DNA of 64,000 nucleotides from an uncultured Nitrososphaerota archaeon (GCA_963718895.1 CAVRAG010000008.1:1312001-1376000); one strand, 5' to 3'. Shown: positions 1 to 64,000, numbered from the stretch's first letter. Translations and numbers: made by a program. Notes: generated by a model not told the origin, from the sequence alone.

Positions 1-75
1 ACTGGCGACGGCCACAACTATCACAATAATAGCAGCAATGAGAATCGGCGCTATTGCATTCCTCTGTTTGCGCAT
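1..75 (-). CDS. 5' end of a secreted/surface protein with class III (pilin-like) signal peptide; runs off the window
   Basis: ATG at 75 gives MRKQRNA|IAPILIAAIIVIVVAVAS: basic residues, then Ala, then a hydrophobic helix; AT-rich promoter at ~100-112. Confidence 0.65.
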   Translation of the reverse strand, partial: MRKQRNAIAPILIAAIIVIVVAVAS

Positions 76-333
76 CTGGAGGTAGGTATCATAACGTATG
101 TATTTAAAAATAATGGAGGAAAGTTAGGAATGTCCGCGGAAGCTGAGCGAATCTTTCGGTATCTTTCGTCTCCATTAGGACCCATTGGCGGGGATTCACG
201 TCTGCAACGGTGGAGGAGGACGATTCAGCTTTGGTTTCGCTGCCTCGCCTCGCATCTAGTGTATGGGTCTGCCGCCCGTCGCGTCCACCTCACGAGGCAA
301 GTCCAGATTCAGACCTCTCTTGCCGGCGTGGAC

Positions 334-1977
334 TTAGTCCATGCCGGGCATTCCGCCCTGGGGCATGGAAGGTCCCTTCTTTCGGCTCGGAATGACGTCG
401 TCGATCCTTAGCAGCATGCAGGCGCACTCGGTCGCAGAGCTGATGATCTGCTGCTTGACACTCACGGGCTCTATGACCTCCTTCGCGAACATGTCGCGGA
501 CACCGGTTCCGAGAACATCCACTCCAGACCATTTCTCTTCGTGGCCGTGTCTCTCCCTCAGTGCGACCTGGATGTCGAGCTGGTCGAACCCGGCGTTCGA
601 CGCCAGCGCCAGGGGGATGGCCTCCAGAGCCTCGGCGTATCTCTCGGCCGCAAGCTGCTCCCTGCCTTCCAGCGACCTGGACCATTTCATCAGCCGATAG
701 GACAGCTCTGCCTCAACCGCGCCGCCGCCCCCGACTATCCCGGGGTTCTCAAGGACGTCCTTTGTCACCATGATGGCGTCGTGCAGGGACCTCTCTACCT
801 CGTCGACGACCCGCTGTGTCCCTCCTCTGACGAGGATCGTGACAGCCTTAGGATTCTTGCAGCGCTCGACGTAGGTCCACTTGTCGTCCTCGATCTTGCG
901 CTCCTCCACGAGACCCGCCAGCCCGAGGTCCTTCTTGGTGATGTCGTCGAGTCCGGAGACGATCCTGGCTCCGGTTGCTTTCGTGAGCCTGGTCATGTCG
1001 CTCTCTTTGACCCTCTTCAGAGTCAGTACGCCGGCCCTAGAGAGGTAGTACTGTGCCATGTCGTCGACTCCCTTCTGGCAGATGAGGACGTTGGCTCCCA
1101 CTTCTGAGATCTTCTCCGCCATCCGCTTCAGCATCTCCGTCTCTCCGTCGAGGAACTCCCGAATCTGGGCGGGATTGGTGATGTTGAGCTTTGAGTCGAA
1201 CTCCGTCTTCTCGATCTCAAGGGCGGAGCTTACAAGCGCGATTCGCGCTCCTTCGATTCTCTTCGGCATCCCGGAGTGGCTGACCTCCTTCTCGAGAGCT
1301 ATCCCCATCACGAGGCGCGTGTCTGTGATGGAACCGCCGACCTTCTTCTCGAGCTTCAGGTTCTCCAGGTCGACCCTGAAGTTCCCGTCGCCCGCGTCCT
1401 CAGCGACGTGGAGGAGCCCATCGACTACGACCTTCCCAAGCACCAGGCTGTCGTTCGAGATCAGCTTGGAGGCCATGCTCGTCCTGGCGATTCGGATGAG
1501 GGTGGTTCTGTCAGTCGGCGTAACGCTGACCGCTATCTTGTCCAAGATTACCTGAGCCTGGTGGGCCGCCTTGCGGTAGCCATTGACAATCACCATTGGG
1601 TGGACGCCCATCTCGATGAGCTCCTCCGCCTTGGCGAGAAGCGCGCCCGCGAAGACAACCGACGACGTCGTCCCGTCGCCGACTTCATCATCCACCGTCT
1701 TTGCTACCTCGATAATCATCTTTGCGGCAGGATGCTGGACATCCATGTCCTTGAGCATGGTCGCGCCGTCGTTGGTTATCGTGACGTCTCCGATCCCATC
1801 GACGAGCATCTTGTCCATCCCCCGCGGACCGAGCGACGTTCTGACGATCTCAGCGATCAACTTGGCCGCAGAGATGTTGTTACTCTGGGCTCTCCTCGCC
1901 CGGTTGCTCGCGCCCCCCTGTCTCACAACGAGGACCTGCTCTCCGCGCGAGCTTGTTACGTATGACGCCTCAGACAC
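334..1977 (-). CDS. ths: Thermosome (group II chaperonin) subunit, paralog 1
   Basis: SLGPRGMDKML, ITNDGATML, GDGTTS, ERSLHDA motifs; 547 aa. Confidence 0.97.
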   Translation of the reverse strand: MSEASYVTSSRGEQVLVVRQGGASNRARRAQSNNISAAKLIAEIVRTSLGPRGMDKMLVDGIGDVTITNDGATMLKDMDVQHPAAKMIIEVAKTVDDEVGDGTTSSVVFAGALLAKAEELIEMGVHPMVIVNGYRKAAHQAQVILDKIAVSVTPTDRTTLIRIARTSMASKLISNDSLVLGKVVVDGLLHVAEDAGDGNFRVDLENLKLEKKVGGSITDTRLVMGIALEKEVSHSGMPKRIEGARIALVSSALEIEKTEFDSKLNITNPAQIREFLDGETEMLKRMAEKISEVGANVLICQKGVDDMAQYYLSRAGVLTLKRVKESDMTRLTKATGARIVSGLDDITKKDLGLAGLVEERKIEDDKWTYVERCKNPKAVTILVRGGTQRVVDEVERSLHDAIMVTKDVLENPGIVGGGGAVEAELSYRLMKWSRSLEGREQLAAERYAEALEAIPLALASNAGFDQLDIQVALRERHGHEEKWSGVDVLGTGVRDMFAKEVIEPVSVKQQIISSATECACMLLRIDDVIPSRKKGPSMPQGGMPGMD

Positions 1978-2056
1978 TCAATTCACCGAAGGCCTGCTGC
2001 AGAGCGCGAGTACCGAGGGTTGAGCTTGGAGGTGCGAAGCGACTGGCTGTCTGTTC

Positions 2057-2081
2057 TGAAGTTCATTTAGTATGAAATTCA
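2057..2081. promoter_or_regulatory. Imperfect palindrome, candidate operator between divergent thermosome and ACT-domain genes
   Basis: TGAAGTTCAT-TTAGT-ATGAAATTCA, 9/10 inverted match, in an AT-rich intergenic region. Confidence 0.4.
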
Positions 2082-2180
2082 AACGTTTTCCCAATTTTGT
2101 AATATCTATTACTGGCTATATACGTCTATCTGTCCATAACAGTTAAGTATTACAGACACTCCACTTTTGAAGGGCAGAAG

Positions 2181-2969
2181 ATGACGCGAAACTATCAGTC
2201 CATACCGACTGTGGTGGAATCCATAATCACACGGGACCTAGCGCTTTACGAATGCTTCAGGCGCAAGCTTGTGAACTACCACGCGGTTGCTGGGAGCATC
2301 AAGCCCGAGGTTGAGAAACTTGCCGGAAAGACTACGACCATAAACACCATCGTAGTCGCCATCACCAGGTTCTCTGAGACGGTTGAAAGGACGGCCGGTG
2401 AAAAACCGATCCATGCTCTCGGAAGCGCGCGGATATCCCTGGCGAGCGACGTCGTTGACGTGACCATCATGGCCAGAAAGACCGAGCAGTACGAGATTGC
2501 AAAGCGAATAGGCGAGCTCTCCCCCAGTCTCAGCGAGCCCGTCAGGATGTTTCAACTCTCGAATTCAATCAAGCTGATTGCTGACGAGAGGGAGTACGAT
2601 TCTCTGATCAGAGCGTCGCTCGAGAAGTTCGAGATCACCAAGGAGACGACGGCACTGTCGAGGCTAGACATCCGCCTACCGCCTGCGGCCGAAGTCTCTC
2701 CCGAGTTCGGGTTGTTCCTCACCGAGCTCCTCTACAGGAATGGGATCAAGATTCGACAGACGTACATCGGAGAGGAGACCGTCCTGATCATGAGCAGGGC
2801 CGATGGTCCCCGTGCCTATGAGGTCCTGCAGGCGGAGATCGACGAGAGTAGAGCTGCATCAGAGCAAACTAGGAGCCAGTCAGGGAAGAAGAGTGGGGTC
2901 GGGATCGCCGAGCTATTGACCGACGAGCTCAAGGGAACCTTCAACACGCAATCAATAGGCAGGGACTAG
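2181..2969 (+). CDS. ACT-domain-containing protein with N-terminal helical domain (possible regulator)
   Basis: KLVNYHAVA...TIVVAITRF N-terminus and LTELLYRNGIKI...EETVLIM ACT-like C-terminus, typical of an archaeal ACT family. Confidence 0.65.
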   Translation: MTRNYQSIPTVVESIITRDLALYECFRRKLVNYHAVAGSIKPEVEKLAGKTTTINTIVVAITRFSETVERTAGEKPIHALGSARISLASDVVDVTIMARKTEQYEIAKRIGELSPSLSEPVRMFQLSNSIKLIADEREYDSLIRASLEKFEITKETTALSRLDIRLPPAAEVSPEFGLFLTELLYRNGIKIRQTYIGEETVLIMSRADGPRAYEVLQAEIDESRAASEQTRSQSGKKSGVGIAELLTDELKGTFNTQSIGRD

Positions 2970-2972
2970 TCC

Positions 2973-3614
2973 TCACTCATTTCCTTCCATCTGAGGAGGG
3001 GGAGCTCTCGATGACACGATGCTCAGGTCCTGGATCCTCTTCTGTAGCGAACGCTTGATGCTGTCTCTCCATTCCCCGTCCGTGATCGAGTACATCATGC
3101 TGTCGCCCGTAGTGCCGTCCTGGCGGATTCGGTGGTTTCTCAGCCGTCCCTCGAACTTGGCGCCGAGCTTGAGGATCGCGTTCTGGGAATGAACGTTGTT
3201 GTTGTCGGTCTTCAGCTGCACCCGCACGGCGTTCCAATCCTCGAAGGCGTGTCTCAGGAGGAGGAACTTGGATTCTGGGTTGACAACCGTCCCCCACACC
3301 CTCGAGGTGTACCACGTCCCGCCTATCTCGACGCCCCTCTGAAGAGGGCGGACGTCCATGTACTTCGTGCTTCCGAGGACCTTGTGGTCCTCCTTTCTGA
3401 AGACCGTGAACGGGTATTCGGTCCCGCGTTCCTCGGCCTTCAGAGTCGCCGCAATCCACTCTGCCATTGTCTCCTTCGTCCTTGCGTCCAGCGACATCCA
3501 CGACCAGTCGGAGTCCTGCGCTGCCGAGAGAAGTTCGCTCGCATGCGAAGGGCGCAGGGGTTCGAGGCGGACGTGGTCTCCTTCAAGGACACATGGCCCG
3601 AGCGCGGGTGACAA
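2973..3614 (-). CDS. GNAT acetyltransferase, RimJ/RimL-like
   Basis: VRLEPL, VEIGGTWY, VQLKTDNNNVHSQNAILKLGAKFEG. Confidence 0.9.
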   Translation of the reverse strand: MSPALGPCVLEGDHVRLEPLRPSHASELLSAAQDSDWSWMSLDARTKETMAEWIAATLKAEERGTEYPFTVFRKEDHKVLGSTKYMDVRPLQRGVEIGGTWYTSRVWGTVVNPESKFLLLRHAFEDWNAVRVQLKTDNNNVHSQNAILKLGAKFEGRLRNHRIRQDGTTGDSMMYSITDGEWRDSIKRSLQKRIQDLSIVSSRAPPPQMEGNE

Positions 3615-3685
3615 TCGGATGCCCTGGTCGACCCTGGCTCAGATAAAGATGTGGACCCGGCGGACCCTGTGCGTAGGGTTCGACA

Positions 3686-4069
3686 CTACGTCTCTATCAG
3701 TTCAAGCCAGATCCCGTTCGGGTCCTTGATGAACGCGATCCGGCTGGACCCCAGGGAGTAGGGCTCCTTGGCGATCTCGACGGCCTCCCTGCGCATGGTC
3801 TCAATGGCAGCCTGGACGTCCTTCACTCCGAAGGCGATGTGGTCGAGCTGGTCTCCCTCGGCGTAGTCCTTCTTGTCCTTCCACCAGGTCAGCTCTATCC
3901 TGTGGTTCGTGCCCTCGGCCTCTAGGAAGGCGATCTCGGCGTTGTTCTGCTTGATCTCCCTGCGGCTGGCGAGGGTCATACCAAGCTTCTTGGTGTAGAA
4001 CGATATGCTTTCGTCCATGTCCTTGACAGTTATCGACGTGTGGAGCAGCTGCATGCGATACAGGTCCAT
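3686..4069 (-). CDS. VOC/glyoxalase I family protein
   Basis: LLHTSITVKD...IELT...HIAFGV...FIKDPNGIWLEL; start may be the second Met. Confidence 0.9.
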   Translation of the reverse strand: MDLYRMQLLHTSITVKDMDESISFYTKKLGMTLASRREIKQNNAEIAFLEAEGTNHRIELTWWKDKKDYAEGDQLDHIAFGVKDVQAAIETMRREAVEIAKEPYSLGSSRIAFIKDPNGIWLELIET

Positions 4070-4156
4070 CGTCGACGTATAAAATCAATGCACGCTGTCT
4101 TTGAGGTCGCGAATCGGATGTCCTGGCTAAATAACTGCAGATGACTGGAGGCGCGC

Positions 4157-5335
4157 ATGGGAAGCCGATATGCAGCCCTCCTCGCGGTCTCCCTTCCGTC
4201 CTTTGTCTACGGGCTGTTCAGGTTCTCGATCGGCATCCTCGTCCCCAAGATCGAGGGCGCCTACGGCATCAACGACTCGGTGATGGGCGCAATCGTGTCG
4301 GTCTCGGTCGGGGTGGTGGGGATTGGCGTCTTCGCGTCGGGCAACATCGCGGGAAGGTACGGCAACAGGACGACCATCGTCCTCGGATTGCTCCTCTTCT
4401 CGCTCTCCCTGGGGATCATGGCTGCAGGGGTCAGCCTGACCGCGTTTTCCGCACTCTTTCTCCTGGCCTCGTTCGGCTCGGGCCTGATCATCCCCACGAG
4501 CTTCGCAGTCGTGGCCTCGATACTCCCGCAGAGGAGAGGGATAGGCGCGGCCCTCGTCACCTCAGCGTACAACGTGGGGGGGCTCGTGGGACCGGCCATC
4601 GTCGGCTATCTTCTCTTGTACTACGTCTGGAACCTCTCATTTCTGATAATCCCCGCGGCCGGCTTCGCCGCAGTCGTGATGTTCCTCGCTGCCATACCGG
4701 GCACGGCCGGCAACACTCCCCCTGGACCGAAGGGTCAGTTCAGGCGTCTTCTGGGCAACAGGTCCGTTCTGCTCCTGGCGACCGGGGGGTTCCTCGGTGA
4801 CGCCGCCTTCGTGACCTACCTGTCATGGACGCCGAAGTTCCTGCTTACGTCCTTCGAGGTCTCCGGCAGCACCACGGCGCTGGTCGACCTCCTCTTCGGC
4901 GTCGGCATCGGGCTGGGCGGACTCGGGATATTCGTCTCGGGATTCCTCTACGATAGGATAGGGGGGAGGACGAGCGCCATCATTGGCGGAGTCGCGGCCA
5001 CCGGGGCGACGCTGGGAGTGTATCTCTCAAGCTCCCTGCTGATGGCCATGGCGCTCGTCATAACAGGGAGCTTCTTCTTCAACTGGTTCTGGTCTCTGCT
5101 GACCCTCATGTCCCAGACCAGCGTTCCCAAAGAGAGCCGGTCGGCTTCGACCAGCCTCGTCCAGACCTCGGCATTCCTGGGGGCGTTCGTGGGACCGGGA
5201 CTCGTCGGGATCCTGGGAGGAGCCGAGACAGTTCCCCTGTTGATCGCCGTCGTCGTCCCCAATGCCCTCTACACCGTGGTCATGGTCTTCTTCTACAAGG
5301 AGAAGACCTCCGGCACCTCCGTCGACTCCGGCTAG
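4157..5335 (+). CDS. MFS transporter
   Basis: ~12 hydrophobic segments; GNIAGRYGNR and GFLYDRIGGR MFS motif A. Confidence 0.9.
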   Translation: MGSRYAALLAVSLPSFVYGLFRFSIGILVPKIEGAYGINDSVMGAIVSVSVGVVGIGVFASGNIAGRYGNRTTIVLGLLLFSLSLGIMAAGVSLTAFSALFLLASFGSGLIIPTSFAVVASILPQRRGIGAALVTSAYNVGGLVGPAIVGYLLLYYVWNLSFLIIPAAGFAAVVMFLAAIPGTAGNTPPGPKGQFRRLLGNRSVLLLATGGFLGDAAFVTYLSWTPKFLLTSFEVSGSTTALVDLLFGVGIGLGGLGIFVSGFLYDRIGGRTSAIIGGVAATGATLGVYLSSSLLMAMALVITGSFFFNWFWSLLTLMSQTSVPKESRSASTSLVQTSAFLGAFVGPGLVGILGGAETVPLLIAVVVPNALYTVVMVFFYKEKTSGTSVDSG

Positions 5336-5337
5336 AA

Positions 5338-6270
5338 TCATTCGGGGAAGATGTCGTTGGAGATGAGGGTCCCGACGACCCAGTTGGGTCGATCAACTAT
5401 CTCGTGGATCCTGACGTCGGCTGCGACGCTGCAGAGCACGTACGCCTCGTCAGGGGTAAGGTAGTGGGTCCTCGTCAGGTAGCGAATCATGTTCCGGACT
5501 GACTCTTTCGTCGCATCCATCAAGCGGGGTCCGATGCCGGTGGCCGCGCAGTAGCCCCTCTTGGACCTCCAATCTCCCGGAGTAAAGAATTCCGGATAGG
5601 TCAGCCCGGCCCTCTTCTCTATCCCGAACCGGATTGTGGCGGTTCCGGCGCATTCGATGGCAGTGCCACAGACCTCAGCATCGCCCATGGCGGCGTGCAC
5701 GTCCCCGGTCGAGAAGAGCGCGCCGTCCACCCACACGGGAATCTTGACCCAGGTTCCTGCCGTAAGATGCCTGATGTCCATGTTGCCGCCGTGCCTTCCA
5801 GGAGGGCCGACCTCGGAGAAGCCCTTCGCCCGCGGGGCCACCCCCAGGACCCCGCAGAACGGCTTGAGAGGTATCCTGATCCCCTTCTCGAAGGCGGCCA
5901 GTTTCTTGTTCTTCAGGTCCCACTTGTAGAGAAACGGCCTCTTGAACTCGTCGAGCAGACCAAACCCAGGCTGGATGTACGACCAGCCGAAGTCTGCCAC
6001 TTTGACATCGAGCACTTCGACCATCAGGGCGTCGCCGGGCTCCGCCTCTTCGATGAAGACCGGGCCAGCCAGAGGGTACAGCTTCTCCGGGTCGACGCGA
6101 AGCACGTCCTCTGAAGTCGAGTCCTTGTTCAGCTGCCAGCTCCCCACGTCGTTTATCTCGAAGGTTACGGTATCGCCCGCCTTCACCGAGAGCACAGGCT
6201 TGTGAGACCGCGACCACTTGTAGTGGAAGGTCTCCAGCGGCACGCGGTAGTGACGGGGCAGCCCTGTCAC
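5338..6270 (-). CDS. Acetamidase/formamidase family protein
   Basis: PLAGPVFIEEAEPGD, HGGNMD, GDVHAAMGDAEVCGTAIE; start inferred at GTG 6270 (or ATG 6279). Confidence 0.9.
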   Translation of the reverse strand: MTGLPRHYRVPLETFHYKWSRSHKPVLSVKAGDTVTFEINDVGSWQLNKDSTSEDVLRVDPEKLYPLAGPVFIEEAEPGDALMVEVLDVKVADFGWSYIQPGFGLLDEFKRPFLYKWDLKNKKLAAFEKGIRIPLKPFCGVLGVAPRAKGFSEVGPPGRHGGNMDIRHLTAGTWVKIPVWVDGALFSTGDVHAAMGDAEVCGTAIECAGTATIRFGIEKRAGLTYPEFFTPGDWRSKRGYCAATGIGPRLMDATKESVRNMIRYLTRTHYLTPDEAYVLCSVAADVRIHEIVDRPNWVVGTLISNDIFPE

Positions 6271-6419
6271 CTCACCCATCGGCTTGGAGTCGGCATGTAG
6301 GCGTCCCACGCTCCCGCATCTCTCTTCTCCCACTCGCCCTTCCGGCGAATGGCCATCGCGCAGCAAGCAGGGCCGCGAGTCTGCGGCGCATTCCTGGTCT
6401 CTGCCGAGTTCTCCCTCAA
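6267..6419 (-). CDS. Putative 50-aa small protein coupled to the acetamidase gene
   Basis: TTG...TGA encodes MRENSAETRNAPQTRGPACCAMAIRRKGEWEKRDAGAWDAYMPTPSRWVR; stop overlaps the downstream GTG (GTGA). Confidence 0.4.
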   Translation of the reverse strand: MRENSAETRNAPQTRGPACCAMAIRRKGEWEKRDAGAWDAYMPTPSRWVR

Positions 6420-6505
6420 GACTCACCTGTGGCGACCGCGAAACTCTTTAAGCTTTGGCGGAAAGAAATTCTTAAGTGAGGTCGGCTTGGAGCTTGCACT
6501 GCGGT

Positions 6506-6644
6506 GCCAGGGTAGCTCAGAAGCGCCAATCTCGCTGGGAAACCTGGGAGAGAGAACAGCCTCTAACACTCGGCTGAAGACCGAGAGCAATTATCGCGTG
6601 ATGATTGCCGGGAGCTGTCGTCGGTTCAAATCCGGCCCCTGGCA
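6506..6644 (+). tRNA. tRNA-Phe(GAA) with three introns (6521-6542, 6553-6566, 6586-6614)
   Basis: Spliced product GCCAGGG-TA-GCTC-AGCCTGGGA-GAGC-A-CTCGG-CTGAAGA-CCGAG-CTGTC-GTCGG-TTCAAAT-CCGGC-CCCTGGC-A folds as a cloverleaf; each intron has BHB-like geometry. Confidence 0.9.
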
Positions 6645-6715
6645 TCCCCCGCCTCTCCTTGTCGCGCCGAATGTGGGGGATCTCGGTCGGAGGTCCCCCA
6701 GGATTGTGAAACCAA

Positions 6716-7879
6716 TCAGTACAACCGCAGGCTAGGGTCGACCTCGAGCGTCCAGGCCCTGATTCCGCCTTCCAGATTCCGGACCTTCTTGAACCCGAGT
6801 CCGCCGAGCAGCTTCACCGCCTGCGCGCTTCGTCCCCCCGTGTGGCAGTAGACGACTATGTCGTCGGACGGGTCAAGTTCATTGACGCGTTGCCTCAGCT
6901 GTTCAAGCGGGATCAGCTTCGAACCTTCAATGTGGCAGATCTGGTATTCGAACGGGCCCCTTACGTCGAGAAGTACGACCCTCCCGTTCCCCTCCAGGAC
7001 CTGCTTGAGTGCGCGGGGCTGGATTTCACGCTCGGGGTCTTGCTCCTCCTTTATCCCGCAGAACACCTCGTAGTCGATGAGGCCCTTCACGGTGGGATTC
7101 TCACCGCAGATAGAGCAGCGTGGGTTCTTCCTGAGCTTGACCTCCTTGAACCTCATGTCCAGGGCGTTGAAGAGCAGTAGCCTGCCGATCAGCGGTGTGC
7201 CCTTGCCCAGTATCATGTCTATCGCCTCGGCCGCCTGGATGCTTCCCACTATTCCTGGCAGGACGCCCAGGACCCCCGCCTCGGCGCAGTTGGGGATCAG
7301 ACCAGGGGGAGGAGGCTCTGGGTAGAGGCACCTGTAGCAGGGGCCCTCCTTGGCGTAGAAGACCGAGACCTGTCCCTCGAACCTGAAGAGGCTCGCGTAG
7401 ACGTTGGGTTTTCCCAAGAAGACGCAGGCGTCGTTGACCAGGTAGCGGGTGGGGAAGTTGTCGGTCCCGTCGATGATGACGTCGTAGTCTTTCAGGATGC
7501 TCAGGGCGTTGGAAGAGTCGAGGCGGACCTTGTGCAACTCTACGGTGACGTTCGGATTGATCTCGAGCAGCCTCTCCTTGGTGACCTCGGCCTTGCTCCT
7601 CCCGATGTCCTTCTCGGAGAACAACACCTGCCTGTGGAGGTTGCTCTTCTCTATGACGTCGAAGTCGACTATCCCTATCTTGCCTACCCCCGCGGCTGCA
7701 AGGTAAATTCCCGAGGGTGCTCCGAGGCCTCCCGCACCCACTATCAGGACGCTTGAGGCTTTGAGCGACCTCTGGCCCTCAAGACCGACCTCGGGCATTA
7801 TGAGGTGCCTGTTGTACCTGTCCAGTTCGCTGTCGGAGAAGCCGATGTGTGGCTTGGGGTCAACGGACACGGAAATCAC
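6716..7879 (-). CDS. moeB: MoeB/MoeZ-type E1-like adenylyltransferase with C-terminal rhodanese domain
   Basis: GAGGLG, SNLHRQ, CYRC, CAEAGVLG, rhodanese YCHTGGRS; GTG start at 7879 overlaps upstream stop. Confidence 0.92.
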   Translation of the reverse strand: MISVSVDPKPHIGFSDSELDRYNRHLIMPEVGLEGQRSLKASSVLIVGAGGLGAPSGIYLAAAGVGKIGIVDFDVIEKSNLHRQVLFSEKDIGRSKAEVTKERLLEINPNVTVELHKVRLDSSNALSILKDYDVIIDGTDNFPTRYLVNDACVFLGKPNVYASLFRFEGQVSVFYAKEGPCYRCLYPEPPPPGLIPNCAEAGVLGVLPGIVGSIQAAEAIDMILGKGTPLIGRLLLFNALDMRFKEVKLRKNPRCSICGENPTVKGLIDYEVFCGIKEEQDPEREIQPRALKQVLEGNGRVVLLDVRGPFEYQICHIEGSKLIPLEQLRQRVNELDPSDDIVVYCHTGGRSAQAVKLLGGLGFKKVRNLEGGIRAWTLEVDPSLRLY

Positions 7880-8292
7880 TTGTCGACCTCTATCTCGTCC
7901 TCGGAGGCAGTCCTGGGGTCTCCGCCCGGTATCCATGACTTCGTCTCTCCCGCCCTCCCCGCCGGGACCGAGACGACGATGTAAGCGTACGATGGAAGTG
8001 AGTGCTTCAGGTCGAACGCCGAGAGCGTGGCCGGGTGGTCCGGGTGAGAGTGATAGACGCCGGCGATGGTCAGACCCCTCTTCGCGACCAGCCCGTGGGC
8101 CTGGAGGAGTTCGAGGGGATCGATGTCATATCGGTCGTGCCTTGTTCCGGGGTATGCGTTTGCCATTCTTATCGACTCGATTACTCTCTTGTTCTCGTCC
8201 GCGATGAGCAGACCGCAGCACTCCTCCGGATACGTCGACTCGGCGTGGGCATGAATCTCATCGAGAACCTGCTTTGCGATGCGCGTGGTCAT
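7876..8292 (-). CDS. JAMM/MPN+ (M67) metallopeptidase, Mec-like
   Basis: YPEECCG and YHSHPDHPATLSAFD JAMM motif. Confidence 0.92.
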   Translation of the reverse strand: MTTRIAKQVLDEIHAHAESTYPEECCGLLIADENKRVIESIRMANAYPGTRHDRYDIDPLELLQAHGLVAKRGLTIAGVYHSHPDHPATLSAFDLKHSLPSYAYIVVSVPAGRAGETKSWIPGGDPRTASEDEIEVDK

Positions 8293-8424
8293 CCCCGTTC
8301 AAGCTGGTATCGGGACCGCCCCGAATCGAGAGTGTCATCCTCTTATCGTTGCCGCGGGGCGGCCGGTCCCCCATAAAGTTGGCGGAAGGTCGTCAGTGGA
8401 AGAATAGGCCAGGGATCGGGCGGC

Positions 8425-10068
8425 TCACATGCCACCCATGCCGCCCATTCCTCCCATGCCGCCTGGGCCTCCCGCTCCGCCTGGAGGCTCCTTGGACTTG
8501 GTGGAGGCTATGACGTCGTCGATGCGGAGTATCATGCACGCAGACTCCGTGGCGGCCTTGAGAATCTGCAACTTGACCGCCGTCGGTTCTACCACCCCCC
8601 TGTTCCACATGTTGGCCACCTTCCCTGACAGCGCGTCGACTCCGGCCCACTTCTCGCCCTTGCCGTGCCTTGCCCTGAGGTCGACCTGGGTGTCGATCGG
8701 GTCCATTCCTGCGTTCTCAGCGAGTATCGTCGCGATTGTCTCGATTGCCTCTGCGTACCTGAGCGCCGCGAGCTGCTCCCTTCCGGAGAGCTTCTGGGCC
8801 CACGCCCTGACCTGGCTCGCTACCTCGACCTCTGGGGCTCCCCCACCGGCGACGATCGACGGCATCTCAACGACGTCCTTCGTCACCATGATGGCGTCGT
8901 GAAGGGCGCGCTCGGCCTCGTCCACGACCCTCTGCGATCCTCCCCTCACGAGGATTGTGACCGCCTTGGGGTTCTTGCATCCCTCGATGAAGACCCACTT
9001 GTCCTCCTCGATCTTCCTCTCCTCTGCGAGCTTGGCCTGTCCGAGGTCCTTCGCGCTGAGGTCGTCCAGGTTCGTCACGATCCTCGCGCCGGTGGCCTTG
9101 GCGAGCTTGCTCATGTCGCTCTCCTTCACCCTTCTTACCGCCATGATGCCTGCCCTTGCTAGGTAGTGCTGGGCGACGTCGTCGATGCCCTTCTGGCAGA
9201 TTACCAGGTTGGCTCCAGCATTCTCGATCTTCTCCACCATCCCCTTCAGGATGCTGTTCTCCTCGTCTAGGAACTTCTGCATCTGGTCGGGGTCGTTGAT
9301 CCTGATCTCAGCGCTGAACTCCGTCTTCTCGATCTCCAGCGGAGAGTTGATGAGTGCTATCTTGGCGCCCTCGACCTTCTTGGGCATGGCCGAGTGGACT
9401 ATCTCCTTGTCGAGCGCGATTCCGGAGATGAGCTTGGTGTCGACCATCGAGCCGCCTGCCTTCTTCTCCACCTTCACGTTGTCGATGTCGACCTTGTACC
9501 CGGTCTCGGTCTTCTCGGCGACCTGTGTCACCGCGTCTACGACAAGCGAAGCGAGATGCGGTGCGTCGTCAGAGACCAGCTTGGTCATCATGCTGGTGGT
9601 CGCGATTTTGAGCAGGTCGGCCTTTGACGCGGGATCGACCTTCTCCGCGATGCTCTCCAGGACCTGCTGCGCCTTCTCTAGCGCCTTCATGTAACCGTCA
9701 ACGACCACCGTCGGGTGGACGTCTTTGCTGATCAGTTCCTCGGCCTTCTCGAGCAGCGCTCCGGCGAGTATTACGGCGGAGGTCGTGCCATCACCGACCT
9801 CGTTGTCGGTCGCCTTCGAGACCTCGACGAGCATCTTTGCCGCCGGGTGCTGGACGTCGATCTCCTTGAGCATGGTCGCGCCGTCGTTGGTGATCGTGAC
9901 GTCGCCGAGCGAGTCGACGAGCATCTTGTCCATGCCGCGGGGGCCCAGAGAACTCCTTACGATCTCCGAAATCAGCTTGGCAGCCTGGATGTTGTTCCTC
10001 TGAGCTTCCCTTCCCTTGGTCTCGCCTGTCCCTTCCTTTAGAATAATGTACTGTGGACTACTGGACAT
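8425..10068 (-). CDS. ths: Thermosome (group II chaperonin) subunit, paralog 2
   Basis: SLGPRGMDKML, GDGTTS, ERALHDA, GGM-repeat tail. Confidence 0.97.
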   Translation of the reverse strand: MSSSPQYIILKEGTGETKGREAQRNNIQAAKLISEIVRSSLGPRGMDKMLVDSLGDVTITNDGATMLKEIDVQHPAAKMLVEVSKATDNEVGDGTTSAVILAGALLEKAEELISKDVHPTVVVDGYMKALEKAQQVLESIAEKVDPASKADLLKIATTSMMTKLVSDDAPHLASLVVDAVTQVAEKTETGYKVDIDNVKVEKKAGGSMVDTKLISGIALDKEIVHSAMPKKVEGAKIALINSPLEIEKTEFSAEIRINDPDQMQKFLDEENSILKGMVEKIENAGANLVICQKGIDDVAQHYLARAGIMAVRRVKESDMSKLAKATGARIVTNLDDLSAKDLGQAKLAEERKIEEDKWVFIEGCKNPKAVTILVRGGSQRVVDEAERALHDAIMVTKDVVEMPSIVAGGGAPEVEVASQVRAWAQKLSGREQLAALRYAEAIETIATILAENAGMDPIDTQVDLRARHGKGEKWAGVDALSGKVANMWNRGVVEPTAVKLQILKAATESACMILRIDDVIASTKSKEPPGGAGGPGGMGGMGGMGGM

Positions 10069-10085
10069 ATAGAATTCGCATCAGC

Positions 10086-10106
10086 TATACAACTTCGAGT
10101 TGTATA
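10086..10106. promoter_or_regulatory. Perfect palindrome overlapping the thermosome promoter (candidate repressor site)
   Basis: TATACAACT-TCG-AGTTGTATA, 18-38 nt upstream of the ATG at 10068, abutting TATATA. Confidence 0.6.
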
Positions 10107-10189
10107 TATGATTTTTGTTCTCGCCAGAGCGGAAGAACGACGGGAACTCCCGGGCACGATTATATCCCTCGCCTCCGGACCGGAGAGCC

Positions 10190-11116
10190 TTGGATTTCAT
10201 CAGGAACTGCGGCGTGATGGTCGAGCCCCAGGAGGGCATGGCCGTCGAGGAGCTTCTGGATGTTGCGAGATTCGCAGAGAAGAGCGGCTACGGCTACTTC
10301 TTCCGCTCCGATCACATTCTCCCGACCACCCGCACGAAGGGCCTGGACTCGCCCGAGTGCTGGACCACCCTCGGCGCGATCGCTGTGCACACAAGGAGGA
10401 TCAAGTTCGGGCCGATGGTCTCGCCGATTGGCTTCAGGAACCCCGCGCTTCTCGCGAGGATGGCGTGCACGGTCAACTCGCTCGCCCACGGCAGGCTCCA
10501 GCTGGGAGTGGGCGCGGGGTGGTACGAGGACGAATACCGGGCACATGGAATTGAATTCCCGGATGTGAAGGTCCGCATGAAACAGTTCAGGGAAGCCCTC
10601 AGGATAATCCGGCCGCTGACGCAGGAGAGAAGGGTAGACTTCGACGGGAAGTTCTTCTCGGCGCACCTGGGCGGCCTTCCGAAGCTGAAGGAGAAGATCC
10701 ATCTGATCATCGGAGGGAGGGCCAGGTCCGCCGTCCGGAACACGGTTGACTACGGCGACGAATGGAACTACTTCTCGGCTGTTCCAGAGGATTTCGATAT
10801 GCTGAAGAGCACCCTCGATGGGAGTGAGAGGCACCTCGAGATCTCGCGGATGGGCTCGTTCGTGGTCGCCGAAAGCGCCTCCCAGCTCAAGGCCAGGCTG
10901 CGCAGGGAGATGCGCAAGAAGGGCGTGAGCAAGGACGAAGACGCGTACGCCCGCGACCTCAGGAAGAGCGGCTGGCTGGTAGGTACAAGGGCCGACTTCC
11001 CTGAGAGCGTCAACAAGCTCAGGGAACGGGGCGTCGAGAAGTTCTACTTTCAGACCTGGGAGACCAAGGACAGGGGACAGCTGGGGCTCCTGGCCCGAGT
11101 GCTCAAGGGCATGTAG
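10190..11116 (+). CDS. LLM-class (luciferase-like) flavin/F420-dependent oxidoreductase
   Basis: FFRSDH, ECWTTLGAIA, FRNPALLARM, GRLQLGVGAGWYEDE; start approximate. Confidence 0.9.
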   Translation: MDFIRNCGVMVEPQEGMAVEELLDVARFAEKSGYGYFFRSDHILPTTRTKGLDSPECWTTLGAIAVHTRRIKFGPMVSPIGFRNPALLARMACTVNSLAHGRLQLGVGAGWYEDEYRAHGIEFPDVKVRMKQFREALRIIRPLTQERRVDFDGKFFSAHLGGLPKLKEKIHLIIGGRARSAVRNTVDYGDEWNYFSAVPEDFDMLKSTLDGSERHLEISRMGSFVVAESASQLKARLRREMRKKGVSKDEDAYARDLRKSGWLVGTRADFPESVNKLRERGVEKFYFQTWETKDRGQLGLLARVLKGM

Positions 11117-11161
11117 ACTCTACCAGAAGGTTTTAAGCCGATAACGTGCTAGTTCCTCAAG

Positions 11162-11629
11162 ATGCTCCAAGTTGGAATGAAGGCTGAGGAGTTCACCCTC
11201 TACGACGCGGACAAGAAGGAACGCAAGCTCTCCGAGTTCCTGACCAAGGGCAAGCGGACGATCTTGGCGTTCTATCCGGGAGCGTTCACCGGGGTCTGCG
11301 ACAAAGAGATGTGCACCTTCCGCGACATGTTCTCCGAGCTCGAGAGGCTGAACGCCAACCTCGTCGGGATCTCCGTCGACGCGCCCTGGGCGCAGAAGGC
11401 CTTCGTCGAGAAGTATGGCCTGAAGTTCCCCCTGCTCTGCGACTTCAATCTGGCAGTGATCCAGAAGTTCGGCGTGATGTGGAAGGGCCTTGGAGGCGTG
11501 AACGGCTACGAGTCATCAAACAGGGCAGTATTCGTCCTCGACGACGGCGGCAAGGTGCTGTACTCGTGGGCGGCCCCGAACCCCGGGGTCCTGCCCGACT
11601 TCGAGGAGATTAAGAAGAACCTGGTGTGA
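11162..11629 (+). CDS. Peroxiredoxin (AhpC/TSA, BCP-like)
   Basis: FYPGAFTGVCDKEMC PxxxTxxC motif, GISVD. Confidence 0.92.
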   Translation: MLQVGMKAEEFTLYDADKKERKLSEFLTKGKRTILAFYPGAFTGVCDKEMCTFRDMFSELERLNANLVGISVDAPWAQKAFVEKYGLKFPLLCDFNLAVIQKFGVMWKGLGGVNGYESSNRAVFVLDDGGKVLYSWAAPNPGVLPDFEEIKKNLV

Positions 11630-11666
11630 GTCCCGACCTAGGCGCGCACCCGAATCGCGCCAAGCG

Positions 11667-12152
11667 TTAACTGGATTCTTCTTCCTCGGTAGGTTCTGCT
11701 GCTCCGGCGGGTTGCCTCTTTCGCGTCGAGTGGAGGACGAACTTCAAGAGGGGTTCGCTGATGCTCATCGCGTCCCTCATCGAGATCATTCCGAGAGGCA
11801 CCCCTTCCTTGCTGACGACCGGGAGGTGGCGGACATTCGCCTTTGTCATCCTGTCCACGGCGGTGACTATGTTCTCGTTCGGGCTCGCCTTCAGGGATGT
11901 CTTCGACATGATGCTCGAGACTGGGATGCCCTTCCCCGTGAGAGACTTGGTGACCGAGAAGAGCACGTCGCGCTCGGTCACGATTCCAACCATTACCCCC
12001 GCCTTGTCGACGACTATGACGCTCCCTATGTTCCCCTCCCACATTGCCGATGCCGCCTCGTCTATCGTGGTATCCTCTGGGACCACCGAGGGCGGAACTT
12101 CCATCAGGTCCTTGGTCTTCATGCCCACCTGTCTGGATTTTGGTCTTGGCAA
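11667..12152 (-). CDS. CBS domain pair protein
   Basis: NIGSVIVVD...GIVTERD and VRHLPVV...GMISMRD. Confidence 0.9.
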   Translation of the reverse strand: MPRPKSRQVGMKTKDLMEVPPSVVPEDTTIDEAASAMWEGNIGSVIVVDKAGVMVGIVTERDVLFSVTKSLTGKGIPVSSIMSKTSLKASPNENIVTAVDRMTKANVRHLPVVSKEGVPLGMISMRDAMSISEPLLKFVLHSTRKRQPAGAAEPTEEEESS

Positions 12153-12255
12153 GGTTTTCGCCGCTGTCGATTGCGTGCCGCCTATTAATCATTCGGCGTG
12201 AACCGGGAGGGTCCGCGAAGCTCGGCTGCCGGGTTGGTCCTCCCGGGTCCTGGCA

Positions 12256-12588
12256 CTATCGCTTCTTGATGTTCGTCACGAGGAGCTTGAACTGGAGGGT
12301 CTTCCCCACCATGGGGTGGCTCCCGACCTTGCCGTATGCCTTCTCCGGTGGAAGGGTGACCTCCTTCGTCTCGTTCACCTTCATCCCTAGCAGCGCTTCC
12401 TCGAAGCCGCTGATCACCTGGTGCGCCCCCAGAACGACCACGAGCGGCTTGTAGTCGCGCGCGGGGCTGAACAGGCCGGCCTTCTCAGCCTCGGACCTCA
12501 TGCTGGTGTCGAAGACCTTGCCGCCCGGGAACTTGCCGACGTAGTGGACCGATACCGTGTCTCCGTTCTGCGCAACCTGTTCGCTCAT
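12256..12588 (-). CDS. Short FKBP-type peptidyl-prolyl isomerase
   Basis: GDTVSVHYVG...VFDTS...VISGFEEAL...LPPEKAYG. Confidence 0.92.
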   Translation of the reverse strand: MSEQVAQNGDTVSVHYVGKFPGGKVFDTSMRSEAEKAGLFSPARDYKPLVVVLGAHQVISGFEEALLGMKVNETKEVTLPPEKAYGKVGSHPMVGKTLQFKLLVTNIKKR

Positions 12589-12717
12589 TCGAAACTCCAA
12601 GGGATTCCGTTCCTTCGATGGTCTTTAATGATTTTGCTTTCCTAAGGGAGCGGGAACCGATGACTAATGATAGATCTCCGCGAAATGGTATATACTGCGG
12701 AACCCGGTCGATGGTCG

Positions 12718-13197
12718 TTGCCCTTCTGCGCAAATTGCGGCAGGGAGCTCGCCGTTGATATCGCGTTCTGTCCGGAGTGTGGTTCCCAAATCCAGACTCA
12801 AGCGCAAGGCTCTGCCATGGCAGAGCCGGAAGCCTACAGGAGGGTAAATGTCTGGGCGGCCGTGGTGTTCTCGGTGGTGTTTCCAGGGCTGGGCCAGCTC
12901 TACCTGGGGGAGAGGAGGAGAGGGGCCTTGTTCGCGACAGTGGGCCTTGCGGTGCTTGGAACCATCCTCATCGAGATCGGTGTCATCGTCTATCCTCTCT
13001 TGCTGCTTGTCAGCGCTTTGGATGCACGCAGGTCTGGAGGGAGGTTCAACAGTGAAAGTGGCATGGCCGTCGGCGGTTCCACCTGGAAACGCGCCTCGAC
13101 TCTCCCGAATTATCCCTCCGTTGGTGTCCAGGAGGATGGGAAAGCTGATTCGTACGCGGTTGGAGCGTGTTCACAGGTGGGTGGTTCAGCGTGGTAG
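12718..13197 (+). CDS. Zinc-ribbon / TM2-like membrane protein
   Basis: FCANCG...FCPECG, then FPGLGQLYLGE TM2-like motif; may be joined to the next ORF by a frameshift near 13140-13150. Confidence 0.7.
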   Translation: MPFCANCGRELAVDIAFCPECGSQIQTQAQGSAMAEPEAYRRVNVWAAVVFSVVFPGLGQLYLGERRRGALFATVGLAVLGTILIEIGVIVYPLLLLVSALDARRSGGRFNSESGMAVGGSTWKRASTLPNYPSVGVQEDGKADSYAVGACSQVGGSAW

Positions 13198-13688
13198 AGA
13201 TCGCCCTCGGTTCCGTCGTCTCTCTCTGGCTACTCTTTGGTCTGGCCACGGGCATCATACTCGCGATAATCGTCCTGGTGACCGTTCTCTTCTCTCGCGA
13301 CCTGAACAGGGGCATAACGACGACGATCAGCGAGGTCATCCTTACAGGTCTCGGGGATAGGAAAGAGTCCTTTCTTGCAAACCTCGAGAAAGAACTGAAG
13401 AGGAGAGGCCTGATCCCCCGGGTCCCCCTTGAGAAGGAGGCCGATCTCATATACAGAGATTTCTTCAATGAGGTCAGGATCTACGCAACTCAGGAAGGCA
13501 CGGCCTTGAGGTTCGGCTTCCGCACCTCCGCGACATCGAGCGCCGTCACTCTCGGTGTCATTCTCCTGATACCTTTCGTCGTCGGCTCGGTGGTGCTCTT
13601 CGCCCTGGCCATCCTGAGGCGGAACAACACCCAGACGACCCTGCGCGAGGCGGGTCAGGCCGCTGAGCTACTCACACTCGGGACCTAG
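13167..13688 (+). CDS. Hypothetical membrane protein (start uncertain)
   Basis: Two hydrophobic hairpins; reading frame open from 13149. Confidence 0.6.
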   Translation: MFTGGWFSVVEIALGSVVSLWLLFGLATGIILAIIVLVTVLFSRDLNRGITTTISEVILTGLGDRKESFLANLEKELKRRGLIPRVPLEKEADLIYRDFFNEVRIYATQEGTALRFGFRTSATSSAVTLGVILLIPFVVGSVVLFALAILRRNNTQTTLREAGQAAELLTLGT

Positions 13689-13699
13689 GCCGAGGAAGG

Positions 13700-14092
13700 T
13701 CATGTTTGGGACCTTCCGCATACGGGACAGTACGTCTTGCTGCCCTTCAGGTCCGCGCCGCAGAACTTGCAGGACCCCGGCGGCCGGGGCGGTGGCGGTG
13801 GAGGCGTCTCGTCCTCGGCTTGCTTGGGCTCCTTGGGCTCCTTCGGCCTCCCATCTCCTCCGATCAGGACCAGGAGGACGCCGATGATTATCAAGATTGA
13901 CCCCGACGCGAGGTACCAGTCGGTGTTGCTGATCTGATTCACGAGGCCGGGAATGAAAGGGAGCGCGTTGACGAGGCTGTTGAGCGCACCCAGTTCGCTC
14001 TTCATCCAGACCTGTGCTCCGGAGACGTAGCCGATCAAGTATCCACCGGCCAGACAGAGAAGTCCTCCTATCAGGTGCGACTTCCGGGACAA
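13700..14092 (-). CDS. Membrane protein with C-terminal zinc ribbon
   Basis: Two TM segments, Pro-rich linker, CKFCG...CPVCG. Confidence 0.75.
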   Translation of the reverse strand: MSRKSHLIGGLLCLAGGYLIGYVSGAQVWMKSELGALNSLVNALPFIPGLVNQISNTDWYLASGSILIIIGVLLVLIGGDGRPKEPKEPKQAEDETPPPPPPRPPGSCKFCGADLKGSKTYCPVCGRSQT

Positions 14093-14299
14093 GATGGAAC
14101 GCCCCCTCTGTAACCCTATTTAAGCCGCTGCAGGGGCTGGACCGAAGAAGCGGAGCGCCGGTCGATTGCAAATGAAGCACCCTTGGAAGCGCAGAGTTGA
14201 GGCCGGGGCCGCAGGTTCGGTGCCCAGCCAGCGGTTAGGACGCAAGATTCCGACAAAACGGCTTTTAGCACACCATGGTAACGATTCCTTCGAGAGCGA

Positions 14300-15397
14300 A
14301 TGGAGAGTCGCGCCTACTTCGGACAGAGCAATCTCGTCGGCAACGGACGAGAGTATCTCAGGGCGGTCATGAATCGGGACAGGTCGTTCGACGGCGCGTT
14401 CGTCTTCGGCGTGAGCTCGACCGGAATCTATTGCCGCCCCTCCTGCCCTGCGCGAAGACCCCGCGCGGACAGGGTGCTTCTCTTCCCGAGCCCGGACGCC
14501 GCCGAGAGCTCGGGGTTCCGCGCATGCATGAGATGCAAGCCCAAGCAGGCGTCGCAGCGCGCGGAGCTGGTCGGGCGGGTCTGCGCACACATCCAGGCCA
14601 ACCTGAACGGGGACCTTGGACTTGCGGCCCTCGGGAAGAGGTTCTCGATGAGCCCCTATCACCTGCAACGAATCTTCAGCGAGGTCGTCGGCATGTCGCC
14701 TCGAAGGTACACGGAAGAGTGCCGCATAGTCAGGCTCAAGGAGCATCTAGGCGAGGGAGAGTCCGTCACCGGCGCCCTGCGGAAGGTCGGCTACAGTTCT
14801 CAGAGCTGGCTCTATGGCGACTCCACCGCCAAGCTGGGAATGACTCCCGGCGTCTACCGGAGAGGAGGAGATGGGATGAGGATAGTCTACCACATTGGGA
14901 GCTCCCCCCTTGGCAGGATGCTGGTGGCGACCACCGAACACGGAATCTGCATGGTGGACCTAGGAGAGAGCGACGCTAATCTGGTGAAGGCCCTACACAG
15001 GGAGTATCCCAAGGCAATCGTCGCAGAATCGAAGGAAGCGCGGGAATCCTTTGACGCGGTCCTGGGATACTTCAGCGGGCACGAGACGAAGACGCCACTC
15101 GACCTCCGCGGAACCGAGTTCCAGAGAAAGGTCTGGACGGCCCTGCAGACGATCCCCGAAGGGAGCGTCTGTTCCTACAGCGACCTCGCCGCTCTGATTG
15201 GGCAGCCGAAGGCCGTGAGGGCGGTGGCGAATGCCTGCGGAGAGAATCCCGTTCCCGTCATCGTCCCCTGCCACAGGGCGGTACGCAAGGACGGCGGTCT
15301 CGGCGGCTACGGGCTCGGACTCTGGCGAAAGAGGGCGCTGCTGGCAGAGGAGAAGAATCGGACGGGCCTCGCAGCCGCGTCCGCCGAAGACGCGTAG
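14300..15397 (+). CDS. ada: Ada-type bifunctional regulator / O6-methylguanine-DNA methyltransferase
   Basis: TGIYCRPSC...FRACMRC Zn site, AraC HTH (MSPYHLQRIF), C-terminal VPCHR active site. Confidence 0.92.
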   Translation: MESRAYFGQSNLVGNGREYLRAVMNRDRSFDGAFVFGVSSTGIYCRPSCPARRPRADRVLLFPSPDAAESSGFRACMRCKPKQASQRAELVGRVCAHIQANLNGDLGLAALGKRFSMSPYHLQRIFSEVVGMSPRRYTEECRIVRLKEHLGEGESVTGALRKVGYSSQSWLYGDSTAKLGMTPGVYRRGGDGMRIVYHIGSSPLGRMLVATTEHGICMVDLGESDANLVKALHREYPKAIVAESKEARESFDAVLGYFSGHETKTPLDLRGTEFQRKVWTALQTIPEGSVCSYSDLAALIGQPKAVRAVANACGENPVPVIVPCHRAVRKDGGLGGYGLGLWRKRALLAEEKNRTGLAAASAEDA

Positions 15398-15446
15398 CAT
15401 CGCGCGTGGGCCCTTTGGTGCCGGAGGGCCCTCAAGCGGACCTCCG

Positions 15447-15866
15447 CTATCGCCTGTCCCCCACCCGCCGGACAAACTTGAGGCCTGACCATGTTTCGTC
15501 GATGGCAGCTACTTTGACATCGACCAGACGATTGCCTAGCCCTGCCTCTCTGACGGCGACATCATCAAGATCGGTCTTGACCCCCGAGGAACGCTTCGGC
15601 CAGCAGACCCAGAGCACGCCTGATCGGGCCAGTTTCCCCTCGAGCGCCGGAAACTCGTCCTCCAGTTCCTCCTTGTCTGCAACGAACAGGAGAATCAGGT
15701 CTAGGAGGTAACCTGGGAGAGCTTCAGTGACGACGATTGACGGGGAATCGTACAGTTTCTCGTCGAAACCAGAGGGCGCGTTAAGGACGGCGACCCTTGA
15801 TCCTGCCTTGACCCCGAGCTTTTCTGAAAGAGGCTTCTTGGAGTAACGTTCAGCGTCGTGGGCCAA
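15447..15866 (-). CDS. DUF3052-like protein
   Basis: YSKKPLSEKLGVK, LWVCWPK, LVDVKVAAIDETWSGLKF. Confidence 0.75.
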   Translation of the reverse strand: MAHDAERYSKKPLSEKLGVKAGSRVAVLNAPSGFDEKLYDSPSIVVTEALPGYLLDLILLFVADKEELEDEFPALEGKLARSGVLWVCWPKRSSGVKTDLDDVAVREAGLGNRLVDVKVAAIDETWSGLKFVRRVGDRR

Positions 15867-15996
15867 GAGACGTCGTTGAGAAGGGATCGATATCAGCCTA
15901 TCTCCAGGGTATTGGCCCGCGGGCCTACGCGGCTTCGCCGGGGCAGGACTAGACTTCCGCCCCGGTGTCCGGCGAACACCCGAATCTGCCCCGAGA

Positions 15997-17344
15997 CTAG
16001 CTGGACAGGGGGATTATCATTTCGGCGTAGTTGTCGCAGAGGACGAGCACTTCGTTGTCCGCGGGGTCGAAGATCGAGGCGACTGGGAAATCGCTCGTAG
16101 CGCTGGATGTGATGATGGCGAGGTGAATCGTCTGGATCAAGCTCGCGGTGCTGGACACGATGTACGCGTACTGCCCCGGGCCCGATACGTAGACATCCTG
16201 GTTCGCGGAGTCGTAGGTCAGGCACGCAACGTCATAGCATCCGCTCTGGGTACAGTCGGCGGGGAGAATCTACGCTCCCGACTACCGTGTTGGTGGAGCT
16301 GCTTATCTCGGTAACGACGTTGGGACCAGTTGTACCCGGGTCGGTCCCCACGAACACATTGTTGTTGCTGGAGTCTAAGACCAATGCCCCCCCACTCTCC
16401 GTCCCGGGAAAGCCAATCCCACTCACCACGATTTCAGAGACGACTTGGTTGGAGGTATTGATGACGTACACCTCGGCCGTCTGTACTCCTGATACGAAGG
16501 CCGTGACTGTGACGTAGACGTCCTGGTTCGCGGGGTCGTAGACGGCGTTGCCCGCCTCACCCTGGATGGTGGTGATGAGAGAGTTGGTGACTCCGTTGAT
16601 GACCGTTATCCCGTACGGGTAGGTCGAATCGATGACGTATAGGTCCTTGTTCGCAGGGTCGTAGGTGATCCACATGGGCTGTTGTCCTGAAGCTATCGTC
16701 GCGACGACACCGTTGGTCGCGCTGCTGATCACCGAGACGGTGTTAGAGTCGTAGTTCGAGGCATAGACGTCCTGGCTCGCCGGGTCGTACGCCAAAATCC
16801 AAGGCCCTGAGCCCGCGGTTACTGTTGTGACCACGCTATCAGTCGTGGGATTGACCACAGCGACATAGCCGGGGTTGGTGCAGGAGACGTAGAGGTAGCC
16901 GTTCGCGGGGTCGTAGGCGAGATACTCCGGGTCGTTGCTCCCCCCTGTGCAGACGGGGAAGGTCTTGGACCAATTAGACCCGTTGATAGCGGTCACACCC
17001 TCCAGGTTGTTGAAGTAGGGGCTGTTCGCGTCGGCGACGTACACTAGTTTGTTTGAGGGATCATACGCCGCCTGGTTGGGTTGCAAAGGCCCAACGAGGA
17101 TGGGGGCGAACTGCGAGATCGGACCGGCACTGCTGGAAGTAGAGGTTGTCGTGGTCGTGCTGGATGTCGTTGACGTAGTCGATGTCGTGGAGGAGGTCGA
17201 GGACGAACTGGAGGTTCGGCGTGCCTGCCCGATGCCTGAACCTGTCTGACCGAATGAAACCTGGGCGACAAGTATTCCGATCATCAGGACGGCAATTATC
17301 GCGGTTGAGGCGGCCATTCCCCTTCGATTCTTGTTAGCCATCAT
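15997..17344 (-). CDS. Secreted YncE/YVTN-like beta-propeller surface protein, frameshifted at ~16268
   Basis: RRG|MAASTAII signal, Ser/Thr linker, repeated AYDPAN-x-x-[LV]YV blades; repeats continue in a shifted frame (LTYDSANQDVYV...FDPADNEV) to TAG at 15997. Confidence 0.8.
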
Positions 17345-17524
17345 AACGAGCAATACGAAGGAGCCGGCCCAAATTATTTATTCTTATTTCAAGATTCGTT
17401 CCAATTTGTTATGAATGTCAGAATGGTCGGCCGCAGCAGGCTCCCTCACGGGCTCTCGCGCGTAACAATCCTCCTATCGGGTTAAGTAACATCACCTGTT
17501 TCTAAGTGGGGTGCCGGTGGGGAT

Positions 17525-19358
17525 TTGGCGAACGAGTCTGCCGAACGCACAGAGGTGCTGACAGACCAGAGGCTAGTCATGGACAGGGCTCTCCGCATCT
17601 TTTCAAACGCAAAGGAAGGGCTTGACATACTTGCGGAGACGATGGCTCCGCCGCAATCAGACCAGTCTCAAGATGTTAAGAACGCGGCCGAGGCATACTT
17701 CGACATAAAGAAGCGGGGAGGGCACCTGCGGATACTCACCAAGATTGACGAGAAGAACGTTGCGTACTGTAAGGAGCTAATGAAGAGCCTAGAACTTCGC
17801 CATTTTGACGACGTAAAGGGTAGCCTTGCCATCAGCGAGAGCGAGTACATGTCGTCCCCGGGGAGTACAACATTTCAGCCTAATGCCATGGTCACGGTCA
17901 TCTATAGCAATGCCAGACCTCTGGTCGAACAGAACAGAGTCAACTTCGAAAGGCTCTGGAATATATCTACGTCTGCAGAGGAAAGAATCAAGGAAATTGA
18001 GGAAGGGGTCATTCAGCCCAAGATTGAGATACTACGCGACCCCTACCAGATTCAAAGGCTGTATGTCGACCTGGTCAGGCAAGCCAAAGAAGAGATTCTG
18101 ATAATCTTGCCGACTTCCAACGCATTCCGTCGCGACGAGAGAGTCGGGGTGATCGAGGCCCTGCAGGCCGCTGCATCAGAACGAGGGGTAAAGGCCAGCA
18201 TAGTCGCTCCAGATTCCTTGATTGGGGAGACTCTTGGAGCGTTGAACAGAAAGATCGACGCAAAGGTCGGCGAGAAGACTGGTAAACCACAGGCGTATCC
18301 TTGAAGCCACCACTCCGAATACTGTGGCTGTCCTCGTGGTCGACAGGAATGCCTCTCTCGTCATCGAGCAGAAGGACGATTCGCAACCGGATTTTGTTAA
18401 GGCAGTAGGCGTCGCCACCTACTCGACCAGGAACTCCACTGTGCTGGCAAACATTCGGTTCTTCGAGAGGATGTGGGAGGAGGTTGAACTCAGAGAGAGG
18501 GAAGAGGTTGTCCTGGAAAGGGAGAGACGCGCCAGAAAAGCAGCGGAGCTGTTGCAGGACATCCTGGCGCACGACATCAGGAACTATAACCAGATTTCCC
18601 TGACCAACGCCGAGCTGCTCAGGGGTAACCTTGAAGGCAGCGCCGAGGTAATGAGCAAGGCCACTACGCTCATCGACTCTGTCATCGATGAAACGGGCCT
18701 GTCCAGCGAGCTCACCGCGGTGGCACAGAAGCTGGGAAGGGATCTGAGCGGGAATATCAAGGTCCTGAGCGACGCAGATGCTCTCGTCGATAGCATCATC
18801 AGCGCCATAAAAGGCTCCAGCAACCTGATCGATAGAGCGAAGAAATTGGGAAGGATAATCTCCCAAGCCGAAATCGAGCTCCATCCTGTCGACCTCGAAG
18901 AATCGCTGCAAACATCGGTGGCCCTGATAATAAAGTCCCATCCTCAAAGGTCAATAAATCTCTCCGCCTCTGTGAAGTCGGGGGCACGTGTGCTCGCGGA
19001 CAACCTGTTGGAGGAAGCGTTCACGAACATACTGTCCAACTCGGTCAACTACACCGAGACGGATGAGGTCCCCGTTGAGGTCCAAGTGGAAGAAACCGAA
19101 GAAGCGATCCTTGATGCAAAAGGGGCGCCCTGCTGGAGGATTACGTTCACAGACCACGGAAGGGGCATACCGGACAAGGTTAAGGATAAGATATTCACGC
19201 GCTATCTTAACACCGCAACTGGAGCGGGCCTCGGGCTCTCGATAGTCTACGCGCTCGTAGTGGACAGGTATTCTGGGAAGGTGGCGATCACGGACAGGGT
19301 GAAAGGAGACTTCACGAAAGGGACGAAGGTGGAAGTGTGGTTACCGAAGGCGTCTTGA
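17525..19358 (+). CDS. Sensor histidine kinase (Nitrososphaera-like), frameshifted at ~18246-18279
   Basis: H-box AHDIRN, N-box NILSNS, DHGRGI, GAGLGL; VVDRNASLVIEQKDDS sensor motif; shifted frame LVNHRRILEATTPNTVAV links the two ORFs. Confidence 0.85.
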
Positions 19359-19435
19359 CCGTTCGACAGGTCTACCTGTCGAGTTTCGTCACCTCGACAA
19401 GGTCGGCCGGAGATTCTTCGGGAGAATCGAATCTG

Positions 19436-19849
19436 ATGGGACTGAACACCCATCCTTCGAACGACCAACAGGAGATAGGCGAGCAGAGCGTCAAGAGCAT
19501 AGCGATAGTCGATGATGAGGAGGAGCTGTGCTCGCTGCTAGCAATGTTGGTCAAGAGCCTAGGATACCACGCGGCGTGTGTTGCCTTTGACGGGGATGAG
19601 ATTGTTCAGCTTGTGCTGGATGATAGCATCCATCCGGATCTGATACTCATGGACTACCGCATGCCTACGATGAACGGCATGCAGGCGGCTGAAAGGATTC
19701 TGCGCGCCAAGCCCGAGATGAAGATAATCATCGCCACAGCCGACGACTCGGTCAGACAAGATGCGACTTCTGCAGGACTCTTCTTCATACAGAAGCCTTT
19801 CTCGACATCGGCGCTCGCCAAGACTATAGAAGAGGCACTAGGCGATTGA
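19436..19849 (+). CDS. Single-domain response regulator (REC)
   Basis: IVDDEE, DLILMDYRMPTMNG, IIIATA, QKPF. Confidence 0.92.
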   Translation: MGLNTHPSNDQQEIGEQSVKSIAIVDDEEELCSLLAMLVKSLGYHAACVAFDGDEIVQLVLDDSIHPDLILMDYRMPTMNGMQAAERILRAKPEMKIIIATADDSVRQDATSAGLFFIQKPFSTSALAKTIEEALGD

Positions 19850-20109
19850 TAGTGAACTGACTTGACATTGGAAAACGGCTCGTTAGGATCCCGTCCTGAT
19901 CTTCCAGCAGGGATGGACAAGGAAGTTTTGCAAGAAGATTAGCCCCCCAGAAGACATGGCTCGGCAGTCGGCCGCGGTTGAACCGATGCTCCTGGCACCA
20001 TTTCGGTTGAACTTGAAGCTTGGCCGCTGCTTGAAAAGCACTGGCAATCTACGCTTCCAGTTGCCGGCAAGCTGCCTCATCTTTATAATTGAACAAGCAT
20101 ATCATTTTG

Positions 20110-20577
20110 GTGAGGAACACGGCCAAGTCACAGTCACCCAAGCCTAATCCCGCACTCAAGCCTCTTGAGGTCCTTGTTGGAGATTGGGACATGGAGTTGT
20201 CAGAAGCTTCATTTCTTCCAGGCCCACGATCCAAAGTGCATGGTCCCGCATCTCTCAAGTGGATTGAGAACGGTGCGTTTCTGGTCATGTATCAAGGGGA
20301 GAAGCAAGCTCCGCAGGCGATATGGCTGATGAGCCGTGACGAATCAACCGCGCCATTCAAAGTCCTCTACTTTGATGCCCGAAGGGTCTCAAGAGTATAT
20401 GAGATGAGCTTCAACAACGGCGTCTGGAAGATGTGGCGGAATGCTCCAGGTTTCTCACAACGCTTCAAGGGTGTTCTCGGGAAGAGCGGCAATACAATAG
20501 TCGCGGAGTGGGAAAAGTCAAATGACGGACGGAAATGGGAACACGACTTCAACGTAAGGTACACCAAAAGAGAATAG
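20110..20577 (+). CDS. Conserved hypothetical beta-barrel protein (DUF1579-like)
   Basis: LKPLEVLVGDW, YFDARRVSRVY, WEKSNDGRKWEHDF; start uncertain. Confidence 0.65.
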   Translation: MRNTAKSQSPKPNPALKPLEVLVGDWDMELSEASFLPGPRSKVHGPASLKWIENGAFLVMYQGEKQAPQAIWLMSRDESTAPFKVLYFDARRVSRVYEMSFNNGVWKMWRNAPGFSQRFKGVLGKSGNTIVAEWEKSNDGRKWEHDFNVRYTKRE

Positions 20578-20658
20578 ACATCAGTTTCACAGAACCATCC
20601 TGGCCAGATTTTAAGTTGGAGTGGAGACTTAAGTAGCCAACTCCGTTCAAATGCACGC

Positions 20659-21360
20659 TTGACAAGATTCGTACTAGTTCCAGGAGCTTGGCTGGGGGCT
20701 TGGGCCTGGAAGGAAGTGACTCCAATTCTCGAGAAGAAGGGCGACCAGGCCTACCCAGTCACATTGACTGGAATGGGCGAAAGGGTTCATCTTGCCACAT
20801 ATGATGTTGGCATGGAGACCGCAATCCAGGATGTCCTTAATGTAATCAAGTACAACAATCTCGACGATTTTGTACTGTTGGGGCACAGTTTCGCCGGTAA
20901 GGTGGCGGCTGCAGTGGCAGACCGCGCCCACGATAAAGTACAGAAGGTCATCTATGTCGATGCATTCCGGCCGGAGATCGTGAAGGACCCCCAGGGTGGA
21001 TTCGACCCGACCCGTGAGTTCGGGCCCCCGCCTCAAGGTGGCAATGGGATTCCCCTCACCGAGAAGATCGTAGACCGCATTGGGAAGGACGTTGTAGGCT
21101 CGAAGCGGAAATGGATGATGTCATTGGCGACACCCTGGCCAATCAAACTTGCGAAAGACCCAATCACTCTGTCAGAGAACTATGACCCGAGGAAGGAAGC
21201 GTATGTCTTTTGCAATCTAAGCGGCGACCCAGTGGACGAAATCATCTCCGGGAAGTGGGGAAAGCTCAATGGTCCATACAAGGTCATAGAGGCGGGCCAT
21301 TGGCCGATGATTACGAAACCTGAGGAGCTGGCAGAGGATCTTGTGTCCTTAGCCAACTGA
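20659..21360 (+). CDS. Alpha/beta hydrolase (esterase)
   Basis: VLVPGAWLGAWAW, GHSFAG nucleophile elbow, GHWPM. Confidence 0.9.
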   Translation: MTRFVLVPGAWLGAWAWKEVTPILEKKGDQAYPVTLTGMGERVHLATYDVGMETAIQDVLNVIKYNNLDDFVLLGHSFAGKVAAAVADRAHDKVQKVIYVDAFRPEIVKDPQGGFDPTREFGPPPQGGNGIPLTEKIVDRIGKDVVGSKRKWMMSLATPWPIKLAKDPITLSENYDPRKEAYVFCNLSGDPVDEIISGKWGKLNGPYKVIEAGHWPMITKPEELAEDLVSLAN

Positions 21361-21421
21361 CGCGCTCCCGAAGCCCACGCGACGAAATTGCCAGAGCGCT
21401 CAGATTCAGGCTAGTTTGTAT

Positions 21422-21437
21422 GGTGCGGGGGGTGAGA
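21422..21437 (-). repeat. att repeat: copy of the tRNA-Leu 3' end
   Basis: GGTGCGGGGGGTGAGA vs GGTGCGGGGGGTGGGA (28125-28140), 15/16 identical. Confidence 0.7.
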
Positions 21438-22287
21438 ATTTATCCCTTCGGGTTCGAATCGGCATCCGGCCTTGACTGTCACAACCTCGAAGCAGCGTGA
21501 GCATCTCTAAACGACCGCAAAAATGCATATTCTGAGGCGGTCGGAATAGTTGCTCGACTCCAATTCATTAAGACAGCCCACTTTTGTCACTAACCGTCGT
21601 GTCCGCATACATTTCAGTAATGTCGCCCTTCGGTAATGAAGTTCAGTTAGCAGGTCCCAGAGTATATTGCGGTGAATGTTTGGTCGCTTTGAGTTGCTGT
21701 GACCGTCCTCTCAGGATTAGTACTTCCTGTATCTTGCCATTTCTCGAAGGTACAAGAGCCATAGTTATGCGAGTCCACAGTGTAGCTATAGCCTGAAGTA
21801 AGGCCAGTGAAGGTCACTGGCGTATATCCTGATTGTACTACGACCCCACCATAGTAAAGAGTGGTGTAGTATCCTGTGATCGGGTCGCCGCTCGTATTTA
21901 CCGAATTTACTGTGATGCCCGAACAATCGTATACTGCAGTATACAGCTGTGGGTCTTCAGTTGCTACAACCGTGAGTGGATTGCTTGCACTTCCACCAAC
22001 CCAGTTTTCGAAAACACAACTTCCGTAATTGTCAGCTTGGAGTGTGTATATGTTCAAACCCGTGACGAAGAATTGCGGTGTGAATCCAGTTGATACTATG
22101 GTCCCACTCTGGCGGAGAACGACATAATATCCCGTAATTGGAGTCCCAGCCACATTCTGGGAGTTCACTAGAATATTCGAGTACGAAAAGAGTTGATACT
22201 GCTTACCTGAAGCTGCGTAAAGAGGTGAGTACCCCATGTTAGAGGCTTCACCTGTAGATACTCCGTTATAGCAAGTGGATGATCCTC

Positions 22288-23323
22288 AGGTGTGTCGAAT
22301 AACTAACTCCTCTGTCAACCTTCTTTCATTCGTTCCCTGATGGGATTGAGAAGATCTCGCTCTCTCGTGCCCGAGAAGAAGAAGCGGAACTGGAAGGAGT
22401 ACAACGAGTCGCTGGTGAGGAGGGGAGAACTCCTCTTCGATACCGATTTTTTATCTGGTTGGAGCAGAGAACTAGAGAGTCTCAACGAGGAGAAGGAAGG
22501 AGCGAGGTATCGCTATCCAGACTCGTTAATGAGTATGCTCGCAGCCATCCACGTGTACCTGCTCCCGTACAGGGAGCTGGAAGGGTTCCTCAGGATGTTC
22601 TCGGGGCACGTAGAAGGGTTGAGAGTCCCAGACTACACCACGATGTGGTGGAGGATATCAAGGGTGAAGGTGGAGCTCGACCCAAGTGTGGATCCAAAGG
22701 AAGACGTGACCATAGCGGTTGACTCGACTGGCATCAAGGTCTCCAACCACGGGGACTGGATGAGGCACGTCTGGAAGGTGAAGCGGCCCTTCATCAAGGT
22801 ACATCTCGCAGTGGACGTCAGGACCGGGAAGATACTGTCGATGGAGGTGACGAAGGAAGAGGTAAGAGACGCAGAGATGCTCGTCCCGCTGGTCGAGCGA
22901 GCGTCCTCGAGCGCGAAGGTGGCGAGGCTGATGGGCGACGGGGGATACGATTCGAGAGCCAACTTCAGGTACCTCCACGATAACGGGATTGAGCCCGTCA
23001 TCAAGGTAAGGAAAAATGCCTCGTCGCACGCACACGGGTGCATGCCGAGGAAGCTCGTCGCGATGGAGCAGCTGAGAGACTACGAGAGATGGAAGACGAG
23101 GCACGGGTACGGCCAGAGAGCGAGGGTCGAGTCGGCGATATCGTCGTTCAAGAGGACGTTCGGGGAGCACGTAACCTCGGTGAGGTGGAGGAGCGTGGTC
23201 AACGAGCTGCTCGTCAAGGCGTCGGTCTACAACCTGTTCGTCGGGAAGAACCTGTAGCAATGGCTAGGAGTCGGCGAAACCACGAGCAAGAAGTGACGCA
23301 CCGTCAAGTTATTCGACACACCT
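22288..23323 (+). mobile_element. IS5-family insertion sequence
   Basis: Perfect 17-bp TIRs AGGTGTGTCGAATAACT (22288-22304, 23307-23323); target duplication ATGATCCTC / ATGATC(A)CTC. Confidence 0.93.
22340..23257 (+). CDS. IS5-family DDE transposase (IS903-like group)
   Basis: NWKEYNESLVRRG, VPDYTT, AVDSTG, GDGGYD, YGQRARVESAISSFK. Confidence 0.95.
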   Translation: MGLRRSRSLVPEKKKRNWKEYNESLVRRGELLFDTDFLSGWSRELESLNEEKEGARYRYPDSLMSMLAAIHVYLLPYRELEGFLRMFSGHVEGLRVPDYTTMWWRISRVKVELDPSVDPKEDVTIAVDSTGIKVSNHGDWMRHVWKVKRPFIKVHLAVDVRTGKILSMEVTKEEVRDAEMLVPLVERASSSAKVARLMGDGGYDSRANFRYLHDNGIEPVIKVRKNASSHAHGCMPRKLVAMEQLRDYERWKTRHGYGQRARVESAISSFKRTFGEHVTSVRWRSVVNELLVKASVYNLFVGKNL

Positions 23324-24070
23324 ATGATCACTCCCAAAGCATATTGAGTGATGGAGTATCCACTAGGATAGGTAAACTCACCGTTACCTCCGATAAAAGT
23401 CACATTGGAATCACCCGACCCGACCAATGCCGCAGCTTTAGTGGCATATTGGAATACCTGGGCTACAATCGCGTTTGTTTGTGACACTAGCTGTTCATAG
23501 TTTCCGCCGGTAAGAATTGGCACATATTTTGCATATACGGAGTCATTATCGGCATAATTGGCGTTGCTGGTATAAATGAAGTACTTGGCTCCTATGGCCT
23601 GATTTTCCGCGTTCAGTACCACTTGTATCCTATTCACGTATCCACCGAGACCGATGTAATAGTCCACGTTCGCTTGAGCATTATCGTAAAAGTGGTTATA
23701 TGGAATCTGAAGGTCTATGCCGGTCTGACTGCCATTATCAGTGGGGTGCATTACGAACTGATACCAGTCATAGTAAGAAGCGGTCGATGCTGTACCAGCG
23801 TTAAGCTGCCATCCCCAACTATCAGCATTCGCATAGCCTGTGTACTGCGCGTAACTTTCAGACAGTATGGTCTGATTTACGAACATTGTTACGGTTGGGT
23901 CAATCGGAGGGCAAGTAGAATTGGCAGCCATGACCAGGGTATCGCCTCCCTTGTACGGGCCTAGGTAAGACGCGCCGGCACTAGACAGTCCACCAAGACC
24001 TGTTAGAATAAGAAGAATCATTGCCAAAGCCGAATAAATTCCGCGGCATGTAATCATTTTCAAGAACCTT

Positions 24071-24934
24071 CTAAGCTGGATTAATCGTCTCACAGATGAT
24101 CGAACTCTCGAATGAGAAAGTTAATCCGGCTTGGGGTAGAGCATCAGGAAGAGCCGTATACGAGCCAGATGCCTCGTAAGTGTTAGGGAGCTGAAACGAA
24201 GACTGTCCGTAAGCCGGGCCAGTTCCCATCGATCGATCTGAAGCCGACCAACCGCTCACCCATAGTGAATGATCCGCGATAAAGGCCACCGAGAAAAGGC
24301 TGTCTTGGGACATGGTCAAATTGTATCCGAGAGCACTGAATCCCGCAATCATCGTATGGTTAGATATCGCGATTATCTGATTGGCGGTTCCATTTGGATC
24401 CTTAGTAAGAGACGTACAATCGTTTGGCTGGCAAAGGTCAGGCAGATTCTCGCTAGTGCTCGTCAATCGGTCATGGTTTGAATCGTAAAGCCCAAGCGTC
24501 AGATTTATGTTGCTGTCATCGGCGAAAACGTAGAAATTAAATTCTCCTGAAATGTAGTTGGAGATGCTCTCCGGATAGACGAAATTGACCCATACTAGCG
24601 TATTTGCCGGAACTAACATACCTGAGGGGCCATTTCCTCCGTTGCCAAACGTAACAACCGCGTGCTCATATTCCGTAGTGGTACTTAGACTGGTCGAAAA
24701 GATGGAAGTTGTAGTAGTAGTTGTAGGGCTTGTTGATGTAATGGAAGTAGACCCAGAGGACGTCGACAGTGTTTGACCCGAAGTCGCCGCGGGACTATTG
24801 GTAGCGACGAAGAATGCGCCTGCTCCCACAGATGCAATGACCAGAATGGAAACAAAAGCGACTGCGGCAGAGATAGCCGCACGACTCGACCTGTACCTGA
24901 TCGAATGCTTCTTGTCGCGCATCTGATGAGCCAA
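24071..24934 (-). CDS. Secreted/surface protein with class III-like signal peptide and Ser/Thr linker
   Basis: RSSRAA|ISAAVAFVSILVIA, STSPTTTTTTS linker, many N-x-S/T sequons. Confidence 0.7.
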   Translation of the reverse strand: MAHQMRDKKHSIRYRSSRAAISAAVAFVSILVIASVGAGAFFVATNSPAATSGQTLSTSSGSTSITSTSPTTTTTTSIFSTSLSTTTEYEHAVVTFGNGGNGPSGMLVPANTLVWVNFVYPESISNYISGEFNFYVFADDSNINLTLGLYDSNHDRLTSTSENLPDLCQPNDCTSLTKDPNGTANQIIAISNHTMIAGFSALGYNLTMSQDSLFSVAFIADHSLWVSGWSASDRSMGTGPAYGQSSFQLPNTYEASGSYTALPDALPQAGLTFSFESSIICETINPA

Positions 24935-25167
24935 TATCCTCCATTATCCTAATTCTTAGCGGTCAGACATGGTCTTAAGCTCTACGCAGTGATGTTATGT
25001 ATCGTAGTTACATGATACGCCTTTCTGGTCAAGGCCGCCAAACATGTAGAGAGAAGTACTGCTTATCCAACGCCCTATAGCATGTTGCAGCTATGGCGAT
25101 TGATACGAGTATGGCATGTTTCGTGGCTAGCATTGGTCAACTTTTGCGTAAAGGGATGATAGAGCGA

Positions 25168-25391
25168 ACCGCTCTCGATAGTAGAGTTCTCACTCTCGCT
25201 CGCTACGGCGGAATTCACCCCCTGCCCCCTCTTCCGCCTCCGCTCGTTCGACCCTCCGCTAGCGCTCCGGGGTTCGCCCTCCTACCGTCGGGCTCCGTGA
25301 GCCCTCTACTATCGAAGCGGTGAGGGCACTTACGTTCCCTCCCCGACCCTACGGGTCGGCTCCCCTCCCTCCTTCAGGGGGCGTGAGGGGG
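25168..25391. other. Highly structured non-coding segment (candidate origin of transfer/replication)
   Basis: ACCGCT(C)TCGATAGTAGAG 25168-25186 pairs with 25304-25321; further hairpins GAGGG..CCCTC and CCGACCC-TAC-GGGTCGG. Confidence 0.5.
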
Positions 25392-26876
25392 CTCGGCTTT
25401 GCTCTCGTTTGCTGCGGCTCCTGCTGCTCCAATGGCTTCCTTTAGCTCCGGCAGGGTTGCTATCTTGACTCTCTCCGCGGCGTAGCGCGAGTATCTCCCC
25501 GCTTCCTCGTAGTTCGGCGCCAGGATCGATCATCCGCTTGGCGCTCTTGGAAAGGCGCTCCTGCAAGTCCGCTTTTGAGTGCTTCAAGCCCGTCTCTATC
25601 TCTAAGTCGAACTCTGGCGTCTCTATGTCTGGAACCGACCCGTCGCCTGTGGAATTCGTCTTCGATACGGTCACACCGCTAGCCGTGAGTATGCTCACCG
25701 CCTCCTTCTGCATGTAGTCGTGGATGGGAGAGAGGTTCGGGTCCCTGACATAGTAGAGAACCTTTCCCTTTCCCATCGAGTCGAGGTATCGTATGCGCCC
25801 TATCCCCGTCTGGTGGAGCGGTTCCTTCCTCAGGATATTCAGTATCTCGTTCTCGTAGTCTGTGGTATCGGCCCTCTTCGGCTGGAGGGGAGCGACATTG
25901 GCGGGCTCGTCGTACTGCACCTGCCGCTCTGGAAGCTCGGCCCTGTCCGCCCTGAAGATGGGGACTATGCCACCGTTCCCCACCCGAAAGGTGAGGTCGA
26001 TGAACTGATGCGGTCGAAGCTCCTTCACTATCCAGACGTAGGCGGAATCAATCTTACGTATCGCCTCCAGATCCATCTCTGACGTAGTGTTGAAAGTGAG
26101 TTGGGTAGCGAACTGGTTCCTTAGCGCGCGTCTGGGATATCCGAATAGTTCTGTGTAGCTGTGTAGAGAGCACCGAACTGCCTCACCTGCCTCATCAACG
26201 TGTCAACGATCGTCCTCGCCTCAGTCTCGTAGAGCTGGGTCAGCCTGTGAACCTCGTCTATCACGATGATGGTCTTCTTCTGCTTCTCTTGGACGCTAAT
26301 GCTACTGGTGAGTGAGCTCCATATCTGCCTGAGCGCAATCTCTGCGTAGAACGTCTTCGCGCTCTCGTCGAGATGAGAGAAGTCGAGGACGGCGTCCGTG
26401 GCGAGGTCTACGCTGAAGGAACCTTCCCCAACGACTAGACCCCCAATCTGAGCCTCTATCAGCGCCAGCGCCTCCTTCTGTATGTCCGTGCCCTTCCTCT
26501 CGGCGTGCTTGAGGTTGTCCCTGAACTCGCTCCAGTTCTTACTTTGGCGAGCGGTGCTCTTGACTAACGCCCGGACCTGCGAGAATGTGATTCCTCTTAC
26601 GTTCGCGGGGAAGGCGAGAGCGTTTGCTATCGCGAACGCATCAGCATCCTGGAACGGGTCGGGTATGTGTCTTGAGACGTCTACCACCTGGCACGGCATC
26701 CGAAGGTAAGCGTCGTTTGGCTTGAACGAGAAGACGGTCTTCGGTTCCTTCGCCGAGAGCAGGAGGACGTTCATCAGCTCGCTCTTGTCCATTCCAGAGC
26801 GGCCGCAGATCATCACGGACGGGTTCCCCTTCCGTCCAATGTATTCGTCAAAGTTCACGTAGCAGATTCTTGCCAT
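25374..26876 (-). pseudogene. HerA/VirB4-like P-loop ATPase fused to a PD-(D/E)xK-like domain; degenerate
   Basis: Walker A GRSGMDKS (G to D), Walker B IIVIDEVH, RQVRQFG, ATQNYSDI; frameshifts at ~26125 (restores DALRNQFATQ) and ~25525; C-terminal HDYM..VPDI..LEIETG. Confidence 0.75.
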
Positions 26877-26878
26877 AA

Positions 26879-28069
26879 TCAAGAGGTTGGAGCGCCAGAT
26901 AGGTACTTCTCGACGACCTTCCTGAGCCTGGCTAGCTCTTCCCTTGTGCTTTCGTCCTCGACCTGCATCCTGCTCCTTGCACCTTCATCGAGGGGAGAGG
27001 CGCACCGTGGACAGTAGACCATGCCTCTGGATGCCTTCTCGTTGCAGCGCGGGCAGATAATCGGTGCAAACTCTGGCTTGGTCGGTTCCACCTTCTCACC
27101 CGAATATAGGGCAGTTAGCTTGTCATCCAGGTCTCTCCCCGAAAGGTGGACGTAGACGGCGGGCATCTTGCTACTCATAGACCATCCATACATCAGCTTG
27201 AGTTCAGAATCCGTGAGGAACTTCGCGTTTCTGGTCGCCGAGCCGTGTCTCAGCATGTGGTTGAAGACCCTCTTCTTCACTCCCGCACGTAGCGCTAGCT
27301 GCTTCAGGCAGCGGTTCCACCTGACCCAGCTTAGCCGTTGGTTCTTGTAGTTTGTGCTCTCCGTGAGCCATAATGGAGAGGAAGGCTCGTTCCTGAACGG
27401 GTGAACCTCCAGGTATCGAGCGAGCAGGCTCACAGAGGTTATCAGCCTCACGACCCTGCTTCCTGTCTTCCCCCTCTCGATGTGAAGCCTCGCCCCTCTA
27501 TCGTCAAAGACGACGCTCCCGATGTTGAGGGTGAGCAACTCGGTAGCTCTCAGCCCTGCCTCGTAGCCGACTGCCAACATAGCCTTGTCCCTCAGACTGG
27601 TCGCCGCCTTGATCATGACCTCGATTTCCTCGCTGGTGAAGAAGAGAGGCTCCTTGCGCTCGTTCGCCTTTATGGCGGTCTTGATCCATCTTACCTCCTC
27701 TGGGTAGGGCGTCTCTCTGTCCACGTTCCCAGTTCTTGCGAACTTGAAGAACCTCTTCACAGCAAAGAGATAGTCCGAAATCGTGTGCGGCGTATAGCCG
27801 GAGTCGCTCTGCAACCATGCGACTAGTCCCTCGATGTCTCCCCTCTTTGCTTGCTGGGTGCTTGTCCCGAGGCGTTCGATTGCGTTCTTCAGGTGATAGG
27901 TGTACTTGGCAAGCCTTCCAGTGGATACGCCCTGAGCCTTCAGATGTTGAACGAACCTGCGAATCACCTCCTTGTCCTCATTGCAGATTCGCGCTGATTC
28001 GTCCAGGCGCTTCTGAGCGTTCGCGAGTCGCGATTCGTAATCATACACCTCCTCGATTACGTCCTTCAT
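26879..28069 (-). CDS. Tyrosine recombinase/integrase with C-terminal zinc ribbon
   Basis: GLRATE (R), GKTG (K), HMLRH, YGW, VYVH (Y); CPRC..CPRC tail; start inferred at MKDVIEEVYDY. Confidence 0.95.
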   Translation of the reverse strand: MKDVIEEVYDYESRLANAQKRLDESARICNEDKEVIRRFVQHLKAQGVSTGRLAKYTYHLKNAIERLGTSTQQAKRGDIEGLVAWLQSDSGYTPHTISDYLFAVKRFFKFARTGNVDRETPYPEEVRWIKTAIKANERKEPLFFTSEEIEVMIKAATSLRDKAMLAVGYEAGLRATELLTLNIGSVVFDDRGARLHIERGKTGSRVVRLITSVSLLARYLEVHPFRNEPSSPLWLTESTNYKNQRLSWVRWNRCLKQLALRAGVKKRVFNHMLRHGSATRNAKFLTDSELKLMYGWSMSSKMPAVYVHLSGRDLDDKLTALYSGEKVEPTKPEFAPIICPRCNEKASRGMVYCPRCASPLDEGARSRMQVEDESTREELARLRKVVEKYLSGAPTS

Positions 28070-28126
28070 GCCATACCGGAGAACGTCTGCTTTTAACGGA
28101 GAGAGATTTGCACTCATGGCGTAAGG

Positions 28127-28211
28127 TGCGGGGGGTGGGATTCGAACCCACGAACCCCTAAGGGATTGGAGCCTCAGTCCAACGCCGTTGGCCATGCTGG
28201 GCGACCCCCGC
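28127..28211 (-). tRNA. tRNA-Leu(GAG), intronless
   Basis: GCGGGGG acceptor, TTGGA-CTGAGGC-TCCAA anticodon arm, long variable arm, GTGGG-TTCGAAT-CCCAC. Confidence 0.95.
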
Positions 28212-28380
28212 ACAAGCGCCGCCTTGCTAGCCGCGCTTCTAAAACTCTTCCGAGTCGCTGTCCTCGTTCATCCGACGTGAGCAGGGGCCCGGGCCGAACG
28301 TGCCCCTGTCAGGACACCCCCGGTCGCAACTTGAAAGCGGTCATATCTTAAATGCGTGTCAAAACGAGCGGAGGGGACGT

Positions 28381-28491
28381 GCCGGCGTAGCTCAGACATC
28401 CTAAGAGATGGAGAAGTCTGGCAGAGCACTCCAATAGGGGCTCAGACGCCTCGTAAGCGTGCGGCCGTGGGTTCAACTCCCACCGCCGGCT
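28381..28491 (+). tRNA. tRNA-Thr(CGT) with two non-canonical introns (28396-28416, 28430-28445)
   Basis: Spliced GCCGGCG-TA-GCTC-AGTCTGGCA-GAGC-A-CACGC-CTCGTAA-GCGTG-CGGCC-GTGGG-TTCAACT-CCCAC-CGCCGGC-T; BHB motifs at both introns. Confidence 0.9.
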
Positions 28492-28494
28492 CAT

Positions 28495-29837
28495 TCAATT
28501 TCTACATCCGCAGTTTTTTTGGCGCGACTTCGTGCCATTTAGTACCTCTAACAATATGGTACTAATCACGCCATTGAAATCAAGGAAAGAGATGATTGCG
28601 TAGCCACAAGTTACGCTACTATTCCATCGAAAATCCTGTCTCAACTTCTTGGCAAGGTCAAGAAGCTCGGACAATGCTAAGCTCGAAATCTTCTCTATTC
28701 CGTGTCGAAATCATTCGTGCCTGTATCGAGGTTCTATTGTCGAGCGTGTATAGATTCCTTGCCACCTTTCGAAGGTTCCTCAATAACCAGGTTTCGCAAA
28801 CCCAGGCATTTCACTCCACATAGATATGCTATCTCTGAGCCAATTCTTCCTTGATCATAGATGGAACCCATTTTAAGCATCGTCCGTTCAAGCGTTCTCT
28901 TGACTTTGATGTCATCGATTATCAACGCTTTTGAGTACACTCCTTGCACTAGGTTTAGGTATCTCCCGGAATAATTTCTGGTCTGACCTATTCCATACAC
29001 TTCCTCGGAAGGGGGTCGGATATAGCATGTCGACATTGCCCCTTGTCGTCCATAACGAAATGTGAGCCTAAATCCGTCAAAGGATATCAGATTCACGCTT
29101 TCACACCCGGCACCCCTGTCAATTTGAAACTGCGGCAGCTTCAACCCATCATGACGGATTCTCAGCTTCCACTTTCTGCCGATGTAATCGACGAGACTAA
29201 ACTGAAGGTAGACACCCTTATTCTGGTTACTCGGTCCGGGGTATCTATCCACAGAACCTCTCACAACGAAATCCGCGACATCAACAAGAGGATGATCCTG
29301 AACGAATTCAATTTGTAACTCACCATCATCATGAGCTGATACAGATTTGGCCACCACTCTATCAGCTACCCATCTCGTGAAATCTAGATTTGCAAGTTCG
29401 AAGCTTGGAATACCAGCAATGAACGACTTAAGCGGCAGAAGTTCGAGGGATATCCTCGCTTGCTGTCCTGGACTTAGACGATTCCTCGAGAGCACCGGTC
29501 TGAACTCACGACCTCCTCTGTACAAATGATAACTGGAGAAGGAGCCGTCTTGGAGGTATGTAGTAATCTTGAAGGCGAGTATCTGATTTGACGGTGTGAC
29601 GATATGGTCCACACTCTCTGATTTGAAGTAAAGGCCAAGTTCTTGCGCTGAAATGTAGGTTCTGCCATCACGGCCTATTCTTATGGACTTGCATTTCGCA
29701 TAGGTGCTATCATCTTGGGATCCAGTCTCGCCTTGAGCCAGAAAATGAGACTCTACAGGAGGTTCTGGAGCAGTCGGAACCGGGGCATGTATTCCATTCT
29801 TAAGTGCCTCAGGTATGAGCGAAGAATCTTCGTTCAT
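28495..29837 (-). CDS. Low-GC hypothetical protein with C-terminal restriction-endonuclease-like motif; two frameshifts (~28755, ~28675)
   Basis: Reconstructed GRIGSEIA...GGKDLYTLDNRTSIQAR...KKLRQDF...GYAIISF. Confidence 0.5.
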
Positions 29838-30080
29838 CGTAACATCAAAAGTGAAATCGTATAGAAGGACCAACTACGAACGGCGACATCGATGGCAGAA
29901 GGCGATTAGGAGCGTTAGAGGGAAGGCAATGCGGAGGCCAGATGGATTGAAAGAAGAGCGGGGGACATGAGACAGATGGCGAACCTCGCGAAGTGTCCTC
30001 TAGGTGTGTCAGATACTGAGATTACCAGTCAGAAACTATTGAGCGTGAACTGGTACGTTTCTTTTCGAATAAATACCTGC

Positions 30081-30192
30081 GCGTCTTGCCAGAATCGAAC
30101 GCGCGTCCTGGAATGCCAAGACATTCGACCGTCTCATCGCGTCCGGTTTTGGCAGGACATTTCTCCTTTCATGTCTTGTGTTTTCAAGACAT
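30081..30192. repeat. Array of four 22-bp palindromic sites RYGTCYTG-N6-CARGACAT
   Basis: 30081 GCGTCTTG-CCAGAA-TCGAACGC; 30103 GCGTCCTG-GAATGC-CAAGACAT; 30139 GCGTCCGG-TTTTGG-CAGGACAT; 30171 ATGTCTTG-TGTTTT-CAAGACAT. Confidence 0.7.
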
Positions 30193-30726
30193 CTAGGTTT
30201 TTCTCCAAATGAAAAGAATTACAAGTCCACCCAAATAATTATGGGATTATTTGTTTAATTGACGCAACTTTTGAACTGCCGAAACTATGCTCTGTTTGGG
30301 AGGGGGTCACGCGTCCGAATCGCGTCACCGACTCTCATCACTCGATACCTCGCTGGTCATTCCCGTACAACTCACGGCGGGTCCTGGTGTTCGATGCTTT
30401 CGGGAAACCTTTCTCACCCGGCGAGAGCTCAGACGTTTGGTGATTCCTCCAAGTTGTCACCGAGCCACTTTCCCATGTAATCCACAGTTGTCCAACCTTT
30501 ACCATTCCTTACAAACTCGGGCAAAAATCTGCAGATGGGGGCTAGCGCGAAGAGCTCCCAGCTGGGAACCAGACTCCGTTCGGACAAAACTATTAATCAT
30601 AAAAATCGGGCCTCCGGTCGTGATGTAGGTGGACCACCCTGTGAAGCCCCGGAGGCTGAGCGCCATAGAGGACTCTATGGCTAGGCATTCTGGGTTCGTC
30701 CCATCAGGCAAGAACGAAAAAGGGTC

Positions 30727-32175
30727 ATGCCAGTTCTAGCACGCCTGACACTCGTCAGGTCACGGTTCACGGCGGGGCTGATGATATTCCTCTTAGCGTT
30801 TCTCTTCTACCTGCTGACGTTGAACTCTGTCTGGGCCACAGACCACGCGACCAGCTTTCTGCAGCTGGACTGGTCAATCTGGACCAATCATATCCTTGTG
30901 CTGGGGAGCGGTAGCGGCTTCCAGCCGAACTCCGTGGACGACTTCCTCTTCAAGGGGAACTACTACAGCGCCCTGGCCCCGGGTACGGCCATCCTCGCGC
31001 TTCCGTTCGCCGGCGTGGGCTTCATGCTGGACGGCCACTTCACGGTCTTCGGATACGCGCTGGAGTCCTCCGAGGTCTTCGTCGCCCTGGTCAACGCACT
31101 GGCCGCCTACCTTGTCTACGCCGTTGGGAGGCTCTTCTTCAGCAAGAAGACCTCGGCCTTCCTCGCGTTCGTCTACGCATTCTCGACCATCAGCTGGCCC
31201 TTCGCCACGTACTTCTTCCAGAGCGACGTCACGGCCATGTTCGACCTGCTCGCGGTCTACTTCACGATCCGCGTCACTCGAAGCACCGAGGGGAGGCTTC
31301 GCGACGCCATCCTCTCAGGTATCTCGGTGGCCGCGGCGCTGACGACGGACTACGTGAGCGCCATACTCATTCCAATCCTCGCTGGATACTTCATCTTCTC
31401 GCTTCGTGGGGGAGGGCGACCGTTCGCGAGAATCGCCGTCGGCTTCCTCCTGGCCTCCCTCTTCGGGATCCTGCTCCTGGGGCTGTACAACGAGGCGATC
31501 TTCGGCACCGCCTTCCACACGACGGAGCAGGTCTACCTCAACAGCTCGACGCCGTTCGGAGAGTTCTCCACCCCCATCTACCAGGGTGTCTTCCTGAACC
31601 TGTTCTCCCCGCTCAGGGGATTGTTCGTCTACTCGATCTTCCTTATCCTCGGGGTCTTCGGACTGGCTGGGATGCTGGAGGAGAAGAGACACAGACCTGA
31701 GGCGGTCCTGCTGCTGGCGTGCTTTCTCGGCATCTTCCTCCCCTACTCGGCCTGGTACGACCCCGTGGGTGGTGCGGCGTTTGGTCCCCGCTTCCTCGTA
31801 TCGGCAATCCCGTTCTTGTTGATTCCCGCCGGGCTGGTCATGGAAGAAGGAAGCCGGAGGACCCGCATAGCCGCGTTCCATCTCTACGCGGCGGGAGTCA
31901 TCATCAACGGAATCGCGGGCGTGACTGAGGCGATCTCCCCCACGACAAACTGGGGGCTGTCACCCTTCCTGAGCTTCACACTTCCTAACTTTCTGCAGGG
32001 GGAACTCGACGACTGGTGGCTCAAGTTCGTCGGACAGTACTGGCCAATCCCGGCGGTGCTCCTGATAGCCGCGGCAATCGCACTCCCCCTGATCTCGAAC
32101 CGCCTCCTGTCGAAGGGCCAGAATGAGCGAGGCGGCGTCACGGAGCCTCCTGAGGGAGGACTTGAGGGCACCTAG
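30727..32175 (+). CDS. GT-C fold (PMT-like) integral membrane glycosyltransferase
   Basis: Multi-TM; YYSALAPG, FSTISWPFA, SPLRGLFVYS, FGPRFL. Confidence 0.75.
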   Translation: MPVLARLTLVRSRFTAGLMIFLLAFLFYLLTLNSVWATDHATSFLQLDWSIWTNHILVLGSGSGFQPNSVDDFLFKGNYYSALAPGTAILALPFAGVGFMLDGHFTVFGYALESSEVFVALVNALAAYLVYAVGRLFFSKKTSAFLAFVYAFSTISWPFATYFFQSDVTAMFDLLAVYFTIRVTRSTEGRLRDAILSGISVAAALTTDYVSAILIPILAGYFIFSLRGGGRPFARIAVGFLLASLFGILLLGLYNEAIFGTAFHTTEQVYLNSSTPFGEFSTPIYQGVFLNLFSPLRGLFVYSIFLILGVFGLAGMLEEKRHRPEAVLLLACFLGIFLPYSAWYDPVGGAAFGPRFLVSAIPFLLIPAGLVMEEGSRRTRIAAFHLYAAGVIINGIAGVTEAISPTTNWGLSPFLSFTLPNFLQGELDDWWLKFVGQYWPIPAVLLIAAAIALPLISNRLLSKGQNERGGVTEPPEGGLEGT

Positions 32176-32202
32176 ACGACGGTTTCGTCACACCGCGCCA
32201 TT

Positions 32203-32370
32203 CTAGTAGCCGATCTCGGAGCTCGGTCTCAGGTGCCGCATCGACTTGACACGTCCGCACTTCATGCACTTGTAGTTGCCTCTTCCCCGCGGGTTGTACC
32301 TCCTCGTGTCCACTACGAGCTCGTGTTCCGTCCTCATCATGCACCTCTCGCAGTACCTGTTCTCGACCAA
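32203..32370 (-). CDS. Small zinc-finger protein (55 aa)
   Basis: MVENRYCERCMMRTEHELVVDTRRYNPRGRGNYKCMKCGRVKSMRHLRPSSEIGY; TATA-like TTTATATA upstream. Confidence 0.75.
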   Translation of the reverse strand: MVENRYCERCMMRTEHELVVDTRRYNPRGRGNYKCMKCGRVKSMRHLRPSSEIGY

Positions 32371-32525
32371 CGCGGGTTGTCCCTGTCGGGTTGGTTCATC
32401 GTATATAAAGCACGGGGGCCGCGTTCAAGGAACCCGGAGCCGACACGAGGCGGGTAGGGGGACCGCATGAGAACAGGAGCGCCCAACGCTTAAAGCCTGA
32501 CGTCCGAGCGGGCGGAAGAGGGATT

Positions 32526-32912
32526 ATGTCACAGCCTCTTGAGATTACAATCGAGCCCTACAGGAAGATCGTGATCCACGAGATTGTCGAGATCGCCTTC
32601 AACGACCTGATAGACCATATGATTCACCAGACCAACTCGGTCGGAGGTTCGACCATCCCCGTGCTCCCCTGGTGCAACGGAGTCGCCTTCCAGATCGTCC
32701 CTTTCAACCCAAACAGCGAGGAGATAATCAAGGAGAGCCTCAAGGGAACGATCCACTACTCGTCGGTTACGTTCGCCGTGAAGGACGTCTTCGAACGCGA
32801 GATCATCCGCCCTTCCGGGACCGTGACCCTGTTGAACCAGAACGCCAACGCCAACTACCTCGCTCTCGCCGAGACGCTCAAGATGGCAAGGATGCACCCT
32901 GACCGTCGATAG
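32526..32912 (+). CDS. Conserved archaeal hypothetical protein
   Basis: 128-aa ORF with host-like codon usage; IEPYRKIVIHE, WCNGVAF. Confidence 0.75.
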   Translation: MSQPLEITIEPYRKIVIHEIVEIAFNDLIDHMIHQTNSVGGSTIPVLPWCNGVAFQIVPFNPNSEEIIKESLKGTIHYSSVTFAVKDVFEREIIRPSGTVTLLNQNANANYLALAETLKMARMHPDRR

Positions 32913-32967
32913 ACCGAACTCAGGTCCAAGTAAGACATAAATACTAAATCCAGATTCCGCACCTATT

Positions 32968-33315
32968 ATGCAAGAGGTACTACCCATCGTCCAGTTCAGC
33001 ACCCCAGCCAGGGAGAAGTTGAAGGAAGCACTGAAGGAGCAGAACACCTCGGACGCATTCCTAAGGATAGATGTTTACGCGACGGGTGGTTGCGCTTGCA
33101 GCGGCGGCTACAAGTATGGCATGGGCCTGGAGGACAAGGCGAGGCCGGACGACGTCATGGAGCAGATCGAGGACATCAAGGTCGTAACTGACAAGAACAA
33201 CGTCGAGATTCTCAGGGGCTCCAAGATCGACTACTCCGAGACCGTCCAGAGAAGGGGCTTCAGAATCATCAACCCGAACGTCCAGGCGGGCGGATGCGGT
33301 TGCGGCGGCCACTGA
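32968..33315 (+). CDS. IscA/HesB-family Fe-S carrier protein
   Basis: GGCACSGGYKY, GSKIDY, GFRIINPN..CGCG. Confidence 0.9.
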   Translation: MQEVLPIVQFSTPAREKLKEALKEQNTSDAFLRIDVYATGGCACSGGYKYGMGLEDKARPDDVMEQIEDIKVVTDKNNVEILRGSKIDYSETVQRRGFRIINPNVQAGGCGCGGH

Positions 33316-33390
33316 CCGACTAGATACGTCAACTCAGCTCGCCCCGGAGGAGCATCCAGACTGCATCCCTCCGGCATCAGGCCGCGGGGT

Positions 33391-34710
33391 TCAGCGGCTC
33401 TTCGATGAAGAGCCCACGAGCTTCTTCATGTCCAGTATCCGGCCGACCTCCCTGTCGCTGTATCCCATCTCCTTCAGTGCGTCCCTTATCGAGTACTCGC
33501 GCGAGAGCTTCTTCCCGATGGCCGAGGCCTTGTCGTAGCCCACCGCTGGCGAGATGACGGTTATCAGCGACGGGCTCCTCTCTGCGTACGACCTGAGCCG
33601 GGCCTTGTTCGGCACCACGTCGGCCAGCACGAGAGAGGAGACCTTCCTGAGAGCCTCTGAGAGAAGCTTGAGCTGCAGGTTCACGTTGTACCCCATCAGC
33701 GGGACGCCCATGCTGAGCTCGAACTCACCGAGCATGCCCGCGAGCTGGTTGGCCTGGTCGAGGCCGTACACCTGCGAGCAGACGAGAAGCGCCGCCTCGA
33801 GGGTGACCGGGTTCGTCTTCCCCGGCATTATGCTGCTTCCGGCGACCTCGTTCTGTCGTGGCAGGTCTATCTCTCCGAGCCCCGTGAGCGGCCCGGAGAA
33901 CATGAGCCTGAGGTCCTGACAGAGCCTGTACAGGTCGAGCGCCGTGACCCTGAGCGCTGAGCTGAGCGCGACGAGGTCCGAGAGGAGCCTCATGGCGCGG
34001 AACCTGTTGCCTGCTTCCGAGAATCCGAGGCCCGTCGCCTTGTTCAATCCGCCCACGACCAGCTTCCCGAAGCGAGGGCTCGTGTTAATCCCGGTCCCTA
34101 CCGCCGTTCCGCCGAGGGGAAGCTCCCTGACATACCTCAGGGCGCCTGAGACGAGGTGCCTGTCGTGGGCGAACGCGTCGGCGTACGCCCCGAACTCCTG
34201 ACCCATCGTGACGGGCATCGCGTCTCTCAGGTGGGTCCTCCCGGACTTGTAGACCGAGGAGGTCTTCTCGGCGAGGCCGGTGAGGCTTCTTGAGATTAGG
34301 CCCATGCTCGGGAGCAGCTCCCTGTGTGCGACCGAAACGGCCGCCACACGGATGGCTGTGGGGACCACGTCGTTCGAAGACTGGCCCATGTTCACATGGT
34401 CGTTGGGATGGACCTTCAACCCGGAGGTCTCCGACGCCCGCTCGGCGATCACCTCGTTGACGTTCATGTTGATGCCTGTGCCGGAGCCCGTCTGGAAGAC
34501 GTCGACCGTCATCCTGCCGTCGAACTTCCCGCCCATGACCTCGCCCGCGGCGGCGGCGATTGCCCCGGAGGTTCCGGCGTCGAGCTTGCCGAGGGACTGG
34601 TTCGCGCCCGCAGAGAGTTGCTTGATCAGGGCCACGGACCAGACTATCTCTTTGGGGAAGGTCGTGCCCGTGCGCATGAAGAGCTTCTCGGCGCCCTCCA
34701 CGTACTTCAT
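33391..34710 (-). CDS. fumC: Class II fumarate hydratase
   Basis: QTGSGT, HPNDHVNMGQSSND, GRTHLRDA, GSSIMPGKTNP. Confidence 0.93.
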   Translation of the reverse strand: MKYVEGAEKLFMRTGTTFPKEIVWSVALIKQLSAGANQSLGKLDAGTSGAIAAAAGEVMGGKFDGRMTVDVFQTGSGTGINMNVNEVIAERASETSGLKVHPNDHVNMGQSSNDVVPTAIRVAAVSVAHRELLPSMGLISRSLTGLAEKTSSVYKSGRTHLRDAMPVTMGQEFGAYADAFAHDRHLVSGALRYVRELPLGGTAVGTGINTSPRFGKLVVGGLNKATGLGFSEAGNRFRAMRLLSDLVALSSALRVTALDLYRLCQDLRLMFSGPLTGLGEIDLPRQNEVAGSSIMPGKTNPVTLEAALLVCSQVYGLDQANQLAGMLGEFELSMGVPLMGYNVNLQLKLLSEALRKVSSLVLADVVPNKARLRSYAERSPSLITVISPAVGYDKASAIGKKLSREYSIRDALKEMGYSDREVGRILDMKKLVGSSSKSR

Positions 34711-34756
34711 GCCAAGGTCGACCGCGTCTGCCTTTCTTAAGGCTTGGGAGGTGGGG

Positions 34757-35254
34757 TCATCGTCTCTGCCGGACGCCTATCTTCTCGATGAGACGGCCGA
34801 GCTCGGAGTCGTCGACCGCGTCGACCCGCAGGTACTTCAGAATCTCGTCCTCGCTCATCTGGAGCCGCTTCGCTTCGTCGATGGTGTACCGGTACGCCTC
34901 AATCTCGGTCGGCCTATCGACGTACTCGAAGGTCTGGTCGTAGAGGTCGCGGCCGTCGAGGAACTGCTTGACGTGGACCAGGACGTGGATGACATCGAGG
35001 TAGAGACAGTTGATCCTCGCAGAGGCCAGGTACTTCGATCCTATGCAGACCGAGCCTGTGTTGTGGTCGAGCCAGATGCCCCAGTCCGAGTCTACTATCC
35101 CCAGCTTAAGGTGATGGATTATCTTGAGCATGCTCCTCTGAGAACCGAAGAGCCTAAGAAGGGTTGGCGAGTTCTCAACGCCGATGAATATCTGGGTGAA
35201 CTTGTACTCTCCCAGACCGACGTTTCTCTTCGCCTTGAAGACCTTGAGGGGCAA
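34757..35254 (-). CDS. Zincin-like hypothetical protein with HVxxH motif
   Basis: LDVIHVLVHVKQF...DRPTEIEAY; start inferred at TTG 35254. Confidence 0.7.
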   Translation of the reverse strand: MPLKVFKAKRNVGLGEYKFTQIFIGVENSPTLLRLFGSQRSMLKIIHHLKLGIVDSDWGIWLDHNTGSVCIGSKYLASARINCLYLDVIHVLVHVKQFLDGRDLYDQTFEYVDRPTEIEAYRYTIDEAKRLQMSEDEILKYLRVDAVDDSELGRLIEKIGVRQRR

Positions 35255-35346
35255 GCTAAGGGAAGAGCGACCGTTTGCAATCAAAAGACCGGAACTCAAA
35301 AACTCTTCACTCCTTACACCCGAAATCGCAACAAGGGGCCCGACGA

Positions 35347-36648
35347 ATGACCGTTGCCACAATTAGCGGGATACGGGGGATCTACAACGGGGACCTCCTG
35401 CCGGCAGACGTAGCCGAGTACGCGAGGAACTTCTCTTCGCTGGTGGCCTCGCCTGAGGTCCTGGTCGGCAGGGACACCCGGTTCACGGGCGACCTCATCT
35501 CGAGGGTAGTCAAGGGCGCGATGCTGGATGCCGGGAAGAGCGTCATCGACTACGGCGTGATCTCCACCCCCGCTCTCTTTAGGGAAAGCAGGGTGAAGGA
35601 GAGGGGCGCCGTGATGATAACGGCATCCCACAACGAACCGGAGTGGAACGGCATGAAGTTTGTCCTGAACGGACGGGGGGTGGTCCAGGCAGAATTCGAC
35701 CGGATCGTCAGGCACGGGAGGGACCGCCCACGCGGCTCGGGGCCGGCGACCGTGCGGCGCGGCCCGACCCCTTCGTACGCAGGGGAGCTGGTGAAGAAGT
35801 CCGGTGAGGGGTCCTGTGATGGAGTGAAGGTGGCGGTCGACCTGAACGGCGGCTCTGCGATAGCCCACGCCCCCGCGATACTGCGGGCACTCGGGTGCGA
35901 CCTGTCGGTGCTGGGCGGGACGCCGGGGCTCTTCAGCAGGAAGATAGATCCGACCAATGACGACCTGGTGCTACTCTCCAAGACGGTGAGAGACAGGGGC
36001 TGCGACGTGGGGTTCGCCTTCGATTGTGATGGAGACAGGCTCGTCCTTGTCGACAACGCCGGGAGGAACAGGACGGGGGACTACATGCTCACTCTCGCCA
36101 TGAAGGAGACACTCCCCGGGCTCCGGGACCGCTCGGTCGTCGTCTCGGCGGATACCACTCAGGCCATCGATGACGTCGTCTCGGAACTCGGCGGGAAGAC
36201 CCACAGGTCCAGAGTGGGAGAGGCGAACGTGATATCGAAGATGATGGAGGAGCACGTGGAGATTGGTGGTGAGGGGAGCAGCGGGGGCATGATCGACGGC
36301 CGGTTCAACCTCTGCAGGGACTCGATGCTGGCCGCGATCACGATAGTCGGAGCAATCAAGAGGAGGGGCCCCAGGGTCCTGGATCAGGTCCCTTCCTATC
36401 ACCAGGTGAGACTGAGGGTCGAAATGGAGAGGAAGAAGGCACTCGTGGCCATCAAGAAACTACGAGCGCAGAATCCCGAGGCCGACATGCTCGACGGCAT
36501 CAAGATCAAGGTCTCGAACCGCTCGTGGGTCCTGATCAGGGCTTCAGGGACCGAGGACGTAGTCAGGGTCTCGACCGAGTCACCGTCTGCGAAGGAGGCC
36601 CAGCAGTTGGCGGACTCGTACATCGAGAGGGTCAGGAGGCTCGCCTAG
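35347..36648 (+). CDS. Phosphohexomutase (PMM/PGM family)
   Basis: ISGIRG, ITASHN, FDCDGDR, GGEGS, IRASGTE. Confidence 0.92.
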   Translation: MTVATISGIRGIYNGDLLPADVAEYARNFSSLVASPEVLVGRDTRFTGDLISRVVKGAMLDAGKSVIDYGVISTPALFRESRVKERGAVMITASHNEPEWNGMKFVLNGRGVVQAEFDRIVRHGRDRPRGSGPATVRRGPTPSYAGELVKKSGEGSCDGVKVAVDLNGGSAIAHAPAILRALGCDLSVLGGTPGLFSRKIDPTNDDLVLLSKTVRDRGCDVGFAFDCDGDRLVLVDNAGRNRTGDYMLTLAMKETLPGLRDRSVVVSADTTQAIDDVVSELGGKTHRSRVGEANVISKMMEEHVEIGGEGSSGGMIDGRFNLCRDSMLAAITIVGAIKRRGPRVLDQVPSYHQVRLRVEMERKKALVAIKKLRAQNPEADMLDGIKIKVSNRSWVLIRASGTEDVVRVSTESPSAKEAQQLADSYIERVRRLA

Positions 36649-36649
36649 G

Positions 36650-37594
36650 ATGAACGAGTATGATATCATAGACCTCCTGACGAAGACCGCGGGAAGGCTG
36701 CCCCCAGGTTACTCCCCGATAGGGGATGATGTCGCGGCCCTTCCCAGCTCGCCAGGGAGGCTCGTCCTCAAGGCGGACATGCTCGTGGGACGAACCGACG
36801 TGCCGCCCGGGATGACCTGGAGGCAGGCTGCCCGGAAAGCCGTGGCGATGTGCGTTAGCGACTTCGCCTCGAAGGGGGTCATGCCGCAGGCACTGATGGT
36901 ATCCTTGGGGATACCGCGCAGCCTGGACGAGAAGGGCGTCCGGGCCCTGGCCCGCGGCTTTCAGGACGGGATGGGAGAGTGGTCCCTTCATCTCGTGGGT
37001 GGTGACACGAACGAGGCAGACGATGTGATAATCGACTGCGTCCTTGCCGGCTTCGCCGACCGTGTCGTCGAGAGGAGCGGGGCGAGTCCCGGCGAGTTAG
37101 TGGTCGTCACGGGCGAGTTCGGAACGACCTCTGCGGGGCTGAAGATCCTTCTCGAGGGGGCGCGCTCCGCTCCTGGATTCAGGGAGCTGGCGCTCAAGAA
37201 CGTCTACAGGCCCTCGCCGAGGCTGGAGTGCGGGCTCGCGCTCCGAGGCTGCCTCTCGGCCGCGATGGACTCGAGCGACGGACTGGCGATCTGTCTGCAC
37301 ACCATCGCCGAAGCCAGCGAGGTCGGGATGAGGATAGACCGGCTGCCCTACAGGCGGCAGCTGGAAGGGTTCGCCTCTGAGAACCGCTACCGGGTCGACG
37401 AACTCGTGCTGTATGGCGGCGAGGAGTACGAGATAGTGGGGACAGTTCCCAAGACGAAGATCGGCGAGGCGGAGGCCGAGGCGAAGGCCACAGGCTCTCG
37501 TATCATGGTGATAGGAGAGACGACGGGGGGCAGGAGGGTCGTCATGGCTGACGGAAGCGCTATTGAGAAACGTGGCTGGATCCAGCTCAGCTAG
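36650..37594 (+). CDS. thiL: Thiamine-monophosphate kinase
   Basis: IGDDVA, SDFASKG, VGGDT, MDSSDGL, GGEEYE. Confidence 0.93.
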   Translation: MNEYDIIDLLTKTAGRLPPGYSPIGDDVAALPSSPGRLVLKADMLVGRTDVPPGMTWRQAARKAVAMCVSDFASKGVMPQALMVSLGIPRSLDEKGVRALARGFQDGMGEWSLHLVGGDTNEADDVIIDCVLAGFADRVVERSGASPGELVVVTGEFGTTSAGLKILLEGARSAPGFRELALKNVYRPSPRLECGLALRGCLSAAMDSSDGLAICLHTIAEASEVGMRIDRLPYRRQLEGFASENRYRVDELVLYGGEEYEIVGTVPKTKIGEAEAEAKATGSRIMVIGETTGGRRVVMADGSAIEKRGWIQLS

Positions 37595-38972
37595 CCGACG
37601 CGGACTTCACCAGTTTCACGAACTTCCTGAAGACGGAGCCCAACTTCTCCTCGGTGTCCGACTCCGCGAAGATCCTGATGATGGGCTCCGTCCCGCTCGG
37701 CCTGACAAGGACCCAGCTCTTGTCGTCTGTCCAGATCTTGAGCCCGTCAACCTTCTCGACCCGTTGGCCTCCCTGCCTCTCTATCGCCTTCATTATCTCC
37801 TTGACTCTCTCGGGAGCGACATTCACCTTCGTCTTTGCCTGGAAGAACCGCGGCAGGGTGTTGGCCATTATCTTGGAGAAGGGCAGGCCCCGCGCGGCGA
37901 GACACTCGAGCATGAGCACGGTGGCCATCCCGCCGTCCCTCACCGCGATGTGTGGTGGATAGATGCACCCGCCGTTCTCCTCGAAGCCGAAGAAAGCCCC
38001 GCGCTCAATCATCGTCCTTGAGACCTCGACGCTGCCCACCCTGGTGCGGATTACTCTGGCCTTCCGCCTCACGGCCACCGCCTCGACGACCTGCGAGGAA
38101 CTGATGGGTGTGACTATGGTGGCGTCGGGGGTCCCTTCCAGTAGGTAGTCTGCGATGAGTGAGCAGGATTGGTCGCCCCAGTAGACGGAACCGTTCTCGT
38201 CACAGAAGATGGCCCTGTCTCCGTCTCCGTCATAGGCGACCCCGAGGTCGGCCCCGACGGCCCGGACTGCAGCGCCGAGGTCACCCAGAGTCTCCGGAGT
38301 GGGCTCGGGTCCTCTCCCGGGGAATCGTCCGTCGATTATCGAGTTGATCGTTGTGATCTTGCAGCCGAGCATGTCGAGGAGGTAGGGCGCTGCGAGGCAC
38401 TGGGCCCCGTTCCCCGGGTCGACGACCACCGAGAACTTCCTCCCGGAGATGAGTCCGGTGTCGGCTTTCGAGAGAATCTCATTGAGGTAGGTCCGGATCA
38501 CGGACGGCTCGGCCCGCGACGTCCCCACCTCCTTCCAGTCCGCCCTCCTGAGAGAGCCGTCGCGGAAGACCTTCTCGATCTTCTGCTCGTCGAGCCTGGT
38601 GATCTCGATGCCGTCCGGGCCGATGACCTTCAGACCGTTGTACTCTGCCGGGTTGTGCGAGGCGGTCACCATGACGCCTCCTCTGTACCCGAGGGCCTTC
38701 ACCGCATACTGTAGTGCGGGCGTCGGCACGATCCCAGCCTCTGCCACGCCTCTGCCCGAGCTCATGAGTCCTGACGTGAGACCGAGCGAGAGCGCTTCGC
38801 CAGAGAGCCTGCCGTCCCTCCCCACCAGAATCTCGCCGTCCGAGAAGTAGGTCCCCGTGCACTCTGCGAACTTTATCACGAACTCGAGGTCGGCACTCAC
38901 CCCTGGGATGAACCGCACCCCGTTGGTTCCGAACAGCCTGCCTTGAGACCCCGTCACGGCGTCAGTTGTCAA
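37587..38972 (-). CDS. glmM: Phosphoglucosamine mutase / PMM-PGM
   Basis: LFGTNGVR, VTASHNP, YDGDGDR, GFEENGG, VRPSGTEP. Confidence 0.88.
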   Translation of the reverse strand: MTTDAVTGSQGRLFGTNGVRFIPGVSADLEFVIKFAECTGTYFSDGEILVGRDGRLSGEALSLGLTSGLMSSGRGVAEAGIVPTPALQYAVKALGYRGGVMVTASHNPAEYNGLKVIGPDGIEITRLDEQKIEKVFRDGSLRRADWKEVGTSRAEPSVIRTYLNEILSKADTGLISGRKFSVVVDPGNGAQCLAAPYLLDMLGCKITTINSIIDGRFPGRGPEPTPETLGDLGAAVRAVGADLGVAYDGDGDRAIFCDENGSVYWGDQSCSLIADYLLEGTPDATIVTPISSSQVVEAVAVRRKARVIRTRVGSVEVSRTMIERGAFFGFEENGGCIYPPHIAVRDGGMATVLMLECLAARGLPFSKIMANTLPRFFQAKTKVNVAPERVKEIMKAIERQGGQRVEKVDGLKIWTDDKSWVLVRPSGTEPIIRIFAESDTEEKLGSVFRKFVKLVKSASAS

Positions 38973-39171
38973 GATTGCTCAACATTAAAAAGGTTGGTGG
39001 AAAGTGAAAATTTAGCAGAGACATCAGCGCAACTATGCAAATATGGCAGGTCAAGGGCGGCGCCCGTGTTCGAATCGACGGTCGCTTTTTCGTCTGTGAC
39101 CCTCTAGGGAGCGCGTTGGACGCCGCGACTTGCAAACGCTTATGTTGAATTGGAATCAGGCGCCAAAGCAA

Positions 39172-39261
39172 GGGCCCGTAGCTCAGCACGGATAGAGTGC
39201 CAGCCTTCTATGCTCCAGTGGAGACAGCTGGAAGTCGCCGGTTCAAATCCGGCCGGGCCCG
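39172..39261 (+). tRNA. tRNA-Arg(TCT) with canonical 37/38 intron (39211-39225)
   Basis: GGGCCCG acceptor, CCAGC-CTTCTA|A-GCTGG, GCCGG-TTCAAAT-CCGGC; BHB helix CTTC/GGAG. Confidence 0.95.
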
Positions 39262-39393
39262 CTTCACTTCGGTGTCGGAAGTCCGGACAGCGTTGGGGAG
39301 CTGCTGGGTGCGACCGGAGGAGAGCGCCGGGGACACGGTAGCTGGAGCGACTCTGGGGTTGGGTTTTAATCACCGAGGACAGGCCGGGGGAGC

Positions 39394-40776
39394 ATGCAGA
39401 AGAGGGTCGAAGACCGAGTGCTCGAGCGCCTCGTCGAGATCAGTGGCAAGGAGAACGTCATGACCGCTGGTCCGGCCATCGAGGACTACAGACACGACAT
39501 GGCCGACTACGAGGCTACGCCCGCCGTCGTCGTCAGGCCAAGGTCCGAGCTGGAGGTTGCAAGCATCGTCGGCCTCGCACGAGGGGCCGGACTCACGATC
39601 CTGCCGAGGGGAGCGGGTAGCAGCCTGACGGGCGCCGCGGTCCTGGAAGGCTCCATCGTGCTGGACATGCGCGCCATGGACAAGGTCGTCAAGGTCGACA
39701 CGGTGAACTGGTACGTCCAGGTGCAGCCCGGGTTATCTCTCGAGGACCTCAACAAGGAGCTGAGATCCTCCGGATTCTTCTTCCCCCCCGACCCCGCGAG
39801 CAGCTACATTTGCACCGTCGGAGGGGCGATCGCCGAGGGGTCGGGCGGACTCAGGTGCGTGAGGTACGGCACGATGAAGGACTGGGTCATGTCACTGCGC
39901 GTCGTGCTCGCGAACGGAAAGGTGTCCCGCTTCGGCGAGCCACTGGCGAAGAACAGGGCCGGATACGACCTTGTTCACCTGTTCGTAGGCAGCGAGGGGA
40001 CCCTCGGCGTCATCACCGAGGCCTGCCTGAGGATAGTCCCGCTTCCAACGGTCAGGACCAGGAGGTTCCTCGTGACGTTCGGTGACTGGGAGTCCACGGG
40101 AGAGGTGATCAGGAGGCTCAGGTCCTCAAAGATACTTCCGTATCTCTTCGAGTTCCTGGACCGCGAGAACATCCAGGCGCTGAACGAGAAGCTTGAGATG
40201 ACCCTCGAGGAGGCTGAGGCGACCCTGCTGGTCGACGTGGAGGAAGGTGAGGTCGACCTCGCCACGGCCGTCTTCAGGGACTGCGGGGCGGGCAAGATAA
40301 CCCTGGCCAAAGACGAGGACGAGGCGGAGGCGTTCTACCAGGCGAGGGCGATGGCGTATCTGGCGGTGAAGACCCTGGCCTCGGGTGTCCAGGTGGAGGA
40401 CGTCGCGGTACCGATCGACAGGCTGGGAGACTATCTGAAGTTCGTCAAGGAGGTCGCCGCCAGACACGGGATCAGGATCCCCGTAAACGGGCATGCGGGA
40501 GACGGCAACGTGCACCCGACGATACTCTATGACAAGGACGACGAGAGGAGCAGGGGCGAGGCGAAGCTCGCCTTCGAGGAACTCTGCAGGAAGGCGATAG
40601 AGATGGGGGGTTCTGTCACGGCGGAACATGGCGTGGGGGTCCAGAAGGTGCAGTTCCTTCGCGAGCAGCTCCTCGCACACGAGGGCGGGGAGGCGCTCAG
40701 GCTGATGAAGGAGGTCAAGAGGGTTTTCGACCCGGACGGTATCATGAATCCTGGGAAGTACGTCGAAGTGGCGTGA
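39394..40776 (+). CDS. FAD-linked oxidase, GlcD/D-lactate dehydrogenase family
   Basis: PRGAGSSL, PPDPAS, GSEGTLG, GHAGDGNVH, AEHGVG, MNPGK. Confidence 0.92.
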   Translation: MQKRVEDRVLERLVEISGKENVMTAGPAIEDYRHDMADYEATPAVVVRPRSELEVASIVGLARGAGLTILPRGAGSSLTGAAVLEGSIVLDMRAMDKVVKVDTVNWYVQVQPGLSLEDLNKELRSSGFFFPPDPASSYICTVGGAIAEGSGGLRCVRYGTMKDWVMSLRVVLANGKVSRFGEPLAKNRAGYDLVHLFVGSEGTLGVITEACLRIVPLPTVRTRRFLVTFGDWESTGEVIRRLRSSKILPYLFEFLDRENIQALNEKLEMTLEEAEATLLVDVEEGEVDLATAVFRDCGAGKITLAKDEDEAEAFYQARAMAYLAVKTLASGVQVEDVAVPIDRLGDYLKFVKEVAARHGIRIPVNGHAGDGNVHPTILYDKDDERSRGEAKLAFEELCRKAIEMGGSVTAEHGVGVQKVQFLREQLLAHEGGEALRLMKEVKRVFDPDGIMNPGKYVEVA

Positions 40777-40792
40777 GTCCGGGAGCTAAGCC

Positions 40793-41962
40793 CTAGAGGT
40801 TCTTCCGCATCCTCCGAACGGCCTCCTTCAGGGTCGCATCCTTCTTTGTGAAGGTGAAGCGGACCTTGCTCCTGCCGGCCTCTCTGTTCGCGTAGAAGCT
40901 GGAGGCAGGAACCGCGGCCACCCCGACCTTCCGGGCAAGGTCATTGGCGAACGCGAAGTCGTCGAGGCTGCTTATCCCGCTAAAGTCGGCGAGTATGTAG
41001 TATGCCCCCTCCGGTCTGAAGCAAGAGAACCCCAGCTCCTGGAGCGACTTGAGCATGAAGAGCCTTTTCTCGTCGTAGGAGGCTGCGAGTTCACGGTAGT
41101 AGGAGTCGGGCAGGCCCAGAGCCGTGACCGCTGCGCGTTGGAGAGGCGTGGCCGCGCAGACCGTCAGATAGTCGTGCACCGTCCTCAGCGCGGCGGTCAG
41201 GTTCTTCTCGGCAATCGCATACCCGATCCGCCATCCCGTTATACTGAAGGTCTTCGAAAAACCTGACACCGTGATCGTCCTCTCGTGCATATCACCCATC
41301 GAAGCGAGGCTCACATGACTCTTCCCGTCGTATACTATGTGCTCGTAGATCTCGTCGGTGATCGCTAGTACGTCGTAGTCTTGGCAGAGGTCCGCGACGG
41401 CGCCCAGCTCCTTCTTCGAGTAGACCCTTCCGGTGGGGTTGTTCGGAGTGTTTAGCAGGATCGCCTTGGGCCTCTGGCTGAAGGCCACCTTGAGGTCTTC
41501 CTCCGCCAGGGTGTAGCCCGGCTCTCGTGACCTGACGTGGATCGCTCTCGCTCCCGAGAGTATGGTGGCTGGGATGTAGCACTCGTAGAATGGTTCAGGG
41601 ATTATGACTCCGTCCCCCGGATCGGTGAACGCCATCACTGCCGCGGTGAGCGCTTCGGTGGAACCGCAGGTGACCGTGACGCCGTCGGCGTCCGTGTTTA
41701 TCCCGTTGAAACTCCTAACCTTCGCGGCTATCGCCTCCCTGAGCTCTCGGGACCCCATGGTCATCTCGTACTGGTTGTGGTCCCCCCTTATCGCCGCGGC
41801 CGCGGCCCGCTTGACCGCGAGCGGAGCCGGGAAGTCGGGTGAGCCCTGGGCGAGGTTGATCGCGCCCACCCTCTCCGCCAGCAGGGACATGTCCCGGATC
41901 GCCGAGTCGGCGAAGAGTCCCAGCCTCCGCGAGCCGAACCTTCGCCTCGAACTCGTCTTCAA
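40793..41962 (-). CDS. PLP-dependent class I/II aminotransferase
   Basis: INLAQGSPDF, NTPNNPTG, DEIY, SGFSKTFSITGWRIG; start inferred. Confidence 0.92.
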   Translation of the reverse strand: MKTSSRRRFGSRRLGLFADSAIRDMSLLAERVGAINLAQGSPDFPAPLAVKRAAAAAIRGDHNQYEMTMGSRELREAIAAKVRSFNGINTDADGVTVTCGSTEALTAAVMAFTDPGDGVIIPEPFYECYIPATILSGARAIHVRSREPGYTLAEEDLKVAFSQRPKAILLNTPNNPTGRVYSKKELGAVADLCQDYDVLAITDEIYEHIVYDGKSHVSLASMGDMHERTITVSGFSKTFSITGWRIGYAIAEKNLTAALRTVHDYLTVCAATPLQRAAVTALGLPDSYYRELAASYDEKRLFMLKSLQELGFSCFRPEGAYYILADFSGISSLDDFAFANDLARKVGVAAVPASSFYANREAGRSKVRFTFTKKDATLKEAVRRMRKNL

Positions 41963-42050
41963 GAGACCGCACGTACCCAACGGGGCGTATTTAATCTGAA
42001 ATCTCGGCCATCTTCTTGATAAGCCACACCGTGGATACGGCAAGGCGCGC

Positions 42051-43169
42051 TTGCTAACAGGTTTCGCGACGACAGAGGGGACTCTGAAGTACAGGGAGAG
42101 GGCGGTTAAGGACGGGGTGAATCCCGGCCATTTCCGCTCCTTCAACTCGCTGTCAATGTCCTCTCTGGGTGTGGGCACCTATCTGGGCGACACGGACTCC
42201 GCCACCGACCAGCTCGTGGAAGAGGCGGTCCGCGAATCGGTGCTCTCGGGCGCTGTCAACGTCATCGACACGGCGATAAACTACCGGATGCAGAAGGCCG
42301 AGCGTTCGATCGGCCGGGCGCTTGAGCGCCTCTCGGGCGAGGGCTCGGTCGGGAGAGAGGAGCTCTTCATCGCGACGAAGAACGGCTATCTCGCCTCGGA
42401 CGGCGACATGACCAAGGACTTTTGGAGGTACATCCAGGAAGAGTACATACGGCCCGGGAAGCTCAAGGTTGACGAGATAGCCGGCGAGGTCCACTCGATG
42501 GCCCCCAAGTTCCTGCTCGACCAGCTCGGTCGCAGCCGGAGGAACATGGGGCTGGAGTGCGTGGACCTGGTCTACCTCCACAACGCCGCCGAATCATGGA
42601 TACCCGAAATCGGGTACAGGAGGTTCCTAGAGCGGGTCGCCGACGTCTTCTCGCTCTACGAGAAGGAGAGGAGCGAGGGGAGGCTGAAGTACTACGGAAT
42701 CGCCTCCTGGACCTGCTTCAGGGTCCCAAGGGGAGACCCCGAGCACGCCAGCCTAGACGACCTGGTCGAGGTCGCGAAGAACGCCGGCGGGGACGAGCAC
42801 GGGTTCAGGTTCATCGAGCTGCCGTTCAACCCCGGGATGAGCGAGGCCCTCTCCGCCAAGAGCCAGAGGATAGCTGACGAGCCGCTCACCGCGTTCGAGG
42901 CGGCTGAGAAGCTCGGACTGGGTGCCTTCACCAGCGCCCCGCTGGGAGAGGGCAGGCTGCTGAACCACACGAGGGTCCCCGAGCTCGAGGGCTCCAGGGC
43001 GCTCTCGCTTCTCCAGTTCGCGCGGTCCGCTCACCCAGCTGTGGTCGCGCCTCTTGTGGGGCAGAAGGACCCGGCGCACGTGCGCGAGAACCTCAGAATC
43101 GGACGGATCCCTCCCCTGACGGGCGAGGAGTTCGCAAAGAACTACGGCGCCCTCCTCGAGAAAGGCTAA
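42051..43169 (+). CDS. Aldo/keto reductase
   Basis: LGVGTY, IDTAINY, IATKNG, DLVYLHN. Confidence 0.9.
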   Translation: MLTGFATTEGTLKYRERAVKDGVNPGHFRSFNSLSMSSLGVGTYLGDTDSATDQLVEEAVRESVLSGAVNVIDTAINYRMQKAERSIGRALERLSGEGSVGREELFIATKNGYLASDGDMTKDFWRYIQEEYIRPGKLKVDEIAGEVHSMAPKFLLDQLGRSRRNMGLECVDLVYLHNAAESWIPEIGYRRFLERVADVFSLYEKERSEGRLKYYGIASWTCFRVPRGDPEHASLDDLVEVAKNAGGDEHGFRFIELPFNPGMSEALSAKSQRIADEPLTAFEAAEKLGLGAFTSAPLGEGRLLNHTRVPELEGSRALSLLQFARSAHPAVVAPLVGQKDPAHVRENLRIGRIPPLTGEEFAKNYGALLEKG

Positions 43170-43196
43170 ATCACTTGCCGCCAATCCCGCAACCGG

Positions 43197-43439
43197 TTGA
43201 AGCCGGTCCCGCTGCTCCTCGCCCTAGTCGGAGTGCTGCTGGTGCTGGCCGGGTCAGTCTTCGTCCTGCAGGGGATGGGCATCGTCGGGCCGGACTACTC
43301 TTTCATGTTCAACAACCCGACCTGGATATACCAGGGCGTCGCCGTGATCGCCATAGGGGTCCTCGCCCTGGGCGGAGGGCTCTTCCTGTCCTGGAAGCAG
43401 AAGACCCGGGGTCCGCAGAACGGGACCGCGACCCGATGA
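43197..43439 (+). CDS. Small two-TM membrane protein
   Basis: Two hydrophobic helices around LQGMGIVGP..SFM..W. Confidence 0.75.
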   Translation: MKPVPLLLALVGVLLVLAGSVFVLQGMGIVGPDYSFMFNNPTWIYQGVAVIAIGVLALGGGLFLSWKQKTRGPQNGTATR

Positions 43440-43518
43440 AAGGATCGGGGTGGGGCGCCTACAGGGAGCCCCTCAGTTCAGCGCGTGGAAACATCGGGCG
43501 GTGAGACCATCCTGGGTC

Positions 43519-44481
43519 TCACCTTCGTCTCGTCAGAAGGGGTGTGGGCGTCTCTGCCAGGCGTATGTCTGCCTCGTATGTCGTGCCGGTCCTTACGAAG
43601 CTCACGGTCACCCGCTCGCCTATCGCGGACTTGGAGAGGGCGGTCACGAGCCCCTTCATCTGCTCGACCTTGTTCTCTCCGATGCCCACGACGATATCAC
43701 CCTCGCGGAGCCCGGCAGCGTGCGCTGGGCTGTCCCTCATCACCTCTGCGAGGAGGACGCCAGACTCGACAGAGAGCCCGTAACGTCTCGCGATGGAGGG
43801 GTTGATGTCGAGTCCGGAGACGCCGAGCCAGGGCCTCACCACCCTGCCGTGCTTTGAGATTTGGTCGATGATCCTCTTGATCGTGTCTGAGGGTATCGCA
43901 AAGCCCACGCCCTGAGCGAAGGGAATCATCGCGGTGTTCATGCCGATGACCCTTCCTTCGAGGTCTGCGAGCGGTCCGCCGCTGTTGCCGGGATTGATGG
44001 CCGCGTCGGTCTGGACTAGGCCTTCGAGGACGAAATCGGTACCCGGAAGGGGACGACCCAGGGCGCTGATGACGCCCATCGAGACCGTCGGTGCGCCGGG
44101 CAGACCCAGGGCGTTGCCTATCGCCAGGACGAACTGCCCCACCTTGAGGGACTCGGAGTCGCCGAGCATGGCAGACGGTAGGTTCTCGGCGTTCACTCTT
44201 ACCAGCGCCACGTCGGTGGCCGGGTCCGAACCGATAACCTCGCCGACGAGCGACCTTCCGTCCTTGAGATGGACCTGGACCTTGGAGGCGTCGTCTATCA
44301 CGTGGTGGTTGGTGACGATCGTGCCCCGCGGGTCTATGATGACCCCGGAACCCTGTCCCTCAATCGGCACCAGTCCGAACCTGTTGTCGCGGGTGAGCTT
44401 TGTGCTGTCGATGCCGACGACGCTCTCACTGAGCTTCTCGATAGCGCCGGTGACCTGGCTCTCCAGAGCGGTCAGGGGCAT
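43519..44481 (-). CDS. HtrA/S1C serine protease with PDZ domain
   Basis: TNHHV, DVAL, INPGNSGGPL, RPWLGV PDZ; no signal peptide. Confidence 0.93.
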   Translation of the reverse strand: MPLTALESQVTGAIEKLSESVVGIDSTKLTRDNRFGLVPIEGQGSGVIIDPRGTIVTNHHVIDDASKVQVHLKDGRSLVGEVIGSDPATDVALVRVNAENLPSAMLGDSESLKVGQFVLAIGNALGLPGAPTVSMGVISALGRPLPGTDFVLEGLVQTDAAINPGNSGGPLADLEGRVIGMNTAMIPFAQGVGFAIPSDTIKRIIDQISKHGRVVRPWLGVSGLDINPSIARRYGLSVESGVLLAEVMRDSPAHAAGLREGDIVVGIGENKVEQMKGLVTALSKSAIGERVTVSFVRTGTTYEADIRLAETPTPLLTRRR

Positions 44482-44561
44482 CTTCTCACCACGGGGGCCG
44501 CACGGGCGGTCCTGGTTCCGGAATCGACGGGCCCGGAGCGGGGCCTCTGGGATCCATCATC

Positions 44562-45482
44562 TCACTCGCTCTCCGGGGCCGAGCCCGGCGTGATCGAGAG
44601 CACCTCGACCTTTCCCCCGCGCAGGACCTTCACCTTGAGGGGTTTCCCTATCTTCTCCTCGGTCAGGAGCCTCTTCAGGTCATGGAACCCGGTGGTTGGG
44701 CTCCCGTCCAGCCCGAGCACCACGTCGCCGAACGCCAGTCCGCCGGTCTTCGCGGCGCTGCCGGCCTCGACTGATAGGACGATTAGCCCAGACTCCTGGT
44801 CAATCCCGGTGCCCTTTGCCACGTCCTCCGGAATCGGGATCGGGTGGGAGACTATCCCCAGATAGGCGCGTCCGACCGACTTTCCGGATGCTAGCTTCTC
44901 GACCGTCGCCGAGACCCTCTTGATCGGGACTGCGATCCCCCTTGAAGACATGTAGGCGATGTTCAGGGCGACCATTCTTCCTGAGGCGTCGACGAGCGGT
45001 CCGCCCGAGTATCCGGGGTTCAGCCTTGCGTCGGTCACCACCGCGTCCTCGATGCCGGCGCCCCACCACCCGCCGATGCTGCGCTTCACGCTGGTGATTA
45101 TGCCGGACGTGGCGCTCGCCTTCGTCGCGTAGGGATTCGCCAGTGCCAGGACGAACTGGCCGATTCTGAGGGACTCGGAGTCGCCCTTCGCGATGGGGGA
45201 GAGCTTGGCCTCCACCTTCAGGAGCGCGAGGTCAGAGGTGCTGTCCCGGCCGACGACCTTTGCGGTGAAGGTCTCGCCGCTGTTGGAGCCGACCTCCACC
45301 TCCTCGAGACCCTGGACAACGTGGTAGGCTGTGACGATGTGTCCCTGGTCGTCCCAGACGATTCCCGTTCCGTTTCTTCCGTCGGAGCTGACGCTCACGA
45401 CAGAAGGGCTGACGGTCTCAGCGACGCTTTCGACGGCGCTTGAGAACGTCTCTAGTATTCCAACCGAACTTGTATTGCTCAT
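44562..45482 (-). CDS. HtrA/S1C serine protease with PDZ domain
   Basis: TAYHVV, DLALL, LNPGYSGGPL, RAYLGI PDZ; no signal peptide. Confidence 0.92.
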   Translation of the reverse strand: MSNTSSVGILETFSSAVESVAETVSPSVVSVSSDGRNGTGIVWDDQGHIVTAYHVVQGLEEVEVGSNSGETFTAKVVGRDSTSDLALLKVEAKLSPIAKGDSESLRIGQFVLALANPYATKASATSGIITSVKRSIGGWWGAGIEDAVVTDARLNPGYSGGPLVDASGRMVALNIAYMSSRGIAVPIKRVSATVEKLASGKSVGRAYLGIVSHPIPIPEDVAKGTGIDQESGLIVLSVEAGSAAKTGGLAFGDVVLGLDGSPTTGFHDLKRLLTEEKIGKPLKVKVLRGGKVEVLSITPGSAPESE

Positions 45483-45554
45483 GCTTTTTGAGTCACTAAG
45501 GGTGTGAAGAAGAGACGTGTACTTGTTGACTGGGATTTCCGGAACCCAGTCACA

Positions 45555-46178
45555 CTAGTTGGGAATCAGGAGCGACTCGCCTAGCGAGTAGTAGGCTACC
45601 CTCTGGTTGGGCACCGAGGGATAGACCTTCGAGATGTACCCCACGAGCTGGTGCGACGCCCTTATCGCATCCGTGAGGTCCTTCCCTTCCTTGATGCGGC
45701 CCTCGATGGTAAGCTCTCCTCCCGAGAAGATCGCGTCGACCTGGATTGACCCGTCCTCGGTGATCCACTTCATGCTCGTCCCCTTCTCGTCCTCGGAGTA
45801 GCCCAGCCAACGGAGCGGTCCGAACCACCGGCCCCTCAGGTTCGAGACCGCCTCCCGCGGGTTCTCGACGTGGGGAAGCAGCGTCCTGAGAAGCGTGAGC
45901 CTCGGCTCCGAGGCGGCCAGCTGGCGCAGGCTGGTTACCTCCCTTCCCCTCTCGGTGACCTGGTATCCCTGCTCCGTCTTCTCGAGGATCCTCTGGTCCT
46001 CGAGCCTGTCGAGGATCCTGGAGAGCGTCTCCGAGTGAGCCCCAAGCCTCCTCTTCAGACCCTCGAACGTGAACCCGAGCAAAGCCTCCTCTCCTATGAA
46101 ACGCAAGACCTCCATGTCTCTGGGGCCGATCTCCAGGTCATGCAGGTTTTCCCTCTGTGCTCCGCGCATCTGGTTCAC
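45555..46178 (-). CDS. Winged-helix domain protein
   Basis: FEGLKRRLGAHSETLSRILDRL...YQVTERG. Confidence 0.7.
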   Translation of the reverse strand: MNQMRGAQRENLHDLEIGPRDMEVLRFIGEEALLGFTFEGLKRRLGAHSETLSRILDRLEDQRILEKTEQGYQVTERGREVTSLRQLAASEPRLTLLRTLLPHVENPREAVSNLRGRWFGPLRWLGYSEDEKGTSMKWITEDGSIQVDAIFSGGELTIEGRIKEGKDLTDAIRASHQLVGYISKVYPSVPNQRVAYYSLGESLLIPN

Positions 46179-46245
46179 GGGATGTTAGGTCGCAGTCGTA
46201 TTTATATATGTAGTAGTTGCATGAGGCTAAGTAGGTAATCCTGAC

Positions 46246-46605
46246 TTGAGCAAGTCCGTGCAGATTAACCGAGAAGTCCTCGATTCCTGCAAGGTGATTC
46301 ACGCATCGTGGAACGAGCTCACCAAGGTCTGGACCCTCCCGGTCATCCACGCGCTGGGACTCCAGGAGCCGGCGAGGTTCAACGAACTGAAGCGCAGGAT
46401 AGAGGGGATAAGCGCCACCAGCCTCGCGGAGAGGCTGGGCGAGCTCGAGAAGCAAGGGGTAGTCGCCCGCAGGGTCTTTCCGGAGAGGAGTCCTCCCCGC
46501 GTCGAGTACACACTGACCGCCAAGGGTCTGGAGCTGAAGGAGATCTTGAAGGAGCTCGGCGAGTGGGCCATAAAGTGGTCGCCCCGGCCCAGCGTACCAC
46601 AGTGA
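46246..46605 (+). CDS. HxlR-family transcriptional regulator
   Basis: RFNELKRRIEGISATSLAERL...PPRVEYTLT. Confidence 0.92.
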   Translation: MSKSVQINREVLDSCKVIHASWNELTKVWTLPVIHALGLQEPARFNELKRRIEGISATSLAERLGELEKQGVVARRVFPERSPPRVEYTLTAKGLELKEILKELGEWAIKWSPRPSVPQ

Positions 46606-46689
46606 CGCGGGCCGCGCGTCAGTGACGGGGGCCTTCCAAGTCCTCGACCCGAAATATGTAAGAGGGCCTTTTCGCCGACTTCGGCCATC

Positions 46690-47178
46690 ATGGGAAGCAC
46701 AGGCAACGGAGCGAAGGCCGGGCTCGTTGCGGGCGTAGGCTACGGCGCGATTCTCGGAGTCGTCAGCTACTTCACGCTCCTATCGATCAAGAGCACCGTC
46801 ATCACGACCATCACCAACAGCCTGCCCGCCAACTCCCCGTTCACCCCTGACCAGATCTTCGGCATCGCCCTGCTTCTGGCTCCCGTCTTCGTCGTGATCT
46901 TCGGGCTAGTCGGCGGCCTGATACTGGGTGCGATCTACGGCAAAGTGCTCGAGAGGATCCCCGGCGGGACGCCCGTGATCAAAGGTATCATATTCGGCGC
47001 GGTGCTATGGCTTCTGGTCAGCGTTCTGGGAGGACTTGGCGACCTCGGAAGCTACGGGGCCGAGTACTACCTGGCCAACATAGGGGCGGGGCTGCTGGGA
47101 GCCCTGGCCTTCGGAGTCCTGCTGGGTTACTTCTACACCAGGTTCACCAAGCCCAAAGAGACCTACGAGATGACCTGA
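46690..47178 (+). CDS. Four-TM membrane protein
   Basis: Gly-rich hydrophobic helices; KGIIFG. Confidence 0.75.
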   Translation: MGSTGNGAKAGLVAGVGYGAILGVVSYFTLLSIKSTVITTITNSLPANSPFTPDQIFGIALLLAPVFVVIFGLVGGLILGAIYGKVLERIPGGTPVIKGIIFGAVLWLLVSVLGGLGDLGSYGAEYYLANIGAGLLGALAFGVLLGYFYTRFTKPKETYEMT

Positions 47179-47204
47179 GGCGGCCGGGGTTCCCGGGAGG
47201 CCGT

Positions 47205-47601
47205 CTAGCCCTCTTTGTGGGAGGATTCTGCGAGTAATCTCGCCGCGACCGCGTTGTACGACTGAATGAAGTCGACTGCGAACGTATCTGCGTACTTCTC
47301 GGTCCCCCTGTGCTCTCCGGCAAACTGCCGCAGATGATGGTAGAACTCGTGCAGGATGGTGAAGGGGTCGTATAGATACTCTCGTTTTGCCGCCAGTATC
47401 TCCTTCCTGTTCGCGGAGTAGACCGCCAGGACGCCCTTCGACCGCCCCTTGACCACCCCCACCCCGAGCTTGGGTCTCTCGACCCTGTAGTGCTCGCATA
47501 GTAGGTCGAGCGCGCCTTCGGGATTGGAGTCCAGTATCGTCGCTACGACGAGAGCCCTGAACTGCTCCTCAGACTCGTCCCCAGCAGGCGTAGCCCCTCA
47601 T
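47205..47601 (-). CDS. Small zincin-like protein (HExxH); 1-nt shift in GGGG just after the ATG
   Basis: Frame open from ~47597: EEQFRALVVATIL...ILHEFYHHLR...HRGTEKYAD. Confidence 0.7.
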
Positions 47602-47607
47602 CCGCCG

Positions 47608-47886
47608 TCAGGCTTCGTCCATGGTGAACGTGAATCGAGCGCCTGCGAACTCCCCTGTGCCGGTCCTCTCCCAGGTCACCCTGTAAGACTTTGTGACCTG
47701 CTTCCCGATTACGCTAACCTGACCCGGGAGCTCGGTGAAGAGACGTTCGACCTTGTCCGGATCCTTCGTGGAGAGGAGGCTCCTCCTCCTCTTCATCAGG
47801 TACTTTACGGCCACGTTCTTGTGTTCGTGCCCTTCCACCTCGAACTTCTCCTTTCCTGTGTCGATCGTAAAGGACCTCTTCGTCAA
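47608..47886 (-). CDS. Conserved hypothetical protein (92 aa)
   Basis: TTG start; VEGHEHKNVAVKYLMKRRRSL...GEFAGARFTF; host-like codon usage. Confidence 0.75.
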   Translation of the reverse strand: MTKRSFTIDTGKEKFEVEGHEHKNVAVKYLMKRRRSLLSTKDPDKVERLFTELPGQVSVIGKQVTKSYRVTWERTGTGEFAGARFTFTMDEA

Positions 47887-47967
47887 CGGGGGGATTCGCC
47901 GTCGTCTTCGATTAATGGGTTGTGGTCTCGAATGGTTTGAATAGAGCCGGCGGGCAAGCGGCGTCCA

Positions 47968-48951
47968 TTGAAAGCCAAGCTTCTCCTGGGACCATCCTTC
48001 CCAGAGGAAGAGCTCAAGAAGCTGACAAGGTACGCCGAGATCTACCGTCTGAGTGAGATGGGTGAGAAGGAACTCGACGCCGTTCTCCCTGTGGTGGACT
48101 GCCTGCTGGTCCATTTCTGGCCGGAGAGGCTGGACAGGACCAGGGTCTCCAAGATGAAACGGCTCTCCCTGATTCAGACTGGGCTTGCGGGCGTCAACCA
48201 CATACCCCTCGGGGACATCCCGAGGGATACTGTAGTCTGCAGCAACGCCGGCGGCTACTCTGACGAGGTCGGGGAGCACGCATGGGGTCTACTGCTCTCG
48301 GCCGGAAAGAGAATCGTGAGGTTGGATGGTGCGATGAGAAAGCGGGGCTTCAAGCCGGCGCCAGCTCTGGAGCTGGGCAGGGACATCCTGGTCCTGAAGG
48401 GCAGGACGCTGGGGATACTCGGCTACGGCGGCATCGGCAGGAAGGTCGCGGGGCTCGGGAAGGCATTTGGGATGAATGTCATGGCGTTCTCGAGAAGCAA
48501 CGCGGGCGATCCAGGGATAGTCTGCCTGCAGGGCAGGGCGGGCCTCGAGAGAGTGCTGAGGAAGTCGGATGCCCTGGTCCTGGCGCTTCCTCTCACCAAG
48601 CCGACGAGGGGCATGATCGGGGCGGCGGAGCTCGCGATGATGAAGGAGGATGCAATCCTTGTGAACGTCGCGCGGGCGGAGATTGTCGATGAAGGCGCGA
48701 TCTACAGGCGCCTCTCTGAGAGCAAGAGATTCATCTATGCCACCGACGTCTGGTGGACGAAGGACGGTAAGGAGTCGTTCTCCCCGGACCTGCCGTTCCT
48801 GAAGCTGGAGAACTTCATAGGAACGCCCCACGCCTCCGGACCCAGTGCTGCGGTGAGGAGCGGGCCGCAGAGGAGGGCGGTGGGGAACGTGCTGCGGTTC
48901 TTCAGAGGGGAGGAGCTCCTCAACGTTGTCGACAGGAGCGAGTACGTCTAG
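47968..48951 (+). CDS. D-2-hydroxyacid dehydrogenase
   Basis: GYGGIG, LPLT, VNVAR, DVW, TPHAS. Confidence 0.92.
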   Translation: MKAKLLLGPSFPEEELKKLTRYAEIYRLSEMGEKELDAVLPVVDCLLVHFWPERLDRTRVSKMKRLSLIQTGLAGVNHIPLGDIPRDTVVCSNAGGYSDEVGEHAWGLLLSAGKRIVRLDGAMRKRGFKPAPALELGRDILVLKGRTLGILGYGGIGRKVAGLGKAFGMNVMAFSRSNAGDPGIVCLQGRAGLERVLRKSDALVLALPLTKPTRGMIGAAELAMMKEDAILVNVARAEIVDEGAIYRRLSESKRFIYATDVWWTKDGKESFSPDLPFLKLENFIGTPHASGPSAAVRSGPQRRAVGNVLRFFRGEELLNVVDRSEYV

Positions 48952-49755
48952 GCGGTCCGGGCGACGATCTTCTCCAGGATGGCGACGTCTCCTGGAAACT
49001 TCGCTCTCAGTCTGTTCTTCTTCAGATTCTGCCTGCAAATCCAGAGCAGGTCCGGATCGACTGCATCTGCCAGCTCCCTGAGGAACAGGAGCCCTTCCTT
49101 CGGAGCGGCCGCGGTGACCACGCTTATGGAGTAGGCGAGGCACTTCCGCAGGGCCACGAACCCCTCAGACCGCCGGTCCTCGGAACCGGCGACCCTGGCC
49201 AGGATTCCCCTGTGCAGGGCGAGCGCGGTCCCGGCGAACCCGGCGATCTTCATCAACTTCGGTTCGGCCACTCCCGCAGCAACGGCACGCATCTCGAGCC
49301 ATCCACCGTTCGAGACCCAGGTCTCGAGGTCTCTGACCGTTGCAGGCCTGTCGACGATCAAGCCCTGCAGCGACATCGCGACGGCCTCCCTCACCCTCCA
49401 CCGGGGGTCCGAGGCGAGCGACCTGAGCCTCGTCATGGCCATTGCAAAGTACGGGTCTGCCAATCCGCCAACCTGGCCGACTCCCCTCGCACCGCACATG
49501 GCGACGAACTCGTCGGGAGCGGTGCAGAGCCGAAGCGAGAGGTGCCAGAACTTCTCGGGTCCGTTCTGGGATGCCCTACGAAGCTCGCCGGAGAACTCTT
49601 CCAGCAGGCCAAGATTCCCCCTGGGACCCGGGAGGTTGCTGTTCGAAGAGAGATAGCGGGTAAGCGCCCCGGACTCGCCCTTCCGCGGATACGCCTCGAG
49701 GAATGATCTGACGGCGGAAGGACGGCCTTCTCGTCCCCTCAGCCCGGGTCACCAT
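48948..49755 (-). CDS. HEAT-repeat (AlkD-like) protein; start out of frame or non-canonical
   Basis: Frame open from ~49748: NSNLPGPRGNL...DPRWRVREAVAM...NLKKNRL. Confidence 0.7.
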
Positions 49756-49765
49756 CCTACGTGGG

Positions 49766-49921
49766 TCAGAGGCCCACTGCGGCCCAGACGTCGTCGTCGC
49801 TGTCGAGCTGCGTGTACCCGCATCTTTCGCACTTCCTCCCGACCAGGGTGGTCTCCTTCCCGCCAGACCCTACCTTCCTCTCGTACTCCACCATCAGGCC
49901 GGCGTGACAGCGCTCGCACAT
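49766..49921 (-). CDS. Small zinc-finger protein; 1-nt shift in AAAA at ~49826
   Basis: Reconstructed MCERCHAGLMVEYERKVGSGGKETTLVGRKCERCGYTQLDSDDDVWAAVGL. Confidence 0.6.
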   Translation of the reverse strand: MCERCHAGLMVEYERKVGSGGKETTLVGRKCERCGYTQLDSDDDVWAAVGL

Positions 49922-50014
49922 CAAGGGCGAACTCCGGCGGACGCCGAGGGGATTTGAACGTTTAAGTTGTAGGAGATGCAGCGACGCTCAAGGGCTCGTG
50001 GAGAACAGTCTAGC

Positions 50015-51112
50015 TTGGGCATACCTGAGAAGATCAAGAAGATAGAGGACGACATACACAGGACGCAGGTAAACAAGAAGACCGAGCACCACATAGGCCT
50101 GCTGAGGGGCAAGCTCGCCAAGCTCAGGCTGGAGCAGGAGGAGCAGCAGGCCAGGCGGACGGGCAGCGCCATAGGCTTCGACGTGAAGAAGTCCGGCGAC
50201 GGGACGGTCGTGCTGATCGGGCTGCCGAGCGTCGGCAAGTCCACCCTGCTCAACGGGCTGACGAATGCAAAGTCAAAGGTGGCGGCGTACGAGTTCACCA
50301 CGCTCGACGTCGTCCCGGGCGTCATGGATTACAAGGGCGCGAGGATACAGGTCCTCGACCTACCCGGGATAATCCAGGGCGCGTCCTCAGGGAGGGGACT
50401 GGGGAAAAGGGTCCTCGCCGTTGCAAGGAACGCTGACCTGGTCCTCTTCATCATCGACGTCTTCCAGCCGGAGGCTAGGAGTCTCCTCGAGAAGGAGCTG
50501 AGGAACACGGGCATCAGGGTGGATGTCGAGCCTCCCAACGTCGTGATAGAACCCTCGACCTCGGGAGGAATCGCCGTCACGAACACGGTCAAGCTGACGA
50601 AGATTAGCGAGCAGCTCGTGAAGGAGATGCTCAGAGTCTACGAGTACAACAGCGCGAGGGTCGTGATCAGGGAGGACATAGACGCCGAGCAGCTCATCGA
50701 CGTCCTTTTGGGGAACCGGATCTACATCCCTTCGCTAACGGTCATGAACAAGATCGACCTCGTCAATGCGGGGTTCACGAACGAGCTTACAGCCAAACTG
50801 CCCTACAGCTTCGTCCCGGTCTCCGCGGAGGCGGGCGTCAACATCGCGGCCCTCAAGGAGGAGATCTACAAGAAGCTGGACTTCGTCAGAATCTACCTGC
50901 GCAGGCGCACGGGCGAGACCGACTTCAAGGAGCCGATGATCGTAAGGAACGGCTCCAGCGTCCTCGAGGTCTGCAACAAGGTCCACAGGAACATAAAGGA
51001 CGAGTTCCGGTATGCCCTGATCTGGGGGAAGAGCGTGAAGTTCGGAGGCCAGAGGGTCGGGATAAACCACAGGCTCATGGATGAGGACGTCCTGACCCTC
51101 GTGACGAAGTAA
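50015..51112 (+). CDS. DRG/Obg-family GTPase with TGS domain
   Basis: GLPSVGKST, YEFTT, DLPG, NKID, WGKSVKFGGQRVG. Confidence 0.95.
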   Translation: MGIPEKIKKIEDDIHRTQVNKKTEHHIGLLRGKLAKLRLEQEEQQARRTGSAIGFDVKKSGDGTVVLIGLPSVGKSTLLNGLTNAKSKVAAYEFTTLDVVPGVMDYKGARIQVLDLPGIIQGASSGRGLGKRVLAVARNADLVLFIIDVFQPEARSLLEKELRNTGIRVDVEPPNVVIEPSTSGGIAVTNTVKLTKISEQLVKEMLRVYEYNSARVVIREDIDAEQLIDVLLGNRIYIPSLTVMNKIDLVNAGFTNELTAKLPYSFVPVSAEAGVNIAALKEEIYKKLDFVRIYLRRRTGETDFKEPMIVRNGSSVLEVCNKVHRNIKDEFRYALIWGKSVKFGGQRVGINHRLMDEDVLTLVTK

Positions 51113-51150
51113 CAGCTAGGGATATAACCGGTCCCGGATATCTCGCCTCG

Positions 51151-51591
51151 ATGACGAATGCGACGATCTCGCCCGTCGAGGTCATGAAGGCCCACAGGGT
51201 CATCGCGGTCGTGGGAGCCTCCAAAAACCCAGGGAAGGAAGCCCACACGGTCCCAGCCTACCTGAAGGACCATGGCTTTCGCGTCGTCCCGGTCAATCCT
51301 TCGGCTGACCAGATATTAGGCGAGAAGGCCTTCCCTTCGCTCGCCTCGCTCCCGGACCAGCTGGCCCGAGACGTGGAGGTCGTCGAGGTCTTCAGGCCCA
51401 GCGAGGAACTTCCCCAGGTGGCGAGACAGGTCGTCGAGATGTCGAAGAAGCACGGCAGGAGCTACATCTTCTGGTCGCAGCTAGGGCTCGAGAACGATGA
51501 GGCAAAGGCGATACTGGCCGAGGCTAAGATCCCCTACGTGATGGACGCGTGCATGCGGGTCGTGCACGCCCGCGCGACGGAAGGCGACTGA
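51151..51591 (+). CDS. CoA-binding protein (YccU-like)
   Basis: IAVVGAS, PVNP, VFRP, WSQLG, MDACM. Confidence 0.9.
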   Translation: MTNATISPVEVMKAHRVIAVVGASKNPGKEAHTVPAYLKDHGFRVVPVNPSADQILGEKAFPSLASLPDQLARDVEVVEVFRPSEELPQVARQVVEMSKKHGRSYIFWSQLGLENDEAKAILAEAKIPYVMDACMRVVHARATEGD

Positions 51592-51598
51592 CGGTCGG

Positions 51599-51751
51599 TC
51601 ACTTCAGCAGTTCGTAGAGCCTGAAGCGCGCTTCCTCTCCCGGCGTCAGCGTGTAGCCGCAGGTAGCGCACGAGACGGTCTCTTCCTTCCGCTTCAGAGA
51701 GTACCTCCTGCAGCCGGGGCAGCGCATCTGCGACTCCTTCTCGTACGCCAT
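51599..51751 (-). CDS. Small zinc-ribbon protein (50 aa)
   Basis: MAYEKESQMRCPGCRRYSLKRKEETVSCATCGYTLTPGEEARFRLYELLK. Confidence 0.75.
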   Translation of the reverse strand: MAYEKESQMRCPGCRRYSLKRKEETVSCATCGYTLTPGEEARFRLYELLK

Positions 51752-51798
51752 TGGCAATTATTTATCAGCGGGGTTCTTATCTTCTTGGGTGAGCCGCG

Positions 51799-52056
51799 AT
51801 GTGGCAGGTCTACATGGTGAGGTGCAGGACCGGCGAACTCTACACCGGCTGCACCGTCGACCTCAAGAGGAGGGTCGATCAGCACAACGGCGGCTCTGCT
51901 TCGAAGTTCACGAGGAGCCGCAGGCCCGTCGTCCTGGTCTACCACGAAGAGTGCGGGAGCAGGTCGTCGGCACTCAAGAGGGAGAACCAGATCAAGCGGA
52001 TGACCCGCGGCCAGAAGATGGGCCTCGTTCAGACCGCCTCGGCGACGAGAGCATAG
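51799..52056 (+). CDS. GIY-YIG nuclease family protein (UPF0213-like)
   Basis: VYMVRC..LYTG..RRVDQHN..KFTRSRRP..ALKRE. Confidence 0.9.
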   Translation: MWQVYMVRCRTGELYTGCTVDLKRRVDQHNGGSASKFTRSRRPVVLVYHEECGSRSSALKRENQIKRMTRGQKMGLVQTASATRA

Positions 52057-52805
52057 CTCGGGCTCTCCGGGCTGAAGGCGCCCTTGGTGAGAAGGGAGTC
52101 GTAGAGACCGGAGAGGCTCCAACCGGTCTTCTGTAGCATCGAGATGACCTCGTGGGGTGAGTAGACCCTGATGTCTGTGGGGAACTCCCCGGCGAACCTG
52201 AGGGCTTCCCCGACCCTCAGGAAGAACCTCCAGGACCCCTTCTCCCGTGACCTCTTCACGTCGAACGAGTACCGGTCGAGCACCAGCAGCTTCTCGCTCT
52301 CCTCGAAGACGTTCTGGGCGGGGTGCCTCACGATATAGTCCCTGTTCCTCAATCCGGAGACCACGAACAAGCCTCCCGGCCTCACAACCGCCCTCAGCTG
52401 CCTGAAGAAGGCTTCGTCCTCTTGCTCTGACCCGTAGCCGATGCTCGTGAAGACGTTTATGGCACATTCGAACGAGTCCTTCGCGAACACGGTCAGGTCC
52501 GACATCGAGCCCGTCGTGAGAGAGACCCTGTTCGCCACGCCGAACTTCCTCGCCTTTGCGGCAGCGACGGAGAGGAGGTACGGGGAGAAATCGAGGCCCG
52601 AGACTGTGTAGCCCAGCTGGGCGAGGGGTACGCCGACCCTCCCTATTCCGCAGGGGACGTCGATGATCCTGCACCCGACCAGTCCCCTCTCCTGGAGCAG
52701 GCTAGATATCGCGAGCGCATCCTCCTCCCCCCTCTTCCACATCCCCTCCAGGACGAGCTCGTAGAGCTTCGCGTTCCTCACGAAGACGTTCTTCGCCCAG
52801 TTCAC
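52029..52805 (-). CDS. Class I SAM-dependent methyltransferase
   Basis: IIDVPCGIGR, GLDFS, FTSIGY, RPGG; start inferred at GTG 52805. Confidence 0.9.
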   Translation of the reverse strand: MNWAKNVFVRNAKLYELVLEGMWKRGEEDALAISSLLQERGLVGCRIIDVPCGIGRVGVPLAQLGYTVSGLDFSPYLLSVAAAKARKFGVANRVSLTTGSMSDLTVFAKDSFECAINVFTSIGYGSEQEDEAFFRQLRAVVRPGGLFVVSGLRNRDYIVRHPAQNVFEESEKLLVLDRYSFDVKRSREKGSWRFFLRVGEALRFAGEFPTDIRVYSPHEVISMLQKTGWSLSGLYDSLLTKGAFSPESPSYALVAEAV

Positions 52806-52972
52806 GCAGGCGCGACGGGAATCCGGGTAGAAAAACCTGGGCCGAGACGCATTCTGGGACGTCACCATCACAGCGGAAGCTGCGTAGTCTAGCTCCGGGA
52901 GAATCTTCCCTGATAAACTGCTGAAAGAATCTTCATCTTCCCTTATCAATTTCAGAGCATCACTTTACACCT

Positions 52973-53230
52973 ATGGACAGCCAAAGCAGGATAGAGACTC
53001 TGGTCGCCGTCCTACTTGCCACCAAGAACGGGGCCACCAGGACGAGGGTAATGTACGAGAGGGGGCTCACATCAACCCAGGCGCATGAGTATCTTTCCTT
53101 CCTGCAACTCTCTGACCTTGTGCGCGAGGAGGAGGGAACCCGGCTCTTCAGGCCCACCGAGAAGGGAAGGAGCGTTCTGGACGACTACGATCGTATCAGC
53201 CACGAGATCGAGTGGAGCATCACCGCCTAG
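52973..53230 (+). CDS. Archaeal winged-helix transcriptional regulator
   Basis: GATRTRVMY..L...YLSFL...TEKG. Confidence 0.85.
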   Translation: MDSQSRIETLVAVLLATKNGATRTRVMYERGLTSTQAHEYLSFLQLSDLVREEEGTRLFRPTEKGRSVLDDYDRISHEIEWSITA

Positions 53231-53361
53231 TCTGGCTCTCGGACCTCAGGTCCGCCACCAGCCAGGGGGCCGGTCGCTTGATCGGGTCCTGCGCGGCCGC
53301 GTTCGGCCAGAGTCGCCGGGGACGAGTAGACAAATATCCCGGGTTGTTTCATCCGGGGCCC

Positions 53362-54087
53362 ATGGCCGTAGATGCGGCGGAGCTGAGAAGGTTAACCGAC
53401 GAATTCAAGAACTCGCCCGGGTTCAGGGTTCATAGCGATATCAACAACGACAAGAGGAACCTTCGCATAGTTTCGAGGAACCGAGACGAGCTGGTGCTGT
53501 CGATCGCCTCCCTGCAGAGGCAGCTCGCCGCGACTCCCACGCCGGGGTCGAGTGAGAGCCCGTCGCTGGCGCTCGCCCTCGAGGAACTCGCCCGGAGGCT
53601 CGAGAGCTTCACTTCGTCGGCCTACGACCTGCTCGACTACACCAGAAGGCACTCCCGGAAGCTGTACGGGCAGACGGAACTTGGGAAGGAGGTGCAGTCG
53701 GAGATCGACAGGCGGTTCATCTATGGACAGGACTTCAAACTGGCGCAGGGCCTACGCAGCATATCGGCTCATGTCGGGACTCTCCAGGCGTCGTTGAACC
53801 CCGCACAGAGCGGGGAGAAGGAACAGAACGCGCCGTTCAAGGTGCAAGCGAAGGAGCTTCTTGGCTGGGACGAGTGGAACGACAATCAGCGCAAGCTACT
53901 GGAGTCCATGAAAGACGGAGTCGAGATACAGGAGCTTGCAGAGCGGTACTTCAGGAAGATGGAAGAGTTCTATGCGTGGCTCTGGAAGAATGAGAGCGAA
54001 GCGCACTCCGAGGAGCTCGCCGAGGCCGAGAGGCTCAGGCTCCGCGCCAAGGAGGCGTACGACAGGTTGTTCCCACCGGCGACCTAG
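53362..54087 (+). CDS. All-helical hypothetical protein, possible HEPN-like
   Basis: RRLESFTSSAYDLLDYTR...GLRSISAH (R-X4-H). Confidence 0.6.
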   Translation: MAVDAAELRRLTDEFKNSPGFRVHSDINNDKRNLRIVSRNRDELVLSIASLQRQLAATPTPGSSESPSLALALEELARRLESFTSSAYDLLDYTRRHSRKLYGQTELGKEVQSEIDRRFIYGQDFKLAQGLRSISAHVGTLQASLNPAQSGEKEQNAPFKVQAKELLGWDEWNDNQRKLLESMKDGVEIQELAERYFRKMEEFYAWLWKNESEAHSEELAEAERLRLRAKEAYDRLFPPAT

Positions 54088-54680
54088 GCGACTCTCTGGA
54101 CCGAGGTCACGGAGGAGAGCCACGCCCGGCCTCCGTCCCCGTGAAACTTGCTCTCGAACCTCGCTTCCCTGATCCAGTCGATCCTCCATCCCTCCTCGAA
54201 CGACGTCCTGATCTCTGCCCTGGAGACGCGCCTTGGCCCTCCCCAACCCTCTGGCTCTTCGTCGCTGAAGCAGAGCATCAGGTATCTCCCGCCCTCAGTC
54301 AGCGCCGAACCCAGGCTTCTCACAAATGTGACGCGCTGGCGGTCTGTGAAGGTGTGGAAGAGACCCGAGTCGGTTATCGTATCAAACCTCCTCTTAATCT
54401 CCTCCAGATGGAGGGCGTCCCTAACCTCGAAGATCACAGCGGCCCCCCTCTCCGAGGCCTTCCTCTTCGCCTTCTCAATGGCGAGGGGGGCCGTATCCAC
54501 TCCCCAGACCTTCAGCCCCCGGGTCGCGAAGAGGATCGCGTTCTCGCCGGTGCCGCAGCCGACGTCCAGGACCCTTCCCCGGATTTCTCCATTCTCCGCA
54601 AGTCTGACGAACTCTGCCTGCGGATGGCCGATGTCCCACGGCGGGGAGCCCTTGTAGGACTCGTTGAAGGAAGCTGCCAT
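54084..54680 (-). CDS. Class I SAM-dependent methyltransferase
   Basis: PPWDIG, VLDVGCGTG, DSGLFH. Confidence 0.92.
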   Translation of the reverse strand: MAASFNESYKGSPPWDIGHPQAEFVRLAENGEIRGRVLDVGCGTGENAILFATRGLKVWGVDTAPLAIEKAKRKASERGAAVIFEVRDALHLEEIKRRFDTITDSGLFHTFTDRQRVTFVRSLGSALTEGGRYLMLCFSDEEPEGWGGPRRVSRAEIRTSFEEGWRIDWIREARFESKFHGDGGRAWLSSVTSVQRVA

Positions 54681-54698
54681 GTCGCTCGGTCAGTCCAC

Positions 54699-55465
54699 TC
54701 AGTCCATGAGGCGCCCGCCGGCTACGTTGATCGTCTCCCCGGTGATGAATGACGAGCCCTCTGCGCTCAGGAAGAGAACGGCGTTCGCTATGTCGTCGGG
54801 GGTCGCGAGGCGCGGAATCACGTTCATCCTCGCAAGTTCCTCCTTCTTTCCCTCGAGCTTCAGGTCCCTCAGCATGTCGGTGTCAGCGAACGAGGGAGCG
54901 ACCGCGTTGACGTTGATCCCGCACGAAGCGAACTCACGGGCGAGCTGGCGAGCCATGACGATGAGGCCTCCCTTTGAGACGCTGTAGTGCAACCCCGTCG
55001 CCACTCCTCCCATCTTGCCGGAGAGACTGCCCATCATCACGACCTTCCCCCTTATCTTCTTCCTGATCATTAGCGATATGACTCTCTGGGAGACGAGGAA
55101 GGCTCCCTTCAGGTTGACGGACATCACTCGATCCCACTCCTCCTCGGAGATGTCCAGGGATCCTGTGGGGAGCGCGATGCCTGCGTTGTTGACGAGTATG
55201 TCCACGCACTGGAGCTCTCTCTCTATCGAGTCCACCATCTCCCGAACCTCGGAGGCCCTCGTGACGTCCGCGCGATACGACCTGCTGTGCGGAGAGAACT
55301 CCATGATTTTCTTGAGCGCCGTCCGGAGGTTCTCCTCCGAGACGTCGTTGACCGCGAGGACCGCTCCTTCCTTGGCGAAGGCCGTAGCGACGGAGAGGCC
55401 GATCCCCTCGCGGCTCCGGTAACGAGGACGACCCTCCCCTCAAAACGTCTGCACTGCGAGTCCAT
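54699..55465 (-). CDS. SDR oxidoreductase (FabG-like), frameshifted at ~55402
   Basis: TGAARG + (shift) IGLSVA; NNAG, YSVSK, NAVAP, ITGE. Confidence 0.88.
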
Positions 55466-55560
55466 GCTGCGGACGGATAGTGGAGGGCGCCGAGATTTAA
55501 GCAGTCAGAGGAGACTTGGGGGCGAAGAGTTTTGTAGAGGCCGGAGCGGTTCCATATCGC

Positions 55561-56253
55561 ATGGCACGGCTGGTTGCTAGTCATGGAATACACGAAATCC
55601 CGGGCATGGGATTCTCCAACGCGTACCTTGTGGAGACCGACCAGCAGGGCCTCGTCCTCATAGACACCGGGACGCCCGGCAAGGCGACCAAGGTGACGGC
55701 GTATCTGGCAAGTATTGGGAAGAAGCCGGAAGACATCTCTTACATCGTCCTTACCCATCCGGATGCCGACCATTCCGGAAGCGCCGCCGAGCTGAAGAGG
55801 GTCACAGGCGCGAAGCTGGCCATAGGCGAGCTCGACGCTCCCAGGCTCTCAGGAGAAAAGAAGCTCAAGGAGACCAGTGGCATGGCGAGCCTCACTATAG
55901 GTCTCTTCGGGGCGTTCATGAGGGTCGAGCGGGTGAAGCCCGATGTGGTGCTGAAGGATGGGGCGATGGTGGGTCCGCTCTCCATCATCCACACGCCGGG
56001 GCACACCGACGGGAGCATCTCGCTCTACGAGCAGAACGATGCGATATTCGTGGGGGACCTGCTCAGGACCGACGGCTCGGGGAATCTGAGGCTCTCCTCT
56101 GCGTCGATGAGCAGGGACATGGACGAGTCGAGACGTTCCGTCGAGAGGATATCAAGACTGGAGTTCGCGATGCTCCTGCCCGGGCACGGGAAGCCGGTAG
56201 AGGAGGGCGCATCGGCCAAGCTGAAGGCCTTCGTCGCCAACGGCTTCAAGTGA
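55561..56253 (+). CDS. MBL-fold metallo-hydrolase
   Basis: THPDADHSG, TPGHT, GD, PGHG. Confidence 0.9.
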   Translation: MARLVASHGIHEIPGMGFSNAYLVETDQQGLVLIDTGTPGKATKVTAYLASIGKKPEDISYIVLTHPDADHSGSAAELKRVTGAKLAIGELDAPRLSGEKKLKETSGMASLTIGLFGAFMRVERVKPDVVLKDGAMVGPLSIIHTPGHTDGSISLYEQNDAIFVGDLLRTDGSGNLRLSSASMSRDMDESRRSVERISRLEFAMLLPGHGKPVEEGASAKLKAFVANGFK

Positions 56254-56300
56254 TCGACGGCGTCAATCTTAAAATCCCGACCCAGTCCCTTGGTCGAGCG

Positions 56301-56519
56301 ATGTCGGGCCGGATCAGGATCATCGTCATCTTCGCGGCTGGCATGGTCCTCGCCTTTGTCTGGGGTCTCTACTACGTCATCCTCACACAGGTTGGCTTTG
56401 ACCTCGACATCACCTTGGCGTTCTTGGTCCCGACGATCGCTGTGATAGCGGCAGCGGTCGGGATGGAGCTGTATCTCCGCCGCGGACGCGCCAGATCGCG
56501 CGGACAGCCTGGCGCGTGA
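56301..56519 (+). CDS. Small two-TM membrane protein
   Basis: Two hydrophobic helices with basic tail. Confidence 0.6.
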   Translation: MSGRIRIIVIFAAGMVLAFVWGLYYVILTQVGFDLDITLAFLVPTIAVIAAAVGMELYLRRGRARSRGQPGA

Positions 56520-56570
56520 CGACCGGCGCGCGGTCTTCCTGACGTCCTGCAGGCGCGGGGTGCGGGTTCG

Positions 56571-57407
56571 CTATAGGGGATTCCCGCAGACACTACAGAA
56601 CTTCGAGTCCGGCTCGATGGGCGATCCGCAGGACCTACAGAAGTTCTTTTGCGGAGAGGAGTAGACGGGAGGATTTGCCGGGAGGGGTGGTTGCTGGAAC
56701 GGGGGAGTGACGACTCCGTAGCCCGGAACTTCGGTCGCAGCGACCGACGACGGTCCGTAGGTGATGTACGTGTACGTGAGGACCACGGCAATCCATGCGT
56801 CCAAGGGAACAAACAGGAACGCTGATACGATTTGGCCGACCACGGGTGACGCCACCGAGACCGCGGCCACGATGCCATAGACGACCAGTGCGACCGCCCC
56901 CAACACGAGCCCAATGGTGAAGGTGCTCCACTTCTTGTCGCGGCCGAAGGTCTTGCTTGCTGCCATCCCTGCGGTGGCTCCCTTGTCCTCCAGCATTATC
57001 GCGGGAACCGTGTACGCGTACCAGGTCACGAAGATGATTCCGGGGACTATCAGGGCGATGAAGCCCAGAACCACGATGAGGGCTACCAATAGGCCCGCGA
57101 CAAAGAGCGTCCAGAACCGATTGTATGCCTTCCTCAGCGAGTCAGACACAGAGAACTGACCGCCACCAAGGGCGGCTTGGACCATTGACGGGTAAGCTCC
57201 GGCGACCATTATCGAGACCACGACCGAGGCTAGCGACAGGGCCAGTCGGAGCGGGCTCAGCGTGGCCGCGCCGAGTGCGGCGATCAGAAGAGACAGGACC
57301 AGGACTATCCCCTGCGGCACCATGAGTTCTGGTCTCTTCCGGATAAGGTCCACCGACCTCGAGAGGGCGTCTCCTACCCGGATTGGCTTCCCGACCGTGC
57401 CATTCAC
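56571..57407 (-). CDS. Membrane protein with C-terminal zinc ribbon
   Basis: IVPGI, PAIMLE, 5-6 TM, Pro-rich linker, FCRSCG..FCSVCG. Confidence 0.8.
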   Translation of the reverse strand: MNGTVGKPIRVGDALSRSVDLIRKRPELMVPQGIVLVLSLLIAALGAATLSPLRLALSLASVVVSIMVAGAYPSMVQAALGGGQFSVSDSLRKAYNRFWTLFVAGLLVALIVVLGFIALIVPGIIFVTWYAYTVPAIMLEDKGATAGMAASKTFGRDKKWSTFTIGLVLGAVALVVYGIVAAVSVASPVVGQIVSAFLFVPLDAWIAVVLTYTYITYGPSSVAATEVPGYGVVTPPFQQPPLPANPPVYSSPQKNFCRSCGSPIEPDSKFCSVCGNPL

Positions 57408-57554
57408 AACCGGATGGCTGAGTTCGCGATATTTATTTATTCACTGAGGGAATCTTGAAACTCTTGACCCGCAGCGTCCCAGGATTGCCGCGCTCCCGAT
57501 AGCACACTGTCTCTCCTTCCTAGAAGGGATGGCGGCGCGGGACGTGCGAACCTC

Positions 57555-59393
57555 TCAGCGCCTGCCTCTGTGGCGGTGCTTCTTCGGAGGGTTCATCGCA
57601 ACTATGTCGAAGAGTATGCGCCTGTAGTTTATGGTCAGCGACCTGGCAAAGAACGGGCCCTCGATGATCATATCACGAAGGTTGTGCTCGTTCCTCTCGT
57701 ACAGGTCGAACTTCTCAAACGAGAGGCAGTCATCGAGATACGGCCTGAGCTTGAAGACGTAGAGGTCGGCCACCACTTTCTCGGGTATCGGCTCCTTCCC
57801 AGAGGAGAGCAGCAGGTCGTTCAGCGCCTCCCTCGCGGCCTGGTAGTTCTTCCAAGCTTCTTCCACGAACCCGACGAAGATCCCGTTCGCCGTCAGCCTT
57901 GAGGCGTAGGAATCGTCCGAGTCGTTCGCGTACCCCTTGAGGAGATTTGCTTTGACGTTCAGCTCGTTGGACTTGTCGTAGCCATATAGGAACTCACGGG
58001 CGACACCCTCCAGCTCCGTCTTGTAGGCGTGGTTGAGTGAATCTCCGAAAGAGCCACTCGCCAGCAGAAATCTGGCCATGTCGTAGTCGTCGGCAATCAG
58101 AGCGCTGGATATCATGTGCGCGAAGTCCGGGTCATAGGGAATCTCGCTCATCAGCAACCCCTTCCATGTAATCTTGCGTGTCTGGCGGTCTATGGCGCCG
58201 ATCTCGATCAGCCAGTTCTCTGCGAAGGCGACCTCGCGCGGGTCCACTCTCGACATGAACTCGAGCTCCCCGAGCTCGAGACCGTACTTCGACATCAGAA
58301 GGACAAGGTCGAACGGAGTCTCGGTCTCGAGGGCCTTGCGCACGGGTACCGGATCGATCTTCTTGGGAATCTGCGTGTCGGAGACGATCACGGCGCGGCC
58401 CGGCTTGAAGCGGCCGATTCTGCCAATCATCTGCAGCAGCGAGTTGTTATCTATCTTCTTGTAGTGGAGCGATTTCTCCCCGAGCTTATCCTTACCATCG
58501 ATCACCTCGTTGAGGATTAGCACGTTGTCGACGTAGATGTTGACCGAGGAAGCTATGACGTTTGTCGCGAATATCCTCAAGTTCTTGTCTCGCTCAGCTC
58601 TCTCCTGGATCCTGTTGATCTCCGAGCCTACCAGACCTCCGTGGATGAACGTCCCCCTGTAGCTCCCGGCGTACTTCTCGACGAGGCGCCGGGTCGGCAG
58701 GAAGACCAGCCAGGACTCGTCCGGGGGTTGCTGGAAGAGGTAGAGCGACAGGATTCTCTGCATCTCCTCGAAGTCCTTCGCGAGCTCCACCTCCAGTGAG
58801 ACGGGGTATCTGCGGCCGCTCAGCGTGTAGAGCTTGGAGATTCCCAGGAACGTGAGGAACTCCTTCGGGTCGATCGTGGCGCTCATGACCCTGAAGAGGT
58901 TCCGCGCCCTGGCCTCCTCCCTCTTGGCGAGGGACATGCACAGCTCCAGCTGGGAGGACATCTGGTGGCTCTCGTCGAAGTAGATCGAGGATTCGAAGAT
59001 CGAGTCCTCTGCGAGCATCCGGAGCAGGACGCCGTCGGTGACTATCTTGATCCGCCCGTCGATGTTGATCTTGGTATCCTTGGTGATCACCGCCAGCTCT
59101 TCCTTCACTTCGGGATGGAGTGCCTGGAGTGAATAGTAGAGGGCGTTGCACGCGGCCCTCGACGGCTCGCGGATGACGATCTGTCTGGCCCTCTTGTAGA
59201 CCTCGAACTCGTGGATGGGTGTCACTGTGCTCTTTCCCGTCCCGACGTCGCCGACGATCACGAAGTGGTCCCTGAAGTCTATGGAATCGATGATGGAGAA
59301 GATCGGCAGGTTCGGCTTCATCCCCTCCTTGGCCGGCCCGCCGACGAAGGCTGGCTTCAGAGAGGGGCGGATGCCTGGTTCTTCGCTAGCCAA
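57555..59393 (-). CDS. DEAH/RHA (HrpA/HrpB-like) SF2 helicase
   Basis: GDVGTGKST, EPSRAAC, VTDGVLL, DESH, MSAT, GRRYPV, VFLP, ATNVIASSVNI, QMIGRIGR, HA2-like LIEIGAID..ITWKG..IPYDP. Confidence 0.88.
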   Translation of the reverse strand: MASEEPGIRPSLKPAFVGGPAKEGMKPNLPIFSIIDSIDFRDHFVIVGDVGTGKSTVTPIHEFEVYKRARQIVIREPSRAACNALYYSLQALHPEVKEELAVITKDTKINIDGRIKIVTDGVLLRMLAEDSIFESSIYFDESHQMSSQLELCMSLAKREEARARNLFRVMSATIDPKEFLTFLGISKLYTLSGRRYPVSLEVELAKDFEEMQRILSLYLFQQPPDESWLVFLPTRRLVEKYAGSYRGTFIHGGLVGSEINRIQERAERDKNLRIFATNVIASSVNIYVDNVLILNEVIDGKDKLGEKSLHYKKIDNNSLLQMIGRIGRFKPGRAVIVSDTQIPKKIDPVPVRKALETETPFDLVLLMSKYGLELGELEFMSRVDPREVAFAENWLIEIGAIDRQTRKITWKGLLMSEIPYDPDFAHMISSALIADDYDMARFLLASGSFGDSLNHAYKTELEGVAREFLYGYDKSNELNVKANLLKGYANDSDDSYASRLTANGIFVGFVEEAWKNYQAAREALNDLLLSSGKEPIPEKVVADLYVFKLRPYLDDCLSFEKFDLYERNEHNLRDMIIEGPFFARSLTINYRRILFDIVAMNPPKKHRHRGRR

Positions 59394-59565
59394 TCTGAGC
59401 CTCGGGTCCTCCTGGAGAATCGTCGAAAGGGGGAGAGATAAACCAGTCTATGGTGAATCATTGCTCGTCCGGAGATTCTGACATATCCTCACAGCCCAAG
59501 GCGGGGGAGGAACGAGGAGACCCTGAGCCCTATCGCGCCGGCATCGAAGGGAGAGATACGACGCC

Positions 59566-60535
59566 CTACCCCGCTCGCTCGAATGCGATCGCCCGCTCCA
59601 GCGATTCCCTAAGGCCGAGGGTTTCTCTGTATCCCAGCTCGTCGTAGAACCTCGCGCAATCGAAGTCGAGGCCTGATGGCCCCGCCACGTTGAGGGCGCT
59701 CTCCGTGGGTTTCTCGCGCCATTCTACCTGAAGCTTGGCGTCAGGGAGTATCTGCCGAAGAGTGGCCACGAATTCGACCGGGGTGAATGGGCGCCTCGTG
59801 CCCACATTGTACAACCTCCGCAGGACCTTGGCTTCGTCGACCCTTCCTGCGTAGGCCAGACAATCTCCGAGCTCCTCCACATAGACCCACCGCAGCGGCG
59901 CCTTCGGGTACGCAAAGTCCTGGGGGAGCGACGCAGGTTCTCCACGTGCGAGCTTGCGGATCATATCGTTGAAGACGCCGGTGAACCCCACGTATCTTCC
60001 GGGACCCCACCCCGCTGAGATCCTCAGGCAGAGCGTCTTTAGGCCGAATCTGCTGTAGTAGTGTTGCCCGAAGACCTCGTTCATGACCTTCGTTGCCGAG
60101 TAGGGGTCCGGCGGACAGCGGGGAGTGTCGTCCTCGGTCACCACGCTCTTCTGGTAGCTCTCCGGTCTCCCGATCACCGCCGAGGAGCTCGTGAAGATCG
60201 ACCCTTTCGACCTCTGCAACCCTGCAGGCTTCGAAGACGTTCGCCGTGCCCAGGCAGTTCACGCTGGCCGATTTGACCGGGTTCTCGCGCGACTCGATGA
60301 CCACGACCGCCGCGAGGTGATAGACGGTCTTGACACCGAACTCTTTGATGGTCTCCGCTATCTGATCCCTGTCGAGTATGTCGCCTTCGACGAGCCGGAT
60401 GCGGTCCTTGAAGTTCTTGATGTTCTCCATGTTCGGCTTGACATCGTAGATTATCACTTCCTCATCAGAGCGCAGGAGGCTCTGGCACAGAAAGCTCCCG
60501 ATCTGTCCGGTCCCTCCGGTAATGAGCACGGCCAA
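59566..60535 (-). CDS. NAD-dependent epimerase/dehydratase, frameshifted at ~60200
   Basis: TGGTGQIG, HLAA, (shift) IFTSSSAV, YSATK. Confidence 0.88.
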
Positions 60536-60677
60536 AGTAGTCTGACGCTTTTTCGCGTCCTCTGCGGCATATAACTCCTCTCTCGGTTGGCCGCCCGGGA
60601 TTCCGGGTCCCCAGGATCTCGGAGCAGTACGGCTGAGTGAGGGCCCGGTTCCATCCGCTGAACGCGAAATTCGTCGG

Positions 60678-62294
60678 TCAGGTTGTTGAAGCTGTGGCGG
60701 CGAGAAGCGTGTCCCTTATCTCGGTGGGCAGCTCGGGCCGGCTCTTGTCCAACCCCGCGGCGACCTCCGTCGCCAGCGTCATCTCCCACGAAGAATCGAG
60801 ATGTTTGACCTTGTCACCGATGTCGATCGCGTTGGGATGTGTCTTTCTGTCACGGACCTCCTGGACGAACTTGTTCACGTTCAGGTTTAGCGAATATCTG
60901 GTGCTTATTGCCTGCAGCGCGTCCTTCAGTATCTCGATCGGATAGTAGCTGTCGGTTGCGCCTGCCTTCCAAACATGGACCCGATCTCTCGGGATGGACT
61001 TCTTCTCAATGAGCTGCGCCGCCTCGGCGCCGGCATCGGCGTCCACAATCAAGTAGACCGGGATAGCCGCATTCATCTGTGCGAGCCATGCGTCCAAGGG
61101 TCTTGCCGGGTTGCTCTTGCCATTGCTCTTGAAGGGTATTATCGAGACGTCTGAGAGATCGATTCCGAGTCTGCGGGCAAAGGCTTCCAGGATAATCTTG
61201 TCGGACCTCCCTCTGACGAGCAGGACGCGGTCGCTCAGCAGCACCTCACTGGGATGGGCACCAAGCTCGCGGATCACTGCTTCAACATCGTCGGCCCGCG
61301 TCACCCGCGTCTCCCCGTCGTCATAGTCTACCAGCCACGTCGTCCCGCTTTGAGCAGAGTCGACGAATATGGGAGAGTGGGTTGCGATGAAGATTTGTCT
61401 GTCGTGCGCAATCTTCACTATCTCCCTGCTGAGCCTCCGCTGAAGCCTGGGATGCTCGTGGCTCTCTGGTTCCTCGATGCCCATGATGGTGGACTGGTCC
61501 GTCTCCACCAGCGCCGTGAAGAGCAGGTTCGTCACTCCCTGTATACCTCCGCCTTCCAAGCCCAGCGGAAAACGCTTGTTCTCCTTCCTCACCAACAGCT
61601 GGGCCTGAGCCGGATCCAAACGGAATGATGTCATATCTGAGAAGGAGCTCTCGAACCGACCGTATCTCTCCTCGTCCAAAACGGAAGTGCTTTGCTGGAG
61701 CGTCCACAGGCGACTTTGCGCGTTCTCGTCCAGCGTCACGGTTCTGAACCTGTCCCCCCCTCTGGCGTCTCTGCTGGTGCCCACAAGCCTGAACTTGTTC
61801 TTGATCAACTCTGAGATGATCTTGAGGATCCTGTCCAACGCCGCTGAGTCGATCTTCAGATTGGGTGAGAGCTGCGGCACGTCGTCTTTGACCATCGTGA
61901 TAATCCCCCAGACGATGCTTTCGGTCTTCCACATCCCCTGGACATTGGTCAATGTGCGCGTTATCTTCAGTATCGTAGGCGGTGTCTTTCCAAACACAGA
62001 GTTCAGATATGCTTGATCTTCGGGCGGCAGCCCGGTCAGGTGGTCCCCCTCGACATCGAAGACGACCTCAAAGACGATTGGTTTTGTTGATCCCTTGTAC
62101 CAGAGGTACTCGTTGAGTCCAGCGGTCGTTCCCTTGACCGGCTCGAACTCTGAGAAGAATAGGTTCATGGCCTCCAGGATGTTCGACTTGCCGCTGCTGT
62201 TCTTCCCTACCAGGGTGTTGAGGTTGCCGAGCTTGTCCAGGGAGACCTGTCTGAGACTTCGATAATTGTCGACCTTGAAGGTTGAGATTTTCAA
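60678..62294 (-). CDS. OLD-family-like ABC ATPase + Toprim protein
   Basis: NYRSL, GKNSSGKS, EGGG signature, IEEPESH, ATHSP; Toprim LLVRGRSD...VDAD. Confidence 0.85.
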   Translation of the reverse strand: MKISTFKVDNYRSLRQVSLDKLGNLNTLVGKNSSGKSNILEAMNLFFSEFEPVKGTTAGLNEYLWYKGSTKPIVFEVVFDVEGDHLTGLPPEDQAYLNSVFGKTPPTILKITRTLTNVQGMWKTESIVWGIITMVKDDVPQLSPNLKIDSAALDRILKIISELIKNKFRLVGTSRDARGGDRFRTVTLDENAQSRLWTLQQSTSVLDEERYGRFESSFSDMTSFRLDPAQAQLLVRKENKRFPLGLEGGGIQGVTNLLFTALVETDQSTIMGIEEPESHEHPRLQRRLSREIVKIAHDRQIFIATHSPIFVDSAQSGTTWLVDYDDGETRVTRADDVEAVIRELGAHPSEVLLSDRVLLVRGRSDKIILEAFARRLGIDLSDVSIIPFKSNGKSNPARPLDAWLAQMNAAIPVYLIVDADAGAEAAQLIEKKSIPRDRVHVWKAGATDSYYPIEILKDALQAISTRYSLNLNVNKFVQEVRDRKTHPNAIDIGDKVKHLDSSWEMTLATEVAAGLDKSRPELPTEIRDTLLAATASTT

Positions 62295-62451
62295 ACCTTC
62301 CTAGCGCGGCTGGAGGTTCATTATATAACACTGTTCCGTAGTTTAGCTACATTTGGGCGATGATAATGAAATATCTTCGCTTTTTCTCATTCGGTCCAGA
62401 CAGCCCTCGTCGGGCTCAACCGGGAGCCTCGAGGCCGTTCGATGTGAAATC

Positions 62452-63030
62452 CTAGGGAAGGCCCCTTGGCGTGACCCAGAGCCTTATGGTCCCGATGTTG
62501 GTCTCCTGTTTGATCACCGTATACCCGTATCCCCTGACGATAGCTATGAGGAACTCCCGCGCACACTCGGTGGACTCAATCCTCCTGCCGGCGCCCACGA
62601 CGTCAATCTCGAGGGTTCCCTTCCCCTGTTCCTTGATTGCGAGTTGCTTGATCGGCAGGAGTCCCCTGAAGTCCTTCTCGACCGACGTGAGATCGGAGAG
62701 CTCCGGCGCGAAGATCTTCAGCACGCTCACGAACCTGCTCCCGATGTCGCTGAATCTCTTCAGCGTCGCCTCTTTGTGGGAGGCATAGAGCTCGGCGGTG
62801 ACGTCGTCAACGAAGTCTGCCGGCAGCGTGATTACGTCGAACTGCTTCAGCAGGGTCACCGACCGCCACATGCTGTACAGGTCCGATGGGCGGCCGCCCT
62901 CCTCGGCGACCTTCGTGATGACGGAGAGTGACTCATTGGCGAAGGCGAAGAGCGTCTTGTTCTGCCTTGCAGCTTCGGCTGAAAACGCGTCGAAGACGTT
63001 CTGATCGACCGAGATGTTCGTCCTGGCCAT
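62452..63030 (-). CDS. Ribbon-helix-helix N-terminal hypothetical protein
   Basis: RTNISVD..VFDAFSAEA..KTLFAFANE RHH-like start, followed by a V4R-like alpha/beta region. Confidence 0.6.
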   Translation of the reverse strand: MARTNISVDQNVFDAFSAEAARQNKTLFAFANESLSVITKVAEEGGRPSDLYSMWRSVTLLKQFDVITLPADFVDDVTAELYASHKEATLKRFSDIGSRFVSVLKIFAPELSDLTSVEKDFRGLLPIKQLAIKEQGKGTLEIDVVGAGRRIESTECAREFLIAIVRGYGYTVIKQETNIGTIRLWVTPRGLP

Positions 63031-63159
63031 TCTGTATTTTTTGGCGTAATCGCCTCTATTTATCCGCGTTTCGAAGCAATTGGAACATTCGCACCGTCGC
63101 AGCCATCACCGATGGTTCACCTATGACTCACAGATGTTGCCGGATGCGTTGTGCTCGTC

Positions 63160-63609
63160 TCACTCGAGGCTAAGGTAGAGGAACACAGCGTACGCGCACA
63201 CTGTGAAGACGTCTGCAGACGGGCTTGAGAGGCCAGGTTCGAGGGAGACGGGCCCATAGTAACCGATGACCACCGGGTAGGAGAGCAGCGCCTCCACGAG
63301 CAACGCGAAGAGCATGACGACGAGCCCGAGGGAGAAGCTGGCCCGGGTCTGCGCGTACATCCGGACGTAGATCGTCACGAGCGCGAGCAGCAGGGCGACC
63401 TCGACAGTGGTCAGCACCACGTGGGACTGCAAGACCGGATCTGTCCGGAAGTGTGGGAAGTATCCAAAGCCCCCCCAAGGCGGTCCGTACTCCTCGGAGC
63501 CCGTGCTCAGGTATGAGATGGACTCTCCGATTGCCAGACCTGCGATGATCACCACCGGGACCCAGAGCTTCTGCGTGTACGAGTGCTTCTTGGGTGGCTC
63601 GCTCGTCAT
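63160..63609 (-). CDS. Membrane protein
   Basis: Four hydrophobic segments; TRASFSLGL. Confidence 0.7.
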   Translation of the reverse strand: MTSEPPKKHSYTQKLWVPVVIIAGLAIGESISYLSTGSEEYGPPWGGFGYFPHFRTDPVLQSHVVLTTVEVALLLALVTIYVRMYAQTRASFSLGLVVMLFALLVEALLSYPVVIGYYGPVSLEPGLSSPSADVFTVCAYAVFLYLSLE

Positions 63610-63701
63610 TTCCCGGCCCTGCCCATGTGGCTCAGGTTCCTCTTATTGATAATCTCCAGCGGCGTGCGGTTGGTCGACAACAATCGCTTATCCCGGATAG
63701 C

Positions 63702-64000
63702 CTAGGGGGCGGGCCTCGTCCCGAGGGTCAGGGACATCGTCGTGAGGTGACCTGAACTGATCACTCCGACCTGGATGGTCTGGCCGGCTGAAGTGTTCTG
63801 CTCAAGGTAGGTGGACAGGGCATCCTCGTTCACGACCTTCGCGCCGTTGATCGATACTATGATGTCGCCTCCGACCAGGTACTGACTCCCGTCCACCGTA
63901 ACCGGCTTGGTGCCCGCCACGAGTCCAGCCTTGGACGCAGGACCTCCGGCAATCACGCTCTCTATCAGTACGCCATAGGTCACGTTTGTGTTCGACGCCA
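63702..64000 (-). CDS. C-terminal PDZ domain of an HtrA-like protease (partial)
   Basis: GVLIESV..GPASKAGL..GGDII..ING..LTLGTRP. Confidence 0.8.
   Translation of the reverse strand, partial: ASNTNVTYGVLIESVIAGGPASKAGLVAGTKPVTVDGSQYLVGGDIIVSINGAKVVNEDALSTYLEQNTSAGQTIQVGVISSGHLTTMSLTLGTRPAP

Follow-up and report, generated by a model that had tools for sequence, protein, structure and literature searches.

A probable relic of a small site-specific integrative element at the tRNA-Leu(GAG) gene of a Nitrososphaerota archaeon

Described integrative elements and the locus

Actinomycete AICEs and Streptomyces plasmids are tRNA-integrating elements that feature a single membrane-anchored FtsK-like motor, TraB, with a winged helix, and a clt site that contains repeats and lies either at the motor gene's 3' end or behind it. 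Thaumarchaeal CIEs range from 2.6 to 98 kb and, according to the available portion of Krupovic et al. (2019, PMC6563490), no signature genes are discernible in them. For the conjugative elements of thaumarchaea and Sulfolobus, the same portion gives a VirB4/TrbE and VirD4/TraG pair, VirB6, VirB3, TadC, pilins and further components. Topo mini-A is placed in viruses or unassigned MGEs in the accessible parts of Takahashi et al. (2019, PMC7671362) and of an Asgard virus preprint (10.1101/2021.07.29.453957), and the latter mentions that ammonia-oxidising Thaumarchaeota have homologues and suggests that the protein initiates replication. The HerA-like helicase arCOG00280 is described in the accessible text of Makarova et al. 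(2014, PMC4158269) as common in archaeal integrated elements ("dark matter islands") and as a possible viral DNA-pumping ATPase.

The window, which is the whole 64-kb stretch of DNA analysed here, comes from an uncultured Nitrososphaerota archaeon. Positions 21422-28124 (Table 1) are likely a defective, internally deleted copy of a family of ~7-8 kb site-specific integrative elements of Nitrososphaerota. This family appears to be undescribed so far.

The family may be compared in layout with Streptomyces TraB and clt, in that one membrane motor is combined with a cis site; however, its ATPase is closer to HerA/VirB4 than to FtsK and bears a nuclease-like tail in addition, mini-A takes the place of Rep/primase as replication gene, and the host is archaeal. 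As in the CIEs of the cited text, the window copy is small (6.7 kb), sits at a tRNA gene with direct repeats, has an intact integrase, shows no recognisable virion or mating-pore genes and includes surface proteins among its cargo. The family differs from these CIEs in having three signatures, namely mini-A, a membrane HerA/VirB4-like ATPase that has a winged helix and a nuclease-like tail, and an inverted-repeat block, and in being without the MCM, primpol, RCRE, Orc1 and PolB listed in that portion of PMC6563490. Integration into tRNA genes and an ATPase of the VirB4/HerA clade are shared with the thaumarchaeal and Sulfolobus integrative-conjugative elements. Unlike those elements, the family has one ATPase in 7-8 kb with sub-cut-off VirB4/TraC/CedB scores, and neither the VirB4 and VirD4 pair nor VirB6, VirB3, TadC or pilins were found among the 7 ORFs of the window element or the ORFs of the related element L008. 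That mini-A is paired with a membrane HerA-like ATPase and a tRNA-Leu integrase is not described in the accessible parts of PMC7671362 and 10.1101/2021.07.29.453957, and the window copy differs from mini-A-bearing MGEs in having lost mini-A. Compared by description only, the ATPase resembles arCOG00280 as an HerA-like ATPase of integrated elements, whereas the accessible text of PMC4158269 gives neither an architecture of TM helices, winged helix and nuclease nor an element family.

Table 1. Features of the integrated element and its target gene in the window.
Feature	Position	Strand	Details
Distal att core (attL)	21422-21434	none	exact copy of the terminal 13 nt of tRNA-Leu(GAG)
Element-side arm of attL	21435-21460	none	26-nt motif conserved among related elements
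Secreted-protein gene, 3' half, IS-split	21647-22287	minus	repeats like the C-terminus of a 373-aa protein of the L010 element, E 3e-11
IS5-family insertion sequence, 1036 bp	22288-23323	plus	transposase 22340-23257; 16-nt terminal inverted repeats; 8-bp target duplication
Secreted-protein gene, 5' half, IS-split	23324-24093	minus	signal-peptide-like N-terminus
287-aa protein gene	24071-24934	minus	N-terminal membrane anchor, Ser/Thr-rich linker; no Pfam family
Structured non-coding block	25166-25345	minus	19-nt inverted-repeat arms 25175-25193 and 25297-25315 around 103 purine-rich nt
HerA/VirB4-like ATPase remnant	25374-26882	minus	without ~105 N-terminal codons; Walker-A G to D; frame changes; 90-bp deletion
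Deletion junction	26861-26866	none	integrase 3' flank joined to ATPase codon ~105 at short TGCT-type microhomology
Tyrosine integrase, intact, 412 aa	26879-28117	minus	PF00589 61.1 bits (cut-off 27.1); starts 8 nt past the tRNA 3' end
tRNA-Leu(GAG)	28125-28211	minus	tRNA call, Rfam tRNA 49.8 bits; proximal att core (attR) formed by the last 13 nt (28125-28137)

Insertion at tRNA-Leu(GAG) and parts of the element

The 13-mer at the 3' end of tRNA-Leu(GAG) has exactly two exact copies in the 64-kb window, and these bracket 6.7 kb, in agreement with the preliminary description, which had reported a 13-bp repeat of the tRNA end around a segment of this size. With up to 2 mismatches there are 6 matches in the window where 2.84 are expected, and at least 6 arise in 7 of 100 shuffles; this count alone is not impressive. 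The distal copy was accepted as real because the adjoining 26-nt arm recurs in related elements, being found with ≤3 mismatches at their far end at 6 other distinct loci (L007, L008, L051, which is the same place as L089, L052, L053 and L088). Additionally, the arm matches a second locus of the same genome over 38 nt at 94.7%. The related elements occupy three tRNA-Leu isoacceptors, TAG in L008 and L107, GAG in L051/L089 and CAG in L088. The chromosomal flank of L051/L089 features 7 nt identical to the window's, and in L008 the flanking regions show synteny to the tRNA-Leu(TAG) locus of the window's own genome. An empty att site, which had been suggested as something to look for in relatives, was found in the relative G010, where no insertion separates tRNA-Leu(GAG) from the window 15397 homologue, which is ~130 bp away. 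The element thus entered the 3' end of tRNA-Leu(GAG) through tyrosine-integrase recombination, which regenerated the tRNA end and left a 13-nt core repeat.

The insert relative to the G010 empty site is 12.7 kb rather than 6.7 kb, a 12.7-kb insertion that had been overlooked earlier. In the source population, for which contigs were the data covered, the short-read contigs contain neither an empty site nor a circular junction. None of the 10 small ATPase-bearing contigs tested overlaps terminally, so no episomal form is seen.

The PF00589 match of the integrase spans residues 160-326, and the protein matches phrog_1 in PHROG (E 1.1e-25). It is full length, with 84-90% identity to four relatives and 73% to a fifth. 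Residues R190, H287, R290 and Y322, which we take to be the catalytic R...HxxR...Y residues, are invariant in 6 of 6 aligned integrases including the window copy. The integrase gene does not include the att core at 28125-28137, which is found 8 nt upstream of its start codon (28117), and the gene is unsplit; the integrase stays intact on integration, like the pNOB8 type and unlike the SSV type. As first reported, the intact integrase ends 2 nt before an ATG that opens the ATPase frame.

The stretch originally described as hairpin-rich and non-coding contains inverted-repeat arms that are conserved in relatives. Mean column identity of this block is 89% over 6 elements and conservation stops at the second arm, with 2 compensatory pairs in the block of L008. 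Comparable inverted repeats are present at 10 of 25 ATPase loci compared with 0 of 100 control windows.

The integrase and ATPase have a GC content of 54-58%, compared with 47-48% for 21500-22500 and 23500-25000. The two secreted-protein genes noted at the outset are indeed of low GC and secreted type, but one is IS-split; removal of the IS and one target-site copy restores a single open frame of 475 codons. The IS5-family element that splits this second gene had been overlooked. Its transposase scores 249.4 bits with NF033579 (cut-off 140) and 99.5 bits with DDE_Tnp_1, which places it in the IS5 family, and a copy of the IS that is 100% identical is located at C7:641653-642688. Position 23330 is an extra assembly base, a 151-nt contig of X4 being 1 base shorter there, and the target duplication is a perfect 8 bp after this base is dropped. 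One X1 contig joins 22284 to 23331 and represents an IS-free allele. The 287-aa protein has a weak homologue in the L010 element (E 2e-7), partly in low-complexity sequence, and neither PHROG nor Pfam has a family to which the secreted proteins belong. The five type-1 elements do not share a conserved cargo: the surface-protein cargo proposed earlier is present in the window, L051 and L052 (3 of 5 type-1 regions) but not in L008 and L088.

Intact relatives and decay of the window copy

Five relatives feature an integrase, Topo mini-A, a 642-aa ATPase, an inverted-repeat block of ~150 nt and variable cargo. Four are intact and measure 7.1-8 kb where both ends are seen, and the fifth is degenerate. 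In the intact relatives the integrase is followed by mini-A on the opposite strand, the ATPase, the block directly behind it, closed by a 19-24-nt inverted repeat, and 2.5-3.7 kb of variable cargo. The hosts of the element family are soil and peat archaea of the Nitrososphaerota.

The mini-A protein of the relatives, P0151, has 320 aa with RxxYY, DxDxxG and WELDA motifs and matches PHROG 6247 (E 1.4e-73). It is Topo VI-A-like, and its motifs agree with those in the accessible part of the paper on mini-A viruses and MGEs (PMC7671362). The preliminary description had put forward a two-gene core of integrase and ATPase. The recurrence of integrase, ATPase, hairpin block and att with different cargo, which it proposed as a check, is borne out in the relatives; the core itself does not stand, since mini-A and the full ATPase 5' end lie between integrase and ATPase in 5 of 5 close relatives in which the region is assembled, and the adjacency in the window is a 1.45-kb deletion. 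The missing sequence corresponds to 8868-10315 of L008 and comprises mini-A and the first ~105 ATPase codons. Mini-A, which neighbours the ATPase at 5 of 5 close loci of the genus, is absent from the window, and none was found in the window's genome with P0151 as the query. A second derivative, L106 in another genome, has integrase residues 1-337 fused to ATPase residues 459-627.

The intact ATPase of the relatives consists of two N-terminal TM helices, a HerA/VirB4-like P-loop domain, a winged helix and a nuclease-like tail. The family includes 153 representative clusters in which the Walker A, Walker B and Q motifs are conserved, with the motor residues G126, G131, K132, D307 and E308 characteristic of the FtsK/HerA superfamily. 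The structure model (pLDDT 85) has N-terminal membrane helices, and Foldseek matches it to HerA (4d2i, E 5e-11), VirB4 (4ag5/4ag6, target-normalised TM 0.59-0.62, with 0.62 for 4ag6) and TrwB (1gl7, TM 0.52); the winged helix has structural matches of Z 9-10. Sequence scores are below membership level for NCBIfam VirB4, TraC, CedB and antiphage HerA (18-29 bits against cut-offs of 325-800) and for Pfam AAA_10 (≤25.9 against 27.5) and HerA_C (≤19.2 against 22), and the DUF87 cut-off of 23.2 is reached, at 23.2, by 1 of 10 proteins. The resemblance of the ATPase domain extends to HerA proteins of defence systems and to packaging ATPases of viruses. The ATPase is also found in plasmid-like elements of Thermoplasmata, Micrarchaeota and Nanoarchaeota. 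A tyrosine-integrase homologue is located 0-6.2 kb away in 16 of 22 assessable ATPase loci, and in 13 of those 16 a tRNA lies within ~0.7 kb of the integrase.

The C-terminal domain with a PDI..EIETG signature, pointed out from the outset, was recovered: the window ATPase carries the PDIET...EIETGLK motif, and D109, E118, E120 and K124 do not vary in any of the 19 C-terminal domains. The secondary-structure order of the tail model fits the alpha-beta-beta-beta-alpha-beta core of PD-(D/E)xK. The top Foldseek match is FokI, which is weak (E 3.6e-4, rmsd 14), the VIA match lists are filled by the winged helix, an Atlas search gave leads below 0.9 only, and the tail sequence has no Pfam or PDB match. 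The motif, the topology and the weak leads suggest a putative PD-(D/E)xK-like nuclease domain.

In the window the P-loop reads G-M-D-K-S, with D in place of G131, which is invariant in 34 of 34 family members; the G-to-D change reported earlier is thus confirmed, and the copy lacks the intact P-loop of the HerA/VirB4 clade. A 90-bp in-frame deletion at about 25798 removes 30 codons of the winged helix, and this gap is absent from L008, L051, L088 and L052. The truncated ATPase has no membrane helices and its Walker A is dead. The ATG before it is also present in L008 and L051 within the integrase 3' flank and, as read in these sequences, is a fortuitous codon of that flank. The loss of ~105 N-terminal codons and the 90-bp deletion had both escaped the preliminary description, which had counted two frameshifts. 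Both are in the assembly, the one at about 26128 adding 2 nt in a CG run and the other at about 25527 adding 1 nt, but the latter is probably an assembly error, its extra base being missing from short-read contigs of runs X1 and X3. No listed short-read contig covers the deletion junction or the 26128 frameshift. The assembly has 2 single-base insertions relative to short-read contigs within 7.9 kb. Among 27 syntenic reference proteins, it splits 5 across frames, of which one is doubtful. The assembly carries indel errors, and therefore the frameshifts cannot count as decay. The second ATPase copy in the window's genome is likewise split across frames in the assembly.

The window copy is a relic and does not represent a minimal autonomous design. 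One 1.45-kb microhomology deletion removed mini-A and the 5' end of the ATPase gene, and the copy also gained the Walker-A G-to-D change, the 30-codon winged-helix deletion and the IS in its cargo gene. We infer that it is no longer able to replicate or move by itself; it might still excise, because the integrase, both att sites and the block are intact. The alternative offered earlier, a deleted relic of a larger conjugative element, holds as to the relic, but the parent is the 7-8 kb element.

Alternative readings and proposed mechanism

It is improbable that integrase and ATPase form a minimal core under selection, belonging to a mobilisable satellite that depends on a helper and shuttles surface-protein genes. 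Such a satellite would fit the intact integrase, att sites and conserved block, the independent integrase-ATPase derivative L106, the secreted-protein cargo in 3 of the 5 type-1 cargo regions compared and the homologues of the window's secreted proteins in the differently integrated element L010. However, the breakpoints of the window and L106 derivatives differ, which therefore indicates decay rather than conserved design. The shared, fortuitous ATG and the truncated ATPase, without membrane helices and with a dead Walker A, also argue against a selected core, as does the failure to find mini-A in the window's genome; the other ATPase copy is frame-split in the assembly, so there is no evident helper.

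There is a small chance that the family is the provirus of an archaeal virus that is small and contains a membrane (pleomorphic or spindle-like), with a packaging ATPase and with secreted or anchored proteins as its envelope. Mini-A is reported mainly in viruses in the accessible parts of PMC7671362 and 10.1101/2021.07.29.453957, the ATPase profile has matches to B204, the packaging ATPase of STIV (E 1.2e-9), and to a terminase family of PHROG (E 4.8e-8), and membrane-anchored Ser/Thr-rich proteins accompany several elements. The matched B204 chains, however, have ~210 aa, whereas the ATPase is 640 aa long and includes a winged helix and a nuclease-like tail. Neither of two queries found an IMG/VR relative, no recognisable capsid or other virion hallmark was found, the cargo varies among the five type-1 elements and its secreted proteins lack a PHROG or Pfam family.

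Very unlikely is a defence or exclusion module of the HerA-plus-nuclease type that rides on integrative elements. The PDB profile and fold matches of the ATPase include TdpA, Sir2-HerA, DUF4297-HerA and DndH, PADLOC gives mad8 (E 4e-12) and weak HerA model matches, and restriction-modification genes neighbour the Thermoplasmata and Nanoarchaeota loci; all defence-family scores are, however, far below membership level. Moreover, the ATPase has N-terminal membrane helices in the model and is the most constant integrase-linked gene, in a fixed position and with a dedicated conserved cis block, while the cargo varies. A chance repeat around ordinary chromosomal genes, to which only the non-significant mismatch-tolerant 13-mer count could be credited, has next to no probability and is refuted by the G010 empty site, the three tRNA-Leu targets and the attL arm at 6 other loci.

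For the integrative element family as a whole, we tentatively propose, partly by analogy, a mechanism in which mini-A replication is combined with DNA pumping by the membrane ATPase at the inverted-repeat block. Mini-A would nick the excised circle and initiate replication. The membrane ATPase would recognise the inverted-repeat block through its winged helix and pump DNA along the membrane or across it, so as to transfer it between cells or partition it, and the nuclease tail would cut at the block. A bolder reading, which we consider doubtful, is that the intact relatives make up a class of small archaeal mobile elements, self-sufficient and so far undescribed, in which mini-A nickase replication is joined to a single membrane HerA/VirB4-type motor that moves or segregates dsDNA and reads, and perhaps cuts, its own inverted-repeat site. 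If this were true, the family would be an archaeal equivalent of DNA transfer by one protein, as with TraB, and would provide the first functional context for mini-A.

Insertion site and cargo of the window element

The window element (21422-28124) belongs to a recurrent family of site-specific integrated elements, and the copy here has arisen by deletion and bears additional lesions. Its tRNA-Leu(GAG) gene was located by ARAGORN at 28125-28211 on the minus strand, and Rfam agrees with a score of 49.8 bits. The last 13 nt of the tRNA have an exact second copy at 21422-21434 (attL, the distal att site) and no other in the 64 kb, which confirms the repeat that the preliminary description reported as bracketing 6.7 kb. 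Between 21000 and 28500 the tRNA alone attains an Rfam gathering score, and the non-coding inverted-repeat block behind the ATPase matches no Rfam family. What remains intact in this copy is the integrase, the two att sites and the block. The GC content is 47-48% in two cargo stretches and 54-58% in the integrase and ATPase.

Features of the window element and of related tRNA-Leu elements in other genomes and contigs (L-numbered loci)
Element	Feature	Position	Strand	Details
Window	Tyrosine integrase, 412 aa	26879-28117	minus	PF00589, 61.1 bits (cut-off 27.1); start 8 nt past tRNA
Window	P-loop ATPase pieces, two ORFs of one gene	26121-26882 and 25330-26076	minus	
Window	Non-coding DNA, about 440 nt	between ATPase and 287-aa gene		
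Window	287-aa protein gene	24071-24934	minus	membrane anchor and Ser/Thr-rich linker
Window	288-aa ORF	23227-24093	minus	
Window	DDE transposase	22340-23257	plus	
Window	196-aa ORF	21647-22237	minus	
L008	tRNA-Leu(TAG)	7521-7607		
L008	Integrase	7615-8850		85% nucleotide identity to window
L008	320-aa gene	8963-9925	opposite	
L008	642-aa ATPase	10001-11929		
L008	Block followed by 3.4 kb of unrelated cargo			zinc-ribbon proteins and a ParE/RelE pair
L008	Far-end sequence	15517-15556		95% identical to window 21423-21462
L051 (= L089)	Element at tRNA-Leu(GAG), 7.08 kb			7-nt chromosomal flank same as window
L088	Element at tRNA-Leu(CAG)			one-contig genome; cargo of other genes
L107	Element at tRNA-Leu(TAG)			
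L103	Same gene order			degenerate
Window, L051, L052	Cargo			secreted or membrane proteins; one L052 protein with a divergent InlB B-repeat domain

The empty site sought in relatives was found in the genome G010, where about 130 bp separate tRNA-Leu(GAG) from the homologue of the Ada/MGMT gene whose end is at window position 15397. The window therefore carries an insert of 12.7 kb relative to this site. Other relatives have different DNA at this place, namely about 2 kb beyond the element in G001/L051, 5.6 kb in G002, 6.5 kb in G005 and 11 kb in G007. The 3' side of tRNA-Leu(GAG), with 0.13 to 11 kb of differing DNA in relatives, is thus a hotspot; its better-defined part, next to the tRNA, is the 6.7-kb element. 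No third att copy was found near 15400. On the left flank, homologues of the gene at 20659-21360 occur in 8 relatives with no tRNA within 1.5 kb, and the flank itself lies in a variable region. The roughly 6 kb between the Ada/MGMT gene and attL (15400-21421), which G010 lacks, has genes for a secreted protein with a beta-propeller and a Ser/Thr-rich linker, for a paired histidine kinase and response regulator, and for an alpha/beta hydrolase.

The cargo between the block and attL is different in each element of the window's type (type 1, below) that was compared. The two secreted-protein cargo genes of the preliminary description are correct as a count, but one of them is broken by an IS5-family element that was not mentioned. 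The segment at 22288-23323 recurs with 100% identity on contig 7 of this genome and has 16-nt terminal inverted repeats, and its transposase scores 249 bits against an IS5-family NCBIfam cut-off of 140. The 196-aa ORF, which itself lacks a signal peptide, aligns with the C-terminal part of a 373-aa protein in a related element (E 3e-11), and when the IS and one target-site copy are taken out in silico, the 288-aa and 196-aa ORFs read as a single open frame 475 codons long. Additionally, a short-read contig from the metagenome run X1 links 22284 to 23331, so an IS-free allele is present in at least one sampled population. In a contig from run X4 one base is absent at 23330, and without it the IS target duplication is a perfect 8 bp. 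Weak homologues of the two secreted proteins of the window adjoin each other in L010, an element of the second type described below. A 2.7-kb remnant follows tRNA-Leu(TAG) of the window's own genome (L007, G000:C8:398000-416000, 8249-10976); it ends in the attL arm of the window and consists of two secreted-protein genes only (254 and 383 aa), with no integrase or ATPase.

The integrase-ATPase junction and the missing gene

ATPase relatives were identified at 12 loci in a scan of one genome per species, and the ATPase occurs in 16 of 97 genomes of the taxonomic family and 9 of 22 in the genus. A metagenome scan added 7 loci, with duplicates counted once (L095 = L010, L091 = L009, L089 = L051, L058 = L008). 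The preliminary description proposed that the adjacency of integrase and ATPase could be a compact two-gene core. An intact element is found at L008, a Nitrososphaerota MAG contig whose outer flanks are syntenic with the tRNA-Leu(TAG) locus of the window's own genome, and its positions 8868-10315 have no counterpart in the window. The alignment across the window junction follows the integrase 3' flank and then jumps to about codon 105 of the ATPase, the switch lying in a short TGCT-type sequence common to both. In L008 and L051, too, the ATG lying 2 nt after the integrase stop belongs to the flank of the integrase gene. The order tRNA-Leu, integrase, 320-aa gene, ATPase is kept at four places besides L008, and the intact elements at L008, L051, L088 and L107 all have the 320-aa gene in between. 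As judged from these alignments, the adjacency in the window is most probably the product of a 1.45-kb deletion. What did recur, as proposed, is the block, the tRNA-Leu site and the variable cargo, but not the adjacency. Additionally, L106 (G004:C115, 3648-5251, at tRNA-Leu(TAG)) joins integrase residues 1-337 directly to ATPase residues 459-627 and is an independent deletion derivative with breakpoints unlike those of the window.

The gene missing from the window encodes a Topo mini-A protein. The 320-aa protein of the relatives (P0151) matches PHROG 6247 'DNA topoisomerase' over nearly its full length (E 1.4e-73) and features RxxYY, DxDxxG and a WELDA-type C-terminal box, the three mini-A boxes given in the text consulted from Takahashi et al. 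(PMC7671362). PDB sequences gave no match below E 0.66. The family scan revealed that all 5 genus loci with at least 58% mini-A identity adjoin the ATPase, that more distant mini-A genes in other genera are not beside it, and that no mini-A turns up in the window's genome. An Asgard-virus preprint (10.1101/2021.07.29.453957) states, in the portion available, that mini-A may initiate rolling-circle replication and has homologues in ammonia-oxidising Thaumarchaeota.

The window ATPase begins at about residue 105 and is without the membrane helices. The Walker A G-to-D change holds, with D in place of G131, a residue invariant in the 34-member alignment. The frame is shifted near 26128 by two additional bases within a CG run, 90 bp (30 codons) present in L008, L051, L088 and L052 are missing inside the winged helix, and one extra base at 25527 shifts the frame again. 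A suspected further frameshift, in the tail, was discarded, as L051 has the same ...HAP stop as the window.

The two frameshifts reported earlier are both present in the assembly, but the extra base at 25527 is absent from short-read contigs of two runs. Logan contigs from four metagenome runs (X1-X4), which contain at most 25% of the sampled words, were placed on 20800-28700; these runs may include the sample of origin and are independent evidence for base calls only. A 193-nt X1 contig, otherwise identical to the window, and a 151-nt X3 contig with one difference both lack base 25527, and the frame is continuous without it. The X1, X3 and X4 contigs without the 25527 or 23330 base thus identify two spurious single-base insertions in the covered parts of 7.9 kb of assembly. 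No Logan contig was listed across 26128 or across the integrase/ATPase junction at 26861-26866. Syntenic reference proteins from relatives match the window's genome in more than one frame in 5 of 27 cases, one of them doubtful because two other references span the same place in one frame, and the genome scores 80.5% complete although it has just 11 contigs. Frameshifts anywhere in this genome should not be taken as pseudogenes without reads. The N-terminal loss, the D at position 131 and the 90-bp loss are not changes that such assembly errors make. The window copy is of interest chiefly as a warning, with an apparent 'minimal core' that comes from a deletion and at least one frameshift that comes from assembly error.

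The same four runs list no 21437/28124 joint. Many loose contig ends occur at 28125/28126; their sequences are mixed, and they are therefore assigned to other tRNA-Leu contexts. Terminal overlaps indicative of circularity were found in 0 of 10 small ATPase contigs.

The ATPase family, its block and a second type of element

With the better-preserved second ATPase copy of the genome as query, 153 proteins at E up to 1e-3 were retrieved from 1.84 billion representatives, most of 580-720 aa, including an intact relative of 642 aa (P0001, 88% identical). The ATPase attains no curated family, and these 153 representative clusters form a large, unnamed, uncharacterised HerA-like family. In 34 aligned full-length members, Walker A G126, G131 and K132, Q342 and Walker B E308 are invariant, and D307 is nearly so. 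The AlphaFold model (pLDDT 85.2) features two N-terminal helices, a small beta domain, a P-loop domain, a winged helix and a small alpha/beta tail. Structural matches identify the winged helix clearly (Z 9-10, rmsd about 2 angstroms over 57-63 residues). Foldseek matched the motor domain to HerA (4d2i, E 5e-11), HerA-NurA, DndH and Sir2-HerA, and also to VirB4 (4ag5/4ag6, target-normalised TM 0.59-0.62) and TrwB (TM 0.52). The ATPase profile matched the PDB sequences of TdpA, YjgR, STIV B204, HerA and VirB4 at E 1e-10 to 1e-7, and IMG/VR gave no relatives with P0001 or alignment A3 as query. A small enveloped provirus and a defence module are unlikely rival readings of the family.

The C-terminal tail is plausibly nuclease-like. 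It has D, E-x-E and K invariant in 19 of 19 sequences, and its secondary-structure order in the model is compatible with a PD-(D/E)xK core. The other leads are a weak FokI match and language-model leads to PD-(D/E)xK families, all of the latter below the 0.9 level, and sequence-level searches found no nuclease family.

The hairpin-rich non-coding block of the preliminary description was borne out. Directly behind the ATPase stop, about 170 nt are common to six elements of the type with the tRNA-Leu integrase (type 1), with 89% mean column identity against about 85% in neighbouring genes, and the conservation extends as far as the second arm of an inverted repeat (arms of 19-24 nt, with 99-104 nt between them). 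The L008 block has compensatory changes at two pairs. In elements with the same ATPase and a different integrase-like gene (type 2), the block has a different inverted repeat of 20-24 nt enclosing 151-197 nt, the arms of which co-vary between loci; in the type-2 locus L006 four 12-nt direct repeats, spaced at 21-25 nt, lie between the arms. The co-variation fits a hairpin or cruciform or paired protein-binding sites. In the 650 nt that follow the ATPase, 10 of 25 loci have an inverted repeat with 17 or more matched pairs, compared with 0 of 100 random windows from the same loci; the other 15 are mostly distant relatives. The block accompanies the ATPase in type-1 and type-2 elements alike, whether mini-A is present or not, which suggests that it is a cis site of the ATPase itself.

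L006 (G000:C8:974000-993999) carries the second ATPase copy of the window's genome downstream of tRNA-Ile(GAT), behind a very divergent integrase-like gene, a wHTH gene and a small nuclease-like gene. The wHTH protein has no similarity to mini-A. The type-2 integrase has weak PHROG integrase matches (E 7e-8 to 1.5e-4), no match to Pfam, NCBIfam or PDB sequences, and no similarity to the type-1 integrase. It is a single 429-aa ORF in L010 and others and is present as 317-aa and 112-aa ORFs at L006 12367-13655, a split that could be a real break or an assembly indel. Copies of the tRNA-Ile 3' end at 1662 (100%), 6180 (87%) and 13706 suggest that L006 1662-13720 is two elements in a tandem array. 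The inner segment, 1824-6022, contains ABC-transporter genes and is 89.7% identical to L047 7238-11449, which adjoins tRNA-Leu(GAG) in the relative G005; this cassette thus moves between tRNA sites. The type-2 arrangement is also found in L009, L010, L090, L094, L096, L100 and L104.

An integrase homologue of either type lies 0-6.2 kb away in 16 of 22 assessable ATPase loci, and in 13 of these 16 the integrase has a tRNA no more than about 0.7 kb away; six loci have no integrase by these queries, and four are truncated at contig ends. In Thermoplasmata and Micrarchaeota contigs the ATPase stands alongside a ParA-type ATPase, a resolvase, an AAA+ protein and restriction-modification genes, a plasmid-like context. 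In L013-L016 and L018 of this set small membrane proteins occur along with the ParA-type ATPase, resolvase and AAA+ protein, L015 and L016 have a type III restriction-modification pair as well, and the type-2 integrase is present in three of these loci, adjoining tRNA-Ala in L015. These loci look like integrative plasmids. In L012, a Micrarchaeota contig, three genes (535-580 aa) follow the ATPase at 11685-16671; one has a DUF2341 domain, and by eye the N-termini of all three proteins resemble archaeal class III (pilin-type) signal peptides.

A working model for the family

In Streptomyces elements, a single FtsK-like protein, TraB, acts on clt. By analogy, the membrane motor of this family may act on the block as TraB does on clt. 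In a tentative working model, whose three parts jointly are given somewhat less than an even chance, the integrase would carry out integration and excision, mini-A would initiate replication, and the membrane motor would work on the inverted-repeat block in DNA transfer or partition. The minimal satellite of the preliminary description, a further rival, had as its two-gene core the adjacency now attributed to deletion. The window copy itself is an ordinary relic of ordinary decay. It is presumably non-autonomous, and its genome shows no mini-A and no demonstrably intact ATPase as helper; its integrase could still excise it.

Cryptic integrated elements in thaumarchaeal tRNA genes are known as a class and, in the text consulted, are reported without signature genes (PMC6563490). 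HerA-like ATPases are described as frequent in archaeal integrated islands (from part of PMC4158269), and no relaxase has been found in archaea according to the available portion of PMC9905601. Literature searches gave no description of an element with integrase, mini-A and membrane HerA-like ATPase in the texts covered; the supplementary tables of PMC6563490 and PMC7671362 may include members. The element class is already known, and the three-part signature of mini-A, membrane ATPase and inverted-repeat block appears new. Archaeal conjugation and plasmid biology beyond Sulfolobales and haloarchaea is almost unknown. The relic leads to a compact, recurrent three-gene-plus-site module of integrase, mini-A and membrane ATPase with a putative cis block, which gives concrete genetic context to mini-A and to a large uncharacterised HerA-like family.
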